Positions 1 to 64,000 of a stretch of 64,000 nt of DNA are shown one piece after another (positions within the stretch are counted from its first letter, which is position 1; each line of letters begins with the position of its first letter). The translations under genes were made by a program, and so were the position numbers. The notes beneath the pieces were generated by a model. It did no database searches. It worked only from the letters and a program-made list of their open reading frames with translations, and was not told the DNA's origin. The stretch is from Gammaproteobacteria bacterium (GTDB lineage: Bacteria; Pseudomonadota; Gammaproteobacteria; JABXHR01), in the NCBI GenBank assembly GCA_013373515.1, contig JABXHR010000016.1, forward strand, positions 20,000-83,999. The letters are read 5' to 3'.

Positions 1-636
1 TTCAATCCGGAGCAACATGTCGACGGTGACAAAACGGTGTTTGAACAGACTGCGCCGTTTGAGCCCGTCGATGCACCGGATTTGATTTTGCAACACCCTC
101 AAAACGCACGCTGGGTGGTCAAATGTATGTGGCAAGAGTTTGCCAGCGAAGAGATCGAAGACGATGTTCTCGATGAGTTGTCAAATGATTTTCGTCGCCA
201 TCACAGTAATCTTCAGCTGCTGCAATCAATCTTGTTGCATCCCAATTTTTGGAAGAACGAACACCGCGGCGCGCTAATGAAGTCGCCACTTGATTTGATC
301 ATCTCCACCAGCCGGTTGTTTGATCAATACCTGCTAAGCGCCGAAGAGACCTTTGAGGTTTCAAAGCGGCTAGGTCTAGAGATCTTTCATCAAAACCCTA
401 GTTTCACCAACTTTGGCTGGGTTAACCCCAGCACATTGCCGCTAAGGCTGCGACTGCTGCGCCGCATGTCCCGTGGCACCGAACAAATGGACACCGCGCT
501 CTATGACTGGGCACAAGACCAAAACTTACTCGAACAAATTACCCTGCCTATTCCGCCGCAACGACCCGTCACCGCCACCAGCGTCCAGGGAAAAATTGCC
601 GCTCACCTTCTTGATCTCGGGTTTCAACTGAAATGA
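1..636 (+). CDS. C-terminal part of a DUF1800-like protein; the 5' end lies outside the window (frame is open upstream of the listed GTG)
   Basis: No stop codon in frame back to position 1. Its stop overlaps the next start as ATGA. A DUF1501 Tat protein lies immediately downstream, and DUF1800/DUF1501 pairs are canonical. Confidence 0.45.
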   Translation, partial: FNPEQHVDGDKTVFEQTAPFEPVDAPDLILQHPQNARWVVKCMWQEFASEEIEDDVLDELSNDFRRHHSNLQLLQSILLHPNFWKNEHRGALMKSPLDLIISTSRLFDQYLLSAEETFEVSKRLGLEIFHQNPSFTNFGWVNPSTLPLRLRLLRRMSRGTEQMDTALYDWAQDQNLLEQITLPIPPQRPVTATSVQGKIAAHLLDLGFQLK

Positions 637-1835
637 ACATCAGCAGACGTCGTCTACTACAGAGCACACTGGCGTTGAGCACTGGCTACTCCACCGCCGC
701 GATGGCCAGAAGTTTTGGTTCGATTGCGCACGAAAGCGATCAACCCCCGCGCTACCTCATCCTGATTGAGCTCATCGGCGGCAATGATGGGCTAAACACC
801 ATCGTGCCGTTTCGAGATCAAACCTACTACGATCAACGTCCCAATCTCGCAATCCGTCCAGACGAAGTGGTTCCGCTGCGCGAAGGGTTAGGCCTACATC
901 CAGCGCTAGAACCACTATACCCTTACTGGGAAAAACGAGAGCTCGTCGTGCTGAACAATGTGGCCCACGACACCGTGGTCGATAGTCACTTCAGGGCAGC
1001 GGAAATCTGGGACACCGGCATCACCGAATTTGGTCAACTGCCCAAAGGTTGGGTAGCAAGCCTAATACCGCCAGAGCGCTACTATCGCGAATATGTGGCG
1101 CTCGGCATTAACGTGGGTGCAAATCCAGGCCCGATGGAGGGCGGCGAGTACATGCTCACTATGGACTCACTGGACAAATTCCTGCGCGATCAAAAGCGTG
1201 GTGTCGATGCCCCAATTATCAAAGACCACATTGCGATGTCGCATCTCTACCAAGTACAAGCGAATCTGGCACGTAGCGAAAAAATTCCCAATAATCGCTT
1301 TGAGGTCTTCCCTGAAATCGGCGGTTTTACCGACGACGAATTAGGTCGTGGCTTGCAAGACATCAGCGCGATGATCATCAATGGCGCTGCGGCGCCAGTA
1401 CTCAAAACCAGCCTTAACGGCTTCGACACCCACCAAAATCAACCTAAAATCCACGCCGACTTGCTGGCGAGGCTGGCACATAATCTGGCCAATTTTCGCG
1501 AACTCATGCATGAGACCGGCTATTGGCCACAAGTGATGGTAATGACCTATTCGGAGTTTGGACGTGCACTGTCTGAAAATGACCAGATGGGAACCGAGCA
1601 TGGCCATGCAGCCCCCGTGCTGATGATGTCCTCTGGCATTAAGGGCGATATCTATGGCGGTGCGCCAGATTTGACGAGGGGAGAAGCATTGCCATTTCAA
1701 TTTGATTTCCGCCAAGTCATCAATACTGCAGTGTTAGATTGGCTGGGCACACGCTCGGGTCAAATTAATATCCGGCGCTATCCCGCCATCGATGTGGTGG
1801 ATGTCAGTGCAAAACGTGATCATCCGCTCTTGTAA
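633..1835 (+). CDS. DUF1501 family protein with twin-arginine (Tat) signal peptide
   Basis: N-terminal SRRRLLQ...AMA Tat motif. Conserved DUF1501 motifs seen: LIELIGGNDGLN, GFDTHQNQ, YSEFGRALSENDQMGTEHGHAAP. Confidence 0.8.
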   Translation: MNISRRRLLQSTLALSTGYSTAAMARSFGSIAHESDQPPRYLILIELIGGNDGLNTIVPFRDQTYYDQRPNLAIRPDEVVPLREGLGLHPALEPLYPYWEKRELVVLNNVAHDTVVDSHFRAAEIWDTGITEFGQLPKGWVASLIPPERYYREYVALGINVGANPGPMEGGEYMLTMDSLDKFLRDQKRGVDAPIIKDHIAMSHLYQVQANLARSEKIPNNRFEVFPEIGGFTDDELGRGLQDISAMIINGAAAPVLKTSLNGFDTHQNQPKIHADLLARLAHNLANFRELMHETGYWPQVMVMTYSEFGRALSENDQMGTEHGHAAPVLMMSSGIKGDIYGGAPDLTRGEALPFQFDFRQVINTAVLDWLGTRSGQINIRRYPAIDVVDVSAKRDHPLL

Positions 1836-1839
1836 ACGC

Positions 1840-2595
1840 TTACCAGAGCGGAATATCTTCGTAGCGTGCGGACTTGGTCTCAGGAATCGGCTGATTGTCC
1901 TCACGATGATAGGTATACACCAAAGAGTACTTGGTTTGATCGGTCATATTCTTGCCCGCTGCATGCAATGTCAGCGCATCAAAAAACAATACATCACCGG
2001 GCTCAAGCGACACTGTTTGCGCCGTCTCTAACAGCGCAAGATTTTCGTCTAAGTCCTCTCGGAAAAACAAATTGGCGTCATAGCTACCACGGCCCATTTT
2101 CATTTGATGAGAGCCGGGAATCACCTGTAACGCACCATTCTCTTCGCGCTCTGGTCCAATCGCAAGCCACACGCTAATGAGCTCCGATCGATCAAAACAC
2201 CAATAGCGCATATCCCGATGCCACCCCGTGCGTGTCGAGAAGCGAGGGTTTTTGGTCATGATGCAATTATGGTGATTTTGCGACAGCATAATGCGTTCAG
2301 TGCCAAACAGCGCTTTGAGCCGCGAGACGATCTCAGGGTGCATGCCCCAATCACGAAACACCCGATCCCTGGCAAAGGCTTGAAGCAAGCGTCGAGGCGT
2401 TCGACCGCCTGCTTCAGCCAGCGATCCTGGCGCCCCCGGGTAGCCCACTTCCGACTCATATTCCAGCGGCGCTAACGGTGGGCGCAATCCATCTGATATT
2501 GCGGATTTGATCGCTGCCAATGTCTCATCATCGGCCAGCCCCTCAACCTTGGCGAATCCAGTTTCATGAAACGCATCAATCCATGCTTGATCCAT
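1840..2595 (-). CDS. Phytanoyl-CoA dioxygenase (PhyH) family Fe(II)/2-oxoglutarate oxygenase
   Basis: PhyH-like sequence (WHRDMRYW..., HxD...H pattern). Preferred start MDQAWIDAF overlaps the DUF971 stop by 1 nt (TAATG). The ORF track offers an upstream alternative start at 2631. Confidence 0.75.
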   Translation of the reverse strand: MDQAWIDAFHETGFAKVEGLADDETLAAIKSAISDGLRPPLAPLEYESEVGYPGAPGSLAEAGGRTPRRLLQAFARDRVFRDWGMHPEIVSRLKALFGTERIMLSQNHHNCIMTKNPRFSTRTGWHRDMRYWCFDRSELISVWLAIGPEREENGALQVIPGSHQMKMGRGSYDANLFFREDLDENLALLETAQTVSLEPGDVLFFDALTLHAAGKNMTDQTKYSLVYTYHREDNQPIPETKSARYEDIPLW

Positions 2596-2882
2596 TATGG
2601 CGACTCTTTGTGATCGTAAAAATAGTCCCACGAGAATAGACCAGAATCGTGGCCATCATCGAAGGTCAGTTTGACAGCGTAATTGCCGACCGGCGCGATA
2701 TCCACAATCCGCACATTTTCTTTGCCAGTAACAGTGACCTTCTGACCCGGACCATGGCCTTGTACTTCGGCCGAAGGGCTATTGACCCGCAGCCATTGTG
2801 CGCTGAAGCGCACCTCATCGTCGCCATAGCGCAAATGCAATGACTGCTTGTCTTTACTGAGTCTAATTTCTTCTGGGATCAT
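2595..2882 (-). CDS. DUF971 (gamma-butyrobetaine hydroxylase-like N-terminal domain) small protein
   Basis: About 95 aa, reading ...[42 protein letters not shown] overlap with the hslU stop. DUF971 is commonly found downstream of hslU. Confidence 0.7.
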
Positions 2883-4210
2883 AAAATATACCGACTTAAA
2901 TCTCGATCCATCACCAAGTCGCCGAGCTTGCGATCGACATCGTCAGCGGTGATTTCGACCTTCTGACCCGATTTCTCAGAGGCATCAAAGCCAAGCTCAT
3001 CCATCAATCGTTCAAGCACAGTATGCAACCGCCGCGCACCGATGTTCTCGGTATTGCTATTTACTTCATAAGCAATCTCAGCCACCCGTTTAATTGCGTC
3101 ATCAGAGAAGCTTAGATTCAGGCCTTCGGTGCTCATCAGTGCGATGTATTGCTTGATCAATGAGGTGGTGGGCTCTGTCAAAATGCGAACAAAGTCATCA
3201 ACATCCAATGCACGCAATTCAACCCGAATAGGCAGGCGGCCCTGTAGCTCTGGAATCAAATCAGACGGTTTACTGAGATGGAAGGCACCCGATGCAATAA
3301 ATAAAATATGATCGGTGCGCACCATGCCAAATTTGGTACTCACCGTGCTGCCCTCAACGATCGGCAACAGATCTCGCTGAACCCCTTCACGGCTGACATC
3401 GCCACCATGGGCGCCTTCACGCTTGGCAACCTTGTCAATTTCATCGAGAAAGACAATTCCGTTTTGCTCAACCAGCTCTACTGCAGCTTGACGCACTTCA
3501 TCTTCATTGACGAGTTTGGCGGCCTCTTCCTCACCCATTTGTCGCAATGCCTCAGAGACTGCCATTTTTTTGCGTTTGGTTTGGCCTTTGCCGAATTGCG
3601 AAAACAACTCGCTGAGTTGATCTGACATTTGCTCCATGCCAGGCGGTGACATCACCTGGACATTGGGAGACACCGCCGCAATATCCACCTCAATCATCTT
3701 GTCATCGAGCTCACCATTGCGCAGTTTTTGGCGCATTTTTTCGCGAGTAGCCGACTCAGGGCGTTTCTCATCCTGATCCCAAGGGTCACGACTGGGCGGT
3801 GGTAAAAGCGCATCTAATACACGTTCTTCCGCCTGCACCTTGGCCTTGTCGGTGACCATTTTCATCTGATTGGCGCGCTGCTCTTTGACCGCCACATCAA
3901 CCAAATCGCGAATCATCGACTCCACATCACGGCCCACATAGCCAACCTCAGTAAATTTGGTGGCTTCAACCTTGATAAACGGAGCATTGGCAAGCTTGGC
4001 CAAACGTCTAGCAATTTCGGTCTTGCCCACGCCGGTGGGACCAATCATAAGAATGTTCTTGGGGGTAATTTCAGCGGCCATAGACTCATCGAGCTGCTGG
4101 CGACGCCAACGATTGCGCAATGCCACCGCCACCGCCCGCTTGGCCTCATTTTGGCCGACGATGTATCTGTCTAGTTCGCTTACCACTTCACGTGGGGTCA
4201 TGACACTCAT
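2879..4210 (-). CDS. hslU: ATP-dependent protease ATPase subunit HslU
   Basis: Unmistakable HslU sequence with Walker A GPTGVGKT; 443 aa. ATGA-type overlap with hslV. Confidence 0.97.
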
Positions 4211-4749
4211 GCGTCCTCCAAGGTTTCAATTGTCCACTGCTCGTTGGTATATACACAGATTTCTGAGGCGATACGCAGCGACTCTTCCACAATTTGCTTC
4301 GCGGATAACTCACTGTGGCGAAGCAATGCTAAGCCTGCACTTTGCGCAAAATGCCCTCCCGAACCGATTGCAATCATATCGTGCTCGGGTTCAATCACAT
4401 CGCCATTGCCGGTAATGACTAAAATGCTCTCTTCATTGGCGACAAGCAACATCGCTTCGAGGCGGCGTAACGCACGATCTGTTCGCCAATCTTTGGCCAA
4501 TTCCACCGCGGCACGCACCAACTGACCACCATGTGCTTCAAGTTTGGCCTCAAAGCGTTCAAACAAGGTAAAGGCGTCTGCTGTACCGCCAGCAAATCCG
4601 GCGAGCACTTTGTCCTTATAGAGGCGGCGCACCTTGCGGGCATTGCCTTTCATAATGGTCGAGCCGGTTGAGACTTGACCGTCACCGCCGACGACCACCT
4701 GCTTGCCACGTTTGGCCGCAACAATGGTAGTCCCGTGAAATTGATCCAT
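4207..4749 (-). CDS. hslV: ATP-dependent protease subunit HslV
   Basis: N-terminal ...TTIVAAKRG with active-site Thr; 180 aa. Sits upstream of hslU. Confidence 0.97.
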
Positions 4750-4823
4750 GAAATACTCCTGCGTTGAGCTGGATATATAGAGATGGGTTAAAAATTCTCA
4801 ACAAATTACGCGTGCAATAGTGC

Positions 4824-6188
4824 TTGGCATATACTTGGGCGATGAGCTCAAACCTTGACCCCATCAGCGCACCTGTCGACCCGATTTCTGTCGAACACAG
4901 AATCGAATCTGTTGATGACTATGATAAACGCTATCAGGTCTTATTGGATGCGCTGAAGAAAACCAATCGCCAGCGCCCCGGAAACGCGCAACATTGTTTG
5001 TTGGTGCGCAAGCTTGAGAACTTTTTTAACCCATTGTGCGATAGCTTGCAGCGGCTACATGAAAACGAATCTTTTCAGGCCAATGAGCGCGCTTGGCGGG
5101 CGTTTAACCACCACCGTGAGCTGTTGGTGGAAATCGCATTCGCCTACACGTCGATTGCCAGCCCGCCAATCGGTGTTCAAGGTGCCGACAACAGTCTGCG
5201 TTTATACGCTGCAGAACAAGGCCTTCGGCGCCATGTTCAATTGATGTATATCCATCAATTGCACCACTTGCCATGTCCCAATTGGTGGAGTGATCTGTAT
5301 GCGCTTGCCTCGATTCAACGAAAACTCTCTGGCTCAAATGTTTGCGGCTATTTTGCAGTGGCTGTGGCGCTGCAAGTGATTGACTACTACGCACTGTCGC
5401 GCAGTGCAGTGCATTTTTTGATTCAGGTGCTGATGGAATGGTCACAGTCAATAGAACTCGAGCCCTTTATGGCACCTCGCTCGCGACCCCCTTACCGATT
5501 GAGGATGGACTTTTCGCTCGATGGCCCGCCGGCGGCCAGCGGTTGGTGGCAAGGCAACGATAATGACGAGCTCTGGGAGATCGATCTAGGCTCAATGGCC
5601 GCCAAAGCCACCGAGATCATGGAAAAACATAACCACTACGACGCAGTCCGTGTGGCTGAGCTCCTCGATCGCGCCTGTGGTTTTGGTCATCACCGATCGG
5701 AACCACGGTTGGTATGCCACAACGCCTGCAACATTTCATTGGGCAGCGATGATTGCTTCAAAACTGTCGGCCAGCGGTTACAGTCCGGTCGCCCTGCCAC
5801 CATTGTCGATATGAGCGTCCACGGCATCGGTCTGGCCATCACCCCGCAAGATCGGCTCACCGAGCCCGGCGAAATGTGCGCCATCAAAGTGCAAGATCAG
5901 TGGGTCATTGCCGAGATCTGCTGGGTGCGGGCCAACCGCCCTCTTTGGCGAATGGGCTGTCGAGTCATTGCCACAGATATCGAAACAACCTTTGCCAGCA
6001 TCAATGGGCGTAACGTCAAAGTGTTCGCCTCGCAACGTGAAAATGATTTCATTATTGTGGTCCCAGCGGGTGTTGGCGACGTGGGTCAATCGTTGGTGTT
6101 TACCGAGACACCCGCAAGATTCCGATTAGTCGAATTACTCAATCAAACCGACGATCTCACCTGCTATCGCTTTGAATTGATAGAGTGA
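4824..6188 (+). CDS. PilZ-domain protein: about 330-aa uncharacterised N-terminal region plus a C-terminal PilZ c-di-GMP-binding domain
   Basis: C-terminus carries RLQSGR...DMSVHGIGL, matching the PilZ RxxxR / DxSxxG motifs. I could not recognise the N-terminal region. Confidence 0.6.
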   Translation: MAYTWAMSSNLDPISAPVDPISVEHRIESVDDYDKRYQVLLDALKKTNRQRPGNAQHCLLVRKLENFFNPLCDSLQRLHENESFQANERAWRAFNHHRELLVEIAFAYTSIASPPIGVQGADNSLRLYAAEQGLRRHVQLMYIHQLHHLPCPNWWSDLYALASIQRKLSGSNVCGYFAVAVALQVIDYYALSRSAVHFLIQVLMEWSQSIELEPFMAPRSRPPYRLRMDFSLDGPPAASGWWQGNDNDELWEIDLGSMAAKATEIMEKHNHYDAVRVAELLDRACGFGHHRSEPRLVCHNACNISLGSDDCFKTVGQRLQSGRPATIVDMSVHGIGLAITPQDRLTEPGEMCAIKVQDQWVIAEICWVRANRPLWRMGCRVIATDIETTFASINGRNVKVFASQRENDFIIVVPAGVGDVGQSLVFTETPARFRLVELLNQTDDLTCYRFELIE

Positions 6189-6243
6189 GCTTGGCTACAA
6201 TGCTACAATGTCACGGCAAAGTAGATTAAACAGGGAGAAAACT

Positions 6244-7269
6244 ATGCGACGCTTTAATCAGGCTGCTCTTGCGGGCCTTATCGCAGGACTCAGTCTCAGT
6301 ACTGTTAATGCTGAAACCAAGGGATACACGGTTGTACCAAACTTGGGCTTAAATGCTTTCGGTATTGATGTATCACGCGAGTTTCGTGAAAACACCTCAT
6401 TGCGTGCCAGTTTGTCAGGCTTTAAAAGCAGCGTTGATGAAACCGAAGACGGTTTTGATGCAGAAGCCGACGTTACCTTGTTGAATCTTGGTGGGTTTGT
6501 CGATTATCGCCCCAATCCAAACAGCGGATTTTTTATTTCGGGCGGTCTGATTTACACAGGTACCGGAGCGACCATTAGCTCGAAAGTATTGAGTGAAAAA
6601 GCAGGTACAACTATCACCAACGATCCAGCAACCAACACCACCACCGCAACACTTACGGACAACACCGAAATCAAGATCCAAGGTAGCGGTAACACCGGAT
6701 CAACCAATACCATCACAGTTGGTGAAGAGTCTTTTGAAGTTGAAAACGGCGAAACTTATGTATATCAGATTGGTGGGAAAACCAAGGTAGCCACCATCTT
6801 CGATGGAAATATCGTTTCTTATAACGTACCCGATGATGAAACTACAGCGCAAGTTGAGGCTAAAATTAACACCGATATTCAAAATGGCGATATTCTAAAT
6901 TCAAATCCAGCCAATGACAAAACGGTCATTGACTCTCAAACAATAGTAGAAGACATCACTGGAGATCTAACCATTGATGCCGAAGTAAACTTCAAAAACC
7001 CCATTGCCCCTTACATTGGTGCTGGATATCAGCGTAATTTTGGACAAGACGCTCTCTGGGTCTTCAGCGCGAATGCGGGAATCATGATTACTGGTGGTAT
7101 GGAGTATGATCTTAGGGTCAACTGTGATTCTGATGCAGATATCTGTGTAATTCTTGACGAAGAAATTCAGTCAACAACCAACGATACACGCGCTGACATC
7201 GACGATGCACTCGACGACGTGCCGAACTTCTGGCCTGTCGTTTCAGTGGGCATTGGCCGCAAATTTTAA
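6244..7269 (+). CDS. Outer-membrane beta-barrel protein (OmpA-like small barrel) with a roughly 180-aa Thr/Asn/Asp-rich surface insertion
   Basis: Signal peptide MRRFNQAALAGLIAGLSLSTVNA. Alternating amphipathic strands. C-terminal ...VSVGIGRKF with terminal Phe, typical of OM barrels. Confidence 0.6.
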   Translation: MRRFNQAALAGLIAGLSLSTVNAETKGYTVVPNLGLNAFGIDVSREFRENTSLRASLSGFKSSVDETEDGFDAEADVTLLNLGGFVDYRPNPNSGFFISGGLIYTGTGATISSKVLSEKAGTTITNDPATNTTTATLTDNTEIKIQGSGNTGSTNTITVGEESFEVENGETYVYQIGGKTKVATIFDGNIVSYNVPDDETTAQVEAKINTDIQNGDILNSNPANDKTVIDSQTIVEDITGDLTIDAEVNFKNPIAPYIGAGYQRNFGQDALWVFSANAGIMITGGMEYDLRVNCDSDADICVILDEEIQSTTNDTRADIDDALDDVPNFWPVVSVGIGRKF

Positions 7270-8156
7270 TCGGCTTTAGCGAGCGGATGTGCTTGGTCGT
7301 ACACGACGGCCAAGCGCTGATAATCAAGATGTGTGTAAACTTGGGTAGTCGACAAATCTGCGTGCCCCAACAGTTCCTGCACCGCCCTCAATTGACCGCT
7401 GCTTTGCAACAAATGCGTCGCAAAGGAGTGGCGCAATGTATGGGGGTGAAGCCCTGCGATACCTGCTTCGACACCTCGTTTTTTAAGCTGTTGCTGGATC
7501 GTGCGAACGGAAATTGGCTTGCCTTTTTGAGTCAAAAACACTGTATTTTCGTTTGAGTCTGTGATCTCACATCGAGCACTCAACCATCGCTCTAAAGCAT
7601 TTACGGCAGCTCGGCCAACGGGCACAACACGTACCTTTTGCCCTTTACCAAACACTCTAACCAACCCTTGTTCTATATCAAGATCCTCCAAGCGCAACGC
7701 GGCTGCCTCGGAGACACGCAGCCCACTACTGTAGATCAGCTCAAACATTGCAGAATCACGAATCGACAGCCAATCGTCTGCTTTTGCCATGTCGTCGAGT
7801 AGCGCGGATATCGACTCAATTTCCACGACTTTTGGCAACCGCTTCTCTGATTTAGGGGCTTTTAGGGTGTCAACTGCGGTGGTTTGCCAGTCCCATTGCC
7901 GGCGGCCAAATTCAAAAAAGCGCCGCAGTGCGCTAATTCGCCGAGCAATGGTTTTAGCAGAGTGACCTTGGCGAAAGGCCTCTGCAAATAGCGCTCGAAG
8001 ATCGGCGACCTGAGCGTCTTGCCAATGTTCAATCGATTTGGCGTTTAAGCGTGTCTTGATCCAGCACAAGTCTCGACGATAGGCATCGATGGTATGGGCC
8101 GACAGTCCACGTATCGGCAAGTGCTGATTAATATATTGGCTGAGCTCAGCGTCCAC
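7266..8156 (-). CDS. xerC: Tyrosine recombinase XerC
   Basis: XerC-like sequence with R..HxxR..Y catalytic residues (HTLRHSFATHLL, ...TQVYTH). Conserved dapF-yigA-xerC context. Confidence 0.9.
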   Translation of the reverse strand: MDAELSQYINQHLPIRGLSAHTIDAYRRDLCWIKTRLNAKSIEHWQDAQVADLRALFAEAFRQGHSAKTIARRISALRRFFEFGRRQWDWQTTAVDTLKAPKSEKRLPKVVEIESISALLDDMAKADDWLSIRDSAMFELIYSSGLRVSEAAALRLEDLDIEQGLVRVFGKGQKVRVVPVGRAAVNALERWLSARCEITDSNENTVFLTQKGKPISVRTIQQQLKKRGVEAGIAGLHPHTLRHSFATHLLQSSGQLRAVQELLGHADLSTTQVYTHLDYQRLAVVYDQAHPLAKAD

Positions 8157-8159
8157 GGA

Positions 8160-8825
8160 TTAGTCAAGTTTGGCAATCGCCGCACCCACTAACTCACCGA
8201 GCTGCTCCAGAAAGTCTGTGCTTTGCTCTGGATGATAGCGATCAGTGCTCTGACTACCGAAAGCGACAAAGCCATAGCGCTTGCCGTGAATTAGCGACAA
8301 AATAGCCGCCGATGCAATGTAGTCAGCCTCATCATCAAATAATAATCGCGTGAGTCTCGGGTGACCGTTGAGTAGTTTTACCGACTCACCCCCCATCGCC
8401 TTACGAAGTGCCTCAACTTCGGGATTGGTCGGCGCAATGTAGCGCGTCCAGCCGACGCGCCGATCCAGATCTTTGGCGCTCATAATCCATGCGGTGTACC
8501 ACTCGAGATTGAGTCGCTCAAATACCTCTGACTGAAGCGTGGCTAATATCTCATCAATACTGTCGGCAGCTTGAACTTCGACCGCAAAACGATGCAGCGC
8601 CCGTGATATCAAATCATTGCGTCGAGCATTACTGACGAGACTCTCCACATGTTGTTGATTTGATTCGTTCTGTTGACGCAGCCGTTTAATTTGGTGGTGC
8701 ACCATTGAGACCGCGCCTTTTGGTTGCTCGGTTGGTAGCTCCATCAAGTCCAAAAGCTTGGCATGCTTGGTAAAAAAATCGGGATTCTGCTGAAGATATT
8801 CAGCGACTTGGGACTCCGAGACCAT
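8160..8825 (-). CDS. yigA: DUF484 family protein (YigA-like)
   Basis: Position between dapF and xerC; 221-aa GAF-like DUF484 sequence. Confidence 0.7.
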   Translation of the reverse strand: MVSESQVAEYLQQNPDFFTKHAKLLDLMELPTEQPKGAVSMVHHQIKRLRQQNESNQQHVESLVSNARRNDLISRALHRFAVEVQAADSIDEILATLQSEVFERLNLEWYTAWIMSAKDLDRRVGWTRYIAPTNPEVEALRKAMGGESVKLLNGHPRLTRLLFDDEADYIASAAILSLIHGKRYGFVAFGSQSTDRYHPEQSTDFLEQLGELVGAAIAKLD

Positions 8826-9654
8826 CTAAATCAATCACTCCATCAAACACATGGGTGGCAGGGCCTGTCATCAATACGTGGTCGTTTTCGTCCCACGCAA
8901 AGCGAAGCCTTCCGCCGAGTAATTCAAGTGTAGTGCAATTTGCGTCAAATAAACCCCAAGCCCTTGCGATTGTTGCAGCCGCACACGCGCCAGTGCCACA
9001 AGCCAGTGTTTCACCGACGCCACGCTCGAAGACACGTAAACGACCAAACTGTTGATCGACGATTTGTAGGAACCCCACATTGACGCCATTGGGGAAAACC
9101 GAGTGCGCCACCAACGCCCGACCTAAACCACTCACATCTGCCGTCTCGACATCGTCAACCAGCAATGTGATATGCGGATTGCCCATCGAGACCGCACCAA
9201 ATGTCACGGTTCCAAAATCTGGCAACGCAAGCTGATAACGATCGTGCAGTGTTGCCTCAAAAGGCAACGATTCTGGTGAAAAGTTGGGAGGCCCCATATC
9301 CACTTCGACTTGGCCATCTGGCAGTACTCGAAGCACCATCTGGCCTTTCTTGGTTTCCACTGGAATCTTTGCAGATTGCGTCAATTGATGATCAACCACA
9401 TATTTGGCAAAACAGCGCGCCCCATTACCGCAATGCTCCACTTCCGAACCGTCTGCATTGAAGATGCGGTATTTGAACTCGCAATCTGCTCGCTCTGAGC
9501 GCTCAATGACCAATAACTGGTCAAAGCCCACGCCGAATTGACGATGGCCTAGCTGCGCCATTTGCGCTTGGCTGAGATTGAACGCGTTTTGAGTGGCATC
9601 GATCACCACAAAATCGTTGCCCAAGCCGTGCATTTTGGAAAATGCCAGCATCAT
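8800..9654 (-). CDS. dapF: Diaminopimelate epimerase
   Basis: MHGLGNDFVVID... with two catalytic Cys motifs (GNGARC, ACGTGACAA). Confidence 0.95.
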   Translation of the reverse strand: MMLAFSKMHGLGNDFVVIDATQNAFNLSQAQMAQLGHRQFGVGFDQLLVIERSERADCEFKYRIFNADGSEVEHCGNGARCFAKYVVDHQLTQSAKIPVETKKGQMVLRVLPDGQVEVDMGPPNFSPESLPFEATLHDRYQLALPDFGTVTFGAVSMGNPHITLLVDDVETADVSGLGRALVAHSVFPNGVNVGFLQIVDQQFGRLRVFERGVGETLACGTGACAAATIARAWGLFDANCTTLELLGGRLRFAWDENDHVLMTGPATHVFDGVIDLDGLGVPSR

Positions 9655-10892
9655 AGTGGCGCTTCCAACGCCAACACATCGTCCAATGATTCACGCCTCC
9701 GCGCGACATGCACCTTGTCGCCGTCGATCAACAGCTCCGCTGGTCTGCACCGCGTGTTGTAATTCGACGCCATGCCAAAGCCATAGGCACCGGATGACTG
9801 CACAGCCAAAATGTCACCTTGTTTAACGGCGAGTGTACGATCTTTGCCCAAGAAATCACTGCTTTCACAGACTGGGCCAACCACATCATAAACATCGCTT
9901 GGTGTATCAGAAGATAACTCAACCGCATCAATTCGCTGCCAAGCCGAATACAACGCCGGCCGAATCAGCTCGGACATGCTCCCATCGACAATGCAAAAAT
10001 TCTTGTGCTCAGAATGCTTCAAATACTGAACTTCAACCAACATCAGCCCAGCGTTGGCAGCAATGTAGCGACCAGGCTCCACCATGACCGACAGCCCTAG
10101 GGGTCCTATTTTCTCAACCACGGCATCGGCATAGCCTTGCAAATCAAAGGTTGGTTCGTCTCGATAGGTGACACCGAAACCGCCGCCTAAATCAATGTGC
10201 TGAAACGATATTCCTTGTTTGGACAATCGCCCAATCACTTCGAGCAGTTTATCTATCGCATCGTTAAATGGGCTGACCTCTGTTAATTGCGAACCGATAT
10301 GGCAATCAATTCCGACAATCTTCAGCGACTCATGCTGCGCCGCTTGCTGATAGACAGATTCGATTTCATCCCAAATGATGCCGAATTTATTGTCCTTGAG
10401 TCCGGTTGAAATATAGGGATGGGTTTTCGCGTCCACATCTGGATTCACGCGCACAGATACCGGCGCAATCAATCCTAATGTCGCGGCGATTGCGGCCAGC
10501 CGCTCAAGCTCTGCAGCAGATTCAACGTTGAAGCAATGGATACCGAGCTTGAGCGCTGCATTGAGTTCGGCGGTGGTCTTACCGACACCGGAAAACACGA
10601 TGCGGTCGGCCCGTCCGCCAGCGCGCAGCACACGCTCGATTTCACCAATTGATACAACGTCGAAGTACGACCCGAGTTTCACCAGAACACTGAGCACCGC
10701 CAAATTGCTATTGGCTTTTACCGCGTAGCAAATTTTATGATCAATTGCCGCCAGTGCTTGATCGATTGCCTGCCATTGCCTCTCCAGATGAGCGCGTGAA
10801 TAGACATACAGGGGTGTGCCATATTTCTTCGCTAGGTCTTGGCAAGACAGGTCTTCGACAAACAGGTGATCGTTACGGTACTCGATACTCAT
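9651..10892 (-). CDS. lysA: Diaminopimelate decarboxylase
   Basis: PLP fold-III decarboxylase sequence with YAVKAN lysine motif and EPGR... motif. 4-nt overlap with dapF. Confidence 0.95.
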   Translation of the reverse strand: MSIEYRNDHLFVEDLSCQDLAKKYGTPLYVYSRAHLERQWQAIDQALAAIDHKICYAVKANSNLAVLSVLVKLGSYFDVVSIGEIERVLRAGGRADRIVFSGVGKTTAELNAALKLGIHCFNVESAAELERLAAIAATLGLIAPVSVRVNPDVDAKTHPYISTGLKDNKFGIIWDEIESVYQQAAQHESLKIVGIDCHIGSQLTEVSPFNDAIDKLLEVIGRLSKQGISFQHIDLGGGFGVTYRDEPTFDLQGYADAVVEKIGPLGLSVMVEPGRYIAANAGLMLVEVQYLKHSEHKNFCIVDGSMSELIRPALYSAWQRIDAVELSSDTPSDVYDVVGPVCESSDFLGKDRTLAVKQGDILAVQSSGAYGFGMASNYNTRCRPAELLIDGDKVHVARRRESLDDVLALEAPL

Positions 10893-10984
10893 TCAGACGC
10901 CTTTGTCGGTTCAATATAAAGGTCGCCCTTAACGCCACAGCCTGTTAGTGCAAACAGTAATGTCAGCAGCACAACTGTTCTCAT
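10889..10984 (-). CDS. lptM: Small lipoprotein LptM/YifL-like (31 aa); not present in the ORF track
   Basis: Manual translation gives [31 protein letters not shown] with lipobox LTGC. ATGA overlaps with both lysA (downstream) and argH (upstream). Conserved position upstream of lysA/dapF. Confidence 0.6.
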
Positions 10985-12378
10985 AACGCAGCCGCCCTTT
11001 GCTTCGCTGCCTCTGCCGCTTGCCTGACCTGATTTGGTGCTGTCCCGCCGAAGTGATCACGTGAATTTACGGAGCCTTCCAACGATAGAACATCGTAGAC
11101 GTCTGGCTGAATGGCTGAGTGAATTGATTGCAAAGTCTCAATTGAGAGCTCAGATAGATCAACACCCTCTTTCACCGCGATGGCAACGGCGTTGCCAACC
11201 ACCTCATGTGCCTCGCGAAACGGCAATCCAGTTCGCACCAGATAATCTGCAAGATCGGTCGCCGTTGCATAGCCTTTCATGGCCGCTGCGCGCATTTGAT
11301 CTGCATTTGGCGTGATATGAGGCACCATGTCTGCAAATGCTCTTAGGCTGTTGATTAGCGTTTCTACGCTGTCGAACAATGGCTCTTTGTCTTCTTGGTT
11401 GTCTTTGTTGTAGGCTAGCGGCTGAGACTTCATCAGCATCAACATCGCGTTGAGGTTGCCTAACGCACGTCCAGACTTACCGCGCACCAACTCGGGAACA
11501 TCGGGGTTTTTCTTTTGCGGCATAATCGAGGAGCCCGTGCAGAAACGATCTGGCAAGTTCACAAAACCAAACTGCGCAGAGGTCCAAATGACCAATTCTT
11601 CCGACATGCGTGACAAATGAACCATACATGTCGCTGCAACCGAGCAAAATTCAATTGCAAAGTCGCGATCAGAGACCGCATCCAAAGAGTTAGCACAGGG
11701 TGCATCGAAGCCCAATAATTCAGCAGTACGATGGCGATTGATTGGATAGGGGGATCCCGCCAAGGCAGCAGCACCGAGTGGCGACTGGTTTAACCGACGA
11801 CGACAATCCTGCAAGCGCGTGGCATCTCGATAAAGCATTTCAAACCAAGCCAACACATGGTGACCGAAGGTGACAGGCTGCGCAGTTTGTAAATGTGTGA
11901 ACCCTGGCATAATGACATCAGCGTGTTGCTCTGCCAGTTCAATACAGCCCTGCATTAGGCGTTTGATTTCGGACAACGCCAAATCAATATGATCACGCGT
12001 CCACAATCGAACATCGGTGGCCACTTGATCGTTGCGTGAGCGCGCCGTGTGCAGGCGCTTGCCAGCATCACCGATATCTTGTGTCAGCTGATACTCGAGG
12101 TTCATATGCACATCTTCTAGCGCGACCGACCATTGAATATCGTTTTGTTCAACCTTGGCAGCCAGACGCGCCAGCCCTTCGAGAATCGCGTCTTTGTCAC
12201 TTTCGCTCAATACACCGACTTCTGCCAACATGGTGGCATGGGCAATCGACCCGCGGATATCCTGCTGAGCAAGTCGATGATCGAAGGGGATGGAGGCGGT
12301 AAATTGTTGAACAAACTCATCTGTGGAATCGGCAAATCTGCCGCCCCACATTGAAGTGCCGCTTGGTGTATCAGCCAT
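10981..12378 (-). CDS. argH: Argininosuccinate lyase
   Basis: MADTPSG..MWGGRF... with fumarate-lyase signature [12 protein letters not shown]. Preferred start has GGAAG 6 nt upstream; the ORF track's upstream extension to 12432 is unlikely. Confidence 0.95.
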
Positions 12379-12434
12379 TTTTGCTTCCGAATATGCGAAA
12401 ATACAATGATACCAAGTGACCGGGACTATCACTA

Positions 12435-13358
12435 ATGCGGAATGTGGTTATTGCCACCAGAGAAAGCGCCCTTGCCCTATGGCAAGCCAAGCACGTGCAA
12501 GCAAGGCTACAAGCCATTCGCCCAGAGTGGACGGTAAGCTTGCTTGGTATGACAACCAAGGGCGATATCCTCCTCGACAGCCCACTATCTAAAATTGGTG
12601 GCAAGGGTTTGTTCGTCAAGGAGCTCGAAGTCGCGATGATGGAAAAGAAGGCTGACCTTGCGGTGCATTCCATGAAAGATGTTCCGATGAAGTTGCCAGA
12701 GGGCTTTGCACTGTCTGCAATTCTCGAGCGTGAGCGTCCGACAGATGCCTTCGTCAGCAACCACTTCAAACACATCGACGACCTGCCTGAAAATGCGGTT
12801 GTTGGGACGTCGTCGCTACGCAGACAAGCGCAGTTGTTGAGCCGACGCCCAGATCTCAAGATCCGCTCATTGCGCGGCAATGTACAAACTCGTTTGCGTA
12901 AACTTGATGATGGTGAATTTGATGGCATTGTCTTAGCCACTGCAGGATTGATGCGGCTCGAGCTGCATGATCGAATTCGACACGAGATCGACGAGCATTG
13001 GTTGTTGCCCGCCTGCGGACAAGGTGCCGTTGGCATCGAGAGCCGCGAAGACGATCATGAATTAAACACCGCCCTACAGGAGCTAGCTCATCTGGAGACC
13101 ACTGTTTGCGTGCTTGCGGAGCGAGCGATGAATAGCTACCTAAACGGCGGCTGCCAGGTACCGATTGCAGGGTATTGCGTGATCAAAGACGGTACTTTGC
13201 ATATGGAAGGTCGTGTTGCATCCGAGGACGGCACAGAAGTGATCGCACATCAAGCCGTGGGCTCCATCGATGAGTCAACCCAGCTTGGTGAAAGCATTGC
13301 CCAAACGATGTTGGCCCAAGGTGCGGGTAAGTTGTTGGAAGCGCTAAATCAAGAATGA
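12435..13358 (+). CDS. hemC: Porphobilinogen deaminase (hydroxymethylbilane synthase)
   Basis: HemC sequence ([10 protein letters not shown]..., GGCQVPIAG) with the dipyrromethane cofactor Cys. Confidence 0.95.
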
Positions 13359-14086
13359 GTGTCAAACAAAAAGTGTTGGTGTCGAGACCAAGATCCCAAT
13401 GCCATCAACTTGCTGAAGGGGTATTCGCGCTAGGCGCGGAGCCTCTTGTAATGCCTAGCATAGACATCATTAAATTGACGATACCGCCAGAGAACATGAC
13501 CGGTGCAACGGCCATTGTCACCAGCGCAAATGCAGCCCATTCAGCAATGGAGAACGGCTTCATCTTTGATGACGTAAAATTGTTAGCGGTTGGAGCTGCC
13601 ACGACTCGCAGCTTCACGCAAAAGGGGTACACTGTGCGGTGGACGGCAGAGCCTGCCAACTCCGAAGGCGTGGTCGAGATATTGCGATCGGCAGAAGATT
13701 GCCAAGATACACCGTTTTTTCTACTGACAGGGGTCGGTGGACGCAATCTCATACAAGACTATCTGGTTCAGTCTGACCTCCAGTTTAGGCGTTTAGACTT
13801 ATATCGCAGACAAGATTATCCGTTTGATCGCGGGGAACTGGATCGATTGTCGTCTTTCAATGGTCTTGTTACGGTGGGCAGCAATGAAAGCCTTTCGAGT
13901 TTTCACCGTCAACTAGGTACTAGATTTTCTGGCTTTGCTGAAAATCCACTGGTGGTGAATAGCGAACGTGGGAGACAACATGCGTTGTCATTGGGTTGGC
14001 AAGGAGACATTTATGTCCCAATGACACCTGGTGATACAGGACAGCTAGCTTGTATTGGCCAGTGGTTAACAAAATTTGAAGTTTGA
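13355..14086 (+). CDS. hemD: Uroporphyrinogen-III synthase
   Basis: 4-nt overlap with hemC; HemD-like, 243 aa. Consistent with hemCDXY order. Confidence 0.8.
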   Translation: MSVKQKVLVSRPRSQCHQLAEGVFALGAEPLVMPSIDIIKLTIPPENMTGATAIVTSANAAHSAMENGFIFDDVKLLAVGAATTRSFTQKGYTVRWTAEPANSEGVVEILRSAEDCQDTPFFLLTGVGGRNLIQDYLVQSDLQFRRLDLYRRQDYPFDRGELDRLSSFNGLVTVGSNESLSSFHRQLGTRFSGFAENPLVVNSERGRQHALSLGWQGDIYVPMTPGDTGQLACIGQWLTKFEV

Positions 14087-14095
14087 GGATTACAC

Positions 14096-15325
14096 GTGTC
14101 AGAAAAAGATGAAGTAAAGGCAACACCAGCCACTGAAGACACCACCGTGTCCAAGTCAGTTGGGGGGGGCTTTATCGCAGTACTCGCGCTGTTATTAGCA
14201 CTTGCTGCAGTCGGAAGCGGGGGCTGGTTTTTCAATCAGCAAAAGAAGGCCGGTGAAGAGAGCACGCAAAAATTCAGCACCTTACAACAGTCTATCGGAA
14301 GCGCTGATAGCAAAGTTTCAGAGGTAGAAGCCTCCGTATCAGCCATTGAAGCTGCGCTAAATGCGCGCATTGATGAACTCGCTTCAACGCTGAATACCCA
14401 AACCCAAGCGGTTGCCGCCGAAGCACAATCAAATTTAGATGCAGCGATTGCGGCATCTACAGAAGCGCTCAAGAGTGAGGTGGCCACAGTCAATACCACC
14501 TTGCAGCAAGCCTTGGATGTCACCAATAAGAATCTTGCAATCACCCAAGATCTCGCAGCGGGCAACAACATTGACATGTTGTTAAATGAAGCCGCATTTT
14601 TGATGCGTATGGGCGCTCATCAGGCCAGTATTGCCAGCAATGCGAGCGCTGCGATTGAAGCCTATGAAGCCGCTGATCAAGCCATTGGTCGCACGGGGCT
14701 GACCGATGTGACTGATATTCGAAAGCAAATTCGTATTGAAATTGGATTGCTTCGTCGTTATGAGCAGCCAGATATCGAAGGGTTGCTTATGAGGCTAGAC
14801 GAACTAGCCATGGCCAGCAACAACTTAGCTCTACCCATCGATGCCAGCACCGTAAAACCCGTTGCTGAAGTGGTTGAAACGACGCACGAACCAGTGGCGC
14901 AAACGGCAACAACCTCCACGCCATTTGAATGGTCGTTAGATTCAATTGGGCAAATCATTGAAAGCCAGGCTGCTGAACTTGGTAACGCACTGGTCGAGAA
15001 TGTACGTCAGTCAGTCGTTCAACCAGAGCCAGAACCAAGTCAAGTCGCGATTCGTCAATACGGCAGCAATGCAGAAGCCAGAGACGCCATTCGACGCGCA
15101 ACTGGAGCGGTTATTCGAGGCGATCAAAGCAACTTTGTCGCCGCACTGGAACGTGCAGCAGAGGTTATTCGCACGAACTTCGACACAGCTGACACTGGCG
15201 TCAACTACGTGCTTGAAGAACTTGAAGCGGTCAAGCAATTACCAGTACGCCTCGACACCACCGGTTTAGGTGAAGCAGAGGCCATGTTAAGAGAATTCAC
15301 TATTCAATTGGGGGCGTCATCATGA
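14096..15325 (+). CDS. hemX: HemX family protein (membrane-anchored, coiled-coil, Ala/Gln-rich)
   Basis: Position after hemD. N-terminal TM segment followed by a long Ala/Glu/Gln-rich region. Confidence 0.75.
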   Translation: MSEKDEVKATPATEDTTVSKSVGGGFIAVLALLLALAAVGSGGWFFNQQKKAGEESTQKFSTLQQSIGSADSKVSEVEASVSAIEAALNARIDELASTLNTQTQAVAAEAQSNLDAAIAASTEALKSEVATVNTTLQQALDVTNKNLAITQDLAAGNNIDMLLNEAAFLMRMGAHQASIASNASAAIEAYEAADQAIGRTGLTDVTDIRKQIRIEIGLLRRYEQPDIEGLLMRLDELAMASNNLALPIDASTVKPVAEVVETTHEPVAQTATTSTPFEWSLDSIGQIIESQAAELGNALVENVRQSVVQPEPEPSQVAIRQYGSNAEARDAIRRATGAVIRGDQSNFVAALERAAEVIRTNFDTADTGVNYVLEELEAVKQLPVRLDTTGLGEAEAMLREFTIQLGASS

Positions 15326-16341
15326 GGACGTTATTCTGGGTTGTGCTGTCCATATCAGTAGCACTTTGGCTTGGTGTGCTTTTGCACCAAGATGGGTCCA
15401 CATTGACCATCGTTTGGCGCGAGCAACCTCTGGTCAATATGACGCTACTAAAAGCCTCTATATTTGGTTTGGTGGGCTTTGTTCTGCTCTATATCGTATT
15501 TAGATTATTTGGTTGGATTGGACGAATTCCGAAACACTTAAGAGAGCGTGGCAATCGCAAGGCCTGGGTTAAGGGTGCTAAGGGTTTAAAGGGTGCTTTG
15601 ATCCAACTCATCGAGGGCAACTACGCTAAGGCTGAGAAACTCACTTCAGCAGAATTTCCGGATGAAGAATCATTAGTCCACCATTGGCTCGGTGCGCAAG
15701 CGGCACACAAATTAGGTCGTTCAGCGCTCCGCGATAGTCATATCGAAGCGGCAATTACTGCGAATCCCGATGCTGATCGTGCAATGCGCATTGTTCAAAC
15801 CGAAATGATGTTGGAGTCTGGTGAATTTGTTCAAGCGCTCACAAATTGCGAAAAACCAGCCCTTCAAGGTGCGACTCAATATGCAGATTTACGCTATCGC
15901 GCAGCGGCAGGCGCAGGCGATCACAGAACAGCTTTGTCAGCACTCAAACAGCGTTTTGAACGCAAAGCGATTTCATCTGAGTCACTCGTTGAACTAGCCT
16001 CAGCGCATATGGAGTTAGCGTTAGATCATTGTGAGAATGCCGCTGATTTGGAGAGTTATATTGGCTTTATGCCAAGGGCGCTCAAAAACTCAGATCTGAC
16101 CATGTGGTTTAAAGCCAAACGTTTACTGGCATTGTCAGATGAGACTGCAGGGTTAAAAATCATGGCAAAATTGATGCACGCTGGCATGCCAGACAAGGTG
16201 TTTGAAGATGCGGTTTCACTTGGTCAAACTAATAGCCAAGTCCAAGCACTTTTAGAGGATGCAGCTAAGCGTTTTGGTTCCGATCCTCGGTTTCAGTCCT
16301 TAGCCGCTAGCGAGCCACCAAAAGCACTTGCTGCTGAGTAA
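15322..16341 (+). CDS. hemY: HemY family protein (TPR-like, two N-terminal TM helices)
   Basis: 4-nt overlap with hemX. Two TM helices followed by a TPR-like region. Confidence 0.75.
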   Translation: MRTLFWVVLSISVALWLGVLLHQDGSTLTIVWREQPLVNMTLLKASIFGLVGFVLLYIVFRLFGWIGRIPKHLRERGNRKAWVKGAKGLKGALIQLIEGNYAKAEKLTSAEFPDEESLVHHWLGAQAAHKLGRSALRDSHIEAAITANPDADRAMRIVQTEMMLESGEFVQALTNCEKPALQGATQYADLRYRAAAGAGDHRTALSALKQRFERKAISSESLVELASAHMELALDHCENAADLESYIGFMPRALKNSDLTMWFKAKRLLALSDETAGLKIMAKLMHAGMPDKVFEDAVSLGQTNSQVQALLEDAAKRFGSDPRFQSLAASEPPKALAAE

Positions 16342-16350
16342 GTTAACAAT

Positions 16351-16380
16351 AAAAAAGCCTCCAATTTGGAGGCTTTTTTA
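16351..16380. terminator. Bidirectional rho-independent terminator between hemY and the M3 peptidase gene
   Basis: AAAAAAGCCTCC-AATTT-GGAGGCTTTTTT: perfect 6-bp stem flanked by an A-run and a T-run. Confidence 0.7.
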
Positions 16381-16409
16381 TTTGTGGTGCTGAGTTTACA
16401 AAATCGCAA

Positions 16410-18401
16410 TCAAGCAACACCGCGATGTCTGAGTAATGCCTCATCGTTCGGTGCACGCCCTCTAAACTCGATATAGCTTTCCATTGCAGGCCGAGTCGAG
16501 CCCACTTCAAGAATATTTTCTCTGAAGGCAGCGCCAGCTGTCTGACTGAAGATGCCTTCTTCCTCGAACATTGAAAACGCATCTGAGGACAATACCTCAG
16601 CCCACAGGTATGAATAATATCCAGCCGCATATCCCCCAGCAAACAAGTGCGAGAAGCTGCACAGCATCCTTGAATCGTCTAGGCTGGGCGCGACTGCAAT
16701 TTGCTGATTGACTCGCTTAGCGACCGCATAGGGGTCATTGGATGCTGTTTCCTCTGCATGAAGAACCATATCGGTCATTGCAAACTCGAGCTGTCTTAAT
16801 AACATCAATCCACTGTGGTGGTTTTTGGCAGCAAGTGCTTTTTGCAAAAGTTCGTCTGGAAGAGACTCTCCAGTTTGATGATGCTTAGCGAATTTAGCCA
16901 GAGATTCAGCTTGCCAGCACCAGTGTTCCAAAAATTGACTCGGAAGTTCGACGGCATCCCATTCAACCCCCGCGATTCCCGACATGCCTGGGATATCCAC
17001 GAGACTCATCAAATGATGGATCGTATGACCGAACTCGTGAAACAGTGTCACTACATCGTCATGTGAAATCAGGATGGGCTCGCCGTCTGCCGAAGGTGTT
17101 GCATTGCAGGTTAAATAGGCAACTGGCGCCTGTAATCCAGTGTTTGTTCGCATACGTTGCACCGCATCAGCCATCCATGCACCCGGACGCTTATTACCAC
17201 GTGAAAATGGATCTGCAATGACATAGCCTCGAATCTCGTCATTTCGCGTCACTGCATAAGCGGTGACATCAGGATGATATTTGTCTTCCATCTCGATTGG
17301 TTTGACCTCAAAGCCTATGACTTCACCGACAACCGAAAACATGCCCTTGATGACGGTGTGAAATTCGAAATATGGTTTCAGATCTTCGTCACTAAATTCG
17401 TAGCGCTCTTCTTTGATACGCTCTGAGTAGTAGCTGATGTCCCACGGCTGTAAGGCGTCAATACCGTCTTGCTTTGCACGTTCTTCGATTTCTTTGAGCT
17501 CAGATTGGGCCTGTGGCTGAACCTTTTTCGCCATATTATTAAGAAAATCAATAACTTCACTCGTGGACGGCGCCATTTTTTTATCGATGCTGTATTGTGC
17601 GTAGTTTTCAAAGCCCAGCAGAGCCGCAAGCTGATGCCTTAAGGCGAGCGTTTGTTGAATCAAAGCAGTGTTGTCTTTGCTTGGATCGGCGTCGAATTTT
17701 TCTGATGCACGGGTGTTCCAGGCTTTCAGTAATCTTTCTCGTAACTTACGCGACTTCGCATATTGCATTACCGAGACGTAAACAGGCGCTTCCAACTTAA
17801 ACAAATACCCTGATTTGTCCTCTGCTTTTGCCCACTGCTCTAGCATTCTCACGATTGAGGGCGGTATCCCTTCAATTTCAGCGGTGTCTTCTGTGTGATA
17901 GCTCCAAGCTTGCGTGGATGTCACTATGTTGCTGGAGAACTGCGTTGAGATTTCACTCAGCTTTAATAGGATCTCTTTGACTTGTTTGCGTTCAGCATCT
18001 GGAAGATGCACACCGCTTCTTTCAAATCCATCTATTGATTTCTGCAAATAGCGCTTTTTGGTGACATCCGTTTCGGCGCTGTGTAGGTGTTTGATACGTT
18101 CATACAAGGCTTTGTTCTGTGCCAAATTGGTATAGAACTCAGTTACCCTTGCCTCAGCTTCGACATATGCATGATGGAATACTTCGTCGTAACAGACTGC
18201 ATCGAGATGAGATATTGCCGACCAATCAATTTCAAAATTTGACTCTGCTTCATCCCATTGAGTGATCGCCACCGACCAATTAATTTCGTCTATCGGTGTA
18301 TTGGTGATCTTGTCTAAGTGCTCGCTGCTCGTCGTTAGATGCTCTTCGATCAAAGCCATCAAACGATCAGATTTCAGGTGTTCAAATTTCGGCAATGACA
18401 T
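16410..18401 (-). CDS. M3 family zinc metallopeptidase (oligopeptidase A / Dcp-like)
   Basis: HEFGHTIHH zinc motif; 663 aa; no signal peptide. Confidence 0.85.
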   Translation of the reverse strand: MSLPKFEHLKSDRLMALIEEHLTTSSEHLDKITNTPIDEINWSVAITQWDEAESNFEIDWSAISHLDAVCYDEVFHHAYVEAEARVTEFYTNLAQNKALYERIKHLHSAETDVTKKRYLQKSIDGFERSGVHLPDAERKQVKEILLKLSEISTQFSSNIVTSTQAWSYHTEDTAEIEGIPPSIVRMLEQWAKAEDKSGYLFKLEAPVYVSVMQYAKSRKLRERLLKAWNTRASEKFDADPSKDNTALIQQTLALRHQLAALLGFENYAQYSIDKKMAPSTSEVIDFLNNMAKKVQPQAQSELKEIEERAKQDGIDALQPWDISYYSERIKEERYEFSDEDLKPYFEFHTVIKGMFSVVGEVIGFEVKPIEMEDKYHPDVTAYAVTRNDEIRGYVIADPFSRGNKRPGAWMADAVQRMRTNTGLQAPVAYLTCNATPSADGEPILISHDDVVTLFHEFGHTIHHLMSLVDIPGMSGIAGVEWDAVELPSQFLEHWCWQAESLAKFAKHHQTGESLPDELLQKALAAKNHHSGLMLLRQLEFAMTDMVLHAEETASNDPYAVAKRVNQQIAVAPSLDDSRMLCSFSHLFAGGYAAGYYSYLWAEVLSSDAFSMFEEEGIFSQTAGAAFRENILEVGSTRPAMESYIEFRGRAPNDEALLRHRGVA

Positions 18402-18407
18402 CTTGTG

Positions 18408-21799
<3,392 letters not shown>

Positions 21800-21810
21800 A
21801 TTGGTAAAAT

Positions 21811-22911
21811 CTAAAGACGAATAGGCATCACGACGAATTTAACATCATCGACACCTGGTGGAAGCACAAGTACACTCGCATTAGAATCGCCAAGCTTGAA
21901 CTCAACGGTCTCAGATTGAATAACCTTCAAAACATCGATGATGTAACGGATATTAAATCCGATTTCGAGCGCTTCACCGGAGTAATTGAGTTCCACCGCA
22001 TCCTCAGCCTGCTCTTGTTCTGGGTTATTGGCTTGAACACTCAGCTGATCACCTGCAAATTGTAACCTTACACCGTTAAATTTTTCATTCGATAAAATCT
22101 GTACACGATTCAATGCCGCTAATAGCGCATTACGATCTACTGTTCCAATTCGATCATTGTCCAGCGGCATGACCCGTCGGTAGTCGGGAAATTTTCCATC
22201 AATCAGCTTTGAGGTAAAACAAAGCGATCCAGATCTCATTTGAATGTGTTGATCAGACAATGAGATTTGCGCTGATGTCGCCGGATCGTCCATCAATCGA
22301 ATCAGTTCGCGAACACCTTTATTCGGAATGATGACTTGCTTGGCTTCTGCAACCATTGCAGGCAGCTGATGCTTTGCATAGCTCAATCGATGACCATCTG
22401 TCGATACCGCGGCAAGCACGTCGCCTTCAATCTCCAGCAGCAAGCCGTTGAGGTAATAGCGAACATCTTGCTGTGCCATTGAAAAATCGACACGACTAAA
22501 TAACCGCTTCAAATCTTCCTGAACGATATCAAATCGCGTTGAAGCTCCGACAGAATCAGTCTTAGGAAAATCAGCTGCGGACAACATCGACAAAGTAAAC
22601 TTTGCACGACCGGCTTGTACGGTGGCTTTGGTTTCTGCCAGTGAAATATTGACAGTAGAATCATCCGGTAAGGAACGTAGGATGTCAAATAGCTTTCGAG
22701 CAGGCAATGTCCATTCAAAATCAAAATCAGCATCAACCTGTACACTATCTTTCAACTCAATTTCTGTGTCTGTTGTGGTCAGCTCAAGGAGTCCTTGATT
22801 GAGCTGAAAGAGCACTGTCCCTAACACCGGTAATGTATTTCTTCGTTCAACTGCTCCAATGACACGGTTTAATGGTCTGAGCAAATCGTTCTTAGCGATG
22901 CTGAGCTTCAT
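21811..22911 (-). CDS. dnaN: DNA polymerase III beta sliding clamp
   Basis: MKLSIAKNDLLRPLNRVIGAVERRNTLPVLGTVLF...; 366 aa. Confidence 0.97.
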   Translation of the reverse strand: MKLSIAKNDLLRPLNRVIGAVERRNTLPVLGTVLFQLNQGLLELTTTDTEIELKDSVQVDADFDFEWTLPARKLFDILRSLPDDSTVNISLAETKATVQAGRAKFTLSMLSAADFPKTDSVGASTRFDIVQEDLKRLFSRVDFSMAQQDVRYYLNGLLLEIEGDVLAAVSTDGHRLSYAKHQLPAMVAEAKQVIIPNKGVRELIRLMDDPATSAQISLSDQHIQMRSGSLCFTSKLIDGKFPDYRRVMPLDNDRIGTVDRNALLAALNRVQILSNEKFNGVRLQFAGDQLSVQANNPEQEQAEDAVELNYSGEALEIGFNIRYIIDVLKVIQSETVEFKLGDSNASVLVLPPGVDDVKFVVMPIRL

Positions 22912-23137
22912 ATATCTACCTTATATATATAAATATTGATGTTGCTAGTTCTAGCCAACTTTTGGTGGATAAGTTAATTTTTAACTTAAAAAACAATAAA
23001 TTATGTAAATAACAACTTTGTACATAACCAGCCAGCAAACCTCTGAGTAAAACCTGTATAACTACGATATTTTTCTATGACACGTTGTTGTCCACGGGTT
23101 TGTACAAAGGTTATCCCACGTGTTATCCACATTGAAA
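22912..23137. promoter_or_regulatory. dnaA-dnaN intergenic region with clustered DnaA boxes and an AT-rich tract; candidate oriC and/or dnaN regulatory region
   Basis: One perfect TTATCCACA at 23123-23131. Imperfect boxes at 23111-23119 (TTATCCCAC) and 23088-23096 (TTGTCCACG). Inverted box GGTGGATAA at 22964-22972. AT-rich 22911-23035 (TATATCTACCTTATATATATAAATATTGAT...). Confidence 0.5.
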
Positions 23138-24463
23138 TCACTCCTGCAAAATTCGCATAAGTGCTTGATAATCCTTCGAAAATCTCTCGTCCGTTTGAAG
23201 TAGTTCGTCAACCTTCTTAACCGCATGCATCACCGTTGTATGGTCACGGTCGCCAAATGCTTTGCCAATGTCATTCAAGCTGCTGTCGGTTAATTGTTTG
23301 GCCAATGCCATCGACATTTGTCTTGGACGCGCGATACGACGTGCACGCGACGCGCTGAGCAATTCTGTCATACTGAGTTTGAAAAATTCACAGGTATTGC
23401 GTTGTATATTGTCTACCGAGATCCTTCGATCCCGAGAGGCAAAAGTCTCGCGCAATGCACGCTTGGCAAGCTCAATAGTGATCGGCTGCTTTTGAAAATC
23501 TGCTTGCGCGATCACGCGGTTTAACGCCCCTTCGAGTTCGCGGACAGTCGAACCTCCGCGATCGGCTATCAATAGTGCGACATCGTCCGGTAACTGGTGC
23601 CCATTTCGTTCAGCCTTGGCATGAATGATTGCCACACAGACTTCAAGTTCCGGGCGTTCAATCTCGGCCACAAGCCCCCAAGCGAAACGAGAGCGCAGGC
23701 GCCCCTCTATACCTGTGACGTCCATTGGAAATTGGTCACAGGTCAGAACGATCTGTTTATTGGTGTCCAACAATGCATTGAACAGGTGAAAGAACTCTTC
23801 CTGGGTTCGATCTTTATTGGCAAAAAACTGAATATCATCGATTAACAGTGCATTCACATTTCTAAACGAGCGCTTGAACTCATCCATCGAGTTGCTGCGC
23901 AACGCAGCGACCATTCTTCGAAAATAATCCTCAGCCGACATACAAACCACATTGGCTTCGTGGTTGGCATCTTTGATTGCATTGCCTACGGCGTGCATCA
24001 AGTGCGTCTTGCCAACACTGTAAGGGCCAAAGATTACCAGAGGGTTGTAACGTACCCCAGGTTCTGATGCGGTTGCCATTGATGCGGCGCGAGCGAATTG
24101 ATTGGATTTCCCCTCGACGAAGGCATCAAAGGTGTAGTTTTTGATTAGCCCCGCCGAGGCAATCATCTGTTTGGGTTTCGCTGAGGTCGGATTTGGCACA
24201 GCTGACGCAGCTTTTTGCGGTCCACCTGTGGAATAAACGACCTTAAACGACTCAAGACCAGAAATTGCACGTGCTAGCTCGGCAATTCGGTCGCCAAACC
24301 GTGCCTGCAATTCTTGTTGCACGAATCGATTCGGTGCATATAGCGTCAAAGCAGTCTCAGAGAGGCTGTGTTGTAATGGATGAATATAGGTACTGACCAG
24401 CCCGGGATCGAATTCCGACTCTAAGCGACGAACACAATTGGCCCACAGCGGGTTGGACGACAC
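23138..24463 (-). CDS. dnaA: Chromosomal replication initiator DnaA
   Basis: AAA+ Walker A GPYSVGKTHL. C-terminal DNA-binding domain. 441 aa. Confidence 0.97.
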   Translation of the reverse strand: MSSNPLWANCVRRLESEFDPGLVSTYIHPLQHSLSETALTLYAPNRFVQQELQARFGDRIAELARAISGLESFKVVYSTGGPQKAASAVPNPTSAKPKQMIASAGLIKNYTFDAFVEGKSNQFARAASMATASEPGVRYNPLVIFGPYSVGKTHLMHAVGNAIKDANHEANVVCMSAEDYFRRMVAALRSNSMDEFKRSFRNVNALLIDDIQFFANKDRTQEEFFHLFNALLDTNKQIVLTCDQFPMDVTGIEGRLRSRFAWGLVAEIERPELEVCVAIIHAKAERNGHQLPDDVALLIADRGGSTVRELEGALNRVIAQADFQKQPITIELAKRALRETFASRDRRISVDNIQRNTCEFFKLSMTELLSASRARRIARPRQMSMALAKQLTDSSLNDIGKAFGDRDHTTVMHAVKKVDELLQTDERFSKDYQALMRILQE

Positions 24464-24603
24464 AGATTCTCCCCATCAAAACCGATCAACGACCCGCTAT
24501 CATACGAAGAATCGGTATAGTTATCCACAATAAAAGGAGTCAGCAGTTGACGTTCTAGGACTTTAATGCTAAATTTTCGCGTTCACTTATTGGAAGACAC
24601 GTT
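24464..24603. promoter_or_regulatory. Divergent dnaA/rpmH promoter region. Single perfect DnaA box at 24521-24529. Putative rpmH sigma70 promoter: -35 TTGACG 24547-24552, -10 TAAATT 24570-24575.
   Basis: TTATCCACA sits 58 nt upstream of the dnaA start. GATC at 24484-24487. TTGACG-N17-TAAATT lies about 30 nt upstream of the rpmH ATG. Confidence 0.45.
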
Positions 24604-24738
24604 ATGAAACGTACATTTCAACCTAGCGTTTTGAAGCGCAAGCGTTCACACGGCTTTCGTGCACGCATGGCAGATCGCCACGGCCGTGCAGTTCTGGCTC
24701 GTCGTCGCGCAAAAGGTCGTAAGCGCCTTTCAGCTTAA
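24604..24738 (+). CDS. rpmH: 50S ribosomal protein L34 (44 aa); not present in the ORF track
   Basis: Manual translation gives [44 protein letters not shown]. Confidence 0.92.
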
Positions 24739-24746
24739 TTTCAGGC

Positions 24747-25121
24747 GTGCTTGAATTCGTGGGTACGCGGCATTATACGTTTGAGCCTGAAAAACGGCTG
24801 CGTAAGCCCTCCGAATTTAAAATGGCCCTGACCTCAGGGCAGCGTGTACGACATCCTGTCATACATTTCGCACTCGATCACAACACCAATCAGCCACGCT
24901 TGGGACTTACTGTGCCCAAAAAAGTACTGCGACGAGCACATGATCGCAACCGAATCAAACGGTTGATACGGGAAAGCTTTCGCCACCATCAGCATAAACT
25001 GCCGCCAGTGAACATTGTGGCTATGGTACGATTCGGCATCGAAGAGCTCAGCAACCAAGAAATCTCGGAGATATTGGCCCATCAATGGCGACGGATCAAA
25101 CGGCAACACAACGCGCAATGA
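24747..25121 (+). CDS. rnpA: Ribonuclease P protein component
   Basis: RnpA motifs ...[29 protein letters not shown]... GTG start; exact start uncertain. Confidence 0.88.
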
Positions 25122-25336
25122 TTGGACTGATTAAGGTGTATCGCTACGGCATTTCACCCTTTTTGCCAGCTCGCTGTCGCTACATTCCAAGTTGCAGTGA
25201 ATATGCCCTTGATGCTGTTAAAATTCACGGTGCGATAATCGGCGGCAAATTAGCGGCCAAGCGGCTTTGCAGCTGTCATCCATGGGGTGGGCACGGCTAC
25301 GACCCAGTGCCTCCAAAACAAACAGAAACTAAATAG
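25118..25336 (+). CDS. yidD: Membrane protein insertion efficiency factor YidD
   Basis: [14 protein letters not shown]...[12 protein letters not shown]...[16 protein letters not shown] overlap with rnpA. Confidence 0.88.
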
Positions 25337-25348
25337 AGAACGGTTTAA

Positions 25349-26938
25349 ATGGAAAACCAACGCGTCTTTTTGTATACCGGCCTAGCCTTTTTGCTTTTCC
25401 TTGTATGGCAACAATGGCAAGTCGATTACGTTTTGCCAAAACCAGAGCCTGAAGCAATCCAAGTCGTCGAACAAGGGGTATCTGTCGATGGAACAGTCGG
25501 TAATACCGCGGCAACTGGCGACACCATCAGCGTATCAACGGACGTAATTTCTGCTGAGATTTCATTGAATGGTGGTGAAATCTCAAAACTCTCACTGGCA
25601 GATTATTCTGTTTCGCTTGAAAAGCAAGATGAGCAATTTGTTCTCTTAGATCGTTCGGCAGATCTATATAACGTTGCACAAAGTGGCCTTCAGGGCACCG
25701 GTGTTGGCTTGCCAGATCACCGCGCGACCTACAGTGCTGAGCAGACTAGCTATACCCTAGACGGCGATCAGCTTGTCGTACCAATGACATGGCAGCAAGA
25801 TGGCGTCACTGTCACCAAATCGCTGACCTTCACCAAAGGCAGTTATCAGGTTGAAGTGAATTACGCCATTGAAAGAGCGCCAGCGGGTTCGGAAGGACGT
25901 TATTACGCGCAGATTCAGCGCACTCAGGGCGAGTCGACCGGTGGGCTTGGTCAAGTCTACAGTTACACTGGCGGTGTTTATAGCTACAGCGAAGAGCGTT
26001 ACAACAAATACGACTTTGGCGACATGGCAGACAGTGACCTAAAGATGGACAACATCAAAGGTGGCTGGGTGGCGATGATTCAGCATTACTTTGCCGCTGC
26101 GGTTATTCCACCGCAAGATGATACTCATCGGTTCTATAGTACTACGGCCAATGAAGGGCGCATTTTTAGCCTCGGCATTCAGAGCGCAAAAGAAGCTGTT
26201 GGTGCTGACGGAACATTAACCCTAAGCCACAAGTATTACATAGGACCCAAAATCCAAGAAAAACTCGATGAAGCGGCGCCATTTTTACGCTTGACGGTTG
26301 ACTTTGGCTGGTTGTCCTTTGTAGCTGAAATATTGTTCTCGGTCTTGAAGTTCTTCCATCAATACGTGGGTAACTGGGGCTGGTCGATTATTTTGCTAAC
26401 ACTGCTAATTAAGCTGATTTTCTTCCCCTTGTCGAAGATGTCTTATACATCAATGGCAAAGATGAAACAGCTGACACCGAAGATCCAAGCCATCCGTGAG
26501 CAGTATTCCGACGATCAGGCAAAAATGGGCCAAGAGACCATGAACCTGTATCGCAAAGAGAAGGTCAATCCACTGGGTGGCTGTATTCCTATCTTGTTGC
26601 AGTTTCCGGTATTTATTGCCCTGTATTGGATGTTGGCCGAGTCGGTTGAGCTTCGCCAAGCGCCGTGGATTGGCTGGATTCAAGATCTTTCTATCAAGGA
26701 CCCTTGGTTCATCTTGCCTGTGATTTACATGGTGACGATGTTTATTCAGCAGCGTCTGAATCCACCGCCTGCAGATCCTATCCAGCAGAAGATTTTCCAG
26801 TGGATGCCAGTGATGTTCGGTGTGTTCTTTATGTTCTTCCCTGCAGGTCTGGTCTTGTACTGGGTGGTCAATAATACACTCACCATTGCACAGCAGTGGA
26901 CCATCATGCGCAACCTCGAGAAAAAAGGGCTGAAGTAG
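25349..26938 (+). CDS. yidC: Membrane protein insertase YidC
   Basis: N-terminal TM helix, large periplasmic domain, then a conserved C-terminal 5-TM core; 529 aa. Confidence 0.97.
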   Translation: MENQRVFLYTGLAFLLFLVWQQWQVDYVLPKPEPEAIQVVEQGVSVDGTVGNTAATGDTISVSTDVISAEISLNGGEISKLSLADYSVSLEKQDEQFVLLDRSADLYNVAQSGLQGTGVGLPDHRATYSAEQTSYTLDGDQLVVPMTWQQDGVTVTKSLTFTKGSYQVEVNYAIERAPAGSEGRYYAQIQRTQGESTGGLGQVYSYTGGVYSYSEERYNKYDFGDMADSDLKMDNIKGGWVAMIQHYFAAAVIPPQDDTHRFYSTTANEGRIFSLGIQSAKEAVGADGTLTLSHKYYIGPKIQEKLDEAAPFLRLTVDFGWLSFVAEILFSVLKFFHQYVGNWGWSIILLTLLIKLIFFPLSKMSYTSMAKMKQLTPKIQAIREQYSDDQAKMGQETMNLYRKEKVNPLGGCIPILLQFPVFIALYWMLAESVELRQAPWIGWIQDLSIKDPWFILPVIYMVTMFIQQRLNPPPADPIQQKIFQWMPVMFGVFFMFFPAGLVLYWVVNNTLTIAQQWTIMRNLEKKGLK

Positions 26939-26941
26939 CCC

Positions 26942-28297
26942 ATGTCTGACACCATCTGTGCCATTTCCACAGCCGCTGGGCAAGGTGGTGTCGGAATCGT
27001 TCGAATCAGCGGACCTCAAGCACTCGAGCTGGGGTCGCTGATCTGCCAAAAAGCTTCCCTCAAACCCAGATTCGCCACTCGGGCACAGTTTGGTATTGGC
27101 ACGCCCATCGACGATGGCATTGCGCTGTACTTTCCGGGTCCAAATTCGTTTACCGGTGAGGACGTTGTTGAGCTGCAAGGTCACGGCAGTCCTATTGCGT
27201 TAAATGCCCTCCTCCAAGCCCTTTGTGAACAGGGCGCGCGATTGGCCGAACCCGGTGAGTTTTCCAAACGAGCTTTTTTGAATGATCAATTAGATCTTGC
27301 TCAAGCCGAGGCGATTTCAGATCTGATCGCGGCCAACAGTGAGCGTGCCGCTCGAAGTGCTGTGCGGGCGCTTCGAGGGGAGTTTTCCACCCGAATTGAA
27401 ACGCTGGCCAAGGCAATGATTGAGCTCAGAGTGTGGGTGGAAGCGGCACTTGATTTTCCAGAAGAAGAAATCGATTTTCTCGCCGATGAAGCGCTCGCGG
27501 CACGGCTTGATCATGTGCGCAGTCTGATGGATGATATCTTGGCAAAAGCGACGCAAGGTGCGCTGTTGCGTAACGGTGCGAAGGTTGTGCTGATGGGTCG
27601 GCCTAACGCCGGTAAGTCGTCATTGCTCAACTACCTTGCCGACGAAGAACTCGCCATCGTGACGGATATTCCAGGAACCACTCGTGATCTGCTGTCGACT
27701 CAAATCAATCTTCACGGGGTTCCCTTACACATTACGGATACTGCGGGCTTGCGAGAGACGACAGATCCTGTCGAGCAGGAGGGCGTGCGCCGCGCACGCA
27801 AAGCCTTGAGCGAAGCAGATTTGGCGATTTTGATCGCGGACATCAATAGTCCAGAACATATGGATGAATTGAGCGAAGAGCTCGGGCGCGACTACCCCCA
27901 AGTCCCTATTCTCAAAGTGTTTAATAAACTCGATCAGCTTGAGACACATGTCAGCAAAAAACAGGATTTGTTTTTGCCTTTGGATCCCTCAGCGTTGCAA
28001 GTGTCAATTAAGCAGGCGATCGGCCTAGAGCAACTGAAGGACCAGCTCGCGCAACTGGTGGGTATCGATCAATCTGAGTCTGATGTTTTTATTGCGCGCA
28101 CCCGACACCTAGACGCATTGCGCCGTGCGCGTCAGCATTTTGATTGGGCAGAAGCGCAATTGTTGCAGTATGCCGCGGGTGAACTAATGGCAGAAGAGCT
28201 GCTGCAAGCGCATCATGCGCTGGGTGAGATTACCGGCAAACTGAGTGCTGACGATCTACTTGGTGAGATCTTCTCCAGTTTCTGTATCGGCAAATAA
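26942..28297 (+). CDS. mnmE: tRNA modification GTPase MnmE (TrmE)
   Basis: G-domain GRPNAGKSSLLN, DIPGTTRD, DTAG. C-terminal ...FCIGK. Confidence 0.97.
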   Translation: MSDTICAISTAAGQGGVGIVRISGPQALELGSLICQKASLKPRFATRAQFGIGTPIDDGIALYFPGPNSFTGEDVVELQGHGSPIALNALLQALCEQGARLAEPGEFSKRAFLNDQLDLAQAEAISDLIAANSERAARSAVRALRGEFSTRIETLAKAMIELRVWVEAALDFPEEEIDFLADEALAARLDHVRSLMDDILAKATQGALLRNGAKVVLMGRPNAGKSSLLNYLADEELAIVTDIPGTTRDLLSTQINLHGVPLHITDTAGLRETTDPVEQEGVRRARKALSEADLAILIADINSPEHMDELSEELGRDYPQVPILKVFNKLDQLETHVSKKQDLFLPLDPSALQVSIKQAIGLEQLKDQLAQLVGIDQSESDVFIARTRHLDALRRARQHFDWAEAQLLQYAAGELMAEELLQAHHALGEITGKLSADDLLGEIFSSFCIGK

Positions 28298-28300
28298 AAT

Positions 28301-28318
28301 AGGGCTCATGCGAGCCCT
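28301..28318. terminator. Hairpin AGGGCTC-ATGC-GAGCCCT between the convergent mnmE and DUF2852 genes
   Basis: Perfect 7-bp stem. A T-rich run follows on the minus strand (better terminator for the DUF2852 gene); weaker U-tract on the plus strand. Confidence 0.45.
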
Positions 28319-28322
28319 TTGG

Positions 28323-28715
28323 TTAGCCGCCTTTGGCCGCAGAGTCCATAAATTCTTCAAACTCCTTTTCTTGCGCACGGCGTTTGGCCTGTGAGCGGAA
28401 CGTTTGGAACGCGGAAGCTCTGGTCTGTATTTCTTCCTCGATCTCGCGAATCCGATCGTATTGAGTGTTTTGGTATTCATTGAATACCTCATTGTCTGTC
28501 GAGGCCGCCTTAAACGCAGACCCTGTATTCTCGCCCGTCCACTCGTGCCATTTTTGCTTGGCGGCCGCAGGTAGGTCTTTAACGTGACGACCAGACCATG
28601 ACCAAAACAAGATGACTAAGCCAATGGGCCAAAAGAAAATTAACCCAAGCACTGTTGCCAAGATGTTGGCTTTGGGCCAGCGGTTACAGTTGTGGTTTTT
28701 GGTTGATTTTTTCAT
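28323..28715 (-). CDS. DUF2852 family membrane protein
   Basis: MKKSTKNHNCNRWPKANILATVLGLIFFWPIGLVILFWSW... Divergent from a TetR gene, which is the usual pairing. Confidence 0.55.
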   Translation of the reverse strand: MKKSTKNHNCNRWPKANILATVLGLIFFWPIGLVILFWSWSGRHVKDLPAAAKQKWHEWTGENTGSAFKAASTDNEVFNEYQNTQYDRIREIEEEIQTRASAFQTFRSQAKRRAQEKEFEEFMDSAAKGG

Positions 28716-28823
28716 TACACATTCCTTTATGTGAACACTGTTCGCATTAATAATGCTACACGTTGTTTGCGTTTTCAAGCAATAATCCCTATAAAGTGAT
28801 CACTGTTTACATTGAATTACCAA

Positions 28824-29444
28824 ATGAAAAAAACCAGTTATCACCACGGTGCGTTGGCAGAGGCACTTTTGAATGCGGTTGACGACATTGCAATGCAGTT
28901 CGGGCTTGAAGCCGTCAGTTTGCGCGCGTGCGCTAAGAAAGTTGGGGTATCGCCCTCATCGGCCTTTCGTCACTATGCCGACAAACGAGCGCTGTTGACG
29001 GCGTTTGCCACGCGCGCCATGTGGCAGCTGATCAATGTAATGTCTGAGGCGCGCACAGCACCTGACCCACTTAAGTCAGTAAGCCTTGCCTATGTCGATT
29101 TTGCGCTCAGTCATCCGTATTACTTTCGCGTGATGTGGCGCGAGGAAGGGATTTACATACAGGATGAGCACTACGTCCAAGCCGCGACAAAATTGAAGCA
29201 ACTTTTCAAGGCGGGCTTTGCGGAAACGTTGCCTGACGACGATCCAGAGCGGTTTAGTTCGATTGAAATTCTAGCGTGGAGCGGCGTTCATGGGGTTGCG
29301 AGCTTATTGACCGAAGGGCATATCGGCAAACAACTTGATAAAGCGCAAAAGCTTGATCTGGCGGCGAGGATGATCGATGCCTTATCAAAGGGGCTCAATG
29401 CATCGCAAATCGCAGTTCATACACAATCATTTCGCCCTGATTAA
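28824..29444 (+). CDS. TetR family transcriptional regulator
   Basis: N-terminal HTH (...GLEAVSLRACAKKVGVSPSSAFRHYADKRALL). An ATG start at 28824 is preferred over the TTG at 28812. Confidence 0.8.
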   Translation: MKKTSYHHGALAEALLNAVDDIAMQFGLEAVSLRACAKKVGVSPSSAFRHYADKRALLTAFATRAMWQLINVMSEARTAPDPLKSVSLAYVDFALSHPYYFRVMWREEGIYIQDEHYVQAATKLKQLFKAGFAETLPDDDPERFSSIEILAWSGVHGVASLLTEGHIGKQLDKAQKLDLAARMIDALSKGLNASQIAVHTQSFRPD

Positions 29445-30753
29445 ATTGTCTCAGGCTTCCACCGTGGCTTTGCGCCACTTCCGACACAATGGTGAGCCCG
29501 AGACCCGATCCAACCACGCCATCGCTGTTAGAACCTCTTGTGAATCGCTCGGTCAGTGTCTGTAGGGGTTGCACGGGATTTATACCGATGTTGCTGACTG
29601 CCACAACAATTTCCTCGCCATCTTGTACGGCTGACACCTCTACTTCACCCTCGGTGGCGGTGTATTTCAATGCATTGTCGACCAAATTGCGCAGCGCTGT
29701 TTCAATTAATACTGGATCGCCACGAAGTGACAAACTAGGTTGGCAGTGCAAGTGGAAATCGATATCTCGAAGTTCTGCTGTAGTCGCAAAGGATTGATAT
29801 AGGCGTCCGATGATGGTGCTGAGATCAATCGGTTTTCGCTTTGCCCGTTCACTACGATAACTCACCATCGCATGGTCCAGCATTTGTCCAGTGACACGGC
29901 TGCTGTGGTCAATTGATTTTTTAATTTTGAGGAGTTCTTGCTGTGTTTCAGACTCCATCGGCTTTGTCATGGCCAAATCCACTTGCATCCGCATGGTGGC
30001 CAGTGGGGTGCGAATATGGTGCGCGGCCTCTGAAATAAATGTTTCGGTCTTGCGTAGCGAGTCACTCAGGCGCTCTAGGAAGTGATTGATCGCGCCAATG
30101 ATGGGCTCTAACTCCTTTGGCACAGGGTGTGTGATTTGACGCAGGTCGCGCGGGCCTCTGCGGCTGACGGCCTCACTAATCCGCCTGAGTGGCTGTAATG
30201 CTTGATTGATGGCCAAAGCACCGAGTAGGGCGGCCAAAATAAAAATACCAACGCTTAAAAGCGCAGTTCTTCGGGCCGCTGCGTCAATGATTTCAGCTTG
30301 TGCGGAGAGCGGTTGTCCAAGATTAATTTCCACAATGGCGTAACCGTCTTCCAGCGCGACGGTTTTTTGCAGTGTGGCGAGGCGAATCGGTGCCGCTTTG
30401 TAGCGGGCAGTTTCGACATGTCCACGCCCACTTTCCAATGTGGTGGCGGTATTGGCGGGCAGATCCGCCACGCCGACCACGACGGTTTGATTGACTGTGA
30501 TGCGATAGAGGAGTCTGTTATCGCTAATTTCGGCCAACATGGACAGGGCAGATGGTGGAATGTCGACCACTGTCCCTGCTTCACTTGAATAGACGCGTTC
30601 GCTAATAATGCGTGCGCTTGAGAGCAACAATTGATCGTGGCTGGCGGTTAGGGTGTTGCGGGCGATATTGCCGCCGAGAATATACATCACCGCTGCCAGC
30701 ACGAAGGCGACCCATGCCAATTGAATCAGCAGACGTCGGCGGATCGATAGCAT
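29395..30753 (-). CDS. tctE: Two-component sensor histidine kinase (TctE-like)
   Basis: Two TM helices, HisKA H-box EAAHHIRTPLATM, HATPase_c (GSGLGLTIV). Sits upstream of tctCBA with a partner response regulator. Confidence 0.75.
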   Translation of the reverse strand: MLSIRRRLLIQLAWVAFVLAAVMYILGGNIARNTLTASHDQLLLSSARIISERVYSSEAGTVVDIPPSALSMLAEISDNRLLYRITVNQTVVVGVADLPANTATTLESGRGHVETARYKAAPIRLATLQKTVALEDGYAIVEINLGQPLSAQAEIIDAAARRTALLSVGIFILAALLGALAINQALQPLRRISEAVSRRGPRDLRQITHPVPKELEPIIGAINHFLERLSDSLRKTETFISEAAHHIRTPLATMRMQVDLAMTKPMESETQQELLKIKKSIDHSSRVTGQMLDHAMVSYRSERAKRKPIDLSTIIGRLYQSFATTAELRDIDFHLHCQPSLSLRGDPVLIETALRNLVDNALKYTATEGEVEVSAVQDGEEIVVAVSNIGINPVQPLQTLTERFTRGSNSDGVVGSGLGLTIVSEVAQSHGGSLRQFNQGEMIVYELRFAMH

Positions 30754-31430
30754 TAACGGGTCACTAAGCGGTATCCGACGCCGCGTTGCGTTTCAATGGT
30801 AACGTCGCTTTGGCCAAGTTTCTTGCGCAGTCTGGCCACATAGACTTCAATGGCGTTATCGCTCGCGTCGTCGTCAAAGCTAAACAATCGATCGTGCAAA
30901 TGCTGCTTGGACAGTGTCCTACCCGGGGCATCAAAAAAAGCCTCCATCAAGCGCCGCTCTCGATTTCGCAAGGAGATGGGCACATCGCCGATCCATAGTG
31001 ATGCGGTCTGTGCATCAAACGACAAATCGCCAAATTGAGCCGCATTTTGCACACGGCCTTGCTTGCGTCGAATGACCGCTCGGCAACGTGCAAGCAGCTC
31101 CTCAAATTCAAAGGGTTTGACCAAATAATCATCGGCACCGCTGTCGAGGCTATCGACACGATCTGACACCGTTGAGCGGGCGGTGAGGATGATAATCGGT
31201 GTTTCTGATTGCGCCGGTTCGCCGGAACGACGCAGTGTTTGGAGTAACGTTTTGCCATCGCCGTCGGGCAGGGTCATGTCGATCAGGGCGACTTGATACT
31301 GAGTACTGGTGATAAAGGTATTCGCTTCGCCTAACGTGGTGGCCCAATCGACAATATGCCCCTCCAGACCAAGCCGTTCGGTGATGGCGTTACCCAGCTC
31401 TACATTGTCTTCGACCAATAAAAACCGCAT
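30753..31430 (-). CDS. tctD: OmpR-family response regulator (TctD-like)
   Basis: Receiver domain (LLVEDN..., ...IDMTLPDGDG, ...LVKPF) plus winged-helix domain (...GVGYRL). Confidence 0.8.
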   Translation of the reverse strand: MRFLLVEDNVELGNAITERLGLEGHIVDWATTLGEANTFITSTQYQVALIDMTLPDGDGKTLLQTLRRSGEPAQSETPIIILTARSTVSDRVDSLDSGADDYLVKPFEFEELLARCRAVIRRKQGRVQNAAQFGDLSFDAQTASLWIGDVPISLRNRERRLMEAFFDAPGRTLSKQHLHDRLFSFDDDASDNAIEVYVARLRKKLGQSDVTIETQRGVGYRLVTR

Positions 31431-31548
31431 TTGTCCGTACTTGTCAGGTTGGTGTCAGAAAACCTTGTTACTAATTGCAGCTGTGACTGTTGCCGCCGCA
31501 ATCATATGACGGTGCATCATAGCTTATTCAAAAAGATGGAGAGTACTA

Positions 31549-32517
31549 ATGAAATTAAAAATGCAACAACTTGTCGCGGGCATTTCACTGTCTGTTGGCT
31601 TGATCGGCACCAGCTTCGCGGCTGAGTGTATTGCCCCTGCGAACCCCGGCGGCGGTTGGGATTTTACCTGCCGCACCATTGGCAAAATCATGTATGACAT
31701 CGGCGCAGTCGCCGATCCAGTCCAAGTCACCAATATGGCCGGTGCAGGCGGTGGCTTGGCCTATACGCATGTAGTCAATGAGCGCAATGACGACGGTGAT
31801 TTGATTGTGGCTGCTTCTTCTGCGACGGCGACACGTCTGGCTCAGAATGCCTATGGTGGTATGACTGCAGATCAAGTCCGCTTTCTCGGTGCGATTGGTG
31901 CAGATCCAGGCGTGATCGTGGTCGCAAAGGATTCACCTCACCAGACGCTTACAGATCTACTCGATGCAATCAAAGCGGATCCTGCGTCAGTCGCCTTCGC
32001 AGGGGGCTCAGCGGCAGGGGGCTTTGATCACCTTAAAGCATTGATGGCGCTCAATCGTGTGGGTTATACCGATATTCGCTCGGTGAAATACATCGGCGTG
32101 GATAGTGGCGCAGATGCCATCACACAGACGATTGGTGGATTTACCCAAGCCATGACCGGTGATATCTCTGAAGCAGTTGGCTTTATCAAGTCTGGCGATG
32201 TACGTGTATTGGCGGTGTTCACCGATGAGCGTCTGCCGGGCGAATTTAGCAATATCCCCACTGCCAAAGAGCAGGGCGTCGATGTTGTGGCGGTAAACTG
32301 GCGTGGTCTGTATGTGCCCAAGGGCATTGATCAAGCAGACTACGATAAATGGTCTGATGCACTTGCAAAAGTTGCTGCCTCACAAGAGTGGGCTGATGCG
32401 ATGACAGCCAACGGTTTGGCGCCGTTCACCAAAGTAGGCGATGACTTCCAAACCTATCTTGATGGGGTGATTGCCGAAGTACAAACCATGTCCAAAGAGC
32501 TTGGAGTGATCCAGTAA
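31549..32517 (+). CDS. tctC: Tripartite tricarboxylate transporter substrate-binding protein TctC (Bug family)
   Basis: Signal peptide followed by TctC/Bug-like sequence. Followed by tctB and tctA. Confidence 0.85.
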   Translation: MKLKMQQLVAGISLSVGLIGTSFAAECIAPANPGGGWDFTCRTIGKIMYDIGAVADPVQVTNMAGAGGGLAYTHVVNERNDDGDLIVAASSATATRLAQNAYGGMTADQVRFLGAIGADPGVIVVAKDSPHQTLTDLLDAIKADPASVAFAGGSAAGGFDHLKALMALNRVGYTDIRSVKYIGVDSGADAITQTIGGFTQAMTGDISEAVGFIKSGDVRVLAVFTDERLPGEFSNIPTAKEQGVDVVAVNWRGLYVPKGIDQADYDKWSDALAKVAASQEWADAMTANGLAPFTKVGDDFQTYLDGVIAEVQTMSKELGVIQ

Positions 32518-32957
32518 TGGCAGATCGGCTTTTTGCCGGTTTGATGCTGGTGGTTGCAGTGGCGTATGCCGCTGTGGCCACCAAAATTCAAACCTCTTTT
32601 CTGGGTGATCCAGTGGGGCCCAAACTGTTTCCGATCGGCATCGCCACGGCAGCGGCCATCGCGTGTTTGTTTATTATATTTAAGCCGACCGCTGATACAA
32701 CTTGGCCCGATTTGCCGACCTTTGCTCGAATTCTAGTCGCCTTAGCGATTTTGATTACCTACACCTACCTACTGAAACCCTTGGGCTTTGTGATCCCCAC
32801 GGCATTGGTCGCCGGTGGTTTGAGCTTTTTGATTGCAGGCCATGTGGTTCGTTCTGCTTTAACTGGGGTGGGCCTCGCGATTGGACTTTATGTTGTCTTT
32901 AGATTTTTACTAGGGCTGAGCTTGCTGGGATTCCCTAAGAGCTGGTTCGGAGTGTAG
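32517..32957 (+). CDS. tctB: Tripartite tricarboxylate transporter small permease TctB
   Basis: 146 aa with 4 TM helices. Start overlaps the tctC stop. Confidence 0.7.
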   Translation: MADRLFAGLMLVVAVAYAAVATKIQTSFLGDPVGPKLFPIGIATAAAIACLFIIFKPTADTTWPDLPTFARILVALAILITYTYLLKPLGFVIPTALVAGGLSFLIAGHVVRSALTGVGLAIGLYVVFRFLLGLSLLGFPKSWFGV

Positions 32958-32958
32958 T

Positions 32959-34464
32959 GTGGATACCATTTCACTGTTGATGCAGGGCTTTGATGTCGCC
33001 CTGACCCCAACCAATTTAATGTTGGCGGTGGCGGGCTGTATTATCGGCACCATCGTCGGCGCATTGCCCGGTCTTGGGCCAAGTAATGGCGTGGCGCTGT
33101 TGATACCACTGGCCTTTAGTATGGGTTTGGATGCGACCGAGTCGTTGGTGTTGATGACCAGCGTGTATTACGGCGCGATGTATGGCGGTCGAATTTCCTC
33201 GATTTTGCTGAATGTGCCTGGCGATGAACCGGCGTTAATGACCACGCTCGACGGTTACCCTATGGCCAAGCAGGGTCGGGCAGGTGATGCGCTTGTACTG
33301 TCAGGCGTGGCCTCGTTTGTGGGTGCTTTCTTGGCAACGATTGGCTTGATGTTTCTGGCCCCGACACTTGCACAAGTGGCTTATTTGTTCGGGCCGGCAG
33401 AGTACTTTGCCCTTTACTTATTGGCATTCTCGACGTTGGGCGGTTTGGCCTCAAAAAGCCAAGCCAAAGCGGTGTTGGCTTCTTGTATTGGTCTTGGAAT
33501 TGCGATGATTGGCCTCGACAATTTTAGCGGCATGCCAAGGCTAACCGGGGGCAGCATGCACCTGATGGATGGCGTGGATTTTCTGGTGGCCATTGTGGGG
33601 TTATTTGCCATCACCGAAGTCTTTGTGTTTATCGAGAGCCATGGCAAGGAAAGTTCAATCGGCGTCACTCTTAACAAGATCACCATTCCTATTAAGGAAA
33701 TCCTCGGTAGCACGGTGACCATGTTGCGCTCGACGGTGATCGGGTTCATCGCAGGCATTTTGCCTGGCGCGGGAGCCTCATTAGGTAGCTTCTTAGCCTA
33801 TTCGGCAGAGAAGTCGATTGCAAAGGATAAAGAGACCTTCGGTACTGGTAACCCCAAAGGTGTCGCTGCGCCTGAAGCGGGTAACAATGCGGCCGCTGGT
33901 GGCGCTCTGGTACCCATGCTGACCTTGGGTGTGCCGGGCTCCGGGACAACGGCGGTGTTGTTGGCACTGTTGATGACGCTCAATATCACACCGGGTCCCT
34001 TGCTGTTTGAAGAGCGCCCTGAAGTGGTTTGGGGTCTGATAGCGGCGTTGTTGATTGCCAACGTAATGTTGCTTGTGCTCAACGTACCGCTGGTGAAGTT
34101 GTTCGTCAAAATCTTGATGGTACCGCCTCGGGTGCTCCTTCCAGGTGTGACAATGGTGTCATTTGTTGGCATTTATTCGCTGTCTGGGTCGTCTTTTGAT
34201 TTGCTGCTGATGATTGGATTCGGTGTGTTGGGTTATGTGCTACGTAAGCTCGATATTCCGACAGTGCCAATCATTTTGGGCATTTTGCTCGGCAACCATA
34301 TGGAGGACAGTCTTCGCCGCGCGATGGTGGTCTCCGGTGGTGAGTGGCAGTACTTGTTCTCATCATGGATCGCGATTGTGTTGTGGATTGCTGCCATGGT
34401 GGGCTTCACCGCGCCGTTGTTTTTGCGCAATTTGATCAAGAAGCCAACCGCGCATGACCACTAA
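32959..34464 (+). CDS. tctA: Tripartite tricarboxylate transporter large permease TctA
   Basis: 501 aa polytopic protein with TctA-like sequence (...GALPGLGPSNGVALLIPL...). Confidence 0.9.
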   Translation: MDTISLLMQGFDVALTPTNLMLAVAGCIIGTIVGALPGLGPSNGVALLIPLAFSMGLDATESLVLMTSVYYGAMYGGRISSILLNVPGDEPALMTTLDGYPMAKQGRAGDALVLSGVASFVGAFLATIGLMFLAPTLAQVAYLFGPAEYFALYLLAFSTLGGLASKSQAKAVLASCIGLGIAMIGLDNFSGMPRLTGGSMHLMDGVDFLVAIVGLFAITEVFVFIESHGKESSIGVTLNKITIPIKEILGSTVTMLRSTVIGFIAGILPGAGASLGSFLAYSAEKSIAKDKETFGTGNPKGVAAPEAGNNAAAGGALVPMLTLGVPGSGTTAVLLALLMTLNITPGPLLFEERPEVVWGLIAALLIANVMLLVLNVPLVKLFVKILMVPPRVLLPGVTMVSFVGIYSLSGSSFDLLLMIGFGVLGYVLRKLDIPTVPIILGILLGNHMEDSLRRAMVVSGGEWQYLFSSWIAIVLWIAAMVGFTAPLFLRNLIKKPTAHDH

Positions 34465-35794
34465 AGTTCTTGTGCCCTCGGGTGTTCTGGGGTTGGGTTT
34501 CGATCGGGAGGCGTTGGCCCTTGGTGTTGCCGAAGGCGCAGATATCATTGCCATCGATGGCGGGTCCACAGACAGTGGGCCATTCTATTTGGGCACCGCG
34601 CAGTCGAAGTATGCTCGTGCCACCTGCAAAGCAGAATGGCGTGATCTTATGTTGGCTAGAGCGCAATTGGATGTGCCTTTGGTGATTGGCTCTGCGGGTA
34701 CCTGTGGCGCGGATTCAATGGTTGATTGGATGTTGGCGCTGACCCAGGAGCTTGCCGTCGAGCTTGGGCAGTCCCCCAAAATCGCGCTGCTTTACAGTGA
34801 ACAATCTCAGACCACGCTGCAATCGCGCTGGTCTCAGATCTCCCCATTAGCTGCCGCGCCTGCGTTTGAGCAGCAAGACATCGATACACTGTCGCACTGC
34901 GTCGCACTGGCAGGCGTCGAACAAATCCAAGCCGCCTTGGACACCGGAGCCGATATCATCATCGCAGGACGCTGTACTGATACTGCGGTGATTGCCGCCT
35001 TGCCGATTTCCCGAGGTGAGCATGTGGCCGCCGCTTGGCACGGCGGCAAAATTGCCGAATGTGGCGCACTGTGCACCAGCCATCCGGTGACCGGTTGCGT
35101 GATGTTGGAAGTCGACCAAACGGGCTTTACCATTCGTCCGCTTCACCCAGATGCACAATGCACACCGCATAGCGTCAGTGCCCACATGCTCTACGAAAAC
35201 GCCGATCCCGTGGTGCTCTATGAGCCAGGCGGTCATTTGGATGTGAGCACCGCCCAGTATCGAGCACTAGACGAGCGTTCGGTTCGGGTTGAAGGCAGTA
35301 CATGGATCAAAGCTGAGCGCTATACCGTGAAACTTGAGGCTGCTCGGATTAGAGGTTACCAGTACAGTCTGCTGGCTTTGGTGCGCGATCCGCACTATGT
35401 GAAGCATATCCGACAATGGTCGGCGCACTTACAAGGCTTTTTGCACCGTTTGATTGAAGACACCATGGGCGAGCTCGATTATGACCTACAGCTGCGGTTA
35501 ATTGGCGTCGATGCCACATTGGGGGAATTGGAGTTTGTCGAGTCCCATCCAGTCGAAGTCGGCGTGCTCGGGCTGATCACTGCGTCGAGTGACGATCAAG
35601 CGCAAGAAATTGCCAAGCTCTGCAACCCGCATTTTCTACATTTCTCGCTGACCGACGACGAACCCTCGGTGACCTTTGCGTTTCCCTATTCACCTGCCGA
35701 AACTTCGCGCGGCGCGCAGTATGAGTTTGTGTTCAATCACGTGATGGAACTTATCGAACCCATGGATGGCTTTCGACTGAAGGTGGTCTCATGA
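34454..35794 (+). CDS. DUF1446 (acyclic terpene utilisation AtuA-like) family protein
   Basis: About 446 aa. Overlaps tctA by 11 nt. Followed by the canonical DUF4387 partner. Confidence 0.65.
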   Translation: MTTKVLVPSGVLGLGFDREALALGVAEGADIIAIDGGSTDSGPFYLGTAQSKYARATCKAEWRDLMLARAQLDVPLVIGSAGTCGADSMVDWMLALTQELAVELGQSPKIALLYSEQSQTTLQSRWSQISPLAAAPAFEQQDIDTLSHCVALAGVEQIQAALDTGADIIIAGRCTDTAVIAALPISRGEHVAAAWHGGKIAECGALCTSHPVTGCVMLEVDQTGFTIRPLHPDAQCTPHSVSAHMLYENADPVVLYEPGGHLDVSTAQYRALDERSVRVEGSTWIKAERYTVKLEAARIRGYQYSLLALVRDPHYVKHIRQWSAHLQGFLHRLIEDTMGELDYDLQLRLIGVDATLGELEFVESHPVEVGVLGLITASSDDQAQEIAKLCNPHFLHFSLTDDEPSVTFAFPYSPAETSRGAQYEFVFNHVMELIEPMDGFRLKVVS

Positions 35795-36102
35795 AGACCA
35801 TTGGTGACTATGCGAAATTGATTCGCAGCAAGAATGCTGGCCCATTTTGGCTGAGTGTCGATATATTTGCGGAGGCACAGTATGCAGTCTTGTGTAATCG
35901 GCTCGATAATCAAAAAATTGCCGAGGCGTTTAAGGTGCCGCCGGATTCACTGAAGCGCTTCGATCTCGATGATCTGCGGGTCATAAAACTAAGCCTGCCA
36001 AGGCCAGTTGTTCAGGGTGCTACCGCAGATCGAGATCAGCATGGTGCGCAGTATGCTCACCTAGTGTCAGCTTTAGGCCTTTTGCCAGATGGTGACAGAT
36101 AG
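35791..36102 (+). CDS. DUF4387 small protein (AtuA partner)
   Basis: 103 aa with 4-nt overlap to the DUF1446 gene. MKTIGDYAKLIRSKNAGPFWLSVDIF... matches the DUF4387 pattern. Confidence 0.6.
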   Translation: MKTIGDYAKLIRSKNAGPFWLSVDIFAEAQYAVLCNRLDNQKIAEAFKVPPDSLKRFDLDDLRVIKLSLPRPVVQGATADRDQHGAQYAHLVSALGLLPDGDR

Positions 36103-36879
36103 CGGTCGGCCATCTGGCAATGTATGGACTAGATGCTCATTGATCAGCCCGTTGCCCAGCGTTAGCAGCACTTCATTTGGCTCCAATAGGAATTTTGGAT
36201 TTCTTGGGCGGCATGGGCCGACGTGCTGCGCACCTTGCATAAAGGTTTGGTAGAGCAGGATTCCTTTGGGTTTTAGTAAGCTCGGCAATGTCGGTAGCAA
36301 GGGGCGATGGAGGTAGCGCGCGACGTGAATCAGATCGAATTGTTCACGCCATTCGCTTGGCCAAGCAAAGTTGGGGGTTTCTAAGTTCATACGCTTGGCG
36401 TCAATGGTTACGCCACAGCGCGCACTGCTTCGTTGGAGGCGCGAAATAGAATCCTCGGAGTAGTCAACCGCGGTCATTTGCCAGCCGGCGCTGGCGAGCG
36501 CCAAGCTGTCTCTGCCAGCACCGCAGGCGATGTCTAAGGCGCGTCCCAAATTGATTTGAAGCTCGCTTTGCCGGTGGTCTATCCAGTCTTGAATCAGCGT
36601 CGAGGGCTGCCAGTGAAAAATGGGCTGCTTGCAGACCCAATTTGCATCAGATATGGGCGGTATTGCGTTGTCGATTTGATAGGGCTTGTCGGCAAAGTAG
36701 TGCTTGGCCTCTGCCAGCTGAGCGTCGGTGCCAATCAGCTGAAGTGCAAAATGCGTGCTCGGCAATTCATGGCTTAGTTCGAACAGCTGCCTGGCCGGGA
36801 TGTTTGCGGCATTGGGGTGATGTGATGCGAGGTAGTCGCTTTCGTCACGCAGGTCGATTATGACAGTGTTTGCAGCCAA
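36073..36879 (-). CDS. Fusion protein: N-terminal rhodanese-homology domain (no catalytic Cys) plus a TehB-like SAM-dependent methyltransferase
   Basis: C-terminal region aligns with E. coli TehB (ALDIACGAGRDSLALASAGWQMTAVDYSEDSI vs [32 protein letters not shown]). N-terminus VIIDLRDESDY...ANIP is rhodanese-like, but the active-site loop IGTDAQ lacks Cys. Confidence 0.7.
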   Translation of the reverse strand: MAANTVIIDLRDESDYLASHHPNAANIPARQLFELSHELPSTHFALQLIGTDAQLAEAKHYFADKPYQIDNAIPPISDANWVCKQPIFHWQPSTLIQDWIDHRQSELQINLGRALDIACGAGRDSLALASAGWQMTAVDYSEDSISRLQRSSARCGVTIDAKRMNLETPNFAWPSEWREQFDLIHVARYLHRPLLPTLPSLLKPKGILLYQTFMQGAQHVGPCRPRNPKFLLEPNEVLLTLGNGLINEHLVHTLPDGRPLSVTIWQKA

Positions 36880-37652
36880 TTTTTTAGCTCCAGCGTGTGA
36901 TGGGGGCGATGGATGTCGTTGACTTGGATTCCCAGTTGGGCCAGTGAGTCAGCGCTGGGCTGTGCTTGGCAATCGGCCAGCGCGCCGAGCAATGATTCGC
37001 CTTCTGCGAAGAGACCGCTAGGTTCGTTGATGTAATCAATGATGTGCTGGGGTTCTAGCTCTGGATGGTATTGCGTCCCCCAAAACTTGATCTTGCCTTT
37101 CTCGTAGACGAAAGCCTGCACGGGAGAGTGCGCATTAGTGGCAATTAGTGTGGCCTCACTTGGCAATGTCACGACATGGTCTCGATGCACACAAAGTGCC
37201 GCAAAGTTGGTTGTTTTTCCACGCATCATGGGGTGATCGCGACCATCTACCGTGAGCGCGATCTCGCGCGCAAAGCCAATTTCTAGACCGTTGGGATTGG
37301 GGCCATTTTGGCCGCCCAGCACTTGAGCGGCCAGCTGCATGCCATTGCATGAGCCGAAACAAGGTAAGCCCGCATCAAAGCATTGCGCCATTGCGGCTCG
37401 AAGTGGCGCGGCTTCTGGATCGTCAACGCCCCAACTGACACCAGCACCGGTAAACACAGCGCCTTGGTACTGGCTGTAGTCTGTTTCTTGCACAGAAAAG
37501 GTGTGTTGGTAGGGCTCGATAATGTCGAATTGCACACGTTGGTCTAGCGTTTGTAAGCAATCTCCGTATTGTTCGGCCGCAGTCTTTTTTCCGCTGGATC
37601 GAGCCATGTTGACCCGCGTGGGGCTATTGCTTTCGATGATCAGTAGCTTCAT
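36858..37652 (-). CDS. Class I glutamine amidotransferase domain protein (stand-alone GATase1)
   Basis: Catalytic Cys in LPCFGSCNGMQL and a His-Glu dyad in GTQYHPE. Start at MKLLIIESN. Overlaps the downstream MTase gene by about 22 nt. Confidence 0.75.
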   Translation of the reverse strand: MKLLIIESNSPTRVNMARSSGKKTAAEQYGDCLQTLDQRVQFDIIEPYQHTFSVQETDYSQYQGAVFTGAGVSWGVDDPEAAPLRAAMAQCFDAGLPCFGSCNGMQLAAQVLGGQNGPNPNGLEIGFAREIALTVDGRDHPMMRGKTTNFAALCVHRDHVVTLPSEATLIATNAHSPVQAFVYEKGKIKFWGTQYHPELEPQHIIDYINEPSGLFAEGESLLGALADCQAQPSADSLAQLGIQVNDIHRPHHTLELKNWLQTLS

Positions 37653-37724
37653 GGATTGTTGGCCTTTTGATGATGCTGGCGGTACTTTTGGCATTCTAAC
37701 GACTCTTTTTATTTGGAGGTAACA

Positions 37725-38456
37725 ATGAAGCTGGCTTTGATCAGCGGTGGCTCGCGTGGTTTGGGGCATGCCGCCTGTGAGCAATTAATTGGGGATGGTT
37801 TTGAAGTCATCGAATTCTCTCGAACCGCACCGCATGACTATTCGGTTCGGTGTGATTTTGCTGATCCAACTAGCGTGGGCCAAACGATCACAGAGACATT
37901 GCTGTCGCTTGATCTGTCGGATCTCGAGACGCTCTGGGTGATCAACAATGCGGGTGTGCTAACGCCAATTGGTCCGACGGCAAAATTCGAGACAGCAGAG
38001 TTGATTGACAATATGTCAGTCAATATCGCCAGTGCAGTGGTGTTTATGAGCGAGGTGATGCGCCAGATTCAAAATCTTCCTGCAAGGAAGGTTATCGCCA
38101 ATATCAGCTCGGGTGCTGCAACGTCGCCTTACGCGGGATGGTCGCTCTATTGCATGGCCAAAGCAGGCATTGAGCAATTTGTTCGCTCGGTGGCTGAGGA
38201 GCAAAAAAACAGTGTGACCCCAGTCACATTACTGAACTTCATACCCGGCGTCATCGATACCGAAATGCAACGGGAAATTCGCTTAAACTCGAAAGAAAAC
38301 TTTCCTGAAGTTCAGAAATTTATTAATCGCCATCAGCAAGGATTATTGCGATCAAGTAAGCAAGTCGCTGCTTCTCTGATCCTCGCCATGGCGGATCAAT
38401 CGCTTATTTCTGGCCAAACTGTTTCTGTTGACTCATATCTAACTGTTGACTGTTAA
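37725..38456 (+). CDS. Short-chain dehydrogenase/reductase (SDR) family oxidoreductase
   Basis: N-terminal Rossmann motif LISGGSRGLG, NNAG motif, catalytic YxxxK (YCMAK). Confidence 0.8.
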   Translation: MKLALISGGSRGLGHAACEQLIGDGFEVIEFSRTAPHDYSVRCDFADPTSVGQTITETLLSLDLSDLETLWVINNAGVLTPIGPTAKFETAELIDNMSVNIASAVVFMSEVMRQIQNLPARKVIANISSGAATSPYAGWSLYCMAKAGIEQFVRSVAEEQKNSVTPVTLLNFIPGVIDTEMQREIRLNSKENFPEVQKFINRHQQGLLRSSKQVAASLILAMADQSLISGQTVSVDSYLTVDC

Positions 38457-38533
38457 CCAGTTCACAAAACATAGATCGATGACTTGGGGTATAGTCTAAG
38501 TTGTTGATCTAAAAAGATTTTGTGAGGGTTTGC

Positions 38534-41500
38534 ATGATGCGAAATTTGACACATTCAAGCTTTCTCGTCGGATTATTGACGAGCTTGCTAGTGGTTTCTT
38601 GTGGTGGTGGCGGCGGATCAGATTCCGGAACGACAGACACTACAGATGGGGGCACACCGTCTGCACCAAACAGCGAGACACAAACCGTCAGCGGTAAAGT
38701 TATCGATGGCTACATTGAGAAGGCGCTGGTTTGTTTTGATGTGAACGCAAACCTTAAGTGTGACTCGGATGAGCCCCAGGCCTACACCGATGCATCGGGC
38801 AGCTATTCCATAGAAGACGCACCATCAGATTACGTCGGCAAATACCCCATCGTCGCTGAGATCATTAGCGGTGTTTCGATCGACCGTGATCGCAGTGAAC
38901 AACCTATTGAGCTTGACGGCAATCAAACCTCACTGAGTTTGATCACACCTGCCGGTGAAACCATTGTCACGCCATTGACCACGCTGGTTGCGCTCACTAA
39001 AACGGCTGAGCAAAACATGGCCGATGTCGAGGCCTTGATCAAAGCAGAGCTTCAACTTGATGAGAACATCTCGCTATTTGAAGACTTCATTGCGCCAGAA
39101 GGACATGACGAATCGTCTGATGAGTATTGGGCTTATCAAGAGGCACGTGGTCTTGCACAAGCGGCGTTCGATGCTGTCAAAGCCACGGTTGGCGGTGCGA
39201 TTGAGGATATTTCGTCAATCGAATCGCTGCAAGGCAAGGAAAGTGAAGTGCTGCGTGTGGCAATGAAAACTGCCACCAAAGCCGCGATTGTCGCTGTTAA
39301 GAATACGCGTGAAGTTTATAAAGACGTGGTGACTCAGGCGCGTAAGCAGGCTAAGGAAGCCAGTTTGGAGCAGGACATCGGGAAGTTGATGGCGCAAAAC
39401 AAGGCCATTCAATCGAAAGTAAGCGATGAGATCGATGTTCAGGTCAAGCAAATTGCCAAGCTCTCCAAGGTAGCGCTGGAAGAAATTGAGATTGCTGAGA
39501 ATGCTGAGCTACTCGACACAGTGGCCGAATTGAAAAAAGGCGGCTATTTCTTCGAGCTATCTGATACAGAGGACAATGGTTATTTCTACACAGAAGAAAT
39601 GCTGATGAACATCAAGGCTAATGACGATGGTTCATTGGACCTTCGAGGAGCTCGGTTGAGCGATATCGGGGATGCCGGCTCGCTAGACATCATGCGTTCG
39701 GTTAGCGATGGTGCAGATAGTTATAGTTCAAATGCGGCATTTAAACTCGCCAACAACCGATGGATCGGGCCAAACGATACTTCGAGTAGTGCAGGCTATA
39801 TGTGGCAAGATCTTGGAGATGGTCGAGTGGCCATCAAATTTGACCATGAAACAACGGTTGTGGCTGCAGGTGGCTACAGTGTACAAAGCTGGGAGGAGTT
39901 GCTCAAAACTGTAAGAGTCTATTCAGATCGTTCTGAAGCGACCTACATCATCGAAGGCGTGTTGGAAGGCCTGCGGGAAACGCCGCTGTTCGATGCACCA
40001 CCGGCAGACCAGCGCATTGTATTGGTCAGCGGGATTGATGATGCTGGATGGGGTGAGCTGTACGAAAGTGACATTACCGTCAATAAAGCCCTTAAGTTCT
40101 CCGGCACGCTTAGCACCGGCGACACCTTTGTCGGGCGCGTCAACCTAGAAAGCCAAAATTACAATTATCTAAATTGCCAGGACATCACCATTGTTCAGAC
40201 AGATGGCACCAGTGGGCAAGCCTCGCTGAACTGCGAGGTCTACACGCCAGATTGGCAGACGGTGGAAGTCGCAGCAGATGTACTGATGCATGCCGACGGC
40301 ATGGGACTTTCGGTGCAACACGATGGTGAGACCTACTACGGTGGGTTTAAACGTCATGAGGGCGTGTTATACGCGGTCTATGGCGGCAACAATGAATATC
40401 AAGCTTGGATCTCTCAAGCGCAGCCTAGCTCGCTGGAAGACTTAATCAACGATGTCAACACGGCACCCAAATTCGCGCCGATTGACAGTAATGTCACCGA
40501 GCCCTATGTAGATCTATGGGGTGAGCGTTTTTATCGCTATGCCGGAGAGATTGTTTGGATTCCGTCCGACACTTGGGACGACGGCAATGCGACATTTGAA
40601 AGCACATGCTCGCTTAGCGCAGAGGCTTTGAGCTGCACGACCACGCAAGTGACGGACAACGACTTTGAGTTAGCGTTGGGTGACTGGGGCTACAAAGAGA
40701 CTCGCAAGAACTCAATCGTGGTCACGCTGAACGATAAGGGCAATGAATGGTCCCCCTACGCATTTGAGAAATCGACAGAGATCTTAGGTATGGATGCTTA
40801 CAAGGAGTACCGCAGCGATTGGGATGACAACAAGCAGCGCTATGTGGAATCGGTTCGACGCGTTGAATCCGAGGGCTGGTCTGACAGCTACGGCTACTCA
40901 GAGGATGAAGTGGCAGCTTATGTGGCTAACTTCGATGGCGGGCAAAGCGTTGGCAACATTGAAGAGATCATCAACCCGACTGCACCAGCGACCATGCCAA
41001 CGGATCGTAAGACTTTGGACTCTACGCCTGGATTACGTGTGAATGGGGAATACCTCTACAAGGACGATACGGGCCAGATCTATTCGCTGTACATCGACTG
41101 GCAGCGTGAGTTCGATTGGGATGAGGGTTTGTTTAAGGACCTTGAAGTCGTCAAATCGACCGCGTGTGAAATTGTTGCTGACGCCTTGGTGTGCTCGATC
41201 ACTGACCGTTGGGGCAATCAAAATGTCATGACGTATTTTGTCGAAAACGCTACGGTTATGGTCAGCTCGTTGCACTTAAATTACAACGATGCTTTGGCGT
41301 TGGTGAGCAAAAGCGCACCAACCTCAATCGATGACTTGATGGCATCGGTGACTGCCGAGGGCGAGCCAACTGCGATGATTTCGGCCTACTATCAAAACGG
41401 TGACTGGTACAACAATATGTCACTGGCCATTGAAAACATGCAGGCTGGCGACACCTCGGGTACTGCGTTTGCAGGCTGGGGCACGCAGATGTTGGATGAT

Positions 41501-41782
41501 TGGTCCAAGGCGGAAGACTGGGGCTTTGACAATATCGGTTGGTCGGTTAGAACCATCGGCGGCAGCCAAGCATTGATCTGGGATCAGCCCTTCTGCGGCA
41601 CTGAGGACGAGGCATCGGATGATGATGCATCGGACTACTGTAGCTATCAAATCATCGCCGAGCACGATGGTGCACTTTATGCTGGCTACTATGGCGTGGA
41701 TAAGAGAGAGTTCATCATTCCAATGCTGTCCAAAGCACAAGTACAACAAGTGCTCGACGCCTACCTGTCATATGCGCCTTAG
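38534..41782 (+). CDS. Large (1083 aa) acidic lipoprotein of unknown function
   Basis: Signal peptide with lipobox MMRNLTHSSFLVGLLTSLLVVSC followed by a Gly/Ser/Thr/Asp linker. Rich in Asp/Glu/Trp/Tyr. I recognised no known domain. Confidence 0.6.
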   Translation: MMRNLTHSSFLVGLLTSLLVVSCGGGGGSDSGTTDTTDGGTPSAPNSETQTVSGKVIDGYIEKALVCFDVNANLKCDSDEPQAYTDASGSYSIEDAPSDYVGKYPIVAEIISGVSIDRDRSEQPIELDGNQTSLSLITPAGETIVTPLTTLVALTKTAEQNMADVEALIKAELQLDENISLFEDFIAPEGHDESSDEYWAYQEARGLAQAAFDAVKATVGGAIEDISSIESLQGKESEVLRVAMKTATKAAIVAVKNTREVYKDVVTQARKQAKEASLEQDIGKLMAQNKAIQSKVSDEIDVQVKQIAKLSKVALEEIEIAENAELLDTVAELKKGGYFFELSDTEDNGYFYTEEMLMNIKANDDGSLDLRGARLSDIGDAGSLDIMRSVSDGADSYSSNAAFKLANNRWIGPNDTSSSAGYMWQDLGDGRVAIKFDHETTVVAAGGYSVQSWEELLKTVRVYSDRSEATYIIEGVLEGLRETPLFDAPPADQRIVLVSGIDDAGWGELYESDITVNKALKFSGTLSTGDTFVGRVNLESQNYNYLNCQDITIVQTDGTSGQASLNCEVYTPDWQTVEVAADVLMHADGMGLSVQHDGETYYGGFKRHEGVLYAVYGGNNEYQAWISQAQPSSLEDLINDVNTAPKFAPIDSNVTEPYVDLWGERFYRYAGEIVWIPSDTWDDGNATFESTCSLSAEALSCTTTQVTDNDFELALGDWGYKETRKNSIVVTLNDKGNEWSPYAFEKSTEILGMDAYKEYRSDWDDNKQRYVESVRRVESEGWSDSYGYSEDEVAAYVANFDGGQSVGNIEEIINPTAPATMPTDRKTLDSTPGLRVNGEYLYKDDTGQIYSLYIDWQREFDWDEGLFKDLEVVKSTACEIVADALVCSITDRWGNQNVMTYFVENATVMVSSLHLNYNDALALVSKSAPTSIDDLMASVTAEGEPTAMISAYYQNGDWYNNMSLAIENMQAGDTSGTAFAGWGTQMLDDWSKAEDWGFDNIGWSVRTIGGSQALIWDQPFCGTEDEASDDDASDYCSYQIIAEHDGALYAGYYGVDKREFIIPMLSKAQVQQVLDAYLSYAP

Positions 41783-41795
41783 TTAGATAGCGTAG

Positions 41796-42374
41796 TTATA
41801 TTGCAATCAGCAACGCACTGGCGGCCAATAGGACCGCCATTGTGTTTTTAAATCGACGCCACGCGGTGTCTGATTGCAGCAATTTGGCCAACAATGCGCC
41901 AAATACACTCCAAAACAAACACACCATCAGATTGATTGAGCTGAAGCTTAATCCCAACACCAATGCTGCAAGGCCTGGCGATAGATGCGCCGTAAAGCTG
42001 GCACTTGCCGCGAGTGCGACGGCCCAAACCTTTGGGTTGATCCATTGAAACAGCACTGCTTCGGAAAACCGCATTGGACAGTCGGTCTCAGCCGCGGCCG
42101 CAGGAGGTGCTGCGCGATAGAGTCCGTAGGCCATCCTTAGAATCCATGCCGCACAGCCCACTTTCAAAATCACAATTAGCTCTGGGGTTTGTTGAAGCAA
42201 TGCGCCAAGCCCCAAACCAGTTGCTGCGCTGGTAATGCCAACCCCGACGACGACCCCAGCCAAATGTGGCAAGGTCGGTGCAAATCCAAATCGCGCACCG
42301 GAAGACGTCAGCATGATGACATTTGGGCCAGGCGTGAACAGCCCAACGAAAATAAAAAGCCAAAGTGATTGCAT
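41796..42374 (-). CDS. LysE/RhtB family amino-acid exporter
   Basis: MQSLWLFIFVGLFTPGPNVIML...; about 190 aa with 6 TM helices. Confidence 0.8.
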   Translation of the reverse strand: MQSLWLFIFVGLFTPGPNVIMLTSSGARFGFAPTLPHLAGVVVGVGITSAATGLGLGALLQQTPELIVILKVGCAAWILRMAYGLYRAAPPAAAAETDCPMRFSEAVLFQWINPKVWAVALAASASFTAHLSPGLAALVLGLSFSSINLMVCLFWSVFGALLAKLLQSDTAWRRFKNTMAVLLAASALLIAI

Positions 42375-42466
42375 GGTTCTCCAAAGCGTCAACACTGGGT
42401 TTCGAGTCACTGAGCACGCACTTTACATTTACAATCGCAGTACGTCACAACTATTGCGCATTGTTT

Positions 42467-43072
42467 ATGTCATCTTCTGTTTTGCTTTTGTACTTTCATG
42501 CGGCGGCTGAGTTTTCTAAAGCCAATCACGGCCTGATTTCGGCGCTTGGGCACCAAGAGCATCTTTTGGTCAGAGACATGTATGCAGAGTACCCGCGCTT
42601 TTCGATTGATATCGACAAAGAGCAAAGTCTTCTGGCTACGCACGACACCATCGTGCTGCAATTTCCGATGTTCTGGTATTCGTCTCCAGCGCTGCTCAAA
42701 GAATGGCAAGACTTGGTTTTAGAGTATGGCTTCGCGTATGGCGATGGTGGCACTGCTTTGCAAGGTAAACGTTTGCAGCTGGTGGTGACCACCGGTTCTC
42801 CCGCGGAAGCTTACACGGCAGAGGGTGAGAAGGGCTACACATTGCGCGAGTTTCTGCGTCCATTTGAGGCCATGGCCAAACTCTGCCATTTGGACTACCA
42901 CGCACCATTGGCGATGCATGGGGCTAGAGATGCTGCAGACAATGGTCAGCAAGCGGTGTGGAATCAGGCTTATCAGAAACTCATTGCAGCGCTGATAGCG
43001 GGGCGCTATCCACAGTCGCTCGCCAAGCGAACCGATGTGGTGACGCCAGAACAACTGCTGGAGGTGCTCTAA
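42467..43072 (+). CDS. kefG: Glutathione-regulated K+ efflux system ancillary protein KefG/KefF-like (flavodoxin-fold NAD(P)H quinone oxidoreductase)
   Basis: Strong similarity to E. coli KefG (LLLYFHAA..., YAEYPRFSIDIDKEQSLLATHDTIVLQFPMFWYSSPALLKEWQDLVL). 1-nt overlap with kefB (TAATG). Confidence 0.8.
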   Translation: MSSSVLLLYFHAAAEFSKANHGLISALGHQEHLLVRDMYAEYPRFSIDIDKEQSLLATHDTIVLQFPMFWYSSPALLKEWQDLVLEYGFAYGDGGTALQGKRLQLVVTTGSPAEAYTAEGEKGYTLREFLRPFEAMAKLCHLDYHAPLAMHGARDAADNGQQAVWNQAYQKLIAALIAGRYPQSLAKRTDVVTPEQLLEVL

Positions 43073-44934
43073 TGTTGGCAGATGCATTTGTCTACTTGAT
43101 TGCCGCGGTCGTGATGGTACCGCTGGCTTCCCGTTTTGGCTTGGGTTCGGTGCTTGGCTACCTAGTCGCGGGTGTGTTGATTGGGCCGGTATTGGGGCTG
43201 GTGGGCACCGAAACCCAAGACATTCAACATTTCGCCGAGTTCGGGGTGGTGATGATGTTGTTTTTGGTTGGGCTAGAGCTGCAACCGAAGATGCTATGGC
43301 AAATGCGTCATCGATTACTCGGGCTCGGTGGCTTGCAGGTGACAGTCACTGCCGCTGCGTTTTTTGCCATTGGGGCGTTGGGCTTTGATTTGGCATGGCA
43401 AAGTGCGCTCGCCATTGGTTTGATGTTGGCGCTGTCGTCGACGGCGATTGTTTTGCAGTCGCTAAACGAGAAGGGACAAATGAAATCGGCAGCGGGCGAG
43501 AGCAGCTTCTCTGTTTTGCTGTTCCAAGACATCGCCGTGATCCCAATCTTGGCGTTGATTCCGCTCCTAGCGTTACCTGAGCTCAGCAATTTGCACGGCG
43601 CTACCGACGACGGACATGGCGGCGGTAGCTTTGTCGATCATCTATCGCCGATATTGCGCACGCTGGTGACTTTGGGTGCGGTGGCCGCGGTGGTGGTCGC
43701 CGGGCGTTTTGGGGTTAATCCGCTTCTGCATTACATTGCAAAATCCAAATTGCGCGAGATGTTTACCGCGACCGCATTGATGTTGGTGATCGGCATTGCC
43801 CTATTGATGACCATGGTGGGTTTATCGCCAGCACTGGGGACATTCGTGGCCGGCGTTGTGCTTGCCGACAGTGAGTTCCGGCACGAGCTAGAGTCGGATA
43901 TCGACCCCTTTAAAGGCCTATTGCTTGGGCTGTTTTTTATTACGGTCGGCTGCGGAATCGACTTTGCTGTTTTGGGTGAAAACGTCAGTCTGGTGTTGGC
44001 GATCACTGTGGGACTGATCGCCGTGAAAGCGGCGGTAATTTATGGTTTGGGCACCCTATTCAAGGTGAATTTGCCCGATCGCTGGTTGTTTGCGTTGGGT
44101 TTGGCGCAAGCAGGCGAATTCGCCTTTGTATTGCTTGGGTTTACGGTGCAAAACGCAGTGATTACTGCTGAAATGTCGAAGATCCTCAATTTGGTGGTGG
44201 CGTTATCGATGTTCCTCACGCCAGCGCTGTTTATCTTTTATGACCGCGTGATCGTGGCGCGCGCAGTGCAGGCGGAAGCACGCGAGCAGGACACGATAGA
44301 CGAAACGGGGTCGGTGATTATTGCTGGGCAGGGGCGCTTTGGTCAGATCATCAATCGCCTGATGATGGGCAACGGATTTAGCACGGTGGTCATTGATCAC
44401 CGCTCGGAACAGGTCGAAATGCTAAAGAAGTTTGGGGTAAAAACCTTTTTTGGCGATGCTTCGAGACCAGATCTCCTGCATGCAGCTGGGTTACATTCGG
44501 CCAAAATGCTGATTGTGGCCATCGACGACATGCATGCGGCGATCGAAATGATTAAACATGCTCGTCGCGAGCGGCCAGATATTCATATTGTCGCCCGCGC
44601 CAGTGATCGTTCAGATGTGTATCGCATGTATTACGCAGGCGCCAATGACATCATCCGCGAAACCTTCGATGCTTCTGTGCGAGCGGGTCGCAGTGCGCTG
44701 GAGGCACTCGGTGTGCATCCCCATGCCGCTGAACGGCGTATCAATGCATTCAGGGAAATTGATCGTGACATGATGTTGTTGATGGCGCAGCACTGGAACG
44801 ACGACATTCCGCCCTATGAAAACGAGGCCTATGTCGCTGAGGGTAGGCGTCAGCTCAAGATCATGGAAGACGCACTAGCCGGTAAACGAACCATCTTCCA
44901 GGAGAAAGCAGAGCGGGGTTGGTCTGCACGTTAG
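43072..44934 (+). CDS. kefB: Glutathione-regulated potassium-efflux system protein KefB/KefC (CPA2 antiporter + RCK/KTN domain)
   Basis: MLADAFVYLIAAVVMVPLASRFGLGSVLGYLVAGVLIGP... plus a C-terminal KTN NAD-binding domain (IIAGQGRFGQ). Confidence 0.9.
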   Translation: MLADAFVYLIAAVVMVPLASRFGLGSVLGYLVAGVLIGPVLGLVGTETQDIQHFAEFGVVMMLFLVGLELQPKMLWQMRHRLLGLGGLQVTVTAAAFFAIGALGFDLAWQSALAIGLMLALSSTAIVLQSLNEKGQMKSAAGESSFSVLLFQDIAVIPILALIPLLALPELSNLHGATDDGHGGGSFVDHLSPILRTLVTLGAVAAVVVAGRFGVNPLLHYIAKSKLREMFTATALMLVIGIALLMTMVGLSPALGTFVAGVVLADSEFRHELESDIDPFKGLLLGLFFITVGCGIDFAVLGENVSLVLAITVGLIAVKAAVIYGLGTLFKVNLPDRWLFALGLAQAGEFAFVLLGFTVQNAVITAEMSKILNLVVALSMFLTPALFIFYDRVIVARAVQAEAREQDTIDETGSVIIAGQGRFGQIINRLMMGNGFSTVVIDHRSEQVEMLKKFGVKTFFGDASRPDLLHAAGLHSAKMLIVAIDDMHAAIEMIKHARRERPDIHIVARASDRSDVYRMYYAGANDIIRETFDASVRAGRSALEALGVHPHAAERRINAFREIDRDMMLLMAQHWNDDIPPYENEAYVAEGRRQLKIMEDALAGKRTIFQEKAERGWSAR

Positions 44935-45758
44935 GCGCTGGGCAAATGGCGCTCTAAAAACGCCACAATATCTGTCATGACCTGCTCACGGTCCAAATCG
45001 TTGAGCAGCTCGTGATAGCCTCCGGGATATTGATTCAGGGTGACGGCAGAATGTTGTCTGGCAAAGCGAATGGCGCCGCCTGGCGAGACGATTTTGTCTG
45101 CATCTCCCTGGATGAGTAGAGTCGGGCAGTTTAGGGTCATGGACGTATCGCGGACGGCTTTCATCGCCGCCATAATCTCCATACCGCTGCGAGCGGTCAT
45201 GCCAAGGTTGGACACCAATGGATCATTTTGACAATGGCGATACAGCGCTGTATCTCTGGTGACAGGTTGTGAGGAGCGATACCCTGCGCGTAGCGTCGGC
45301 CAGCGTTCACTCACCCAAGTGGCCAGTATTAGCTGCCATGTTGCGATTTTCGGGGCTTTAAGCGCCGGTGCACTCAGCAGCGCGATATTGGGGCTTAGGT
45401 TGCCACTGAGCAACAGCTTGCTACAAATCAGTCCTCCCAAACTATGGCCAAATAGTATCCAAGGTAACTCCGCATTTTGTTGATTGAGCTTCGCTTGAAC
45501 GCGCTCGACTGCGTCCTCTAGCAATGCCATTCTTTCAATATGGCCATATTGTCCACTGGGATGGCAGTCACTGCGTCCATGGTTGGGCAAGTCAAACGCC
45601 CAGACCTCGATGCCCATCGCACAGAGTTGCGTCATCAGTGGCTGATAACGCAGCGCATGTTCGTTGTGTCCATGCACGATCAGGGCTTTGGCGCGGGGGT
45701 CGTGTGGGCATAGACGGTAGGTCGCCAATGGCCCCAACCTAGAATATTCCAATGACAT
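44931..45758 (-). CDS. Alpha/beta hydrolase (lysophospholipase / monoacylglycerol lipase-like)
   Basis: HGHNEH...GRSD, nucleophile elbow GHSLGG; 275 aa. Confidence 0.8.
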   Translation of the reverse strand: MSLEYSRLGPLATYRLCPHDPRAKALIVHGHNEHALRYQPLMTQLCAMGIEVWAFDLPNHGRSDCHPSGQYGHIERMALLEDAVERVQAKLNQQNAELPWILFGHSLGGLICSKLLLSGNLSPNIALLSAPALKAPKIATWQLILATWVSERWPTLRAGYRSSQPVTRDTALYRHCQNDPLVSNLGMTARSGMEIMAAMKAVRDTSMTLNCPTLLIQGDADKIVSPGGAIRFARQHSAVTLNQYPGGYHELLNDLDREQVMTDIVAFLERHLPSA

Positions 45759-45933
45759 TAGGTCTCCGATCTTGCGGTGTCCGCCTAAAGGTTCAGCGGC
45801 ATTCAGATGGTCGATTCTACAGAGGCGCAGTACACTGTGCCTGCCGCATTTGTCGGCATCATGCCTGATGAATGCAGTATTTGCGCCGAATCGCAGACAT
45901 CTTGGCTTGATCGATCAACTCAATGGAGTGTGC

Positions 45934-47187
45934 ATGAGCCGACAATCAAGCGGTGAGCTAGGGATTTTAGGTGGCGTCGCGATGCTGTCGACGTCATTGC
46001 TCGGTACAGGGATCTTTGTGGTGCCTGTGCTCGGCGTGATGGAAATAGGCGCGCTATCGCTGTGGTCTTGGATTTTTCTGTTGGCGATGATGCTGCCCAT
46101 CGCGGTGGTGTTCGGTCTGCTCGGCAATGCTCATCCCCATGCGGGCGGCGTGAGTCATTGGGTGGCGAAGTCCTTTGGTCAGCATGCGGAATGGGTGGTT
46201 GCGATGCTCTTTGTGTTGGTGATACCGGCGGGAATACCTGCGGCGATGGGGATGGCGTTGGTATTTGCCAAGGCAATTTTTCCGTTGAATGACCTGGGTG
46301 CTATGGCGGTGCAAATCACGCTGCTGCTCATTATCTATGGCATCAACCGCGCCAATATTCGCGCATCCTCAGTCATTCAATCGATCATTGCGCTGGTAAT
46401 TTTGCTGTTTATCGCGTCGTTGTGGTGGCGCTCGTCAGGTGTTCAGTGGCAGCCACCTAAGATTGAACCTGACGCCTTGCCCTCGGTGTTCGCGTCGTTG
46501 AGTCTATTGATCTGGTGCTTTCTTGGGATCGAAATCATTGCGCATTTGGCCGAGGAATTTCGGCATCCCAAACGTGCGCTACCTTGGGTGACCTTTCTGG
46601 GTTTAGCCATCGCGGGCGGTGTGTATTACCTGTGTGCAGCTCTGGTGGCGGCCTATGCTGCAGACCACGGCGCAGAGACGGGTGTGATGATTGATATGGT
46701 GCGTCAGGGCTACGGTGAGATCGCGACGGTTTTATTTGCCGTAATCGGACTGCTGGCCTGTTTGGCATCGGTTAACACTTATACGGCAGGATTTACACGT
46801 TTGATATGGAGCTTGGCGGATGAGCAGAAATTGCCAAATTCGCTGGGCGTGCTTCGAGGGAAGGTGCCAGTGGCCGCGCTCAATCTGGTGACGGGTACAG
46901 CTTTGGCATCTATGTTGATTTTTGCCCTTTTTGACCAAGACTTGGAGCAGCTTATTCGCCTGAGCAATGGCAATTTTATTTTGGTGTATTTGGCGGCGAT
47001 GGCAGCTGGCGTATCTTTGTTAAGAGGCATCGGTCGGATTGCCGCGCTGCTTGGATGGTTATTGTGTGCATTGGCCTTTGCTGCGCTGGGTTTTGCTGCC
47101 ATGTATGCGATTGTGTGGGTATTGCTACTATCCTTCGCCTCGCGGTGGGTGTTTCGAGCCCAAGCGGCAAAAAAGCCATTAAAATGA
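45934..47187 (+). CDS. yjeH: APC-family amino acid exporter (YjeH-like)
   Basis: 417 aa from MSRQSSGELGILGGVAMLSTSLLGTGIFVVPV... with 12 TM helices. The upstream in-frame extension in the ORF track is unlikely. Confidence 0.65.
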   Translation: MSRQSSGELGILGGVAMLSTSLLGTGIFVVPVLGVMEIGALSLWSWIFLLAMMLPIAVVFGLLGNAHPHAGGVSHWVAKSFGQHAEWVVAMLFVLVIPAGIPAAMGMALVFAKAIFPLNDLGAMAVQITLLLIIYGINRANIRASSVIQSIIALVILLFIASLWWRSSGVQWQPPKIEPDALPSVFASLSLLIWCFLGIEIIAHLAEEFRHPKRALPWVTFLGLAIAGGVYYLCAALVAAYAADHGAETGVMIDMVRQGYGEIATVLFAVIGLLACLASVNTYTAGFTRLIWSLADEQKLPNSLGVLRGKVPVAALNLVTGTALASMLIFALFDQDLEQLIRLSNGNFILVYLAAMAAGVSLLRGIGRIAALLGWLLCALAFAALGFAAMYAIVWVLLLSFASRWVFRAQAAKKPLK

Positions 47188-47198
47188 AGTGAGTTAGG

Positions 47199-49397
47199 GT
47201 GTTTGAGAAAGCAATGCGTGCATTGATGGTGGTGTTGTGGGGTGTATTGGCCGCGGTGGCGTGGGCAGATACGCTTGATGTAGACGCGTTTAAGACGCAA
47301 ATTGAGTCACAGCGACAGCAGGTCGAAGGGGTGGCATCCAATCTCGACAATGAGCGCACCGATTTGTTGGACGCTCGCGAGCGACTGCGGGCGATAAAGC
47401 TGGCGTTGCAGGATTCACTGGCACCGGTCGAGGCGCAGCTGGCCGATGCCCGTGCGAACTTGGCGCGCTTGGGGCCCGTGCCTGCCGAGGATCAACCACC
47501 CGAAAGTGCAGATATTCAAGCCACACGCCAACTGATTAATACAGATATCGGGACGCTCGATGGGCTGGTGCGCCAAAGCGCGCTGTTGAGTGCTGAAATC
47601 GATAGCCTTGAGTCACAGATTGCCGCGCGTCGCCGTGCGGCATTTACCAACAATATTCTAACGCGCAGTTCAATCTGGGAAGTTGACACAGTGGCAGTGT
47701 TCAACGAATCGCTTGGCGTGTTGAACACTCTGACACAGCAAGTCGCGAAAATTCTGAGCAATGGCGCGAATCGGCTGATCGCTGCGATATTTTCGCTGGT
47801 AATCGCGATTGCACTATGGCCGATTAGTCGATCGATTGTGGCGCGTACAGCGGATGCTCTCTCGGTTCAATGGCAGCCCTATTCGGCCATACAGGCCAGC
47901 GATGTATCACGCATGCTGCAACGCGTAGCGCGTGCAACGATTGTGTTGGTGGCCACGATGATTGTGGCCCTCGCCATCTCGGGATTGTTGCCGCCGATGA
48001 CGCCCAAAGAGGGCTTATCACCGCTGTCGTTGGTGATTTTGACCAGCTTATTCGCCAGCACGTTGCTCTCAGCATCGGCGCGGCATCAGCTGTTTTTGCC
48101 GGTGGCCTTGTGTACGTCGCTGTGGCTGGCCAAATACTGGTTAACTGCGTTGAGTACCCCCAGCGCAGATATGCTGTTGGCGCTTAGCGTGGTGGCGGTG
48201 GCCACAACGGCTGTGTTTGCCTTTTTCTATGCCAAGCCAATCGCAAGGGTCCTTTGCTTGCGTTGGTTGAGCGTTGGTGTGGTCCGTTTGGTGGCGATTT
48301 TGGTCGTCATTGTGATGTTGTCAGGCTTTGTGACACTGGCGGAGTTTTTGGTCACTCGCGCAATGGCATTGTCAATTCTTTGGGTGGTTCATCAAGCGGT
48401 ATGTAGGACGCTAGATGCTGCATTGTGGCGACCGACAATGGCGTCGACCACTTCACTCGACCTTCCCATTGATAGCCAGTTTTGGATCAAGCTGACCGGT
48501 CAGTCGATCAGTGTATTTTTGCTAATGCCTTGGGTGCTATTGCTACTAGGGATGGAGTGGGAAGAGCTGCGCGACGGGCTGTATGACTTGTTATTCGGCT
48601 TTACGATCGGCGGCGTTGAATTTTCGCTCGTTAAGGTTGTTAGCGCGATTGCCGTGTTTGTTGGCTTGATTTGGCTGACACGCCGATTTAAGTCGGTGGT
48701 TGAGCATCGCATCCTGCCGCATGCCAAAGTGGATGAAGGCGTTAAAAACTCGCTGTCGACGTTGCTGGGCTATATCGGGGTGGTGTTAGCGATTTTGTTC
48801 GGGATCAGCGTTTTGGGCGTCGATCTCAGCAATTTAGCCATCATCGCCGGTGCGTTGTCGCTCGGGATTGGTTTTGGCCTACAGAGTATTGTGAATAACT
48901 TTGTCTCTGGCTTGATTCTGCTGTTCGAGCGGCCAATCAAAGTGGGCGATTGGATTGCCACGGCCTCAGGCGAGGGCATTGTGAAACGCATCAGTGTACG
49001 GTCGACGGAAATCGAGACATTTGATCGTTCCTCGGTGATTGTGCCGAACTCCGAGTTGATTTCGGGCGCGGTCACCAACATGACGCATACCAACAAACTC
49101 GGACGTGTCACCGTGCCGATTGGCGTGAGCTACGACGCCGAGCCAGAACAGGTGATGCAGATTTTGCGCGAAATCATCGAAGCCCATCCCTTGGTGTTGC
49201 AAGAGCCACCGCCGGGAGTGGTGTTCCAAGACTTTGGCGACAGTGCATTGCTGTTTGAGGTGAAAGGCTTTATAAGCGATGTGGGCACGGGTATTGGGAT
49301 CAAAAACGAGCTACGCCTCGAGATCTTCAAACGCCTGAAAGCCGCTGGCATTGGCATACCCTTCCCACAGATGGATGTACATATTTCCAAGCCCTAA
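47199..49397 (+). CDS. Mechanosensitive channel of the MscS family with N-terminal periplasmic coiled-coil domain (MscK/KefA-like)
   Basis: C-terminal MscS core (...FERPIKVGDWIATASGEGIVKRISVRSTEIETFDRSSVIVPNSELISGAVTNMT). Probable signal peptide MRALMVVLWGVLAAVAWA. Start is either GTG 47199 or ATG 47214. Confidence 0.8.
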   Translation: MFEKAMRALMVVLWGVLAAVAWADTLDVDAFKTQIESQRQQVEGVASNLDNERTDLLDARERLRAIKLALQDSLAPVEAQLADARANLARLGPVPAEDQPPESADIQATRQLINTDIGTLDGLVRQSALLSAEIDSLESQIAARRRAAFTNNILTRSSIWEVDTVAVFNESLGVLNTLTQQVAKILSNGANRLIAAIFSLVIAIALWPISRSIVARTADALSVQWQPYSAIQASDVSRMLQRVARATIVLVATMIVALAISGLLPPMTPKEGLSPLSLVILTSLFASTLLSASARHQLFLPVALCTSLWLAKYWLTALSTPSADMLLALSVVAVATTAVFAFFYAKPIARVLCLRWLSVGVVRLVAILVVIVMLSGFVTLAEFLVTRAMALSILWVVHQAVCRTLDAALWRPTMASTTSLDLPIDSQFWIKLTGQSISVFLLMPWVLLLLGMEWEELRDGLYDLLFGFTIGGVEFSLVKVVSAIAVFVGLIWLTRRFKSVVEHRILPHAKVDEGVKNSLSTLLGYIGVVLAILFGISVLGVDLSNLAIIAGALSLGIGFGLQSIVNNFVSGLILLFERPIKVGDWIATASGEGIVKRISVRSTEIETFDRSSVIVPNSELISGAVTNMTHTNKLGRVTVPIGVSYDAEPEQVMQILREIIEAHPLVLQEPPPGVVFQDFGDSALLFEVKGFISDVGTGIGIKNELRLEIFKRLKAAGIGIPFPQMDVHISKP

Positions 49398-49822
49398 GGC
49401 GCGGTCATAGCGATGTGGGGAATGCCGTCCTCGTCGTACGGCTCGCCCTTCGCTTCAAAGCCGAGGGCAGTGTAAAACGCCAGCAAATAATGCTGTGCCG
49501 AGATCTCAATCGGACGAGTGCTACGTGCCATGGCGTTTTGCATCAGGGCCTTTCCAATGCCCAAGCCTCGGTAATCTGGGTGAACCGCGACGCGGCCAAT
49601 GATCGTTGGCGAGGCATCGCAGCGCAGTCGCGCGTATGCCACCAGCGTTTTGTTGTGCCAGCCACATAAATGCCACCAATCCAGATCTTGGTCATCGATA
49701 TCGGGATAGAGGCACGCTTGCTCAAGCACAAATACCGATTGGCGCAATTTGAGGATGTGATGGCATGCGCTGGGCGTCAATGCCTCCCAGTGCTCAAATG
49801 TCCATGCCAAGTCGGCAGTCAT
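49394..49822 (-). CDS. GNAT family N-acetyltransferase (ElaA-like)
   Basis: 142 aa with acetyl-CoA motif RGLGIGKALM. Confidence 0.75.
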   Translation of the reverse strand: MTADLAWTFEHWEALTPSACHHILKLRQSVFVLEQACLYPDIDDQDLDWWHLCGWHNKTLVAYARLRCDASPTIIGRVAVHPDYRGLGIGKALMQNAMARSTRPIEISAQHYLLAFYTALGFEAKGEPYDEDGIPHIAMTAP

Positions 49823-49825
49823 GGC

Positions 49826-50311
49826 TCAATCGCGGAAATTGTTGAATTGCACAGGCATATCGAGTGACTCTTGGCCGCGCAACAGTGCCATCGCGCTTTG
49901 TAGGTCGTCGCGTTTTTTGCCGCTGACCCGTACCGTGTCGCCTTGAATACTGGCTTGAACCTTGAGCTTGCTGTCCTTGATCAACTTGACCAGTTTCTTG
50001 GCAAAGCCACTGTCGATGCCTTGTTTGACGGTGATCTGTTGTTTGGCGCTTTTGAGTTGACAGTCGGCTTTGCCACGCTCCAAGCAGCCCACATCGATGT
50101 TTCGCTTGGTGAGTTTGGCCAAGAGGATGTCGTACATTTGATCGAGCTGAAAATCTGTTTCGGTTGCCAGATTGATCACGCCATCTTTGTGGCTGAAACT
50201 CGAATTGGTGCCTTTGAAATCAAAGCGTGACAGCACTTCTTTGTTGGCTTGATCGACGGCATTTTGCAGTTCGTGATGATCGACTTCAGACACGATATCA
50301 AATGATGGCAT
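49826..50311 (-). CDS. yajQ: YajQ family (UPF0234) nucleotide/c-di-GMP-binding protein
   Basis: [34 protein letters not shown]...; 161 aa. Confidence 0.85.
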
Positions 50312-50429
50312 GAGTGAGCTCCCTTTAGAATGGCGTCAACGATACCGTTTATCGTGGGCTTGGACAACTTCTCACCGCATGGCGTTCTGATTCGGTAAAA
50401 TGAAGGGTTGATTCACGCTGGATAACACA

Positions 50430-53210
50430 TTGACCACGACGCTACATATTGGCCAACGGTGCATAAGCGAAGCCGAACCTGAACTGGGTTTGGGCACCAT
50501 CACACAAGCAGAAATCAACCGTCTAGAAGTGGTATTTCCCGCTTTAGAAGAGCCACGTATTTACGCAAGGCGCAATGCGCCGCTCAAGCGGTTTGTTTTG
50601 TTTGAAGGCGACACGCTGCATCACTGCGATGGCTCTGAAATGACCGTGGTGGCGGTTGATCAAATTGGCGAAACCTTGGTGTATTTGGCGCGTAATGCAG
50701 AGGGCCAAGAGCAGGTGGTGCCAGAGATGAATTTGGCCGACTTTCTGCCAATTAATCAACCTCGACAACGTCTGCTGACAGGGCAACTCGATGGCAACCG
50801 CTGGTTTGAGCTGCGCGTGCAGTCATTGCAAGCCAAGCATCGCGTACAAGCGTCAGGACACCAGGGGCTGCTCGGCGCACGTGCGATGTTGCTCGGCCAT
50901 CAACTTTATGTGGCCACACAGGCAACTGCTCAGTCACAGGTGAGAGTGCTGCTCAGTGATGAGGTGGGACTCGGCAAAACCATTGAGGCGGGATTGATCT
51001 TGCAGCGGCTACTGCAGACGGATCGCAGCAAACGCGCACTAATTTTGGTGCCTGAGAGTTTGCAACACCAGTGGCTCGTCGAGATGATGCGCCGATTCAA
51101 TATTCGTTGTCGTCTGATTAATGAGGAAGCGTCTGCATTAGATGGTGAGCGCGATTTGATGGCGGCCATCTTCGCAGCGCAAGATCAAGTGCTCGATGAT
51201 CATAGTCATTGGATCATTCCGATTGAGCGTTTGGTGTTTGACGATGAACTGGTGGCTGAAATCCTTGAGGCTAACTTCGATACGGTGATTGTCGACGAGG
51301 CGCACCGTTTGCAGTGGACCGAAGGTGCTGTGTCTGAGGAGTATGGCATTGTGCAGCAGCTTGCGGCGCAGACCACCCATATGATGCTGTTGACGGCCAC
51401 ACCGAGCCAATTTGGTATGCAAGGGCATTTTGCGCGTTTACATTTGCTCGATCCAGAGCGCTACCCAAGTTATGCACAGTTCGCTCAGGAACAGTCCAAT
51501 TATGCTCAAGTGGCCGGTTGGGTGAAGCCGTTGGTCGATGGGGAAGCCTTGGCTGAGGATCAAGCCGCACAATTGGTTGCGGCGCTAGGCGATGCTGATG
51601 CCGCAGCCTTGATCGAGCAAAGCACTCAAGATGAGACCGCGCGAGAGCAATTGCTCAATCGGGTTGTCGACCGTCTGGGAACAGGTCGCGCGTTGTATCG
51701 CAATACTCGCCAATCCGTCGGCGGATTTTGCCAACGTGAACTTAACCTCGTTGAGCTGCCCGAATCGAGCGATGGCACCGATGTTTGGTGGAAAAAAGAT
51801 GCACGGGTGGATTGGTTGATCAAACACCTCAAAGCGAACCCAAAAACACGCTTTGTATTGATTTGCCACACCTCAGATACGGCATTAGAGTTACTCGAAG
51901 CCTTACGTGTCTTGAGCGGCATTCCAGCGGCAGTTTTCCATGAGGGGATGTCGATCCTCGAATGCGATCGTGCGGCGGCATTTTTTGCCGACGAAGAGGA
52001 TGGTGCACAAATATTGATTTGCTCGAGCATCGGTGCAGAAGGCCGCAATTTCCAGTTCGTCAGCGATTTGGTGCTGTTTGATATGCCAGATACACCGGAC
52101 GCGCTTGAACAGCGGATCGGGCGTCTTGATCGTATCGGTCAGTCGGACACCATTCGTATCCACGTACCAGTCACAGCCAATAGCCGTGATCAACATTTGA
52201 GCCGTTGGTACCACCAAGTGTTAAATGCTTTCGAACAAAGCTGCGGTTATGGCGGCGTTTTGTTTGAGGAGCTTGGCCACGAACTCGATGACGCGCTGGG
52301 TGATGAAGACGCGATGGGGCGCTTTATTAAAGTGTCGCTTCCGCGTGCACAGGCCCTTGCAGCAGAGTATCAGCAAGGCCGTGACCGACTGTTGGAGTGG
52401 CAGTCCTATCATCCCGTGGTGGCGAGCGATATCGTCGAGTCAATTCAGCAGTTCGAGCACAAGCGCGACCCGTGGCCTTGGTTTGAGCGCGCTGCCGACT
52501 GTTACGGCTTGGAGATCGACGAATTGTCTGCCGATCGCCATCATGTGTATGCGGGGGATCATGCGGAAATGGCGAGTTTTGATGGCTTGCCGGAAGAGGG
52601 CGCGACCTTTTCCACACAACGTGAGACGGTGATCGCACGCGAGGACGTTGAGTTTCTCAACTGGGAACATCCCTTGGTGCAGAATATCCTCGAAGATATC
52701 CTAAGTTCTGATCGCGGCAAAGCGTGTTTGGCTGCGTTATCTGACCCAGCGCTCAAGCCCGGAGAGATTTTGATCGAAGCGTTTTTTGCACCGCAACTGC
52801 CCGGTTACTCTGCCAGTTTGGCCAAGTCGTTGCCGTCGGCGCTGTATCGTGTTTTGACCACTTTATCTGGGGTCGATATTACGGCGCGTGTGCCCACAGA
52901 GTGGCTTCGTCAACGCTGCAAAGGCATCAAAAAAACCATGGCACGTCAGTTGGCCGAAGGGCAGCGCGAGGCCTTTAAGCAGCAAATTTTAGCCATTGAG
53001 CAGAAGGCCGAAGACGAGCAAACACTGTTTGTTGAAAAGGCGCTCAAGCGCTTTGATCAGCAATCAACAGAGGCACTGAACCGCGCCAATGCGCTTGGCA
53101 TGACATCTGAAAAAATCGCGCTTTTGTCGGCAACCCAAGCTGAAGAGCGTGAATTGATCTCGGGGTTGCAGTTTAGATTTGAGGCCCTCAGATTGATCTT
53201 TACACACTAA
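50430..53210 (+). CDS. rapA: RNA polymerase-associated SNF2-family ATPase RapA (HepA)
   Basis: SNF2 helicase motifs (LLSDEVGLGKTIEAG, DEAH box VIVDEAHRL). 926 aa with RapA-like N-terminus. Confidence 0.93.
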   Translation: MTTTLHIGQRCISEAEPELGLGTITQAEINRLEVVFPALEEPRIYARRNAPLKRFVLFEGDTLHHCDGSEMTVVAVDQIGETLVYLARNAEGQEQVVPEMNLADFLPINQPRQRLLTGQLDGNRWFELRVQSLQAKHRVQASGHQGLLGARAMLLGHQLYVATQATAQSQVRVLLSDEVGLGKTIEAGLILQRLLQTDRSKRALILVPESLQHQWLVEMMRRFNIRCRLINEEASALDGERDLMAAIFAAQDQVLDDHSHWIIPIERLVFDDELVAEILEANFDTVIVDEAHRLQWTEGAVSEEYGIVQQLAAQTTHMMLLTATPSQFGMQGHFARLHLLDPERYPSYAQFAQEQSNYAQVAGWVKPLVDGEALAEDQAAQLVAALGDADAAALIEQSTQDETAREQLLNRVVDRLGTGRALYRNTRQSVGGFCQRELNLVELPESSDGTDVWWKKDARVDWLIKHLKANPKTRFVLICHTSDTALELLEALRVLSGIPAAVFHEGMSILECDRAAAFFADEEDGAQILICSSIGAEGRNFQFVSDLVLFDMPDTPDALEQRIGRLDRIGQSDTIRIHVPVTANSRDQHLSRWYHQVLNAFEQSCGYGGVLFEELGHELDDALGDEDAMGRFIKVSLPRAQALAAEYQQGRDRLLEWQSYHPVVASDIVESIQQFEHKRDPWPWFERAADCYGLEIDELSADRHHVYAGDHAEMASFDGLPEEGATFSTQRETVIAREDVEFLNWEHPLVQNILEDILSSDRGKACLAALSDPALKPGEILIEAFFAPQLPGYSASLAKSLPSALYRVLTTLSGVDITARVPTEWLRQRCKGIKKTMARQLAEGQREAFKQQILAIEQKAEDEQTLFVEKALKRFDQQSTEALNRANALGMTSEKIALLSATQAEERELISGLQFRFEALRLIFTH

Positions 53211-53219
53211 GGAGCGTCT

Positions 53220-53846
53220 ATGGCAGTGCATGTTGTTGAACATCCGTTGGTTAAACACAAACTCGGTTTGCTGCGCGCAGCGACCCTGAGCACGGCCGGT
53301 TTCCGGCAGCTCACCAGCGAAATCGGTGCACTGCTGACTTACGAAGCCACGGCAAACTTGGCGCTTGAATCTTACGAGCAAGACACCTGGTGTGGTCCGG
53401 CGCAGGCCGAGCGTTTGGCTGGTAAAAAGCTGACGGTGGTTCCCATTTTGCGCGCTGGGCTCGGATTGTTAGATGGCGTGTTGCAACTGTTGCCCAGTGC
53501 GCGAGTTAGTGTCATTGGCCTATATCGAGACGAAACGTCGCTGCAGCCTGTGCCCTATTTTGAAAAAATTGCTGCTGAGATTGAGACTCGACATGCCTTG
53601 GTCGTTGACCCGATGTTGGCGACCGGTGGTTCGATGATTGCGGCAGTCAGTGCCTTAAAAGCCAAGGGCTGTCAAAATATCACGGCATTGGTTCTGGTCG
53701 CCGCACCAGAAGGGGTTGAGGCGATGCAGACCGCTCACCCCGATGTCGATATATTTACCGCCACGATAGACAGCCACCTCAACGAGTATGGGTATATCAT
53801 TCCTGGACTCGGTGATGCGGGGGATCGTTTATTTGGCACACGCTAA
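53220..53846 (+). CDS. upp: Uracil phosphoribosyltransferase
   Basis: [19 protein letters not shown]..., PRPP-binding loop [11 protein letters not shown]; 208 aa. Confidence 0.95.
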
Positions 53847-53874
53847 CTCTCGCTGCGTTTTTAGACTTAACTTT

Positions 53875-54171
53875 GTGCCAGAGGCCGAAGCCGAGGCCGT
53901 GCGTGACGCGTTGGCAGAATCTGCAATTGACACTTATGAGACGAGTCCTGGACTGCTTCATATCGGTGCTGCGGGGATTTGGGTCGTCGATGGCGAAGAC
54001 TATGACCGCGCGCGGCAGATCGTAGATGAAGTGCAGCAGCGCTGGCGTGATTCAGCCAAGTCACAGCCGGCGAAGAACTGGCGCGATTTGCTGGCGCGAC
54101 CGGGTGAATTGGCCCTTATTATGGTCGCGATTGCCGTGGTGCTCTTAATCTCAATCGCACCGTTTTTTTAG
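53875..54171 (+). CDS. Small (~98 aa) hypothetical protein with C-terminal TM anchor, possibly DUF2007-like. Start codon uncertain (GTG 53875).
   Basis: The ORF-track version begins inside upp. The portion after the upp stop starts with GTG and reads VPEAEAEAVRDALAESAIDTYE...GIWVVDGEDYDRARQIVDEV... followed by a hydrophobic tail. Confidence 0.3.
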   Translation: MPEAEAEAVRDALAESAIDTYETSPGLLHIGAAGIWVVDGEDYDRARQIVDEVQQRWRDSAKSQPAKNWRDLLARPGELALIMVAIAVVLLISIAPFF

Positions 54172-54182
54172 CGAGAATTCAA

Positions 54183-55253
54183 ATGGATAACCTGCCAACC
54201 CTGCACAAACCCGGTACCTCGCCCAGCGGCATCGTTAAGGTCGCGGCGTTGATGGTGATTTTCTATATCACTGGCTTGGTCATGATTCAGGCGCGTGAAA
54301 TCATAGTGCCGTTTTTGACGGCGTTGACGGTCTGGTTTTTGGTGTCCAAAGTGTTGCATTGGGTTGAGGACATGCCGCCTCTGCGGCGTTGGGTGCCAAG
54401 CTGGCTGGCGATGCTCCTCACAATGCTGTTGATTTTGGCTGTTATTTCGGCGGTCGGCGGTTGGATAGCCAGTAGCTTAAGTGGTTTGGTGCCCAAGCTG
54501 CCGCAGTATCAGGCCAACTTAGAGGACATGATTTCCCGAGGCGCGGCAGCGCTCAATGTCACGGCACCAGCAGGGCTCGATACGCTATTTGCCAAAATTG
54601 ATTTGACTGCGGTTGGCACCGGTTTAGCGAATATCTTGGCCAATGTGATGTCCAACGCCTCGATGGTGTTGATCTATGCGCTATTCATCTTTATGGATCA
54701 GGCCAATTTTGGCAAAAAAATCGCCGCCATGTTCCCCGAAGAATCGGCCCGTGAAAGTGTGGTGTTTTCGATCGATAAAATCTCGCATCGCATCGAAAAT
54801 TATCTGTCGATCAAAACCTTTACCAGCGTGCTGACGGCATCGATTTCATATTTGTTTATGTGGTTTATTGGGCTGGATCACGCGCCGGTGTGGGCATTGC
54901 TGATCTTTCTGTTGAACTTTATTCCAACGATCGGCTCGATCGCGGGTGTGGTCTTCCCCGTCGGCATGGCGCTGGTGCAGTTTGGCGATTGGTTTCAGCC
55001 TTTGGTGATGTTGGTGACGGTTGGGTTAACCCAGTTAATTACCTCAAACTACATGGAGCCCAAAATGATGGGTCGCACCATGAACCTTAGCCCGACTGTG
55101 ATCATCGTGGCCATGGTGGTATTTGGTTCAATGTGGGGCGTGATGGGCATGGTGTTGTCGGTGCCCATGCTCGTGATTGCGATTACCGTTCTGGGCGCGT
55201 TTGAGCCCACTCGTTGGTTGGCGATCTTGTTGTCGGAGGACGGCACGGTTTAG
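54183..55253 (+). CDS. AI-2E family transporter (PerM/TqsA-like)
   Basis: 356 aa polytopic protein with AI-2E-like sequence. Confidence 0.8.
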   Translation: MDNLPTLHKPGTSPSGIVKVAALMVIFYITGLVMIQAREIIVPFLTALTVWFLVSKVLHWVEDMPPLRRWVPSWLAMLLTMLLILAVISAVGGWIASSLSGLVPKLPQYQANLEDMISRGAAALNVTAPAGLDTLFAKIDLTAVGTGLANILANVMSNASMVLIYALFIFMDQANFGKKIAAMFPEESARESVVFSIDKISHRIENYLSIKTFTSVLTASISYLFMWFIGLDHAPVWALLIFLLNFIPTIGSIAGVVFPVGMALVQFGDWFQPLVMLVTVGLTQLITSNYMEPKMMGRTMNLSPTVIIVAMVVFGSMWGVMGMVLSVPMLVIAITVLGAFEPTRWLAILLSEDGTV

Positions 55254-55263
55254 GCGTGTTGGT

Positions 55264-56265
55264 TTAGTAGTTATCTTGTGCGGCGCTTAAATGGCCGACG
55301 ACTTTTCCTTGAGAATTTTTGATGCTTGGGCGCCACGTTTCGCGCAGTGCGTCTTTATCGAACCAGGGTTCGAGGCCAAGTTTAACCATCACACCCCATA
55401 GCGCCACTTCTGCCGCCCGTGCGGCACCATCGTCAATTTTCAACGCAAGGCCATAACCCAACTCTGGAATGACCGCGGTGTAGTAGCCTTCTGCACCGAT
55501 TTTACCCACCACGCGACCCGCACTGGCAGGCGGCAGTAGGCTGCATAGGCGCTCTTTACCCGCCAGTAGGTAGGGGTTATCAATAATGGCGCCCAAGATT
55601 CTTGCCATGGCTGCTTTACGGGAGGGGCTTTGGTCTGCATTGGGTGAAAACTGCGCCATGGCGTAAGCCATTTTATCCATGGGCAGACTGAGTGCAGGGA
55701 GGCCGCAGCCATCGTAGTCCCAATCCAGCGTTCGACTATCGAGACCGGTGAGCTCGTCGAGTACTTTGAACCAGTAATTTTGGATTGGGTGTTCGTATTG
55801 GCTATAGCCTTCCACAGGAATATCGAGGTGCTGACACACCGATAGCAACCCGCAATGTTTGCCAGAGCAATTATGAATGACTTTGCGTGCTTGGCCTTGA
55901 TTGGCTGCCCATTCACACAGTGTGTCTTGGTGAGAAGGCCAAGCGGCGCCACACTCTAGGTGCGACTCATATAGACCGATGTCACGTAGCCAAGCCTCTG
56001 AGGTGTGGTGATGGACTTCTTCGCCGTTGTGCGAGGCGCAAGCTAGGGCGATTTGGTGCGCGCCTATATTGAGCGCATCAGCAGCGCCGGTTTCGATCAG
56101 CGGTAAAGCTTGAATGAGTTTGAGCGACGAGCGCGGAAATACAGCGCGTGTCGAATCTCCAGCCGACGCAATCGTGTGGCCGCAGTGGTCCACCACGACA
56201 AAACTGCCGCGATGCACGCTTTCGACAACATTGCCGCGATAAACATTGACTAAGATTGGATTCAT
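55264..56265 (-). CDS. Asparaginase_II (thermolabile L-asparaginase, PF06089-like) family protein
   Basis: 333 aa; MNPILVNVYRGNVVESVHRGSFVVVD... resembles the Rhizobium-type asparaginase II family. Confidence 0.5.
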   Translation of the reverse strand: MNPILVNVYRGNVVESVHRGSFVVVDHCGHTIASAGDSTRAVFPRSSLKLIQALPLIETGAADALNIGAHQIALACASHNGEEVHHHTSEAWLRDIGLYESHLECGAAWPSHQDTLCEWAANQGQARKVIHNCSGKHCGLLSVCQHLDIPVEGYSQYEHPIQNYWFKVLDELTGLDSRTLDWDYDGCGLPALSLPMDKMAYAMAQFSPNADQSPSRKAAMARILGAIIDNPYLLAGKERLCSLLPPASAGRVVGKIGAEGYYTAVIPELGYGLALKIDDGAARAAEVALWGVMVKLGLEPWFDKDALRETWRPSIKNSQGKVVGHLSAAQDNY

Positions 56266-56294
56266 ATCGCCCCTAATGTGAGCAATGGATTGAG

Positions 56295-56930
56295 TTAGTG
56301 GCGAAGGATGGTCGCCGTGCTCACGCTAATGGCCGCCAGTGCGCTAATCGCCAAATCTAGTTCGCGTCGGGTGGCATTGCGTTCACGGTGAACATCACGA
56401 AGTTGCTGGTTGGTATGGTTACGTGCTTTGGCCAAAGATTCAAGCTGTTCTATAGGTAATTTTCCTTGCTGAATAAGTAAGGTCAGTCGTCGGCTTTCTC
56501 GACGTAACTTGTCGCGCTGATTCTCTAAACGTTCTAGAGACTGTTTTAAGTCAGTCACTTTGCGCTGCGCATCGTGTAGGCGCTTAGCGGGATTGTAGGT
56601 GCTTAAAAAGCGACTTTCGGCCGGACAAATGCCTCGGTAGTTGTTGCCTTTACTGCCTTCGGACCATCCATTTTCGGCGGTGCAATAGTTTTGCAGACCA
56701 ACGGTATAGCCAGTTTGATATTGAGCAGGATCGACGGTAATGCCGTAATCATCACAAGCATTTTGATGGTCAGCCATTCTTAATGCAGGGTAGCCCGATT
56801 GGGCGTCATATTGGCCAATGGTTGTCCAATCTTGAGCTTTGCACTGTGATTCACTTAAAGTGGCGCATCCGCTCATGGTAAACAAGCAGAGGATGAAACT
56901 AAATTTTAAGGATGGTTGTATAGGTTTCAT
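56295..56930 (-). CDS. DUF2799 family lipoprotein with C-terminal coiled coil
   Basis: Signal plus lipobox FTMSGC. Conserved C..DW..IG..DG..G and YCT..NG...G..G..Y.G.CP patterns. Coiled-coil tail. Confidence 0.55.
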   Translation of the reverse strand: MKPIQPSLKFSFILCLFTMSGCATLSESQCKAQDWTTIGQYDAQSGYPALRMADHQNACDDYGITVDPAQYQTGYTVGLQNYCTAENGWSEGSKGNNYRGICPAESRFLSTYNPAKRLHDAQRKVTDLKQSLERLENQRDKLRRESRRLTLLIQQGKLPIEQLESLAKARNHTNQQLRDVHRERNATRRELDLAISALAAISVSTATILRH

Positions 56931-57053
56931 GGCGCGATCTTCCCACGACATAGGCGGCAATTCGCTGAATGTCGCTCGTCTCTCAATATTGGACTAACTC
57001 ACACTGTAATTATGAGTAACCCGCTTATCTTAGGGCTGCAATCAAGGATAACG

Positions 57054-58415
57054 ATGATGAAAAATACGCTTTTTCGCACGGCGATAACCTTAGTTTTTGG
57101 TCTGTCAGTGACATTGGCAAACGCGGCTGAGCCAATTGTTCAGGTACCACCAAAGCCACCGATTAGTGCTGATCAAGAGGCATGGTTGGATCAAATTCGC
57201 TCACAAATCAACAATATTAATACTGAGCAATTGGTGGCTCAATTGGCAGAGGACCCAATGACCTATGTGGTCGATGTGCGCTCGGTCGATGAAATCACGC
57301 GATTGGGCGGTCAGATTAAAGCGCCACGACGGTTTGTGGTCGAGCGGGGCTGGCTGGACATAAGGGCAGATTTGATCTTCCCGAATAAAGATGTACCGAT
57401 TGTGGTCTATTGCGGTGTCAACCAGCGCAGCCCATTGGCAGCCAAGGCGTTAATGGATCTTGGTTACACCAACGTGATGAACTATACGGATGGTTATTTT
57501 GAGTGGGCCAATTCGGGGCATCCCATTGAGCAAGCCGACGCAGATCTAGAGAGCTTTTTGTACCGACGCCCAATGAAGGTGGCTGACAATGTCTACTCGG
57601 CGATTGGTGCCACTCAGCCCGGCACCTACGCCAACAGTGGCCATAACAATAATCTTTCCTTTGTCATCACCAACGATGGTGTTCTGGTGATGAATTCTGG
57701 CGACAATTATCTGCTCGCTCAGGCTTTGCACGACGAGATCAAGTTGCTCACGGATCAACCAGTAAAATACGTGGTACTCGAGAATGCACAGGGCCACGCC
57801 ATGCTGGGCTCCAAATACTGGAAAGAGCAAGGCGCCGAAATTATTGCCCATGTCGATGCGGTTGATGAAATCGACTCTCACGGTGAAGCCATTCTCAATC
57901 GGATGAAAAATCGAGCCCATGAAAAGGCATATCGTACAGAGGTGGTGTTGCCGGATATTTCGTTTGAGGACGAGTATATTTTACAAATGGGCGATACCAC
58001 TATCGAAGTTCGTCACTATGGCCCTGCCCACAGCCCAGGTGATATTTCTGTTTGGCTACCCGCACAAAAATTAATGATTTCCGGTGATGCGATGTTTAAT
58101 GAGCGCATGCTGCCAATCTTTGATGACACTGACACAGCGGGATGGCTGGAGACTTGGGAAGTATTTGAAGCGCTCGCGCCTGAGGTCATTATTCCAGGGC
58201 ATGGCCATCCCACAGACATGGCAACGGTTCGTCGATTTACCCGTGACTATTTGGCGTATATGCGTGATGAAATTGCAGCCATTCTCGACGAGGGAGGAAG
58301 CTTGGACGACGCAGTCGAAATCAATCAGAGTCAGTTTGTAACATTCGATACCTACGACGAGCTTCATCGTGTCAATGCAGCACGGATATTTCAAATGATG
58401 GAATTTGAGTTTTAG
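57054..58415 (+). CDS. Periplasmic fusion protein: rhodanese domain (catalytic Cys present) plus a metallo-beta-lactamase-fold domain with a degenerate metal-binding motif
   Basis: Signal peptide MMKNTLFRTAITLVFGLSVTLANA. Rhodanese active-site loop VYCGVNQRS. MBL-like region has ENAQGH in place of HxHxDH, but retains a His (HYGPAH), an Asp (SGD) and a His (IIPGHGH). Confidence 0.65.
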   Translation: MMKNTLFRTAITLVFGLSVTLANAAEPIVQVPPKPPISADQEAWLDQIRSQINNINTEQLVAQLAEDPMTYVVDVRSVDEITRLGGQIKAPRRFVVERGWLDIRADLIFPNKDVPIVVYCGVNQRSPLAAKALMDLGYTNVMNYTDGYFEWANSGHPIEQADADLESFLYRRPMKVADNVYSAIGATQPGTYANSGHNNNLSFVITNDGVLVMNSGDNYLLAQALHDEIKLLTDQPVKYVVLENAQGHAMLGSKYWKEQGAEIIAHVDAVDEIDSHGEAILNRMKNRAHEKAYRTEVVLPDISFEDEYILQMGDTTIEVRHYGPAHSPGDISVWLPAQKLMISGDAMFNERMLPIFDDTDTAGWLETWEVFEALAPEVIIPGHGHPTDMATVRRFTRDYLAYMRDEIAAILDEGGSLDDAVEINQSQFVTFDTYDELHRVNAARIFQMMEFEF

Positions 58416-58564
58416 CGATTTTGGCGCCGGCTTCTTTAAAGGTCGGCTAGGCCACCTTGCTTGGCGCGTGCATTTCGGCACCGGAAAGCTTGTAGCGCTT
58501 ATTCATCTTGCTTTAGGCAGAGTTTGTTAGGCTACCGCAATCAATCGTTGCTGGAGCCTATGGA

Positions 58565-59014
58565 ATGAAACTCACGCATATTCCGCCTGTTGCCGTGGCC
58601 CTCGTCTTAATGGTCATGGTGGTTGTCACACGAACTTTCGATGTGTTTGCGGTCGACGGTGGGGTGGCCAGTTTTTGTCTGATCTTTGGTGTGATCGCCG
58701 CGCTATTTGGCTTCTCCGCGCTGTGTGAATTTCGACACCGCAAAACGACGGTTAATCCAATCGATGTTAATCGCGCCAGTGCACTCGTTGACACTGGCGT
58801 GTTCGGTTTGACCCGCAATCCCATGTATGTGGCGATTGTATTGGCACTCGCGTCCTGGACCGCAGGGCTCGGCAGCTTGCTGGGATTCGTGTGGGTGTTG
58901 GCGCTCTATTTCTGGTTAGACCGTGTGCAGATTCCGCGCGAAGAAGCCGCGCTGACAGAGCTGTTCGGTGATGATTATGTGGCTTACCAGACGCGGGTGG
59001 CGCGTTGGTTTTAA
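58565..59014 (+). CDS. Isoprenylcysteine carboxyl methyltransferase (ICMT/PEMT) family membrane methyltransferase
   Basis: 149 aa. C-terminal ...GVFGLTRNPMYVAIVLALASW...EEAALTELFGDDYVAYQTRVARWF, characteristic of the ICMT/PEMT family. Confidence 0.7.
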   Translation: MKLTHIPPVAVALVLMVMVVVTRTFDVFAVDGGVASFCLIFGVIAALFGFSALCEFRHRKTTVNPIDVNRASALVDTGVFGLTRNPMYVAIVLALASWTAGLGSLLGFVWVLALYFWLDRVQIPREEAALTELFGDDYVAYQTRVARWF

Positions 59015-59034
59015 TCCAACGCGCTCATAATGCC

Positions 59035-60621
59035 TTAGTGCCCCGCAGGTGCTTCCTGGCCCTGATAGTCGACCGCTAGTCCATAGACTGGGTCGTCGTA
59101 TTCCTCCATCAACACCATTTTGCCTTTCTTATCGAGCAATGCTCGGCAATCTGCGCTGAGGTGGCGTAAGACCAGTGTTTTGCCCGCACGGTCGTATTTC
59201 TCGGCCAAGGTTTCGATGGCTTCGATACCCGAGTGATCCCAAACCCGTGCATTGAAGAAATCGACTTCGGTGACATCTGGGTCTTCATTCGGCGTGAAGA
59301 AATAATGAAATTCAGACGCAGATCCGAAAAACAAATGGCCGTTGATCTTGTAGTGCTTGCCATCGCTGTCAACATGTGAGCTGACGTTCAGGTGTTTGGC
59401 CATTTCCCACGAATACACCAACGCCGACACAATCACGCCCACGATAACCGCGACCGCCAAGTCAGAGATCACGGTGACCCCAGAGACCAAAATCAGCACA
59501 AAGGCGTCTTTGAGTGGGATCTGGCGGATGATGTTGAAGCTTGACCAAGCAAAGGTGCCAATGACGACCATAAACATCACGCCCACCAGTGCAGCGATGG
59601 GAATTTGCTCGATCAGTGAGGATGCAAACAAGATAAAGCTCAACAGGAACAGCGCTGCGGCAATACCGGCTGTGCGCCCACGGCCGCCGGAGGAGACATT
59701 GATCATGGTCTGTCCGATCATCGCGCAGCCACCCATTGTGCCGAAGAAGCCACTAACGACGTTTGCCGCGCCTTGGGCCAAACACTCACGACTGGCGCCG
59801 CCGCGTTTGTCGAGCATGTCATTCACTAGGTTGAGTGTGAGCAACGATTCGATTAATCCGACCGCGGCCAAGATCAGCGCATAGGGGAAAATGATGGTCA
59901 ATGTTTCAAAGTTCATTGGTACATCGGGAATGATAAAGGTTGGCAACCCAGCAGACAGAGACGCCATATCACCCACAGTTCGGGTATCAATGTCTAGGAC
60001 AATGGCCAGAATGGAGACCACCACAATGGCTAGCAACGGCCCCGGAATGGCTTTAGTAAGCTTAGGTGTCACCCAAATCAGTGCCATGGTTAGACCGATC
60101 AGACCGAGCATGCCGTACATCGCCATGCCACTGAGCCAAACCGTATCGCCGTTGGGGAGGGTTTCTTTGAACTGGCTCATCTGTGCCAGAAAAATAACAA
60201 TGGCAAGCCCGTTTACAAAACCAAGCATCACTGGGTGCGGCACCATGCGAATTAGTTTACCTAGCCGGAATATGCCAGCGAGTAGTTGCAATATGCCCAT
60301 CAAAACGACAGTCGCAAACAGATATTGCACACCGTGCTCAACGACAAGTGCGGTCATCACCACGGCCAATGCGCCTGTGGCGCCGGAAATCATGCCGGGG
60401 CGACCGCCGAAGATGGCGGTAATTAAGCCTACAAAAAAGGCGGCATAAAGGCCGACCAGCGGATCCACTTGTGCGACGAAGGCAAAGGCAATTGCTTCGG
60501 GCACCAGTGCCAGTGCGACGGTGAGCCCCGACAGGGTGTCGATTCGCATTTGGCCGAGGTCGGGAGAACTTAAATTAGAGGGTGCAATGGACTTTGCAAA
60601 AGAGCTTAAAGTTGCGCGCAA
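59035..60621 (-). CDS. SulP family inorganic anion transporter with C-terminal STAS domain
   Basis: Polytopic SulP core plus a STAS-like tail (...KINGHLFFGSASEF...). Confidence 0.85.
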   Translation of the reverse strand: MRATLSSFAKSIAPSNLSSPDLGQMRIDTLSGLTVALALVPEAIAFAFVAQVDPLVGLYAAFFVGLITAIFGGRPGMISGATGALAVVMTALVVEHGVQYLFATVVLMGILQLLAGIFRLGKLIRMVPHPVMLGFVNGLAIVIFLAQMSQFKETLPNGDTVWLSGMAMYGMLGLIGLTMALIWVTPKLTKAIPGPLLAIVVVSILAIVLDIDTRTVGDMASLSAGLPTFIIPDVPMNFETLTIIFPYALILAAVGLIESLLTLNLVNDMLDKRGGASRECLAQGAANVVSGFFGTMGGCAMIGQTMINVSSGGRGRTAGIAAALFLLSFILFASSLIEQIPIAALVGVMFMVVIGTFAWSSFNIIRQIPLKDAFVLILVSGVTVISDLAVAVIVGVIVSALVYSWEMAKHLNVSSHVDSDGKHYKINGHLFFGSASEFHYFFTPNEDPDVTEVDFFNARVWDHSGIEAIETLAEKYDRAGKTLVLRHLSADCRALLDKKGKMVLMEEYDDPVYGLAVDYQGQEAPAGH

Positions 60622-60709
60622 AACAATTTTTGGGTTTGAATGAATACTAATCTTAAGCGTTTTTGCAATTTTTTTCTGATTGGTTTGTCAGGCCGGTAGG
60701 GAGATCTAT

Positions 60710-61495
60710 ATGCGCGAGTTAATGATGTTGATGTGTTTGTTGAGTCCACCGAGCATGGCTGCGCTCGATACCGTGTACCCAGATTGGTTTTATCCAAGCT
60801 TTTTGGAGCTAGACGACGATGCCTTAATTGCAGGTGATGAAGACAAGTCGCTCATGCTGTTCGTGATGCAATCCGAATGTCCTTACTGTCATGAGATGGT
60901 GCAAACGACCTTCGCGGACCCATCGGTACGTGAGCATATCGAGGCACAATTCTTAGTGGTTCAAATTGATATGTTCGGTAGCCGAGAGGTAATGGTCGGT
61001 GGCCAATCAATGACAGAAACAGAGTTTGCGAAGCGCTTGGGAATTCAGTTTACCCCGACCTTGCTGGTGTTTGATGCCGCGCTGAATTTAACCCAGCGCA
61101 TTGATGGCTTTCTAGCGCCAGAAGCGTTTCTGGATCGCTTGTCAAAGCCCGTGGTGGCCGTGCAGCGCGAGAACTCGGTGCTGTATATCAACTGGCCGAG
61201 GGAGTGCAATGAAGCCTGTCAAAGGCTCAAAGCGATCAGATCGAGTGTCGATGAGTTGACGATTGTGGAGCGCAATTCCAACTTGGAGCCTTGGCCGAGT
61301 TTGTACTTCGCGGATGACGTTCAAGGTGAGCTGGTCAACACCAATGCCATGTTTAAGCCGCTGCACTTTCGCGCCATTTTGTCTTGGTTGTCGACGAAGG
61401 CATATCGCGACGAACCCGAGTTTCAACGGTATCTCAATCGCTACGCTGATGTACTCAGAGACAGTGGCGAAATCGTCGAAGTTTGGGCAGACTAA
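60710..61495 (+). CDS. Periplasmic thioredoxin-fold protein with CPYC active site and an additional C-terminal domain
   Basis: Signal peptide MRELMMLMCLLSPPSMAA and a SECPYCHEM redox motif. RBS GGGAG upstream of ATG 60710. Confidence 0.6.
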   Translation: MRELMMLMCLLSPPSMAALDTVYPDWFYPSFLELDDDALIAGDEDKSLMLFVMQSECPYCHEMVQTTFADPSVREHIEAQFLVVQIDMFGSREVMVGGQSMTETEFAKRLGIQFTPTLLVFDAALNLTQRIDGFLAPEAFLDRLSKPVVAVQRENSVLYINWPRECNEACQRLKAIRSSVDELTIVERNSNLEPWPSLYFADDVQGELVNTNAMFKPLHFRAILSWLSTKAYRDEPEFQRYLNRYADVLRDSGEIVEVWAD

Positions 61496-61507
61496 GCCAA
61501 TCATTAC

Positions 61508-62023
61508 TTGAAAAGTCCCAGCGAATATATGCCGGATCACTCGTCTATCGCAACAGTGCTCAGTAAATTGCTGCCATTGGTGTCTAGGGTATCAACCAGC
61601 ATTCGCAATTTAATGTTGCTCATCCTGGTTTCGGTTGGCGCATTGATCGCTGTTGCGGGCCTCATATTTGATTGGAGCGCAATTTGGTTGTTGGCGGTGG
61701 GCGCTATTTTACTGCTGCCGCTTGTTGTGTTGGCTTGGTTTTGGTGGGCGCTTTGTGACATTCAACAGCTGCCCGAGACACTCACCGATATTCAAACTGA
61801 AGTCCGTTTGGCCAAACAGCCCAAGCCCCAGAGCGGTAGCATCTTGCGGCAACTGTTTGATATGCGAGGGCTTTTGCTTGGCGCTGCTGAAGTGACCGGC
61901 CAGTATTTCTCTATTGCACCGCTTATTAATCCCATAGTGTTGGGTTTGCTGCTGCTGTCATGGGTGGTTGGTTGGATCACGGTGGTGGTATCTGTGGTGA
62001 TCTTGTTGGTCGTTTTTGTATAG
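61508..62023 (+). CDS. Hypothetical polytopic inner-membrane protein (about 4 TM), likely co-transcribed with the CPYC protein
   Basis: Begins 12 nt after the upstream gene. Highly hydrophobic segments. Confidence 0.5.
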   Translation: MKSPSEYMPDHSSIATVLSKLLPLVSRVSTSIRNLMLLILVSVGALIAVAGLIFDWSAIWLLAVGAILLLPLVVLAWFWWALCDIQQLPETLTDIQTEVRLAKQPKPQSGSILRQLFDMRGLLLGAAEVTGQYFSIAPLINPIVLGLLLLSWVVGWITVVVSVVILLVVFV

Positions 62024-62325
62024 CGTGCTAGTGACATCTAGCACTTGCTGATATCTCTCTTCCTACCCAATGGCTTGGCGTCAACTCAAAGTGGTTTTGT
62101 TTTAACCGTTTGATTGCTCGTTCGCAAAACCCAAAAAATTACTCCCCGGAAAGTTAATCAAATTCAGCTTAGGTTACGTACCTTTCTGCCTAGTGTGATT
62201 TGTTAAAAATATTCGCTAATTTGTTGAAATAAATAATTTTATGTCCTAAACCTTAGTGGCGGCTCAGAGAAGATCTGCTCGAAAGATCGACTGACCGCAC
62301 GCATATTTTGGTGGGGGAACACATT

Positions 62326-64000: not shown

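Follow-up and report, generated by a model that had tools for sequence, protein, structure and literature searches.

Between hslVU and xerC, this gammaproteobacterial genome carries a gene for a very divergent FimW-family PilZ protein followed by a gene for a small outer-membrane protein (OMP) that is a remote relative of the CarO porins, apparently added in this lineage, and not a demonstrable partner of its neighbor; we put the probability of this joint reading at about 65%. Judged by its sequence, the first gene is a new member of a known family and not a new architecture. In a distant gammaproteobacterial lineage its position is taken by a FimW_N/FimW_C gene (P0004), of which it is the positional counterpart. 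In Pseudomonas aeruginosa, FimW (PA4958) acts as a c-di-GMP effector in type IV pilus assembly; it moves to the poles upon surface contact and promotes the building of type IV pili (PMC11656802, PMC10212136). It binds c-di-GMP (PMC10212136), and its function is also described in PMC12564702.

The locus between hslVU and xerC

The window (the whole stretch of DNA that was analysed, 64,000 nucleotides) contains, as had been proposed, two genuine open reading frames between hslVU (2879-4749, minus strand) and xerC (7266-8156, minus strand); both lie on the plus strand, at 4824-6188 (454 aa from a TTG codon) and 6208-7269 (353 aa). Gene callers, a Shine-Dalgarno sequence (SD, AGGGAG, 6232-6237) and the alignment of the N-termini favor ATG starts at 4842 (448 aa) and 6244 (341 aa). 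Because these are the likely starts, the genes are separated by a 55-nt spacer (6189-6243, plus strand) and not by the 20 nt given in the original prediction. The TTG codon at 4824 is an alternative start for the PilZ protein and gives the 454-residue product. At the other end of the pair, the stop of the OMP gene overlaps that of xerC by 4 nt.

Both genes and their order are retained in the sister strain L002 (SRR14597289), whose DNA is about 90% identical. The PilZ gene differs from its L002 counterpart by 102 synonymous and only 6 nonsynonymous codon changes, and is therefore real and under constraint. The divergent intergenic region between hslV (minus strand) and the FimW-like gene (plus strand), at 4750-4841, differs between the strains at 4 of 92 positions, whereas the flanking coding DNA is 8-16% different; this low divergence suggests a conserved regulatory sequence. 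Searches for signs of mobile elements found no notable flanking direct or inverted repeats and no tandem repeats except GCTACAAT, present twice; PADLOC and PHROGs gave no matches, and Rfam placed no RNA family in the window.

Family assignment of the PilZ protein and its positional counterpart

The product of the first gene (4842-6188, plus strand; NVK29617.1, 'PilZ domain-containing protein' in the NCBI annotation) is a 448-residue cytoplasmic protein without a transmembrane segment. Its N-terminal region (aa 1-284; 4842-5693, plus strand) is predicted to be mostly α-helical; it had been estimated at about 330 residues and described as unrecognised, and the case for novelty had been staked on the lack of a match to any characterised family. 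Precomputed Pfam matches, which go against this case, place the domain in FimW_N (PF27104), a family that takes its name from a studied c-di-GMP effector, both for the 448-residue product and for its 99% identical relative P0001; these matches are unmarked (E <= 1e-5), a class of which about 98 in 100 are said to pass Pfam's own threshold. The accompanying statement that the domain is not of the YcgR-N, Alg44 or MshE type holds: it has no Pfam match to the partner domains of YcgR (PilZN), PlzA (xPilZ-PilZ), Alg44 or MshE, and differs from these proteins in being predicted to be all-helical and not a β-barrel.

The likeness to FimW extends to the overall layout, in which FimW_N precedes a PilZ domain carrying the RxxxR and DxSxxG motifs, itself followed by a C-terminal segment, all in a cytoplasmic protein lacking transmembrane segments. 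Of the features that characterise the family, the N-terminal FimW_N domain is present by the precomputed match, and a PilZ domain that contains RxxxR and (D/N)xSxxG is present with a sub-threshold profile score; no link to type IV pilus genes was found in the contig stretch covering nearly the whole window. The window protein differs from FimW in being too divergent for any single-sequence match, in having no recorded FimW_C match and in being encoded between hslV and xerC instead of beside fimX or pilus genes. In P. aeruginosa the FimW gene has fimX as a neighbor, an arrangement that belongs to the locus of that species but need not hold for the family. Membership was assigned from one profile match, synteny and one pairwise alignment.

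The positional counterpart, P0004, is a 521-residue protein with a FimW_N domain and a weak FimW_C match, and it was reached by synteny in an anchor scan, not by sequence similarity. In three metagenomic contigs (Ga0209828_1003392, Ga0114956_1000637 and ERZ27241781) its gene lies between hslV and xerC; as in the window, the neighbors are GBBH-like_N-hslU-hslV toward one end and xerC-DUF484-dapF-lysA toward the other, and the orientation is the same, divergent from hslV. The two proteins give a colinear local alignment (aa 5-407 of the window protein with aa 11-422 of P0004) at about 20% identity, with a score of 80 against 36.4 +/- 5.0 for shuffled sequences (z 8.7); a second gap model gave 122.5 against 49.3 +/- 8.4 (z 8.7), and in both cases 0 of 500 shuffles reached the score. 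P0004 also differs from the window protein: it has 73 more residues, and a greater distance separates RxxxR from the DxSxxG position, which reads NHCAQG (Ser to Cys, aligned by eye); there is no OMP gene, the stop of P0004 abutting xerC; and its host is distant from that of the window (46% identity for XerC, 50% for DapF and 72% for HslV). The hslVU/xerC site had been considered an unusual one for a c-di-GMP effector, a view that is contradicted by a FimW_N/FimW_C gene in the same slot in another lineage. For the FimW family, the stretch between xerC and hslV is a second, recurrent home, unrelated to fimX, and it could help to work out what FimW_N binds.

Further relatives were sought widely. 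An exhaustive phmmer search of 1.84e9 representative proteins returned as family members only the near-identical copy and a 114-residue fragment. Word-indexed searches with both window proteins and with a two-sequence profile (E <= 10) returned only the proteins of the metagenome-assembled genome itself, P0001 (99%) and the fragment (P0003, 114 aa). A profile built from the window protein, P0004 and P0003 found no more members in 83 related loci, and a DUF484-anchored genome scan reached only Neptuniibacter and Celerinatantimonas, and in neither is xerC accompanied by hslVU or a FimW-like gene. Nothing meaningful came from sequence searches of the PDB with the PilZ protein, its C-terminal part or P0004, or from tblastn against plasmids with both window proteins and P0004. 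The FimW family reaches sequences so divergent that only profile and synteny detect them, and, with a false lead removed, the protein can be given the annotation of a c-di-GMP effector of the FimW family.

The CarO-like barrel and its relation to the PilZ gene

CarO of Acinetobacter baumannii (4fuv, 4rl9, 4rlb; NCBIfam NF038067) is an eight-stranded outer-membrane barrel. The second gene (6244-7269, plus strand; NVK29618.1, HWE20_01350) encodes 341 residues that read as a small secreted outer-membrane barrel remotely related to CarO. A Sec signal peptide read from the sequence (MRRFNQAALAGLIAGLSLSTVNA, followed by E; aa 1-23, 6244-6312) has its cleavage site after VNA, with no Cys to indicate a lipoprotein; it is followed by an N-terminal barrel part (aa 24-112, 6313-6579), an insert (aa 113-228, 6580-6927) and a CarO-like C-terminal barrel half (aa 229-341, 6928-7266) containing KNPIAPYIGAGY, Cys294 and Cys301. 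All of these features lie on the plus strand. The C-terminus, VGIGRKF, ends in the Phe of an aromatic β-signal. When the insert was removed, the three best matches in the PDB were CarO chains (4rl9, 4rlb and 4fuv; E 0.008, 0.018 and 0.098), and the match to the NCBIfam CarO profile (OMP_CarO) improved from E 2.4e-4 (20.6 bits, whole protein) to E 4.6e-5 (22.9 bits, profile positions 138-246 of 249). The same construct had sub-gathering matches to Pfam OMP_b-brl (E 0.0022) and to the autotransporter β-domain (E 3.8e-4). CarO and the window protein share the signal peptide, the small barrel and the C-terminal aromatic residue, and the KN-IAPY-G-G strand motif aligns together with about the next 100 residues; in contrast, the N-terminal half is not significantly similar, the insert lies in the loop before the KNxIAPY strand, and the host is outside the Moraxellaceae. 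An AlphaFold2 (AF2) model of the protein (pLDDT 35) was unusable for counting strands. Identity with CarO as an equivalog was rejected, the scores of about 20-23 bits falling short of the 300-bit, full-length cut-off and only the C-terminal half of the profile (positions 137-246 of 249) being covered, so that the protein is at most a remote relative. CarO functions in glycine and ornithine uptake (PMC7573547).

The expectation of a small barrel with a large surface-type insert was borne out; the signal peptide, the terminal Phe and the CarO matches speak for an outer-membrane barrel. The insert had been described as a Cys-free stretch of about 180 residues dominated by Thr, Asn, Asp and Ile; its composition agrees with this (T 17%, I 11%, N 10%, also rich in D, no Cys; compositional stretch aa 111-250), but its length relative to CarO is only about 116-140 residues. 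It is predicted to be β-rich and is presumably extracellular, and it matches no family in Pfam or NCBIfam. Probably, one extracellular loop of the barrel has been enlarged by these 116-140 residues and is β-structured. As a singleton, a CarO-like barrel with so greatly enlarged a loop may be of interest for the study of small outer-membrane barrels and of surface variation.

The original prediction went further and took the two genes for a pair with a possible c-di-GMP-controlled role at the envelope or surface: in an operon of this kind, c-di-GMP would be sensed by the PilZ protein, which would control the production, insertion or activity of the surface OMP. The genes, which may be co-transcribed, do share a strand, they are 55 nt apart with no terminator-like site between them, their order is kept in L002, and together they fill a xerC-hslV gap in which 10 of 15 related loci have no gene. 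Within the spacer, however, lie an extended -10-like element (TGCTACAAT, 6201-6209) and the SD of the OMP gene, both of them kept in L002 while 8 of the 55 spacer positions, all elsewhere, have changed; because these two elements are conserved, they suggest that the OMP gene has its own promoter. A further promoter-like arrangement, TTGAAT-18-TACAAT at 6172-6201, is no commoner than expected by chance. The two genes also differ in GC3 (0.586 in the FimW-like gene against 0.415 in the OMP gene), and when co-conservation was checked the pair was found retained only in L002, the one other lineage with a FimW-family gene in this slot having no OMP gene there. Neither protein has detectable relatives elsewhere in which co-occurrence could be followed, and, as a further point against the operon, we know of no mechanism that would let a PilZ protein in the cytoplasm act on an eight-stranded OMP. 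We regard a functional operon of this kind as unlikely: there is no good evidence for coupling of the two proteins, and c-di-GMP control of the CarO-like barrel is not supported by the present evidence. The bolder version, in which the Thr/Asn-rich surface domain of about 120-140 residues is of a kind not described before and the production or function of the OMP is controlled by the upstream FimW-type receptor, would amount to an adhesin or uptake module under c-di-GMP control in a gammaproteobacterial lineage that branches deeply and is poorly sampled, and is very unlikely. In a weaker variant of it, genes of cyclic-nucleotide signalling would favor the xerC-hslV junction for some functional reason. 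The OMP gene appears instead to have been added in this lineage, between the FimW gene and xerC. A foreign origin was considered for it but finds no support in composition, its GC3 of 0.415 being low but inside the range of core genes (recF, dnaN, gyrB and hemY).

The PilZ domain and its probable c-di-GMP binding

The PilZ domain itself, which the original prediction had recognised, covers about aa 285-379 (5694-5978, plus strand). The PF07238 profile gives 16.9 bits with the whole protein and 19.1 bits with its C-terminal 164 residues, both below the gathering score of 22.5 bits, but the two binding motifs are intact. The RxxxR motif is RSEPR (aa 285-289, 5694-5708, plus strand) and not, as had been suggested, RLQSGR (aa 312), which is an RxxxxR located 5 residues before the DxSxxG motif DMSVHG (aa 323-328, 5808-5825, plus strand); RSEPR and DMSVHG are separated by 33 residues, which is the canonical spacing. 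Nor does the protein end in the PilZ domain, since about 65-70 residues common to P0003 come after it. This β-rich extension (aa 380-448, 5979-6185, plus strand) possibly corresponds to FimW_C: the P0003 match spans aa 340-448 at 28% identity (E 1.4e-4 in the library of 1.84e9 proteins), no FimW_C (PF27125) match is recorded for the window protein, in contrast to the weak one in P0004, and aligned alone the extension shows no significant similarity to P0004.

A degenerate PilZ domain, making the protein an adaptor that acts without c-di-GMP as P. aeruginosa PilZ (PA2960) does, would fit the sub-threshold profile score and the NHCAQG of P0004, from which the family might be thought to tolerate loss of the motif. 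We consider it quite unlikely, as both motifs of the window protein are intact and canonically spaced, none of the 6 amino-acid differences from L002 falls in RxxxR or DxSxxG, and FimW itself binds c-di-GMP (PMC10212136). The protein is, in our reading, a candidate cytoplasmic PilZ-type c-di-GMP receptor. By analogy with P. aeruginosa FimW, its PilZ domain most likely binds c-di-GMP; the helical N-terminal domain would then attach to a partner at the envelope or the pole, and this docking would promote the building of type IV pili or of a related surface-attachment machine. The link to pili is pure analogy, because the genes called in the contig stretch examined, which covers nearly the whole window, include no pilus, fimX, GGDEF or EAL gene.

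That the FimW_N match is false or over-extended, and that aa 1-284 are an unrelated, lineage-specific TPR-like helical repeat fused to PilZ in a new architecture, would agree with the absence of phmmer matches to FimW-family sequences among the 1.84e9 representatives, with our own Pfam scan being blank on aa 1-284 (with a model set that does not include PF27104), with the modest z of 2.7-3.6 for the N-terminal part alone against P0004 and with structural matches that are generic helical repeats, but it is highly improbable given the reliability of unmarked Pfam matches, the independent FimW_N match of a protein found by synteny and the colinear alignment over the whole length. The AF2 model of the PilZ protein, made without an alignment, has a pLDDT of 49. 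Elsewhere in the window, the YajQ gene reported at 49826-50311 is matched by PF04461.

The hslVU-xerC interval and constraint on its two genes

The window derives from a 111-kb contig of the MAG HWE20, "Gammaproteobacteria bacterium" (Logan SRR11434631), in which two same-strand open reading frames fill the space between hslVU (2879-4749, minus strand) and xerC (7266-8156, minus strand). The first (4824-6188, plus strand) runs from a TTG and is started by gene callers at ATG 4842, giving a product of 448 residues annotated as "PilZ domain-containing protein" (NVK29617.1). The second (6208-7269, plus strand) encodes an outer-membrane protein (OMP) and is started at ATG 6244, giving a hypothetical protein of 341 residues (NVK29618.1). 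This ATG is preceded by the Shine-Dalgarno sequence AGGGAG and opens a textbook signal peptide; with this start, the two genes are in fact separated by 55 nt. The original prediction, a PilZ protein next to an outer-membrane barrel, is largely correct as an observation, while its coordinates and binding motif needed correction. The OMP gene and xerC are convergent and their stop codons share 4 nt (7266-7269), which leaves no space for a terminator between them.

A sister strain is represented by a 1,970-nt contig from a different metagenome, whose gap-free alignment with the window shows about 90% identity. The 56 nucleotide changes in hslV are all synonymous; codon changes in the PilZ gene are synonymous in 102 cases and nonsynonymous in 6, and over its first 40 codons the OMP gene carries 11 synonymous and 3 nonsynonymous changes. 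Both genes are real and constrained. The divergent intergenic region between hslV and the PilZ gene (4750-4841) stands out by its conservation: it differs at 4 of 92 positions, as compared with 8-16% in the flanking coding DNA, where nearly all differences are synonymous; this suggests dense regulatory sequence. Farther along, the surroundings of the replication origin occupy 18408-28297 (minus-strand gyrB-recF-dnaN-dnaA followed by plus-strand rpmH, yidD, yidC and trmE), dnaA lying about 17 kb from the two genes, and a protein of about 1,082-1,086 residues with no Pfam family on record is encoded at 38522-41782 (plus strand).

A divergent FimW-like protein in the xerC/hslV slot

The N-terminal domain of the PilZ protein, initially taken to be unrecognised, is in fact catalogued: precomputed Pfam annotation, where an unmarked match means E <= 1e-5, lists PF27104 (FimW_N) for the 448-residue product and for P0001, its 99% relative. 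A Pfam scan of residues 1-284 gave no match because the model set used did not include FimW_N, and PDB sequence searches returned no FimW relative. [quoted passage not shown]

The C-terminal part carries the canonical motif pair of a PilZ domain, RSEPR (residues 285-289) and DMSVHG (residues 323-328), 33 residues apart. The Pfam PilZ model scores 16.9 bits on the whole protein and 19.1 bits on the C-terminal 164 residues, below the gathering cut-off of 22.5. RLQSGR, previously put forward as the motif, reads RxxxxR and lies just five residues ahead of DMSVHG, and is thus not the binding motif. A second RxxxR/DxSxxG pair (RPPYR and DFSLDG, residues 215-228, window 5484-5525) lies inside the N-terminal region, its elements 3 residues apart; it is probably due to chance, since a PilZ site is not spaced in this way. 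The PilZ domain is followed by some 65-70 residues common to P0003, a 114-residue fragment (28% identity over residues 340-448) that was the sole further match when 1.84e9 representatives were searched exhaustively with phmmer. AF2 models the N-terminal half as all-helical and the C-terminal part as beta-rich, with low confidence (pLDDT 49).

As sequence searches yielded no detectable relatives, the search was anchored on neighbour genes. Among 80 metagenome loci retrieved with HslV, dapF, DUF484, xerC, hslV and hslU are colinear in 15, and in 10 of these xerC lies directly against hslV. One of the 15, L050, holds in the gap, on the opposite strand as in the window, a gene for a 521-residue FimW-family PilZ protein, P0004 (L050:4296-5915), whose recorded matches are FimW_N and, weakly, FimW_C. 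It is found in three contigs, between GBBH-like_N-hslU-hslV on one side and xerC-DUF484-dapF-lysA on the other. Phmmer finds no match between P0004 and the window protein; their Smith-Waterman alignment is colinear over nearly the full length and scores 80 against 36.4 +/- 5.0 for 500 shuffles (z 8.7), or 122.5 against 49.3 +/- 8.4 under a second gap model (z 8.7). The host lineages are far apart (72% identity for HslV, 46% for XerC, 50% for DapF and 24% for DUF484), so that an identity of about 20% is plausible for a fast-evolving regulator. The Pfam assignment, synteny and alignment lead us to assign the window gene to the FimW family as a probable new member, albeit a very divergent one, and to regard the xerC/hslV slot as a recurrent home of this family rather than the odd place for a c-di-GMP effector that had been supposed.

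Where the window protein has DMSVHG, P0004 has NHCAQG (aligned by eye), with cysteine in place of serine, and its RRSQR lies about 70 residues from this motif, as compared with 33 in the window protein; the P0004 branch may not have retained c-di-GMP binding throughout. The gap is usually empty, and where filled in colinear relatives it holds nucleotide-second-messenger genes: besides P0004, HD-GYP-type membrane proteins in L025 (4483-5910) and L060 (3774-5279; HD_5 E 8e-35 for L025/L060), and a HAMP plus class III cyclase protein (E 3e-26) with a 377-residue ORF in L084 (3258-5832). This may reflect coincidence or a preferred slot. By analogy only, the window protein could act in pilus control; no type IV pilus, fimX, GGDEF or EAL genes are present in the contig stretch examined. 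YajQ is confirmed at 49826-50311 (minus strand, PF04461), 44 kb from the FimW-like gene, and no link between the two was found.

The CarO-like neighbour and the question of coupling

The OMP carries an N-terminal Sec signal peptide, cleaved at VNA|E and without a lipobox, a C-terminal RKF and two cysteines (294 and 301), both outside a large insert that matches no Pfam or NCBIfam family; residues 111-250 are 17% Thr, 11% Ile and 10% Asn. The barrel parts give weak Pfam matches to OMP_b-brl and autotransporter-beta, the NCBIfam CarO model matches the C-terminal third (E 2.4e-4), and the best PDB sequence match of the full protein is CarO 4fuv. Once residues 113-228 are removed, the top three PDB matches are all CarO (4rl9, E 0.008; 4rlb, 0.018; 4fuv, 0.098), the NCBIfam match reaches E 4.6e-5, and the junction aligns across the CarO loop ahead of the KNxIAPYxGxG strand. 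Together with the signal peptide and the C-terminal Phe, these matches uphold the earlier reading of an outer-membrane barrel with a large insert. CarO itself forms an eight-stranded barrel that takes up glycine and ornithine (PMC7573547). By these matches, the OMP is predicted to be a barrel remotely related to CarO, one loop of which is much enlarged; with a score of about 20 bits, where the equivalog cut-off is 300, it is not a CarO orthologue. AF2 gives no usable model (pLDDT 35), and the strand count is therefore inferred.

The original proposal that the two genes form an unusual, possibly coupled pair is mostly not supported. They are adjacent and co-oriented, no terminator-like site separates them and the sister strain has both; however, the only other lineage with a FimW gene in this slot, that of P0004, has no OMP gene, the FimW stop abutting xerC. 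Within the spacer, TGCTACAAT (6201-6209, extended -10-like) and the Shine-Dalgarno sequence are both kept in the sister strain, in which the spacer has changed at 8 of its 55 positions. We know of no mechanism for PilZ-OMP coupling, which also counts against the pair, and neither flanking repeats nor mobile-element traces were found. GC3 differs as well, being 0.586 in the FimW-like gene and 0.415 in the OMP gene. The latter value is in the range spanned by core genes of the window, hemY, gyrB, recF and dnaN (15322-22911) having 0.38-0.43 and most other genes 0.51-0.60; given this heterogeneity, the low GC3 is uninformative on the origin of the OMP gene. The evidence is most simply read as the gain of the OMP gene beside a pre-existing FimW-family gene in the window lineage; the locus amounts to a very divergent putative FimW-family member beside an unusual CarO-like OMP.

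Follow-up and report, generated by a model that had tools for sequence, protein, structure and literature searches.

The dnaA-dnaN spacer as a probable chromosomal replication origin in an uncultured gammaproteobacterium

The 226-bp spacer between dnaA and dnaN (22912-23137) is probably the chromosomal oriC of the MAG to which it belongs, or at least its DnaA-binding and unwinding module. Judging from sequence, we put the probability of this reading at roughly 0.8. An original prediction from the letters alone had proposed a candidate replication origin in this spacer, and four lines of evidence now strongly support it: a nearby GC-skew minimum, a strong predicted melting site, purifying selection on the spacer and its correspondence with a class of related spacers. 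The same prediction had called the arrangement unusual for this lineage. We reject that description because 47 of 74 nearest-homolog loci share the layout, and because an origin has already been predicted at this position in Thioalkalivibrio sulfidiphilus. The origin is very probably a compact one in the ancestral position, with a Bacillus-like placement. From the loci compared, this placement appears to be common among gammaproteobacteria outside the E. coli and Pseudomonas groups.

The window, which is the whole 64-kb stretch of DNA analysed here, is part of a 111-kb contig of an uncultured MAG named 'Gammaproteobacteria bacterium'. All positions are those of the window, whose first letter corresponds to contig position 19952. 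Two short contigs from other samples, L081 and L082, encode DnaN proteins at least 90% identical to that of the window and served as close ('~90%') relatives. The features of the locus are as follows.

21811-22911, minus strand: dnaN (TIGR00663, 331 bits, NCBIfam), transcribed away from the predicted origin.
22907-22950: second AT tract, on the dnaN (canonical) side of the R1-type box, overlapping the dnaN ribosome-binding site and start codon.
22934-22954, minus strand: trinucleotide-periodic, DnaA-trio-like array CTA GAA CTA GCA ACA TCA ATA, 9 nt after the R1-type box.
22964-22972, minus strand: R1-type DnaA box TTATCCACC (GGTGGATAA on the plus strand), 1 mismatch, invariant in L081 and L082.
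22969-23026: main AT-rich tract (85% AT), the site predicted to melt most strongly under superhelical stress.
22991-23003, plus strand: IHF-like site AAACAATAAATTA, which differs from WATCAANNNNTTR by 1 mismatch and is separated from the R1-type box by 18 nt.
23036-23067, minus strand: central block with two degenerate boxes, TTTTACTCA (23044-23052) and TTATACAGG (23053-23061), with no substitutions in L081 or L082.
23088-23096, plus strand: weak box TTGTCCACG, 2 mismatches, replaced by TTGTACACG (3 mismatches) in L081 and L082.
23111-23119, plus strand: degenerate box TTATCCCAC with 3 mismatches, forming a tandem with the perfect box, from which 3 nt separate it.
23123-23131, plus strand: perfect DnaA box TTATCCACA, unchanged in both L081 and L082; the dnaA stop codon is 6 nt away.
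23138-24463, minus strand: dnaA, 441 aa, GTG start (TIGR00362, 496 bits, NCBIfam; protein NVK29633.1).
24521-24529, plus strand: perfect box TTATCCACA, alone in the 140-bp rpmH-dnaA gap.
24604-24738, plus strand: rpmH (NCBIfam).

The minus strand carries gyrB, recF, dnaN and dnaA, and diverging from them on the plus strand are rpmH, rnpA, yidD, yidC and mnmE. The gene following mnmE belongs to the TetR family (NCBIfam). The NCBIfam matches agreed with the genes, the gene coordinates and the 226-bp and 140-bp gaps of the original prediction. The 140-bp rpmH-dnaA gap spans 24464-24603. In a collection of 5.8 billion proteins, the nearest DnaA was 51% identical, so no intermediate relatives publicly exist. 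mnmG was absent from the 81 kb of contig inspected, and a second origin of the Pseudomonas oriC2 type may therefore lie elsewhere.

The spacer itself has few features of other kinds. Rfam gave zero matches over the whole window, so the spacer is not a known RNA. The scan of the spacer for promoters and terminators found no sigma-70-like promoter and no terminator-like site. There are 0 GATC sites where 1.3 would be expected by chance, and thus nothing in the spacer points to Dam/SeqA control (sequestration). A gene finder called a 43-aa ORF in the spacer of L081 and L082. We judged it to be non-coding because substitutions fell 4, 8 and 3 times at codon positions 1, 2 and 3, with no bias to the third position.

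Cumulative GC skew, calculated over 80.9 kb of the 111-kb contig, was V-shaped with its minimum at 25188, about 2 kb from the spacer. The slope was negative for 32 kb leftwards and positive for about 45 kb rightwards on both gene strands, and the negative left side includes stretches of plus-strand genes. We also separated replication side from gene strand by a per-gene regression. This regression placed the strand-corrected change point at 24.75-25.75 kb (22.5-30 kb as the 10%-RSS range). Because the replicon is not closed, the minimum is a local one, for 81 kb of the 111-kb contig. On this scale it lies within the distance of about 0-20 kb from the origin used by Weigel (Weigel 2025, bioRxiv 10.1101/2025.08.05.668638). 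A skew minimum at this spacer had been named as a check of the original prediction, over the whole replicon; the local 80.9-kb curve gave one at about 2 kb.

Three gaps fall in the change-point interval, namely rpmH-dnaA, the gap downstream of mnmE and dnaA-dnaN, and only the last combines DnaA boxes with AT-rich DNA. The gap downstream of mnmE (28298-28811) was rejected as an origin, as it has no boxes and a plausible small gene inside. Boxes were likewise absent from the mnmG-mnmE gap of Alkalilimnicola ehrlichii. The rpmH-dnaA gap holds two divergent promoter-like sites, one on the dnaA strand and one for rpmH, which fill it and leave no room there for an origin.

Perfect TTATCCACA boxes occur only twice in the 64 kb, at 23123-23131 and 24521-24529. 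Both of these and the inverted box at 22964-22972 (1 mismatch) are where the original prediction had placed them. The two boxes that it called near-consensus have the right coordinates but not the strength, since 23088-23096 has 2 mismatches and 23111-23119 has 3. It had also proposed a search for boxes with one mismatch. Over the whole window this search found 14 boxes with at most 1 mismatch against 12.5 expected, which is no enrichment. It did single out the spacer, which alone among the intergenic regions of the 64 kb has a DnaA-box cluster. Two boxes with at most 1 mismatch within 226 bp have a Poisson probability of 0.0012, and this pairing is unique to the spacer in the window.

When matched to TTWTNCACA, the spacer has five boxes with at most 1 mismatch and two weaker ones in its 226 bp. 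A count of 5 is at the low end of the range of 5-18 quoted for origins (Weigel 2025, section 2.2.12). Only three boxes are both good and conserved in the close relatives. The AT-rich matches TTATTTACA (23004-23012) and TTATGTACA (23019-23027) are not conserved in relatives and are probably chance matches in AT-rich DNA. The box at 23088-23096 is probably marginal. At 23111-23119, the tandem position and all bases except the first are kept in L081 and L082.

Comparison with relatives also suggests how the boxes are laid out. The R1-type box aligned with a conserved box of all 46 other long spacers, both in a MAFFT alignment and in a box-anchored view, and it appears to face the unwinding side. 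In the MAFFT alignment, the central block (23036-23067) falls opposite the tandem forward-oriented boxes of the class, TTATCCACAGG..ACAG. The perfect box at 23123-23131 would then mark the distal, 'R4-like' end of the origin. The layout implied by the original prediction does not stand: its three dnaA-side boxes would form the distal R4-like end, and it is the 'inverted' box that would face the unwinding side.

The spacer also holds the most AT-rich DNA of the window. The 120 bp at 22908-23027 reach 78% AT, about 5.7 sd above the 49% mean of the window, and rank first among 120-bp stretches of the 64 kb; the original prediction had noted a strongly AT-rich stretch of roughly this length. The 60 bp at 22969-23028, with 85% AT, rank first among 60-bp stretches. 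We calculated melting with our own exact-partition-function version of the Benham (SIDD) model, using copolymer energetics, 0.01 M salt and 310 K. Within a 2.5-kb segment, 22969-23026 opened with probabilities of 0.25, 0.95, 0.99 and 0.999 at sigma values of -0.045, -0.05, -0.055 and -0.06, respectively. The tract was dominant in 2.5-kb and 5-kb contexts and was the strongest site of the window when this was scanned in 5-kb tiles. With 22964-23030 masked, the tract at 22907-22950 opened next, with a probability of 0.92 at sigma -0.055. As a positive control, the model was run on E. coli oriC, where it opened the 13-mer region (-69 to -24, counted from the R1 box). Raising the salt to 0.1 M left the whole 2.5-kb segment closed; we therefore relied on the 0.01 M calculations, and the E. 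coli control was run at that salt too. Within this simplified copolymer model at 0.01 M salt, the signal deepens with negative superhelicity, which is the behaviour that Weigel 2025 looks for in an unwinding element.

The two AT tracts lie on opposite sides of the R1-type box. Weigel 2025 looks for a reverse-oriented TGTGNAWAA box, with 1 mismatch allowed, about two helical turns downstream of the unwinding element. The plus-strand form of the R1-type box has 1 mismatch. At a distance of 22-23 bp to its left, near 22941, ends an AT tract that is the second-ranked melting site. This tract covers only about 27 bp on the canonical side, and the ribosome-binding site of dnaN, AAGGTAG at 22916-22922, overlaps with it. 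dnaN itself lies on the unwinding side and is transcribed leftwards, away from the spacer, as in the arrangement of Weigel 2025. The R1-type box is followed directly on its right, the non-canonical side, by the top-ranked melting site. In this model, the tract at 22969-23026 is a candidate unwinding element or, alternatively, a bendable IHF region.

Purifying selection on the spacer is strongly supported by comparison with the close relatives. The spacer is 85% identical to those of L081 and L082, against 72% for third codon positions of dnaA and 58% for those of dnaN (Fisher p = 1e-8). The invariant blocks coincide with predicted elements. They are 22912-22944 (AT tract and dnaN ribosome-binding site), 22963-22974 (inverted box), 23036-23067 (central block) and, bar one base, 23109-23132 (tandem boxes). 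The AT tract at 22975-23035 evolves at an approximately neutral rate, except for the IHF-like core.

We next consider more distant relatives. Both gaps were measured at the dnaA loci of three of the nearest homologs and of 80 homologs from metagenomes, whose DnaA proteins are 42-51% identical to that of the window. A further 80 alphaproteobacterial DnaA loci (about 40% identity) were left out as an exact-peptide seeding artefact of the species-genome scan. The 74 loci mentioned above are those with a measurable dnaA-dnaN spacer, and the 47 that form the long-spacer class include the window. Where the spacer was at least 175 bp (median 4 boxes), the rpmH-dnaA gap was shorter than 400 bp (median 192 bp, 1 box) in all 39 of 39 loci. 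Where the spacer was short (median 46 bp, no boxes), the rpmH-dnaA gap was at least 400 bp and had 3-8 boxes in 15 of 19 loci. Among these loci, a long spacer and a long rpmH-dnaA gap thus exclude each other (Fisher p = 1.3e-10). In four loci both gaps were short, as in E. coli. The window, with a 226-bp spacer of 5 boxes and a 140-bp rpmH-dnaA gap of 1 box, falls within the limits of the class (a boxed spacer of 175-312 bp and an rpmH-dnaA gap below 400 bp with no more than a few boxes). Other members include Alkalilimnicola ehrlichii (220-bp spacer) and a Xanthomonadaceae MAG (230 bp).

The class architecture was read from a MAFFT alignment of the 47 spacers and from a view anchored on one box. 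Starting from dnaA, there are 1-2 TGTGGATAA-oriented boxes directly after the stop codon, then 1-2 TTATCCACA-oriented boxes, a YAANNNNTTGAW motif (IHF consensus), a conserved forward box, a GC-rich gap of 12-13 nt, a period-3 array with the consensus CTAATAAYAAYAATAA, AT-rich DNA and finally dnaN. The class therefore appears, on alignment, to show the order box, gap, trio and AT tract of the basal unwinding system. Class members typically carry a box within positions 1-13 counted from the dnaA stop codon, and that of the window is at spacer position 7. A second box of the same orientation about 11-12 nt after the first is common. The R1-type forward box lies 47-109 nt before dnaN in the class and 61 nt before it in the window.

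IHF-like matches with at most 1 mismatch were found in 19 of the 47 class members, compared with 5.8% of shuffles. Seventeen of the 19 (the window and 16 others) start exactly 31 nt before the next box, and the window match TAATTTATTGTTT accordingly stands at offset -31 from the R1-type box. In the close relatives the core of the motif is kept in both L081 and L082, and its four 'N' positions differ in all three sequences.

The period-3 T/A array of the class profile starts 13-14 nt after the box. Under the strict rule for basal unwinding, the box may have up to 2 mismatches, and three or more NAN triplets in succession must follow it after 0-16 bp on the TGTGGATAA-reading strand; the reported box-to-trio spacer peaks at 10-13 bp (PMC8287927). 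The start of the class array matches this peak. The box of the window (1 mismatch) and its 9-nt gap agree with the strict rule, but the trio run does not: no canonical-strand run that begins in the 16 nt beyond the box exceeds 1 trio. In 6 of its 7 triplets the array reads NYA, and the strand opposite the canonical one has 7 consecutive NAN.

The melting model was also applied to 40 class members. The dominant melting site of the 2.5-kb segment was within the spacer in 33 of them, and in 7 of the 40 there was none. In 24 of the 33 the site was on the dnaN side, at about +21 to +72 when counted from the first base of the R1-type box. The window is one of the other 9 of 33, in which the site comes just ahead of this box and covers the IHF-like site (-43 to +2 in the window), and it thus departs from the class majority in this feature.

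Several known origins resemble this arrangement in part. The closest in position is that of the gammaproteobacterium T. sulfidiphilus HL-EbGr7, in which oriC was predicted in the 251-bp dnaA-dnaN gap (Weigel 2025). Both loci have the rpmH/dnaA-dnaN-recF-gyrB context, dnaA-dnaN gaps of similar length (251 bp there and 226 bp here) and a short rpmH-dnaA gap (193 bp and 140 bp), and both origins are predictions. They differ after mnmE, which is followed by mnmG in T. sulfidiphilus and by the TetR-family gene in the window. An origin flanked by dnaA and dnaN is a common and probably ancestral arrangement (PMC4285127). The order described by Weigel 2025 is an outward-transcribed gene, an unwinding element, trios and an R1 box. 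Read from the dnaN side, the class shows this order, with the IHF site after R1.

Like the incC part of Bacillus subtilis oriC, whose basal unwinding system consists of DnaA boxes 6/7, DnaA-trios and an AT-rich 27-mer, the spacer has dnaA, boxes, a trinucleotide array, AT-rich DNA and dnaN in the same position and polarity. Its box-to-array gap is inside the reported 0-16 bp (PMC8287927), and dnaN is transcribed away in both. However, B. subtilis depends on a further cluster of several boxes upstream of dnaA, where the window has one box. The array of the window also lacks at least 3 consecutive NAN, and its spacer has an IHF-like site and R4-like distal boxes, as proteobacterial origins do.

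Like E. coli oriC (mnmG-mioC), the spacer has the order and orientation DUE, R1, IHF site ... R4. The distance from the R1 box to the IHF core is 18 nt in both, for which the E. coli oriC sequence was verified at 100% identity. The terminal boxes are mutually inverted, 159 bp apart in the window and 180 bp in E. coli, and in each case transcription of the gene next to the unwinding side runs away from the origin. The differences are the gene context, which is dnaA-dnaN here and thus not of the E. coli type, the GATC sites (11 in E. coli oriC and 0 in the spacer), the absence of 13-mer repeats from the window and the place of its richest AT tract, which is on the IHF side.

The gene neighbourhood of the window is the same as that of Pseudomonas aeruginosa and the Halomonadaceae, which have oriC1 in the rpmH-dnaA gap and oriC2 upstream of mnmG. 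The 'left part' of those origins follows the same logic of unwinding element, trio, R1 and IHF site (Weigel 2025). The gap lengths are reversed: the median there is 65 bp for dnaA-dnaN and 534 bp for rpmH-dnaA (Weigel 2025), and in the window it is the dnaA-dnaN gap that is the longer one.

From these elements the following working of the origin may be proposed. On the plus strand, with dnaN to the left, the predicted order is the AT tract at 22907-22950, the array at 22934-22954, the 9-nt gap and the R1-type box at 22964-22972. After 18 nt this would continue with the IHF-like site at 22991-23003, within the AT tract at 22969-23026, then the degenerate boxes at 23036-23067 and the tandem boxes at 23111-23131. 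DnaA-ATP would occupy the strong boxes at both ends, and an IHF-type protein would bend the AT-rich middle. A DnaA oligomer would then grow from the R1-type box onto the neighbouring trio strand and melt the AT-rich DNA by dnaN. Possibly, the larger AT tract on the other side of the R1-type box opens instead. Helicase would be loaded and forks would depart bidirectionally. dnaN would be transcribed through the origin from dnaA, as in B. subtilis. The analysis shows the sequence elements with their conservation and their counterparts in relatives, the skew switch and the predicted melting; protein binding, the AT tract that opens first and origin firing are our inference.

It is doubtful that the principal unwinding tract is the one beyond the R1-type box, towards the IHF-like site, here and in about one quarter (9/33) of the related origins with a predicted melting site in the spacer. 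If it did, the geometry of opening would be outside the current model of box, trio and AT tract. Origin opening and dnaN expression could then be physically coupled, since the ribosome-binding site and the start codon of dnaN overlap with the remaining tract on the canonical side.

The role of the perfect box at 24521-24529 bears on whether the spacer is the whole of the origin. This box sits at -66 from the dnaA start and overlaps the -35 hexamer of the sole promoter-like site on the dnaA strand (24527-24499). It is probably the autoregulatory operator of dnaA, mainly repressing the dnaA promoter, and possibly also an auxiliary origin box. In a bipartite origin, the spacer would be the unwinding module and this box would be needed for full activity, with DnaA bound at both sites looping out the dnaA gene as in B. 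subtilis and Helicobacter pylori. The spacer is indeed below the 250 bp under which the procedure of Weigel 2025 asks for a second sub-region about 1.5 kb away, the perfect box is 1.39 kb from the spacer, and class members repeatedly show one lone box at -64 to -88 from the dnaA start. Nevertheless, we regard a bipartite origin as unlikely. Known bipartite origins have a box cluster in each part (PMC4285127), whereas there is one box here; its overlap with the predicted -35 hexamer would alone explain its conservation as an operator; and in 11 of 39 class members dnaA is not preceded by any box of at most 1 mismatch.

Two further explanations would deny that the spacer is an origin. It could be only a DnaA-controlled promoter or operator of dnaN, with the true origin elsewhere on the chromosome. 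DnaA acts as a transcription factor at many loci, gidAB-parAB of P. aeruginosa being one example (PMC13438810). The AT tract abuts the dnaN ribosome-binding site, and the skew was seen for 81 kb rather than for the whole replicon. The original prediction had kept this reading as its fallback, but the spacer lacks any promoter-like or terminator-like site, the skew minimum is within about 2 kb, and no other intergenic region of the 64 kb is boxed. Regulation of dnaN would also leave unexplained the exclusion between a long boxed spacer and a long boxed rpmH-dnaA region, the E. coli-like module of R1, 18 nt and IHF site, and the succession of box, gap and trinucleotide array. We consider it improbable. 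Strong DnaA boxes together with an IHF site are also the ingredients of datA and DARS2 in E. coli. The spacer, with its few strong DnaA boxes and an IHF-like site, could accordingly be a DnaA-titrating or -recycling locus (datA- or DARS-like) beside dnaA and no origin at all. However, datA and DARS loci are not known to be tied to a skew switch, a dominant melting site or a trio-like array by an AT tract. Class-wide exclusivity with the rpmH-dnaA type of origin also speaks against titration, as it implies one element in alternative positions. This explanation is very improbable.

The preferred reading thus remains an origin in the dnaA-dnaN spacer, and it is mostly an ordinary result: the origin adjoins dnaA, as the field expects. 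Origins of this kind are already known, and the dnaA-dnaN region of Xanthomonas campestris reportedly replicates autonomously. What is new here is such an origin in a poorly sampled lineage, with one minor variation, the position of the AT tract. The finding would place the origin of a deep-branching uncultured gammaproteobacterium, which aids replichore orientation, coverage-based growth rates and assembly checks. Among its gammaproteobacterial relatives, the origin appears to lie in either the dnaA-dnaN or the rpmH-dnaA gap, and almost never in both. The R1-18 nt-IHF spacing and the phased array of the dnaA-dnaN version link a Bacillus-type position to an E. coli-type layout, and this link supports the dnaA-dnaN site as the ancestral one.

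Among the dnaA neighbourhoods of relatives whose DnaA is 42-51% identical (loci L083-L165), long, DnaA box-bearing dnaA-dnaN spacers never occurred together with long, boxed rpmH-dnaA gaps; the two were mutually exclusive (39/0 versus 4/15, p = 1.3e-10). Both gaps are short in 4 of these loci, as in E. coli, and both are longish in L090 (312/354 bp) and L133 (246/338 bp).

The side of the R1-type box (in the window, the DnaA box at 22964-22972, minus strand) on which the dominant melting site is predicted was compared in 40 loci, 33 of which have a predicted site inside the spacer. In a minority, 9 of these 33 dnaA-dnaN origins, the dominant site falls to the IHF side of this box and not to its dnaN side:
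L092, L113, L119, L134, L145, L152, L153 and L084: dominant predicted melting site on the IHF side
Window 22969-23026: dominant predicted melting site on the IHF side

A GC-rich subgroup of the loci has no separate AT-rich tract:
L141, L142, L143, L146, L151, L155 and L156: GC-rich subgroup
No melting site was predicted in six of the seven, the exception being L141, with a weak site (opening probability p = 0.36). In this subgroup the trinucleotide array (for example CTATTAACTACTACTAAGG) continues without a break into the ribosome-binding site of dnaN, which lies about 48 nt past the box.

Two other strong melting sites were predicted in the window:
62191-62255: strong predicted melting site, p = 0.996
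31515-31573: strong predicted melting site, p = 0.98
The latter lies within the 118-bp gap between two divergent genes, a response regulator gene and a plus-strand gene. Neither site contains DnaA boxes at one mismatch or fewer to TTATCCACA.

Within the dnaA-dnaN spacer, gene callers reported an ORF of 43 amino acids, also called in two short contigs of approximately 90% relatives (L081 and L082):
Window 23008-23132, minus strand: 43-aa ORF
L081 1312-1443: 43-aa ORF
L082 91-222: 43-aa ORF
Its ATG start codon overlaps a DnaA box. As a gene it is almost certainly spurious, because substitutions between the relatives are distributed 4/8/3 over codon positions 1/2/3.

The cumulative skew curve shows a secondary dip and rise, produced by a block of four plus-strand genes in the left replichore (window 12435-16341) whose GC skew is positive (+0.02 to +0.10), opposing the local trend. 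Third-position skew in this block is mixed, which suggests an effect of gene strand or, possibly, an earlier inversion.

At window 26942-29444, the genes that come after mnmE are a small membrane-protein ORF and a TetR-family regulator, whereas in Pseudomonas, Alkalilimnicola and Thioalkalivibrio mnmE is followed by mnmG-rsmG-parAB; mnmG was not found within the 81 kb examined. The closest DnaA in a search of 5.8 billion proteins is 51% identical, and the close relatives found were limited to two short contigs, which come from SRR14597289 and ERR3428544. DnaA and GyrB of the MAG each form a singleton 90% cluster, and the source lineage is very isolated.

Follow-up and report, generated by a model that had tools for sequence, protein, structure and literature searches.

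What kind of protein is encoded by the long reading frame that lies between an SDR gene and a LysE-family gene in the 64,000-nucleotide stretch of gammaproteobacterial DNA analysed here (the window)? A first-pass annotation described a very large acidic lipoprotein with no recognisable domains, and suggested a surface-exposed enzyme or binding protein.

The gene and its surroundings

Our results show that the reading frame 38534..41782 is native coding DNA, and a chance open reading frame is excluded. There are no stop codons in the coding frame over the gene, versus 28–90 in the other five frames. The GC1/2/3 values are 0.55/0.41/0.56, the RSCU correlates with that of the other window genes at 0.82, and codon usage and GC1/2/3 agree with the genome across the entire gene. 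The gene was called both in the NCBI MAG and in the Logan assembly, with 99.9% agreement over 1068 aa, and the protein has been recorded from one sample only. The coordinates of its features are collected in Table 1.

Table 1. Features of the lipoprotein gene, in window coordinates.
Feature	Position	Strand	Remark
Uninterrupted open reading frame	38522..41782	+	gene proper from ATG 38534, ORF 38534..41782
Shine-Dalgarno-like GAGG	38524..38527	+	6 nt ahead of ATG 38534; direct sequence reading
Lipoprotein signal peptide (aa 1–22) and lipobox	38534..38602	+	PROSITE-type pattern match; lipidation Cys23 predicted
Flexible Gly/Ser/Thr/Asp/Pro linker (aa 24–47)	38603..38674	+	disorder plot, pLDDT
Conserved N-terminal module (aa 48–190)	38675..39103	+	beta-sandwich, then two helices
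EF-hand-like 12-residue acidic loop, D69-V-N-A-N-L-K-C76-D-S-D-E80	38738..38773	+	family-conserved pattern
Alpha-helical stalk (aa 196–335)	39119..39538	+	AlphaFold2 helices 196–227 and 236–335
Orphan C-terminal region (aa 336–1082, ~750 aa)	39539..41779	+	no relatives detected
Segment aa 662–704 (GERFYRYAGEIVWIPSDTWDDG...STCSLSAEALSCTTT)	40517..40645	+	weakly like aa 837–890
Segment aa 837–890 (GEYLYKDDTGQIYSLYIDWQREFDWDEG...STACEIVADALVCSIT)	41042..41203	+	possible duplicate of aa 662–704
Stop codon	41780..41782	+	

The protein counts 1082 aa from the ATG and not 1083 aa, as stated at first; the latter number is that of the codons including the stop. The GenBank start codon removes the signal peptide, and therefore the lipoprotein nature of the protein is masked in its annotation. 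Asp and Glu together (181 residues) far outnumber Lys and Arg (75), which gives a pI of ~4.1, and Tyr and Trp make up 4.8% and 2.1% of the residues. The cysteines comprise the lipobox Cys at position 23 and five short-range pairs (67/76, 548/567, 692/701, 878/887 and 1021/1036). The initial description of a large acidic lipoprotein with paired Cys was therefore accurate, and this combination of short-range Cys pairs with an acidic, aromatic-rich composition would fit an oxidising, non-cytoplasmic compartment.

The same-strand SDR gene ends 77 nt upstream, and the LysE-family gene is convergent and ends at 41796, 13 nt downstream. A site scan turned up nothing promoter-like, and nothing terminator-like within the gap between the SDR gene and the lipoprotein gene. 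Given the proximity of the SDR gene and the lack of such sites, the separate transcription unit that had been proposed is not established. The neighbours encode SDR, GATase, methyltransferase, LysE and KefF/KefC proteins. No DUF560 (Slam) match was found in the ten flanking genes (32959 to 45758), the adjacent genes do not encode a dedicated exporter (Slam/DUF560 or T2SS), and there is no FadL-type gene among its neighbours. Elsewhere in the window, neither a paralogue nor any other noteworthy lipobox ORF was found. At 80 loci surrounding KefC homologues, the protein likewise had no relative. Among 185,579 species genomes, the closest KefC homologue shares 64% identity, and hence there was no close genome to compare. 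By this marker, the source lineage is poorly sampled.

Lipoprotein signal and linker

Lipoprotein signals of the PROSITE PS51257 type have a Lys or Arg among the first 7 residues, a hydrophobic stretch free of charges, and a Cys at position 15–35 that closes a lipobox of the form [LIVMFWSTAG](2)-[LIVMFYSTAGCQ]-[AGS]-C. In line with the first-pass annotation, the N-terminal sequence MMRNLTHSSFLVGLLTSLLVVSC follows this pattern, with an Arg at position 3, no charge at −10 to −5, and the box L-V-V-S-C ending at Cys23. It is directly followed by GGGGGSDSGTTDTTDGGTPSAP, in which the residues at +2/+3 after Cys23 are Gly-Gly, and hence the Asp(+2) signal for inner-membrane retention is absent. No variation at Cys23 is seen in the alignments A1 and A2 of the N-terminal module family described below, and all 22 of the first relatives have an N-terminal lipobox Cys (CGGG in 20, CGSGG in P0015 and CSDNN in P0023). 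Both pattern and conservation identify Cys23 as the predicted acylation site of a Sec/lipobox signal.

The G/S/T/D-rich linker noticed at first sight was recovered at aa 24–47. It is devoid of aromatic and aliphatic residues, is classed as disordered by the charge-hydropathy plot, and has a pLDDT of 52–58 in the AlphaFold2 model.

A recurrent N-terminal module

Searches of the full protein against Pfam, NCBIfam and PDB sequences (E up to 10) and against PHROGs and PADLOC (E up to 0.1) yielded chance matches, none of them above threshold; DUF848, Tail_tube, bZIP_2, invert_tail (over the signal peptide) and Cas85f (over the helical stalk) were discarded. The first-pass annotation would have been refuted by clear homology of most of the protein to a characterised family, and no library searched showed such homology. 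The absence of recognisable domains thus holds for these five libraries, but not for the protein as a whole, because aa 48–190 belong to a recurrent family.

This module had been noticed as a segment resembling a small beta-sandwich, which agrees with the AlphaFold2 model of aa 44–195 (mean pLDDT 93.3, pTM 0.86). The confidently modelled fold is a beta-sandwich, probably of the transthyretin/carboxypeptidase-regulatory-like type. The structural neighbours include the TTL domain of carboxypeptidase D (5aq0), a SusC NTE (9hfj) and a cellulosomal X-module (5g5d), as well as CnaB pilins, Ig domains of RTX adhesins and the non-heme domain of the lipoprotein PgcA. Judged from these models, the module resembles the spacer or presentation sandwiches of surface proteins and enzymes. 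The Pfam family PF13620 (CarboxypepD_reg) scored 15.2 bits against the module, under its cutoff of 32.3, and matched 8 of 39 family members at E ≤0.1 (best 5e-4).

The family was delineated by the alignments A1 and A2 and the wider alignment A4. Characteristic motifs are VIDGY, the Cys67-Cys76 pair and TPLTTLV. The columns V56, D58, G59, A64, D69, N71, G89, D117, P147 and T149 are conserved and D77, E80, L148 and T150 near-invariant, all of them being present in our protein. The acidic loop has the family consensus D-x-N-x-N-G-x-x-D-x-x-E, and in A1 and A2 its positions D69 and N71 do not vary, while D77 and E80 hardly do; D69 and E80 are still conserved at ≥90% in A4. The spacing of D69, N71, N73, D77 and E80 matches that of calcium loops, with oxygen ligands at positions 1, 3, 5, 9 and 12, and the loop is presumed to be a Ca2+ site.

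Relatives of the module were found with phmmer E-values of 1e-14 to 2e-27 within the hit set and of 5e-19 to 1e-5 database-wide. They amounted to 22 and later ~47 proteins, carried by other bacteria, marine and freshwater, which have only the module (aa 48–190) in common. Most are lipobox lipoproteins, usually with "CGGG", in which the module comes directly behind the lipobox. Their cargo forms at least 7 clusters unrelated to each other, besides singletons, and includes enzymes (PGAP1/abhydrolase lipases, subtilase S8) as well as PEBP, PPC, TSP3, PKD, RTX, cadherin-like, LRR, beta-helix and Lcl-C domains. The module also occurs within giant RTX and cadherin-like proteins. Examples are a TSP3-repeat protein of Vibrio sp. 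MMG022 (P0029), BIT28_04420 of Photobacterium proteolyticum (P0048), the hypothetical protein ACPGUD_02250 of a Parashewanella MAG (P0023), and metagenomic proteins of ~800 aa (P0003–P0007). Three members whose surroundings were checked are solitary genes amid housekeeping genes, and have no conserved partner gene. Neither Pfam nor NCBIfam has a model for the family, and none of its members is characterised. By sequence comparison, the module is a recurrent, uncatalogued domain family. The extracellular type of its partners would fit the initial suggestion of a surface-exposed enzyme or binding protein.

Helical stalk and orphan C-terminal region

The AlphaFold and Foldseek comparison recommended in the first-pass annotation was informative for the N-terminal part, where it pointed to a transthyretin-like module followed by a helical stalk, and gave no meaningful match for aa 336–1082. 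The stalk (pLDDT 56–90) aligns at ~30% identity with the helical part of a subgroup of ~800-aa relatives (P0003, P0004, P0006, P0007 and P0010), and a coiled-coil test of aa 196–335 gave no consistent heptad register.

Everything beyond the stalk is of a different nature. The first-pass annotation had spoken of ~900 aa rich in Asp, Glu, Trp and Tyr; the composition is as described, but the region is shorter (~750 aa, 336–1082), since aa 196–335 are helical. Asp and Glu account for 16.7% of its residues, Lys and Arg for 6.2%, and Phe, Trp and Tyr for 11.8%; with ~20% aliphatic and ~12% aromatic residues, it has the composition of a folded protein. It contains the four Cys pairs 548/567, 692/701, 878/887 and 1021/1036. 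AlphaFold2 predicted beta-hairpins and a few helices, with a pLDDT mostly below 50, and the Foldseek matches of the full-length model had E >0.1 throughout and were not meaningful.

When this region was compared with 5.8 billion protein clusters and, with full HMMER, with 1.84 billion representatives, the sole match in each case was the same MAG protein. Nothing was found at the DNA level in the JGI metagenome contigs and the viral contigs of IMG/VR. According to hhalign, the region has no similarity to the cargo of any module-family cluster (P ≥0.058), and a second phmmer domain against P0018 was dismissed as noise (5 bits). At the level of sequence, then, aa 336–1082 are a strict orphan, with no resemblance to anything in ~15 billion known proteins.

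Cys-hairpin motifs and 'S-x-[DE]-D-L' helices suggest, by eye, a repeat architecture. Segments aa 662–704 and 837–890, the one pair that stood out, aligned locally with a score of 50 (z = 4.1, matched by 2 of 300 shuffles), a likeness that loses significance in the Smith-Waterman comparison with shuffles after correction for 10 pairs. Internal repeats were not significant in an hhalign self-comparison either (P ≥0.045).

Proposed build and role

Our preferred reading, offered tentatively and as somewhat short of an even chance, is that the protein is an outer-membrane lipoprotein in which a shared anchor and stalk hold out an ectodomain that is specific to the lineage and probably serves binding rather than catalysis. 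The Sec/lipobox signal with Cys23 is followed by a flexible tether of ~25 aa, and then by a conserved 'handle' consisting of the transthyretin-like sandwich, a disulfide-stapled EF-hand-like loop and two helices. A helical stalk of ~140 aa connects this handle to the 750-aa acidic, aromatic-rich and predicted beta-rich region with its four hairpin-type Cys pairs. Gly at +2/+3 would route the protein to the outer membrane via the Lol pathway, and handle and stalk would keep the C-terminal region clear of the membrane, most likely on the cell surface, as in other surface lipoproteins. There, the orphan region may act in binding or adhesion, as an ectodomain that is peculiar to the lineage and has no catalytic activity. 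Candidate ligands are polysaccharides, cations or minerals, and the surfaces of hosts or particles, and Ca2+ would probably stabilise the binding. Its orphan status might be explained by the fast evolution of surface proteins, combined with the lack of a sequenced close relative.

An alternative explanation might be that aa 336–1082 form a new enzyme, such as a polysaccharide lyase or hydrolase, an esterase or a peptidase, which is displayed on or released from the surface with the module as its anchor. Several relatives of the module indeed carry catalytic cargo (PGAP1/abhydrolase lipases and subtilase S8), and 750 acidic, aromatic-rich residues would suit a carbohydrate-active enzyme. Yet no catalytic family matched, even at E up to 10, and hhalign comparison with the lipase and subtilase cargo clusters of the relatives gave P ≥0.5. 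The motif scan of the protein found no HExxH and only 8 His. The lone GxSxG, GQSVG at aa 803, could be taken as a hint of an enzyme, but it occurs at chance frequency (~0.6 expected per protein, a composition-based estimate) and lies outside any predicted beta-strand/helix elbow. Although absent simple motifs do not exclude novel catalysis, we consider an enzyme rather unlikely. About equally improbable is that the protein faces the periplasm, with a structural or envelope role as a spacer or a cation-buffering acidic protein. Lol-sorted lipoproteins face the periplasm by default, disulfides form in the periplasm too, and no surface-export partner was found near our gene or near the three family members examined. 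In contrast, the partners of the module are typically extracellular (RTX, cadherin-like, PKD, TSP3, subtilase, lipase), a stalk with more than 100 helical residues and a 750-aa domain would be large for the periplasm, and conserved envelope components are not normally orphans of a single genome.

The lack of relatives in the protein clusters, representatives, metagenome contigs and viral contigs searched, the low-confidence structure model and the origin of the sequence from one sample might also indicate that the C-terminal 750 codons are non-functional, having come from a chimeric assembly, from a gene in decay or from newly arisen sequence joined to a genuine lipoprotein N-terminus. This is highly improbable. 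The frame remains open over 3.2 kb, against 28–90 stops in the other five, and from end to end its codon usage and GC1/2/3 are those of the genome. Moreover, 20% aliphatic and 12% aromatic residues are what a folded protein would contain, four Cys pairs at regular positions would be difficult to account for in the absence of selection, and the NCBI MAG and Logan gene calls agree at 99.9% over 1068 aa.

A bolder idea is that the VIDGY/TPLTTLV sandwich, in some members together with the stalk, is a portable, previously undescribed display handle that suffices to anchor diverse cargo and expose it on the Gram-negative surface. It would then represent a new class of targeting module for surface lipoproteins, and the 750-aa cargo would have a new fold, or belong to a new family, and bind or catalyse in a new way. 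We regard this as a long shot. If the module were a general anchoring and presentation device, it would represent a new domain family that merits an entry in Pfam. Such a device might also be put to use for surface display, and might hint at the way in which some Gram-negative lipoproteins get to the surface or protrude from it with neither a Slam nor a T2SS partner. MAGs from poorly sampled lineages commonly contain orphan surface proteins. The region aa 336–1082 is a clean case of a long, clearly coding sequence without relatives, and a reasonable structure target. If located on the surface, so large and acidic a protein may help this under-sampled marine gammaproteobacterium to attach to particles or hosts.

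Comparison with known systems

The protein has in common with the VIDGY/TPLTTLV family the lipobox Cys, the low-complexity linker, the beta-sandwich, the D-x-N-x-N-x-x-(C)-D-x-x-E loop and the TPLTTLV start of a helix. Identity is 30–43% over aa 15–190, and the similarity extends to about aa 330 in the ~800-aa subgroup. All that lies beyond the module differs, and the 750-aa C-terminal region is found in no other member. Transthyretin and PF13620 domains differ from this family, to which the two C-terminal helices and the Cys-paired acidic loop are specific.

Slam-dependent lipoproteins such as TbpB and HpuA combine an adjacent DUF560 translocator gene with a C-terminal 8-stranded barrel domain; no such translocator gene is present beside our gene (ten flanking genes). 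PgcA of Geobacter sulfurreducens, an extracellular lipoprotein cytochrome, shares the generic sandwich fold in its non-heme N-terminal domain (PDB 9i0e). However, it has only 13% identity and is invisible to the profile of the module family, and its cargo consists of heme domains.

VolA (VCA0863) of Vibrio cholerae is a surface-exposed lipoprotein lysophospholipase of ~81–83 kDa on gels, which is defined by pfam12262 (Lipase_bact_N) together with a catalytic GxSxG, shares its transcript with a FadL gene and is active outside the cell (PMC3656444). Our protein is similar in being a large lipoprotein with a residue other than Asp at +2 from a marine gammaproteobacterium, and lipase domains occur in some relatives of its module. 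Kinship was nevertheless rejected, as the protein has no PF12262 (E up to 10), no FadL neighbour and no lipase fold, and PF12262 had no match among its module relatives. VolA is thus an analogy for a large lipoprotein of this kind, and not a family assignment.

Target gene and genomic context

The open frame of the lipoprotein gene runs without interruption, whereas each of the other five frames contains 28–90 stops over the same 3.2 kb. GC at codon positions 1/2/3 (0.55/0.41/0.56) is similar all along the gene, and its RSCU agrees with that of the other window genes (r = 0.82), at the level of the housekeeping genes there. Hence, the target is native coding DNA. G+C falls to 0.48–0.50 at window 38000–39500 (3' end of the short-chain dehydrogenase gene and 5' third of the target; flanks 0.52–0.56). 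This dip does not point to recent transfer, because the target keeps the codon usage typical of the genome.

Counted from an ATG that follows GAGG after a 6-nt spacer, the protein has 1082 aa; the first-pass annotation had the correct ORF, but its length of 1083 aa included the stop codon. An independent gene call from a Logan assembly (run SRR11434631; P0049) uses the same start. The GenBank entry of the same protein (P0001; NVK29651.1, HWE20_01515, MAG 'Gammaproteobacteria bacterium') starts at a TTG at residue 15, which leaves 8 residues before the lipobox Cys (window 38534–38578). Most of the signal peptide is thereby lost, and the lipoprotein signal is hidden in this entry.

With the upstream start, the N-terminus MMRNLTHSSFLVGLLTSLLVVSC, directly followed by GGGGGSDSGTTDTTDGGTPSAP, conforms to the PROSITE-type lipoprotein rule with Cys23. 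The signal peptide and lipobox, the acidic character and the paired cysteines described from the sequence at first reading were all confirmed: Asp+Glu number 181 versus 75 Lys+Arg (pI ~4.1), and all cysteines other than Cys23 fall into five short-range pairs (67/76, 548/567, 692/701, 878/887, 1021/1036). Tyr and Trp make up 4.8% and 2.1% of the protein.

The locus is an ordinary chromosomal region, ~14 kb from dnaA, with no secretion or sorting partner near the target and no paralogue in the window. Scanning for promoters and terminators revealed neither a promoter-like site nor, in the 77-nt gap upstream of the target, a terminator-like one, so the separate transcription unit described at first reading is putative. 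Three other module-family genes that we examined are likewise solitary among housekeeping genes. The top KefC homologue among 185,579 species genomes, from a Granulosicoccaceae MAG, has 64% identity, none of the 80 retrieved KefC-homologue loci holds a relative of the target, and the target protein was found in one sample only. Sampling of this lineage is therefore sparse, and this alone accounts for some of the orphan status.

Several features of the surroundings were also recorded. Perfect DnaA boxes (TTATCCACA) lie on either side of dnaA, while the window-wide box count is not above chance. The co-directional TctA, AtuA-like and DUF4387 genes may form a small uptake and catabolic unit. The KefF-like and KefC ORFs as listed share ~115 nt, an overlap that probably stems from extension of the KefC ORF to an upstream GTG; in the Logan gene call they abut (201 aa and 620 aa). 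The nearest KefC homologues (56–64% identity) are from Gammaproteobacteria (Granulosicoccaceae, Woeseiaceae) and many Alphaproteobacteria.

Positions of features in the window (nucleotides) and in module-family proteins (aa)
Feature	Position	Strand	Remark
Origin-proximal cluster	18408–26938
gyrB, recF, dnaN, dnaA	18408–24463	-
DnaA boxes	23123 and 24521
rpmH	24604–24738	+
rnpA	24747–25121	+
yidD	25085–25336	+
yidC	25349–26938	+
TctA (tripartite tricarboxylate transporter large subunit), AtuA-like, DUF4387	32959–36102		further upstream of target, with GATase and methyltransferase genes
Short-chain dehydrogenase	77 nt upstream of target	same as target
Target open frame	38522–41782	+
GAGG	38524–38527	+
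Target ATG	38534	+
LysE-family exporter	13 nt downstream of target	convergent	KefF/KefC beyond
KefF-like flavodoxin-fold gene, then KefC-type K+/H+ antiporter	42365–44934
Target module	aa 48–190
Target stalk	aa 196–335
Target C-terminal region	aa 336–1082
Internal module, P0027	aa 112–156 and 579–690
Internal module, P0038; P0041	aa 669–792; 214–327
Internal module, P0037; P0047	aa 203–329; 179–296
Internal module, P0046; P0034	aa 131–247; 134–258

A recurrent N-terminal module

No part of the target matched Pfam, NCBIfam, PDB sequences, PHROGs or PADLOC above noise. The earlier description as a large lipoprotein with no recognisable domains thus stands for curated libraries. It does not stand for the N-terminus, which is not featureless and contains a recurrent, uncatalogued module (VIDGY/TPLTTLV). 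The interpretation given at first reading is supported in part. Among 5.8 billion protein clusters, a search returned the identical MAG protein and 22 proteins matching residues ~15–190 only, with the match reaching ~330 in a subgroup of ~800 aa. All 22 relatives are lipoproteins with an N-terminal lipobox, which reads CGGG in 20 of them, and then a low-complexity linker. A profile search enlarged the family to 47 proteins.

A diverse set of domains accompanies the module, of the kinds usually seen in secreted or surface proteins: PGAP1/alpha-beta-hydrolase lipases, phosphatidylethanolamine-binding protein (PEBP), PPC, thrombospondin type 3, PKD, subtilase S8, RTX repeats, cadherin-like domains, LRR, pectate-lyase-type beta-helix and the Lcl C-terminal domain. 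The cargo, the part of each protein other than the module, forms no fewer than seven unrelated clusters as well as singletons, and the target cargo is one of the singletons. In several giant proteins the module is internal rather than behind the lipobox; these very large hosts are RTX, cadherin-like, PKD and subtilase proteins, and neither Pfam nor NCBIfam has a model for the domain. Nine ~800-aa lipoproteins (P0003–P0007, P0010, P0013, P0017, P0019) share module, stalk and a ~450-aa C-terminal region without a Pfam domain; this region is thus a second family of uncharacterised cargo carried by the handle.

Structural neighbours of the module are the transthyretin-like domain of carboxypeptidase D, the SusC NTE domain, a cellulosomal X-module, CnaB-type pilin domains, Ig-like domains of RTX adhesins, sandwich domains of fervidolysin and the non-heme domain of PgcA, a lipoprotein cytochrome. 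Foldseek was in agreement, but without significance. Sub-threshold Pfam matches of family members were to CarboxypepD_reg, Big_1 and SdrD_B, and a profile search of PDB sequences with the module family gave no match. Together, these results suggest that the module belongs to the prealbumin/Ig-like sandwich class, as a divergent member that no library lists; the usual role of this class is that of a spacer or presentation domain.

Strongly conserved module positions are V56, D58, G59, A64, D69, N71, G89, D117, P147 and T149. The 12-residue loop D69-x-N71-x-N73-x-x-C76-D77-x-x-E80 (family consensus DxNxNGxxDxxE) spaces its potential ligands as an EF-hand-type Ca2+ loop does, which suggests a putative role in Ca2+ binding; in the target's subfamily the Cys67–Cys76 pair bridges it. 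Behind the module, the full-length AlphaFold2 model shows long helices at residues 196–227 and 236–335 (pLDDT 56–90). The corresponding part of the ~800-aa subgroup aligns with these helices; a clean heptad register was not found in the stalk.

The C-terminal orphan region

The C-terminal region of ~750 aa found only the same MAG protein, both in a word-seeded search of 5.8 billion clusters and in full HMMER against 1.84 billion representatives of ~15 billion proteins. JGI metagenome contigs and IMG/VR gave no match, and profile comparison with the cargo of every module-bearing cluster gave P ≥ 0.058. AlphaFold2 drew the region as beta-hairpins with occasional helices, mostly at pLDDT <50, and Foldseek with this model was uninformative. 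In the charge-hydropathy plot it falls on the line between folded and unfolded proteins, and its composition (aliphatic 20%, aromatic 11.8%, acidic 16.7%, basic 6.2%) matches a folded extracellular protein, not a disordered one.

By eye, Cys-x8-Cys hairpins (STCSLSAEALSC, STACEIVADALVC) and S-x-E/D-D-L-x-x-V-type helices recur. In an internal similarity test only aa 662–704 versus 837–890 stood out (z 4.1, 2/300 shuffles), and self-hhalign of the region gave no significant repeat. A tandem-domain build is plausible.

Proposed role and comparison with known systems

Sequence, alignments and models show in the target a lipoprotein signal, a tether, a conserved sandwich module, a helical stalk and an orphan acidic, Cys-paired region. 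Asp at +2 is the established retention signal in E. coli. Since +2 and +3 are Gly in the target and this signal is absent, Cys23 would be acylated and the protein then transferred to the outer membrane by the Lol pathway. Module and stalk would act as a handle keeping the C-terminal region at a distance from the membrane. The most likely place for this region would be the cell surface, because the same handle bears outside-working domains in other bacteria. The orphan region might be a binding or adhesion domain specific to the lineage and probably non-catalytic, with polysaccharide, cations or minerals, and host or particle surfaces as candidate ligands. We put forward this combined reading, a Lol-sorted lipoprotein displaying a binding or adhesion domain, tentatively; its architecture is far more secure than its function.

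A novel displayed enzyme is unlikely: lipases and subtilases do occur beside the module in relatives, and the target has no HExxH, a single GxSxG (aa 803) at chance frequency and only eight His. It is also doubtful that the target is an envelope lipoprotein facing the periplasm, a placement to be set beside both the solitary gene and the surface-type partners of the module. A non-functional or chimeric tail is very improbable; the tail is a strict orphan, and the codon statistics are steady along the gene. The preferred displayed-binding reading builds on a modular outer-membrane lipoprotein that joins an uncatalogued, recurrent presentation module to a strict orphan cargo of 750 aa. The orphan status and the module with shuffled cargo are real and worth recording. 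Under-sampled lineages commonly have orphan surface proteins.

The nearest relatives of the target are uncharacterised proteins that have the N-terminal module alone in common with it. CarboxypepD_reg and transthyretin-like spacer domains resemble the module in fold, although it failed the Pfam threshold (15.2 versus 32.3 bits). Neighbours and domains give no support for a Slam-type or T2SS-type surface lipoprotein. Kinship with VolA was rejected, as PF12262, a lipase fold and a FadL operon are absent. VolA of Vibrio cholerae is a large lipoprotein enzyme whose surface exposure was shown experimentally and whose outer-membrane sorting was likewise argued from the +2 residue (PMC3656444); it offers a good functional analogy to the target.

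Follow-up and report, generated by a model that had tools for sequence, protein, structure and literature searches.

The question raised by this locus is whether six neighbouring genes for envelope proteins (Table 1) work loosely together in the sulfur or thiol chemistry of the periplasm, as an earlier note had read it, or whether a single gene among them accounts for its interest. The six ORFs and the motifs CGVNQRS and ENAQGH were all found where that note had placed them. The answer to which we lean is one gene, encoding an intact, Sec-exported protein in which a rhodanese of the sulfurtransferase type is joined to a variant metallo-beta-lactamase (MBL) domain of the SoxH lineage; the product (hereafter Rhd-MBL) belongs to a large uncharacterised family, probably acts on sulfane or thiosulfonate sulfur with a single metal in its active site and is probably not part of a gene cluster.

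Table 1. Features of the locus; positions refer to the window, that is, the whole 64-kb stretch of DNA that was analysed.
Feature	Position	Strand	Remarks
DUF2799 lipoprotein	56295-56930	-	Pfam DUF2799, E = 4e-21; divergent from the Rhd-MBL gene
Rhodanese-MBL fusion gene (Rhd-MBL)	57054-58415	+	453 aa; Pfam Rhodanese and Lactamase_B
Predicted Sec signal peptide, aa 1-24	57054-57125	+	Read by eye; cleavage after ANA
Rhodanese domain, aa 58-153	57225-57512	+	Pfam PF00581, E = 1e-10, 42.1 bits (cut-off 22.2)
Variant MBL domain, aa ~165-453	57546-58412	+	SoxH-like alpha-beta-beta-alpha fold, C-terminal helical extension
Variant motif E243-N-A-Q-G-H-A249	57780-57800	+	Replaces S-H-x-H-x-D-H
PEMT/ICMT-like membrane methyltransferase	58565-59014	+	Pfam PEMT, E = 2e-8, 34.8 bits (cut-off 25)
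SulP/STAS anion transporter	59035-60549 or 60621	-	Pfam Sulfate_transp, E = 5e-53, plus STAS
Thioredoxin-fold protein, exported	60680 or 60710-61495	+	Pfam Thioredoxin_2, E = 4e-18
Small polytopic membrane protein	61508 or 61529-62023	+	Family-less

The Rhd-MBL gene starts at the second in-frame Met cluster of an ORF that spans positions 56916-58415, and an identical protein is called on Logan contig SRR11434631_5. The N-terminus (MMKNTLFRTAITLVFGLSVTLANA/AE), read by eye, looks like a Sec signal peptide in its n-, h- and AxA regions, with K3 and R8 in the basic n-region, a hydrophobic core and A-N-A at -3 to -1; hydrophobic N-termini also occur in the 22 homologues of alignment A1, in agreement with the export predicted earlier. 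Residues 1-33 have pLDDT values below 50 in the AF2 model of the protein (overall pLDDT 85, pTM 0.74). The rhodanese domain, which among solved chains comes closest to 6mxv, Sud (1qxn) and 2hhg, carries a six-residue CX4R catalytic loop, C120-G-V-N-Q-R125, with Cys120 (codon 57411-57413) located in the stretch VVYCGVNQRSPLAA. This loop is indeed intact, as had been claimed: C120, G121, R125, S126 and P127 are unchanged in 116/116 homologues (median pairwise identity 61%).

By sequence and by predicted fold, the MBL half of the protein belongs to the SoxH/class-B lineage and not to the persulfide dioxygenases (PDOs). Pfam Lactamase_B matches aa 253-383 (E = 1e-9), and the NCBIfam model TIGR04559 is matched from one end to the other (aa 175-452 on model positions 6-283 of 283), albeit with a score of 154 bits, short of the 280-bit cut-off. 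The NCBIfam matches listed are headed by the SoxH-related TIGR04559 and TIGR04558 together with class B lactamases and include no PDO family, which bears out the earlier exclusion of an ETHE1/CstB/Blh-type enzyme. The structure prediction proposed in the earlier note yields a confident MBL fold, with 8d2z, Chd (6uxu) and the B2 enzymes CphA and Sfh-I as the best Foldseek matches. A comparison with a canonical relative is provided by a Thiothrix protein (P0003), in which a canonical SoxH-like domain (320 bits against the TIGR04559 cut-off of 280) is fused to rhodanese and variant MBL domains; this SoxH-like domain is 28% identical to the variant MBL domain of Rhd-MBL (BLASTP, E = 6e-33).

In an ungapped pairwise alignment with the canonical SoxH-like domain, the variant domain shows the changes H116N, H118Q, D120H and H121A (BBL numbering) and retains H196, D221 and H263; N244 is aligned with Asn116 of CphA. 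The altered residues lie in the stretch VVLENAQGHAMLG, E243 to A249, and the retained ones in the motifs GPAHSPGD (H326), ISGDAMF (D345) and PGHG (H383). The earlier note had called the first motif degenerate while observing that the later His, Asp and His ligands persist. The second statement holds, given that H326, D345 and H383, along with D330 and R351, are unchanged in 116/116 homologues, whereas the first has to be revised: E243, N244, Q246, G247, H248 and A249 are equally unchanged in 116/116, and the invariance of E-N-x-Q-G-H-A marks a conserved alternative site rather than decay. An N-x-G-H-N-N-N loop (N194/G196/H197/N198-N200) is invariant in the same set. The window copy has Asn at position 349, compared with His in 113/116 relatives, but keeps 134 of the 144 positions with at least 95% conservation and is intact.

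The Rhd-MBL family is large (6351 matches in the database search; at least 582 species genomes) and is concentrated in environmental sulfur oxidisers, with at least 44 of 80 genomes named Thiobacillus, Thiotrichaceae, Chromatiaceae or Granulosicoccaceae. The variant MBL domain is retained in a protein with a Cys-to-Ser substitution in the rhodanese domain (P0126), in proteins that lack the rhodanese domain (P0124, P0127, P0129 and P0136) and in combination with other N-terminal partners, which makes it the core functional module. A connection with sulfur oxidation is visible in some genomes: sox genes are present in 7/80 Rhd-MBL loci and, in five of these, Rhd-MBL lies inside the sox operon on the same strand, with no sox genes within 8 kb in the remaining 73. 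The arrangements include RhdMBL-soxB-X-Y-Z-A (L042), soxYZABCD..soxF-RhdMBL (L074), soxYAB..CD-RhdMBL (L060) and, in Thiothrix (L054, L080), soxXYZA followed by the SoxH-rhodanese-variant MBL fusion; in addition, a stand-alone variant MBL gene adjoins soxCDXYZA in divergent orientation (L166). The 64-kb window contains no sox or other sulfur-oxidation genes. Rhodanese, SoxYZ-like and SoxH-like genes are reported to co-occur in ped/xox clusters (PMC12997753), and the function of SoxH is described as unknown or only proposed (PMC11237559, PMC10045233).

The products of the adjacent genes are heterogeneous. The DUF2799 gene call (211 aa, in an ORF extendable to 56960) encodes a lipobox-like MSGC, read from the sequence; the methyltransferase scores 18.7 bits against the Pfam ICMT model, under the cut-off of 24; the thioredoxin-fold protein consists of two thioredoxin_2-like halves, with CPYC in the first and CNEAC in the second; and the small membrane protein has no match in Pfam or NCBIfam. 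The view that these are separate transcription units is right insofar as strands alternate, with two exceptions: the thioredoxin and membrane protein genes, on the same strand with a gap of 13-33 bp, probably form an operon, and the Rhd-MBL and PEMT genes, also on one strand with a gap of 149 bp, are possibly cotranscribed. In a consensus scan, promoter-like sites were fewer than in shuffled sequence and terminator-like sites no more numerous than there.

Whether the six genes function together depends on their fate in other genomes. Because the host is a deep-branching lineage (best non-self GyrB match, 67% identity), synteny could be compared with distant relatives only: among 80 loci around Rhd-MBL homologues, the DUF2799, PEMT and small membrane protein genes are each found in 0/80, SulP in 2/80 and thioredoxin in 5/80, the joint conservation of Rhd-MBL with DUF2799, ICMT or SulP that the earlier note had proposed to examine thus amounting to 0, 0 (PEMT) and 2 loci. 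A separate set of 80 loci around SulP homologues contains none of the other window genes, and the most frequent neighbour family occurs in at most 13/80 Rhd-MBL loci, the recurring families reflecting clade-specific synteny. Together with the alternating strands, these counts render a loose six-gene module improbable, and the coherence attributed to the neighbourhood is not sustained, even though all six proteins belong to the envelope and several contain sulfur- or thiol-related domains. What speaks for such a module, apart from the few SulP and Thioredoxin_2 relatives, centres on the thioredoxin: the best relative of the window protein (45% identity over 142 aa) is encoded in the L060 sox cluster, 2.3 kb from the Rhd-MBL homologue and next to soxS-, soxR- and soxT-like genes, and in M. 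extorquens the rhodanese/SoxYZ/SoxH trio is joined by a thioredoxin-like gene (PMC12997753). A weak link of the window thioredoxin to sox-type sulfur handling is therefore possible and it may be a loose associate of Rhd-MBL; the DUF2799, PEMT, SulP and small membrane protein genes are probably unrelated neighbours and the Rhd-MBL gene is probably solitary.

Under the single-gene reading, the probable substrate of Rhd-MBL is sulfane or thiosulfonate sulfur, handled at a site with one metal. The di-zinc motif of the MBL domain would have been remodelled and not lost: judging by residue positions, site 1 would now comprise Asn244 and Gln246, with His326 retained, and site 2 would comprise His248, Asp345 and His383. 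A single metal is expected at the His-Asp-His site because of the analogy with the Asn116-containing mono-zinc enzymes of subclass B2. E243, N244 and Q246, together with R351 and the N-x-G-H-N-N-N loop, would then define a pocket suited to an anionic sulfur group. Periplasmic Cys120 would hold sulfane sulfur as a persulfide, comparable to Sud and PspE, and the MBL domain would hydrolyse or otherwise process a thiol-bound sulfur adduct, candidate substrates being the cysteine of a SoxY-type carrier and a low-molecular-weight thiosulfonate or polysulfide. Rhodanese and MBL domain would then act as a relay, the same pairing as that of the separate rhodanese, SoxH-like and SoxYZ-like genes in the "quinoprotein relay" clusters.

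Three other interpretations concern the MBL domain itself. It might be a pseudoenzyme, a scaffold or binding domain devoid of a metal site, with the rhodanese as the sole catalyst, given that four canonical ligand positions (116, 118, 120 and 121) are substituted and that the nearest solved relative, 8d2z, is likewise non-canonical (SHYHAVR; Arg at the H263 position) and uncharacterised. We consider this unlikely, since the substituted positions are occupied by invariant polar residues next to the fully conserved classical ligands, and the persistence of the domain after loss of the rhodanese Cys or of the entire rhodanese domain runs opposite to the behaviour expected of an accessory scaffold; invariance alone does not, however, separate catalysis from specific binding. 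A periplasmic PDO analogue, with a 2-His-1-Asp iron site for the oxidation of the rhodanese persulfide to sulfite, is as improbable as the six-gene module. H248, H383 and D345, or H326 and D345 with another His, could in principle make up a 2-His-1-carboxylate triad, and rhodanese-PDO fusions exist in either domain order, with those of cable bacteria (Rho-PDO) described as uncharacterised (PMC13047784). However, sequence and fold group the domain with SoxH, class B enzymes, Chd and alkylsulfatases and not with glyoxalase II/ETHE1, Gln occupies BBL position 118, where PDOs have the first iron ligand, and Sec export together with the absence of a glutathione-type context fits known PDOs poorly. 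That Rhd-MBL is a subclass-B2-like beta-lactamase, an antibiotic-resistance enzyme with an extra domain, is almost certainly wrong: it shares Asn116 with CphA and Sfh-I, and B2 families are among its NCBIfam and Foldseek matches, but its B2 score of 59.8 bits stays below the cut-off of 240, H118, D120 and C221 are all replaced, and the family resides mostly in environmental sulfur oxidisers.

Among known systems, the rhodanese half of Rhd-MBL resembles the exported single-Cys rhodaneses Sud (1qxn) and PspE (2jtq), with sequence matches at 9e-16 and 6e-6, respectively; both, however, stand alone and lack a fused MBL domain. The PDO-rhodanese fusions (CstB, BpPRF 5ve3, 3tp9 and the cable-bacteria Rho-PDO) likewise combine an MBL fold and a rhodanese in one chain for sulfur handling but are cytoplasmic members of the glyoxalase II/ETHE1 clade, the iron ligand positions of which are unconserved in the variant MBL domain; in the solved examples the domain order is opposite, as the earlier note stated, the rhodanese being C-terminal in 5ve3 (aa 273-372) and 3tp9 (aa 375-473).

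The solved chain closest to the variant MBL domain, both by sequence (E = 2.5e-31) and by fold (E = 2.7e-23; TM-score (target) 0.78), is 8d2z, a structural genomics entry for an MBL-superfamily protein of Burkholderia cenocepacia for which the literature search found no publication. The two share the C-terminal helical extension, but 8d2z has no rhodanese domain and retains the opposite half-site, keeping H116 and H118 and losing D120, H121 and H263 (PGRG). The B2 enzymes CphA and Sfh-I (Foldseek E ~1e-16; TM-score (target) 0.85-0.87) have Asn116, H196 and H263 in common with the variant domain. The active metal of B2 enzymes occupies the 120/221/263 site, which is the only complete site left in the variant domain, although the latter has Gln for H118, His for D120 and Asp for C221, extends about 60 aa further at its C-terminus and is fused to a rhodanese; nothing points to a beta-lactam substrate. 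Compared with SoxH and the "quinoprotein relay system zinc metallohydrolases" (TIGR04558 and TIGR04559), the variant domain differs in its sub-threshold score, in the invariant NxQxHA in place of HxHxDH, in the N-terminal rhodanese fusion and in the lack of sox or PQQ genes nearby in the window. Nevertheless, it shares with them the periplasmic MBL fold of ~285 aa with a C-terminal helical extension, in some genomes comes last in a sox operon, in the manner of soxH, and, like the SoxH-like proteins of the ped/xox clusters, is partnered with a rhodanese.

The central protein of the locus, a 453-aa product in which a rhodanese domain is followed by a variant metallo-beta-lactamase (MBL) domain (Rhd-MBL), belongs as an unexceptional member to a large, uncharacterised family with only generic annotation, for which a new variant within the SoxH kind is the best description. 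A search of 5.8 billion proteins gave 6351 matches, the best non-self ones at 53-60% identity, and nearly all of the 120 matches listed share the Rhodanese + Lactamase_B architecture; in a pattern scan with one genome per species, at least 582 species encode a relative. The rhodanese domain (PF00581, aa 58-153) reaches 42.1 bits where the cut-off is 22.2, and the variant domain matches Lactamase_B (PF00753) over aa 253-383 with 38.9 bits, the cut-off being 22.7. The translation contains the string VVYCGVNQRS, with Cys120 as its cysteine, and the rhodanese active-site loop, C120-G-V-N-Q-R125, has six residues; a loop of this length marks the sulfurtransferase type, the seven-residue CX5R loop being that of Cdc25 and Acr2. 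The loop had been described as intact in the earlier note, and C120 and R125 are indeed kept in all 116 full-length homologues aligned (median pairwise identity 61%), along with G121, S126 and P127. The export claimed from the first reading is likewise supported by a putative Sec-type signal peptide, read by eye, that would end with ANA ahead of AE, and a periplasmic location of Rhd-MBL is accordingly predicted from the sequence.

The H-x-H-x-D-H metal motif is absent from the variant domain, which contains N244-A-Q246-G-H248-A249 instead (the string VVLENAQGHA, holding E243-A249, followed in the translation by GPAHSPGD, ISGDAMF and PGHG), and the downstream ligands H196, D/C221 and H263 (class B BBL numbering) are present as H326, D345 and H383. 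The motif had been called degenerate; however, E243, N244, Q246, G247, H248 and A249 are each invariant in the same alignment (116/116), and this invariance at every substituted position indicates that the motif has not merely decayed. Equally invariant are the three downstream ligand positions, the N-x-G-H-N-N-N loop (N194, G196, H197, N198, N199, N200) and, elsewhere, N214, H226, D330 and R351. In genome annotation, 'ENxQGH' should not be taken for a decayed MBL.

The possibility that the window protein is a pseudogene or a decayed copy was rejected given that, among 144 positions with a conservation of 95% or more, it departs from the consensus at ten only and retains 134. The ten deviations are mostly conservative; the one of note, Asn349, which is His in 113 of the 116 relatives, sits in the G-D-x-A-F-H-x-R segment after D345 and is shared by the best long match, P0002.

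With respect to the origin of the variant domain, the best NCBIfam match is TIGR04559, the SoxH-related 'quinoprotein relay system zinc metallohydrolase 2', aligned end to end at 154 bits (cut-off 280), with TIGR04558 and class B lactamase families next; stand-alone versions of the domain score 153-163 bits on the same model. An AF2 model of Rhd-MBL (pLDDT 85, pTM 0.74) yields 548 PDB matches at E <= 1e-3 in a fold search, with MBL-fold proteins on top, as befits an alpha-beta-beta-alpha fold. By both sequence and fold, the closest solved chain is 8d2z, an uncharacterised Burkholderia cenocepacia structural-genomics protein for which no paper was found in the open-access literature, and it is followed by chlorothalonil dehalogenase, the subclass B2 enzymes CphA and Sfh-I, B1 enzymes and alkylsulfatases. 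A direct comparison with the canonical form is afforded by two three-domain proteins (P0002, P0003), that of Thiothrix lacustris and a related metagenomic protein, in which a canonical SoxH-like domain precedes the rhodanese and variant domains; the canonical domains carry the SHYHADH motif and, at 320 and 311 bits, exceed the TIGR04559 cut-off. In an ungapped BLASTP alignment of the MBL half of the window protein with the canonical domain of P0003 (28% identity, E = 6e-33), E243 corresponds to Ser, N244 to H116, Q246 to H118, H248 to D120, A249 to H121, H326 to H196, D345 to D221 and H383 to H263.

When 1.84 billion cluster representatives were searched exhaustively with HMMER, 111 of them matched at E <= 1e-30. 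Other forms of the variant domain, all with E-N-x-Q-x-H-A retained, are seen in this set: it stands alone (P0124, P0127, P0129, P0136), is joined to a domain of the dienelactone-hydrolase or alpha/beta-hydrolase type (P0122, P0134) or follows a rhodanese-like domain that lacks the catalytic cysteine (Cys to Ser in P0126; degenerate N-terminal domains in P0130, P0137 and P0138). What stays constant is thus the variant domain, with the rhodanese as a common accessory. A sister clade, next outward in the representatives search, is made up of exported SoxH-like proteins, some 310 aa in length, that have another non-canonical motif, T-G-x-Q/E-D-H-R-W (P0154, P0160, P0164, P0166, P0167, P0170, P0174), which shares Gln118 and His120 with the variant domain, and canonical HxHxDH proteins appear only beyond this clade. 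The NCBIfam cut-off is reached by none of the variant domains, the T-G-x-Q/E-D-H-R-W clade or the canonical outer clades.

Genomic context was examined in 80 loci that extend up to 8 kb to either side of a Rhd-MBL homologue; 58 of them measure 10 kb or more. By name, no fewer than 44 of the 80 genomes are Thiobacillus/Thiobacillaceae, Thiotrichaceae/Thiothrix/Cocleimonas, Chromatiaceae/Ectothiorhodospiraceae or Granulosicoccaceae. Seven loci (L009, L042, L054, L056, L060, L074, L080) contain sox genes, called by SoxY with a GGCGG C-terminus, SoxA and SoxB, and in five of the seven the Rhd-MBL gene lies inside the sox operon on the same strand. In L042, it comes first and, after a 28-bp gap, is followed by soxB-X-Y-Z-A. 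In L074, the order is soxY-Z-A-B-C-D, one ORF of no assigned identity, a gene for an FCSD-type flavoprotein and Rhd-MBL; in L060, it is soxY-A-B, one such ORF, soxC-D and Rhd-MBL, followed by soxT-, soxR- and soxS-like genes on the opposite strand (gene identities in both loci were confirmed by Pfam scans). The position in L074 is the one that soxH takes in Paracoccus-type clusters. The other two of the five are the Thiothrix loci L054 and L080, where the three-domain gene comes after soxX-Y-Z-A (see table). Independently, the stand-alone protein P0129 is encoded divergently, 181 bp from soxC of a soxC-D-X-Y-Z-A cluster with soxB beyond it. The contigs of P0125 and P0124 are shorter than 1.5 kb and hold no neighbours, and the neighbourhood of P0126 is uninformative. 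Within the 64 kb of the window, no sox homologue, SoxY-type protein or SoxY-type C-terminus was detected.

A recent review of the Pseudomonas ped genes (2026) reports that certain PQQ dehydrogenases are consistently accompanied by the genes of a rhodanese-domain protein (PP_2666), a SoxYZ-like carrier in fused form (PP_2677) and a metallo-hydrolase resembling SoxH (PP_2678), and in M. extorquens the homologues of this trio are co-transcribed with a thioredoxin-like gene (PMC12997753). No description of the ENxQGH family, of a rhodanese-SoxH fusion or of a periplasmic rhodanese-MBL fusion was found in the open-access literature.

The window lies within a contig of 111 kb from the NCBI MAG (NVK296xx, HWE20_ tags) and holds the chromosomal replication-origin region, which places the Rhd-MBL locus in the core chromosome, about 33 kb from dnaA. 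The best non-self match of GyrB in the search of 5.8 billion proteins has 67% identity, the named matches at 64-67% including Chromatiales, Granulosicoccus, Thioalkalivibrio, Thiohalobacter and Thiolapillus, and since no closer relative is seen, the MAG represents a deep-branching gammaproteobacterial lineage. Horizontal acquisition of Rhd-MBL was considered, but its 57-60% identity to the best matches is in line with that of GyrB, and vertical descent in a deep lineage accounts for both values. The G+C content is 0.47-0.49 over the DUF2799 and Rhd-MBL genes and 0.52-0.54 on both flanks, a dip too small to make a case for recent transfer. The remaining annotated genes of the window are housekeeping or transport genes; several large ORFs received no Pfam assignment under the thresholds applied (see table).

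Coordinates of features in the window and in loci around homologues
Feature	Sequence	Position	Strand	Remark
ORF, 454 aa	window	4824-6188		no Pfam family at thresholds used
ORF, 353 aa	window	6208-7269		no Pfam family at thresholds used
Replication-origin region	window	18408-28297
gyrB	window	18408-20759	-
recF	window	20786-21799	-
dnaN	window	21811-22911	-
dnaA	window	23138-24463	-
yidC	window	25349-26938	+
mnmE	window	26942-28297	+
ORF, 1086 aa	window	38522-41782		no Pfam family at thresholds used
DUF2799 lipoprotein	window	56295-56930	-
Segment of lower G+C	window	56500-58000
Rhd-MBL	window	57054-58415	+
Codon of Asn349	window	58098-58100	+
Thioredoxin-fold protein	window	60710-61495	+
ORF, >558 aa	window	62326-end		no Pfam family at thresholds used
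SoxH-rhodanese-variant MBL gene (Thiothrix)	L054	6945-9260		directly after soxX-Y-Z-A
SoxH-rhodanese-variant MBL gene (Thiothrix)	L080	3271-5628		directly after soxX-Y-Z-A
Stand-alone variant MBL (P0129)	L166	6001-6993
Thioredoxin relative	L060	11625-12785		closest relative
Thioredoxin relative	L163	4737-5747		overlaps Sulf_transp gene

All six ORFs named in the earlier note are present at the locus, and the same genes were called in the source assembly. Pfam upholds the family assignments (DUF2799 at E = 4e-21; Sulfate_transp and STAS for SulP; Thioredoxin_2), the methyltransferase matches PEMT at 34.8 bits, with the ICMT model below its own threshold on the same protein, and the domain scan assigned the small membrane protein to no family. 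The strands alternate among the six genes. The thioredoxin and membrane-protein genes look operon-like (same strand, 13-33 bp apart), and the Rhd-MBL and PEMT genes, 149 bp apart on the same strand, are a weaker candidate; promoter-like sites are fewer than in shuffled sequence, and terminator-like sites are about as frequent, so that the scan for them is uninformative. A C-terminal extension of the DUF2799 lipoprotein (aa ~116-193, about 80 aa) weakly matches SMC/Rad50 coiled-coil regions and is probably itself a coiled coil. The thioredoxin, for which the homologue search found only three relatives, consists of two Trx_2-like halves, the first with CPYC and the second with CNEAC in place of CxxC; its closest relative adjoins the soxS-, soxR- and soxT-like genes of L060, and another overlaps a Sulf_transp (YeeE/SoxT-type) gene, which hints that this double-thioredoxin family accompanies sulfur importers.

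That the six genes form a functional module, as the coherence of the neighbourhood had suggested, is very improbable. Among the 80 homologue loci, compared by tblastn, the DUF2799, PEMT and membrane proteins occur in none, SulP in two and thioredoxin in five, all counts coming from distant relatives because the host lineage is isolated. De novo clustering of the neighbouring ORFs places every family in at most 13 of the 80 loci, the recurrent ones reflecting clade-specific synteny, mostly of Thiobacillus, and in the reverse direction no other window gene was found in 80 metagenomic loci around SulP homologues (51-79% identity). The module is thus not conserved, and the thematic likeness of adjoining envelope genes is no evidence for one here. 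Given the loss of HxHxDH, the variant domain could be a pseudoenzyme or a binding scaffold, an unlikely reading because it fits poorly with the persistence of the domain where the rhodanese cysteine is gone. A dioxygenase of the persulfide dioxygenase (PDO) kind would find two of the Fe(II) triad positions in place (H196 and D221), and N-terminal-rhodanese PDO fusions, uncharacterised members of the PDO clade, have been reported in cable bacteria (PMC13047784); nevertheless, this assignment is very doubtful, as the first iron ligand, the second His of HxHxDH, is Gln246 and the clade is wrong. PDB matches 5ve3 and 3tp9 align to the rhodanese part only, and no PDO family is among the NCBIfam and Pfam matches listed, in agreement with the previous statement that the protein is not a standard PDO. 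A B2-type lactamase is scarcely credible: in the profile alignment to CphA, N244 falls exactly on the B2-defining Asn116, but of the signature N116/H118/D120/C221/H263 only N116 and H263 are matched, the other three residues being replaced, and the score of 59.8 bits is far below the cut-off of 240.

The reading that we favour, if by a narrow measure of confidence, is that Rhd-MBL is a functional, SoxH-lineage enzyme that handles sulfur in the periplasm and that the genes around it do not make up a module; far less confidence would attach to any specific substrate. Site 1 of the variant domain (116/118/196) would have lost its usual zinc binding, and site 2, converted to His248/Asp345/His383, could hold one metal ion by analogy with the Asn116-containing B2 enzymes, which run on one zinc, placed at 120/221/263. 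A pocket that accepts an anionic sulfur group may be shaped by E243, N244, Q246, R351 and the H197-N200 loop; R351 follows D345 by a few residues and maps near the place where Lys224 of class B enzymes holds the carboxylate of the substrate. Sulfane sulfur would be the cargo of the rhodanese, and a sulfur adduct, either cysteine-bound or of low molecular weight, the substrate of the variant domain. This division of labour is suggested by the recurrence of rhodanese, SoxH-like and SoxY-type carrier proteins, which elsewhere have separate genes and in this family are met as a fusion and within sox operons. A bolder version, of rather low probability, is that the variant domain represents a distinct MBL catalytic type, with a mononuclear His-Asp-His site, an Asn/Gln/Glu/Arg anion pocket and a rhodanese persulfide supplied in cis, that carries out an as yet unassigned periplasmic step of sulfur oxidation, for example by trimming or releasing sulfur species from the carrier cysteine of SoxY. 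Were that so, the fusion would be a 'Rosetta stone' for SoxH, the original paper on which is reportedly Rother et al. 2001 and the function of which has been unknown since 2001.

The interest of the family is moderate and lies mainly in the handle that it offers on SoxH function. SoxH-type periplasmic metallo-hydrolases are encoded in many sox and PQQ-dehydrogenase clusters, yet have no assigned reaction. Here, in hundreds of species, the fold is covalently joined to a sulfurtransferase domain, its metal motif is invariantly rewired and it sometimes replaces soxH inside sox operons; these features provide a testable route to the role of the whole SoxH lineage and suggest that the lineage acts on cysteine-bound sulfane or thiosulfonate sulfur. 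Compared with the SoxH-related proteins of TIGR04559, the variant domain aligns over the same end-to-end length but is devoid of HxHxDH and scores under the family cut-off.
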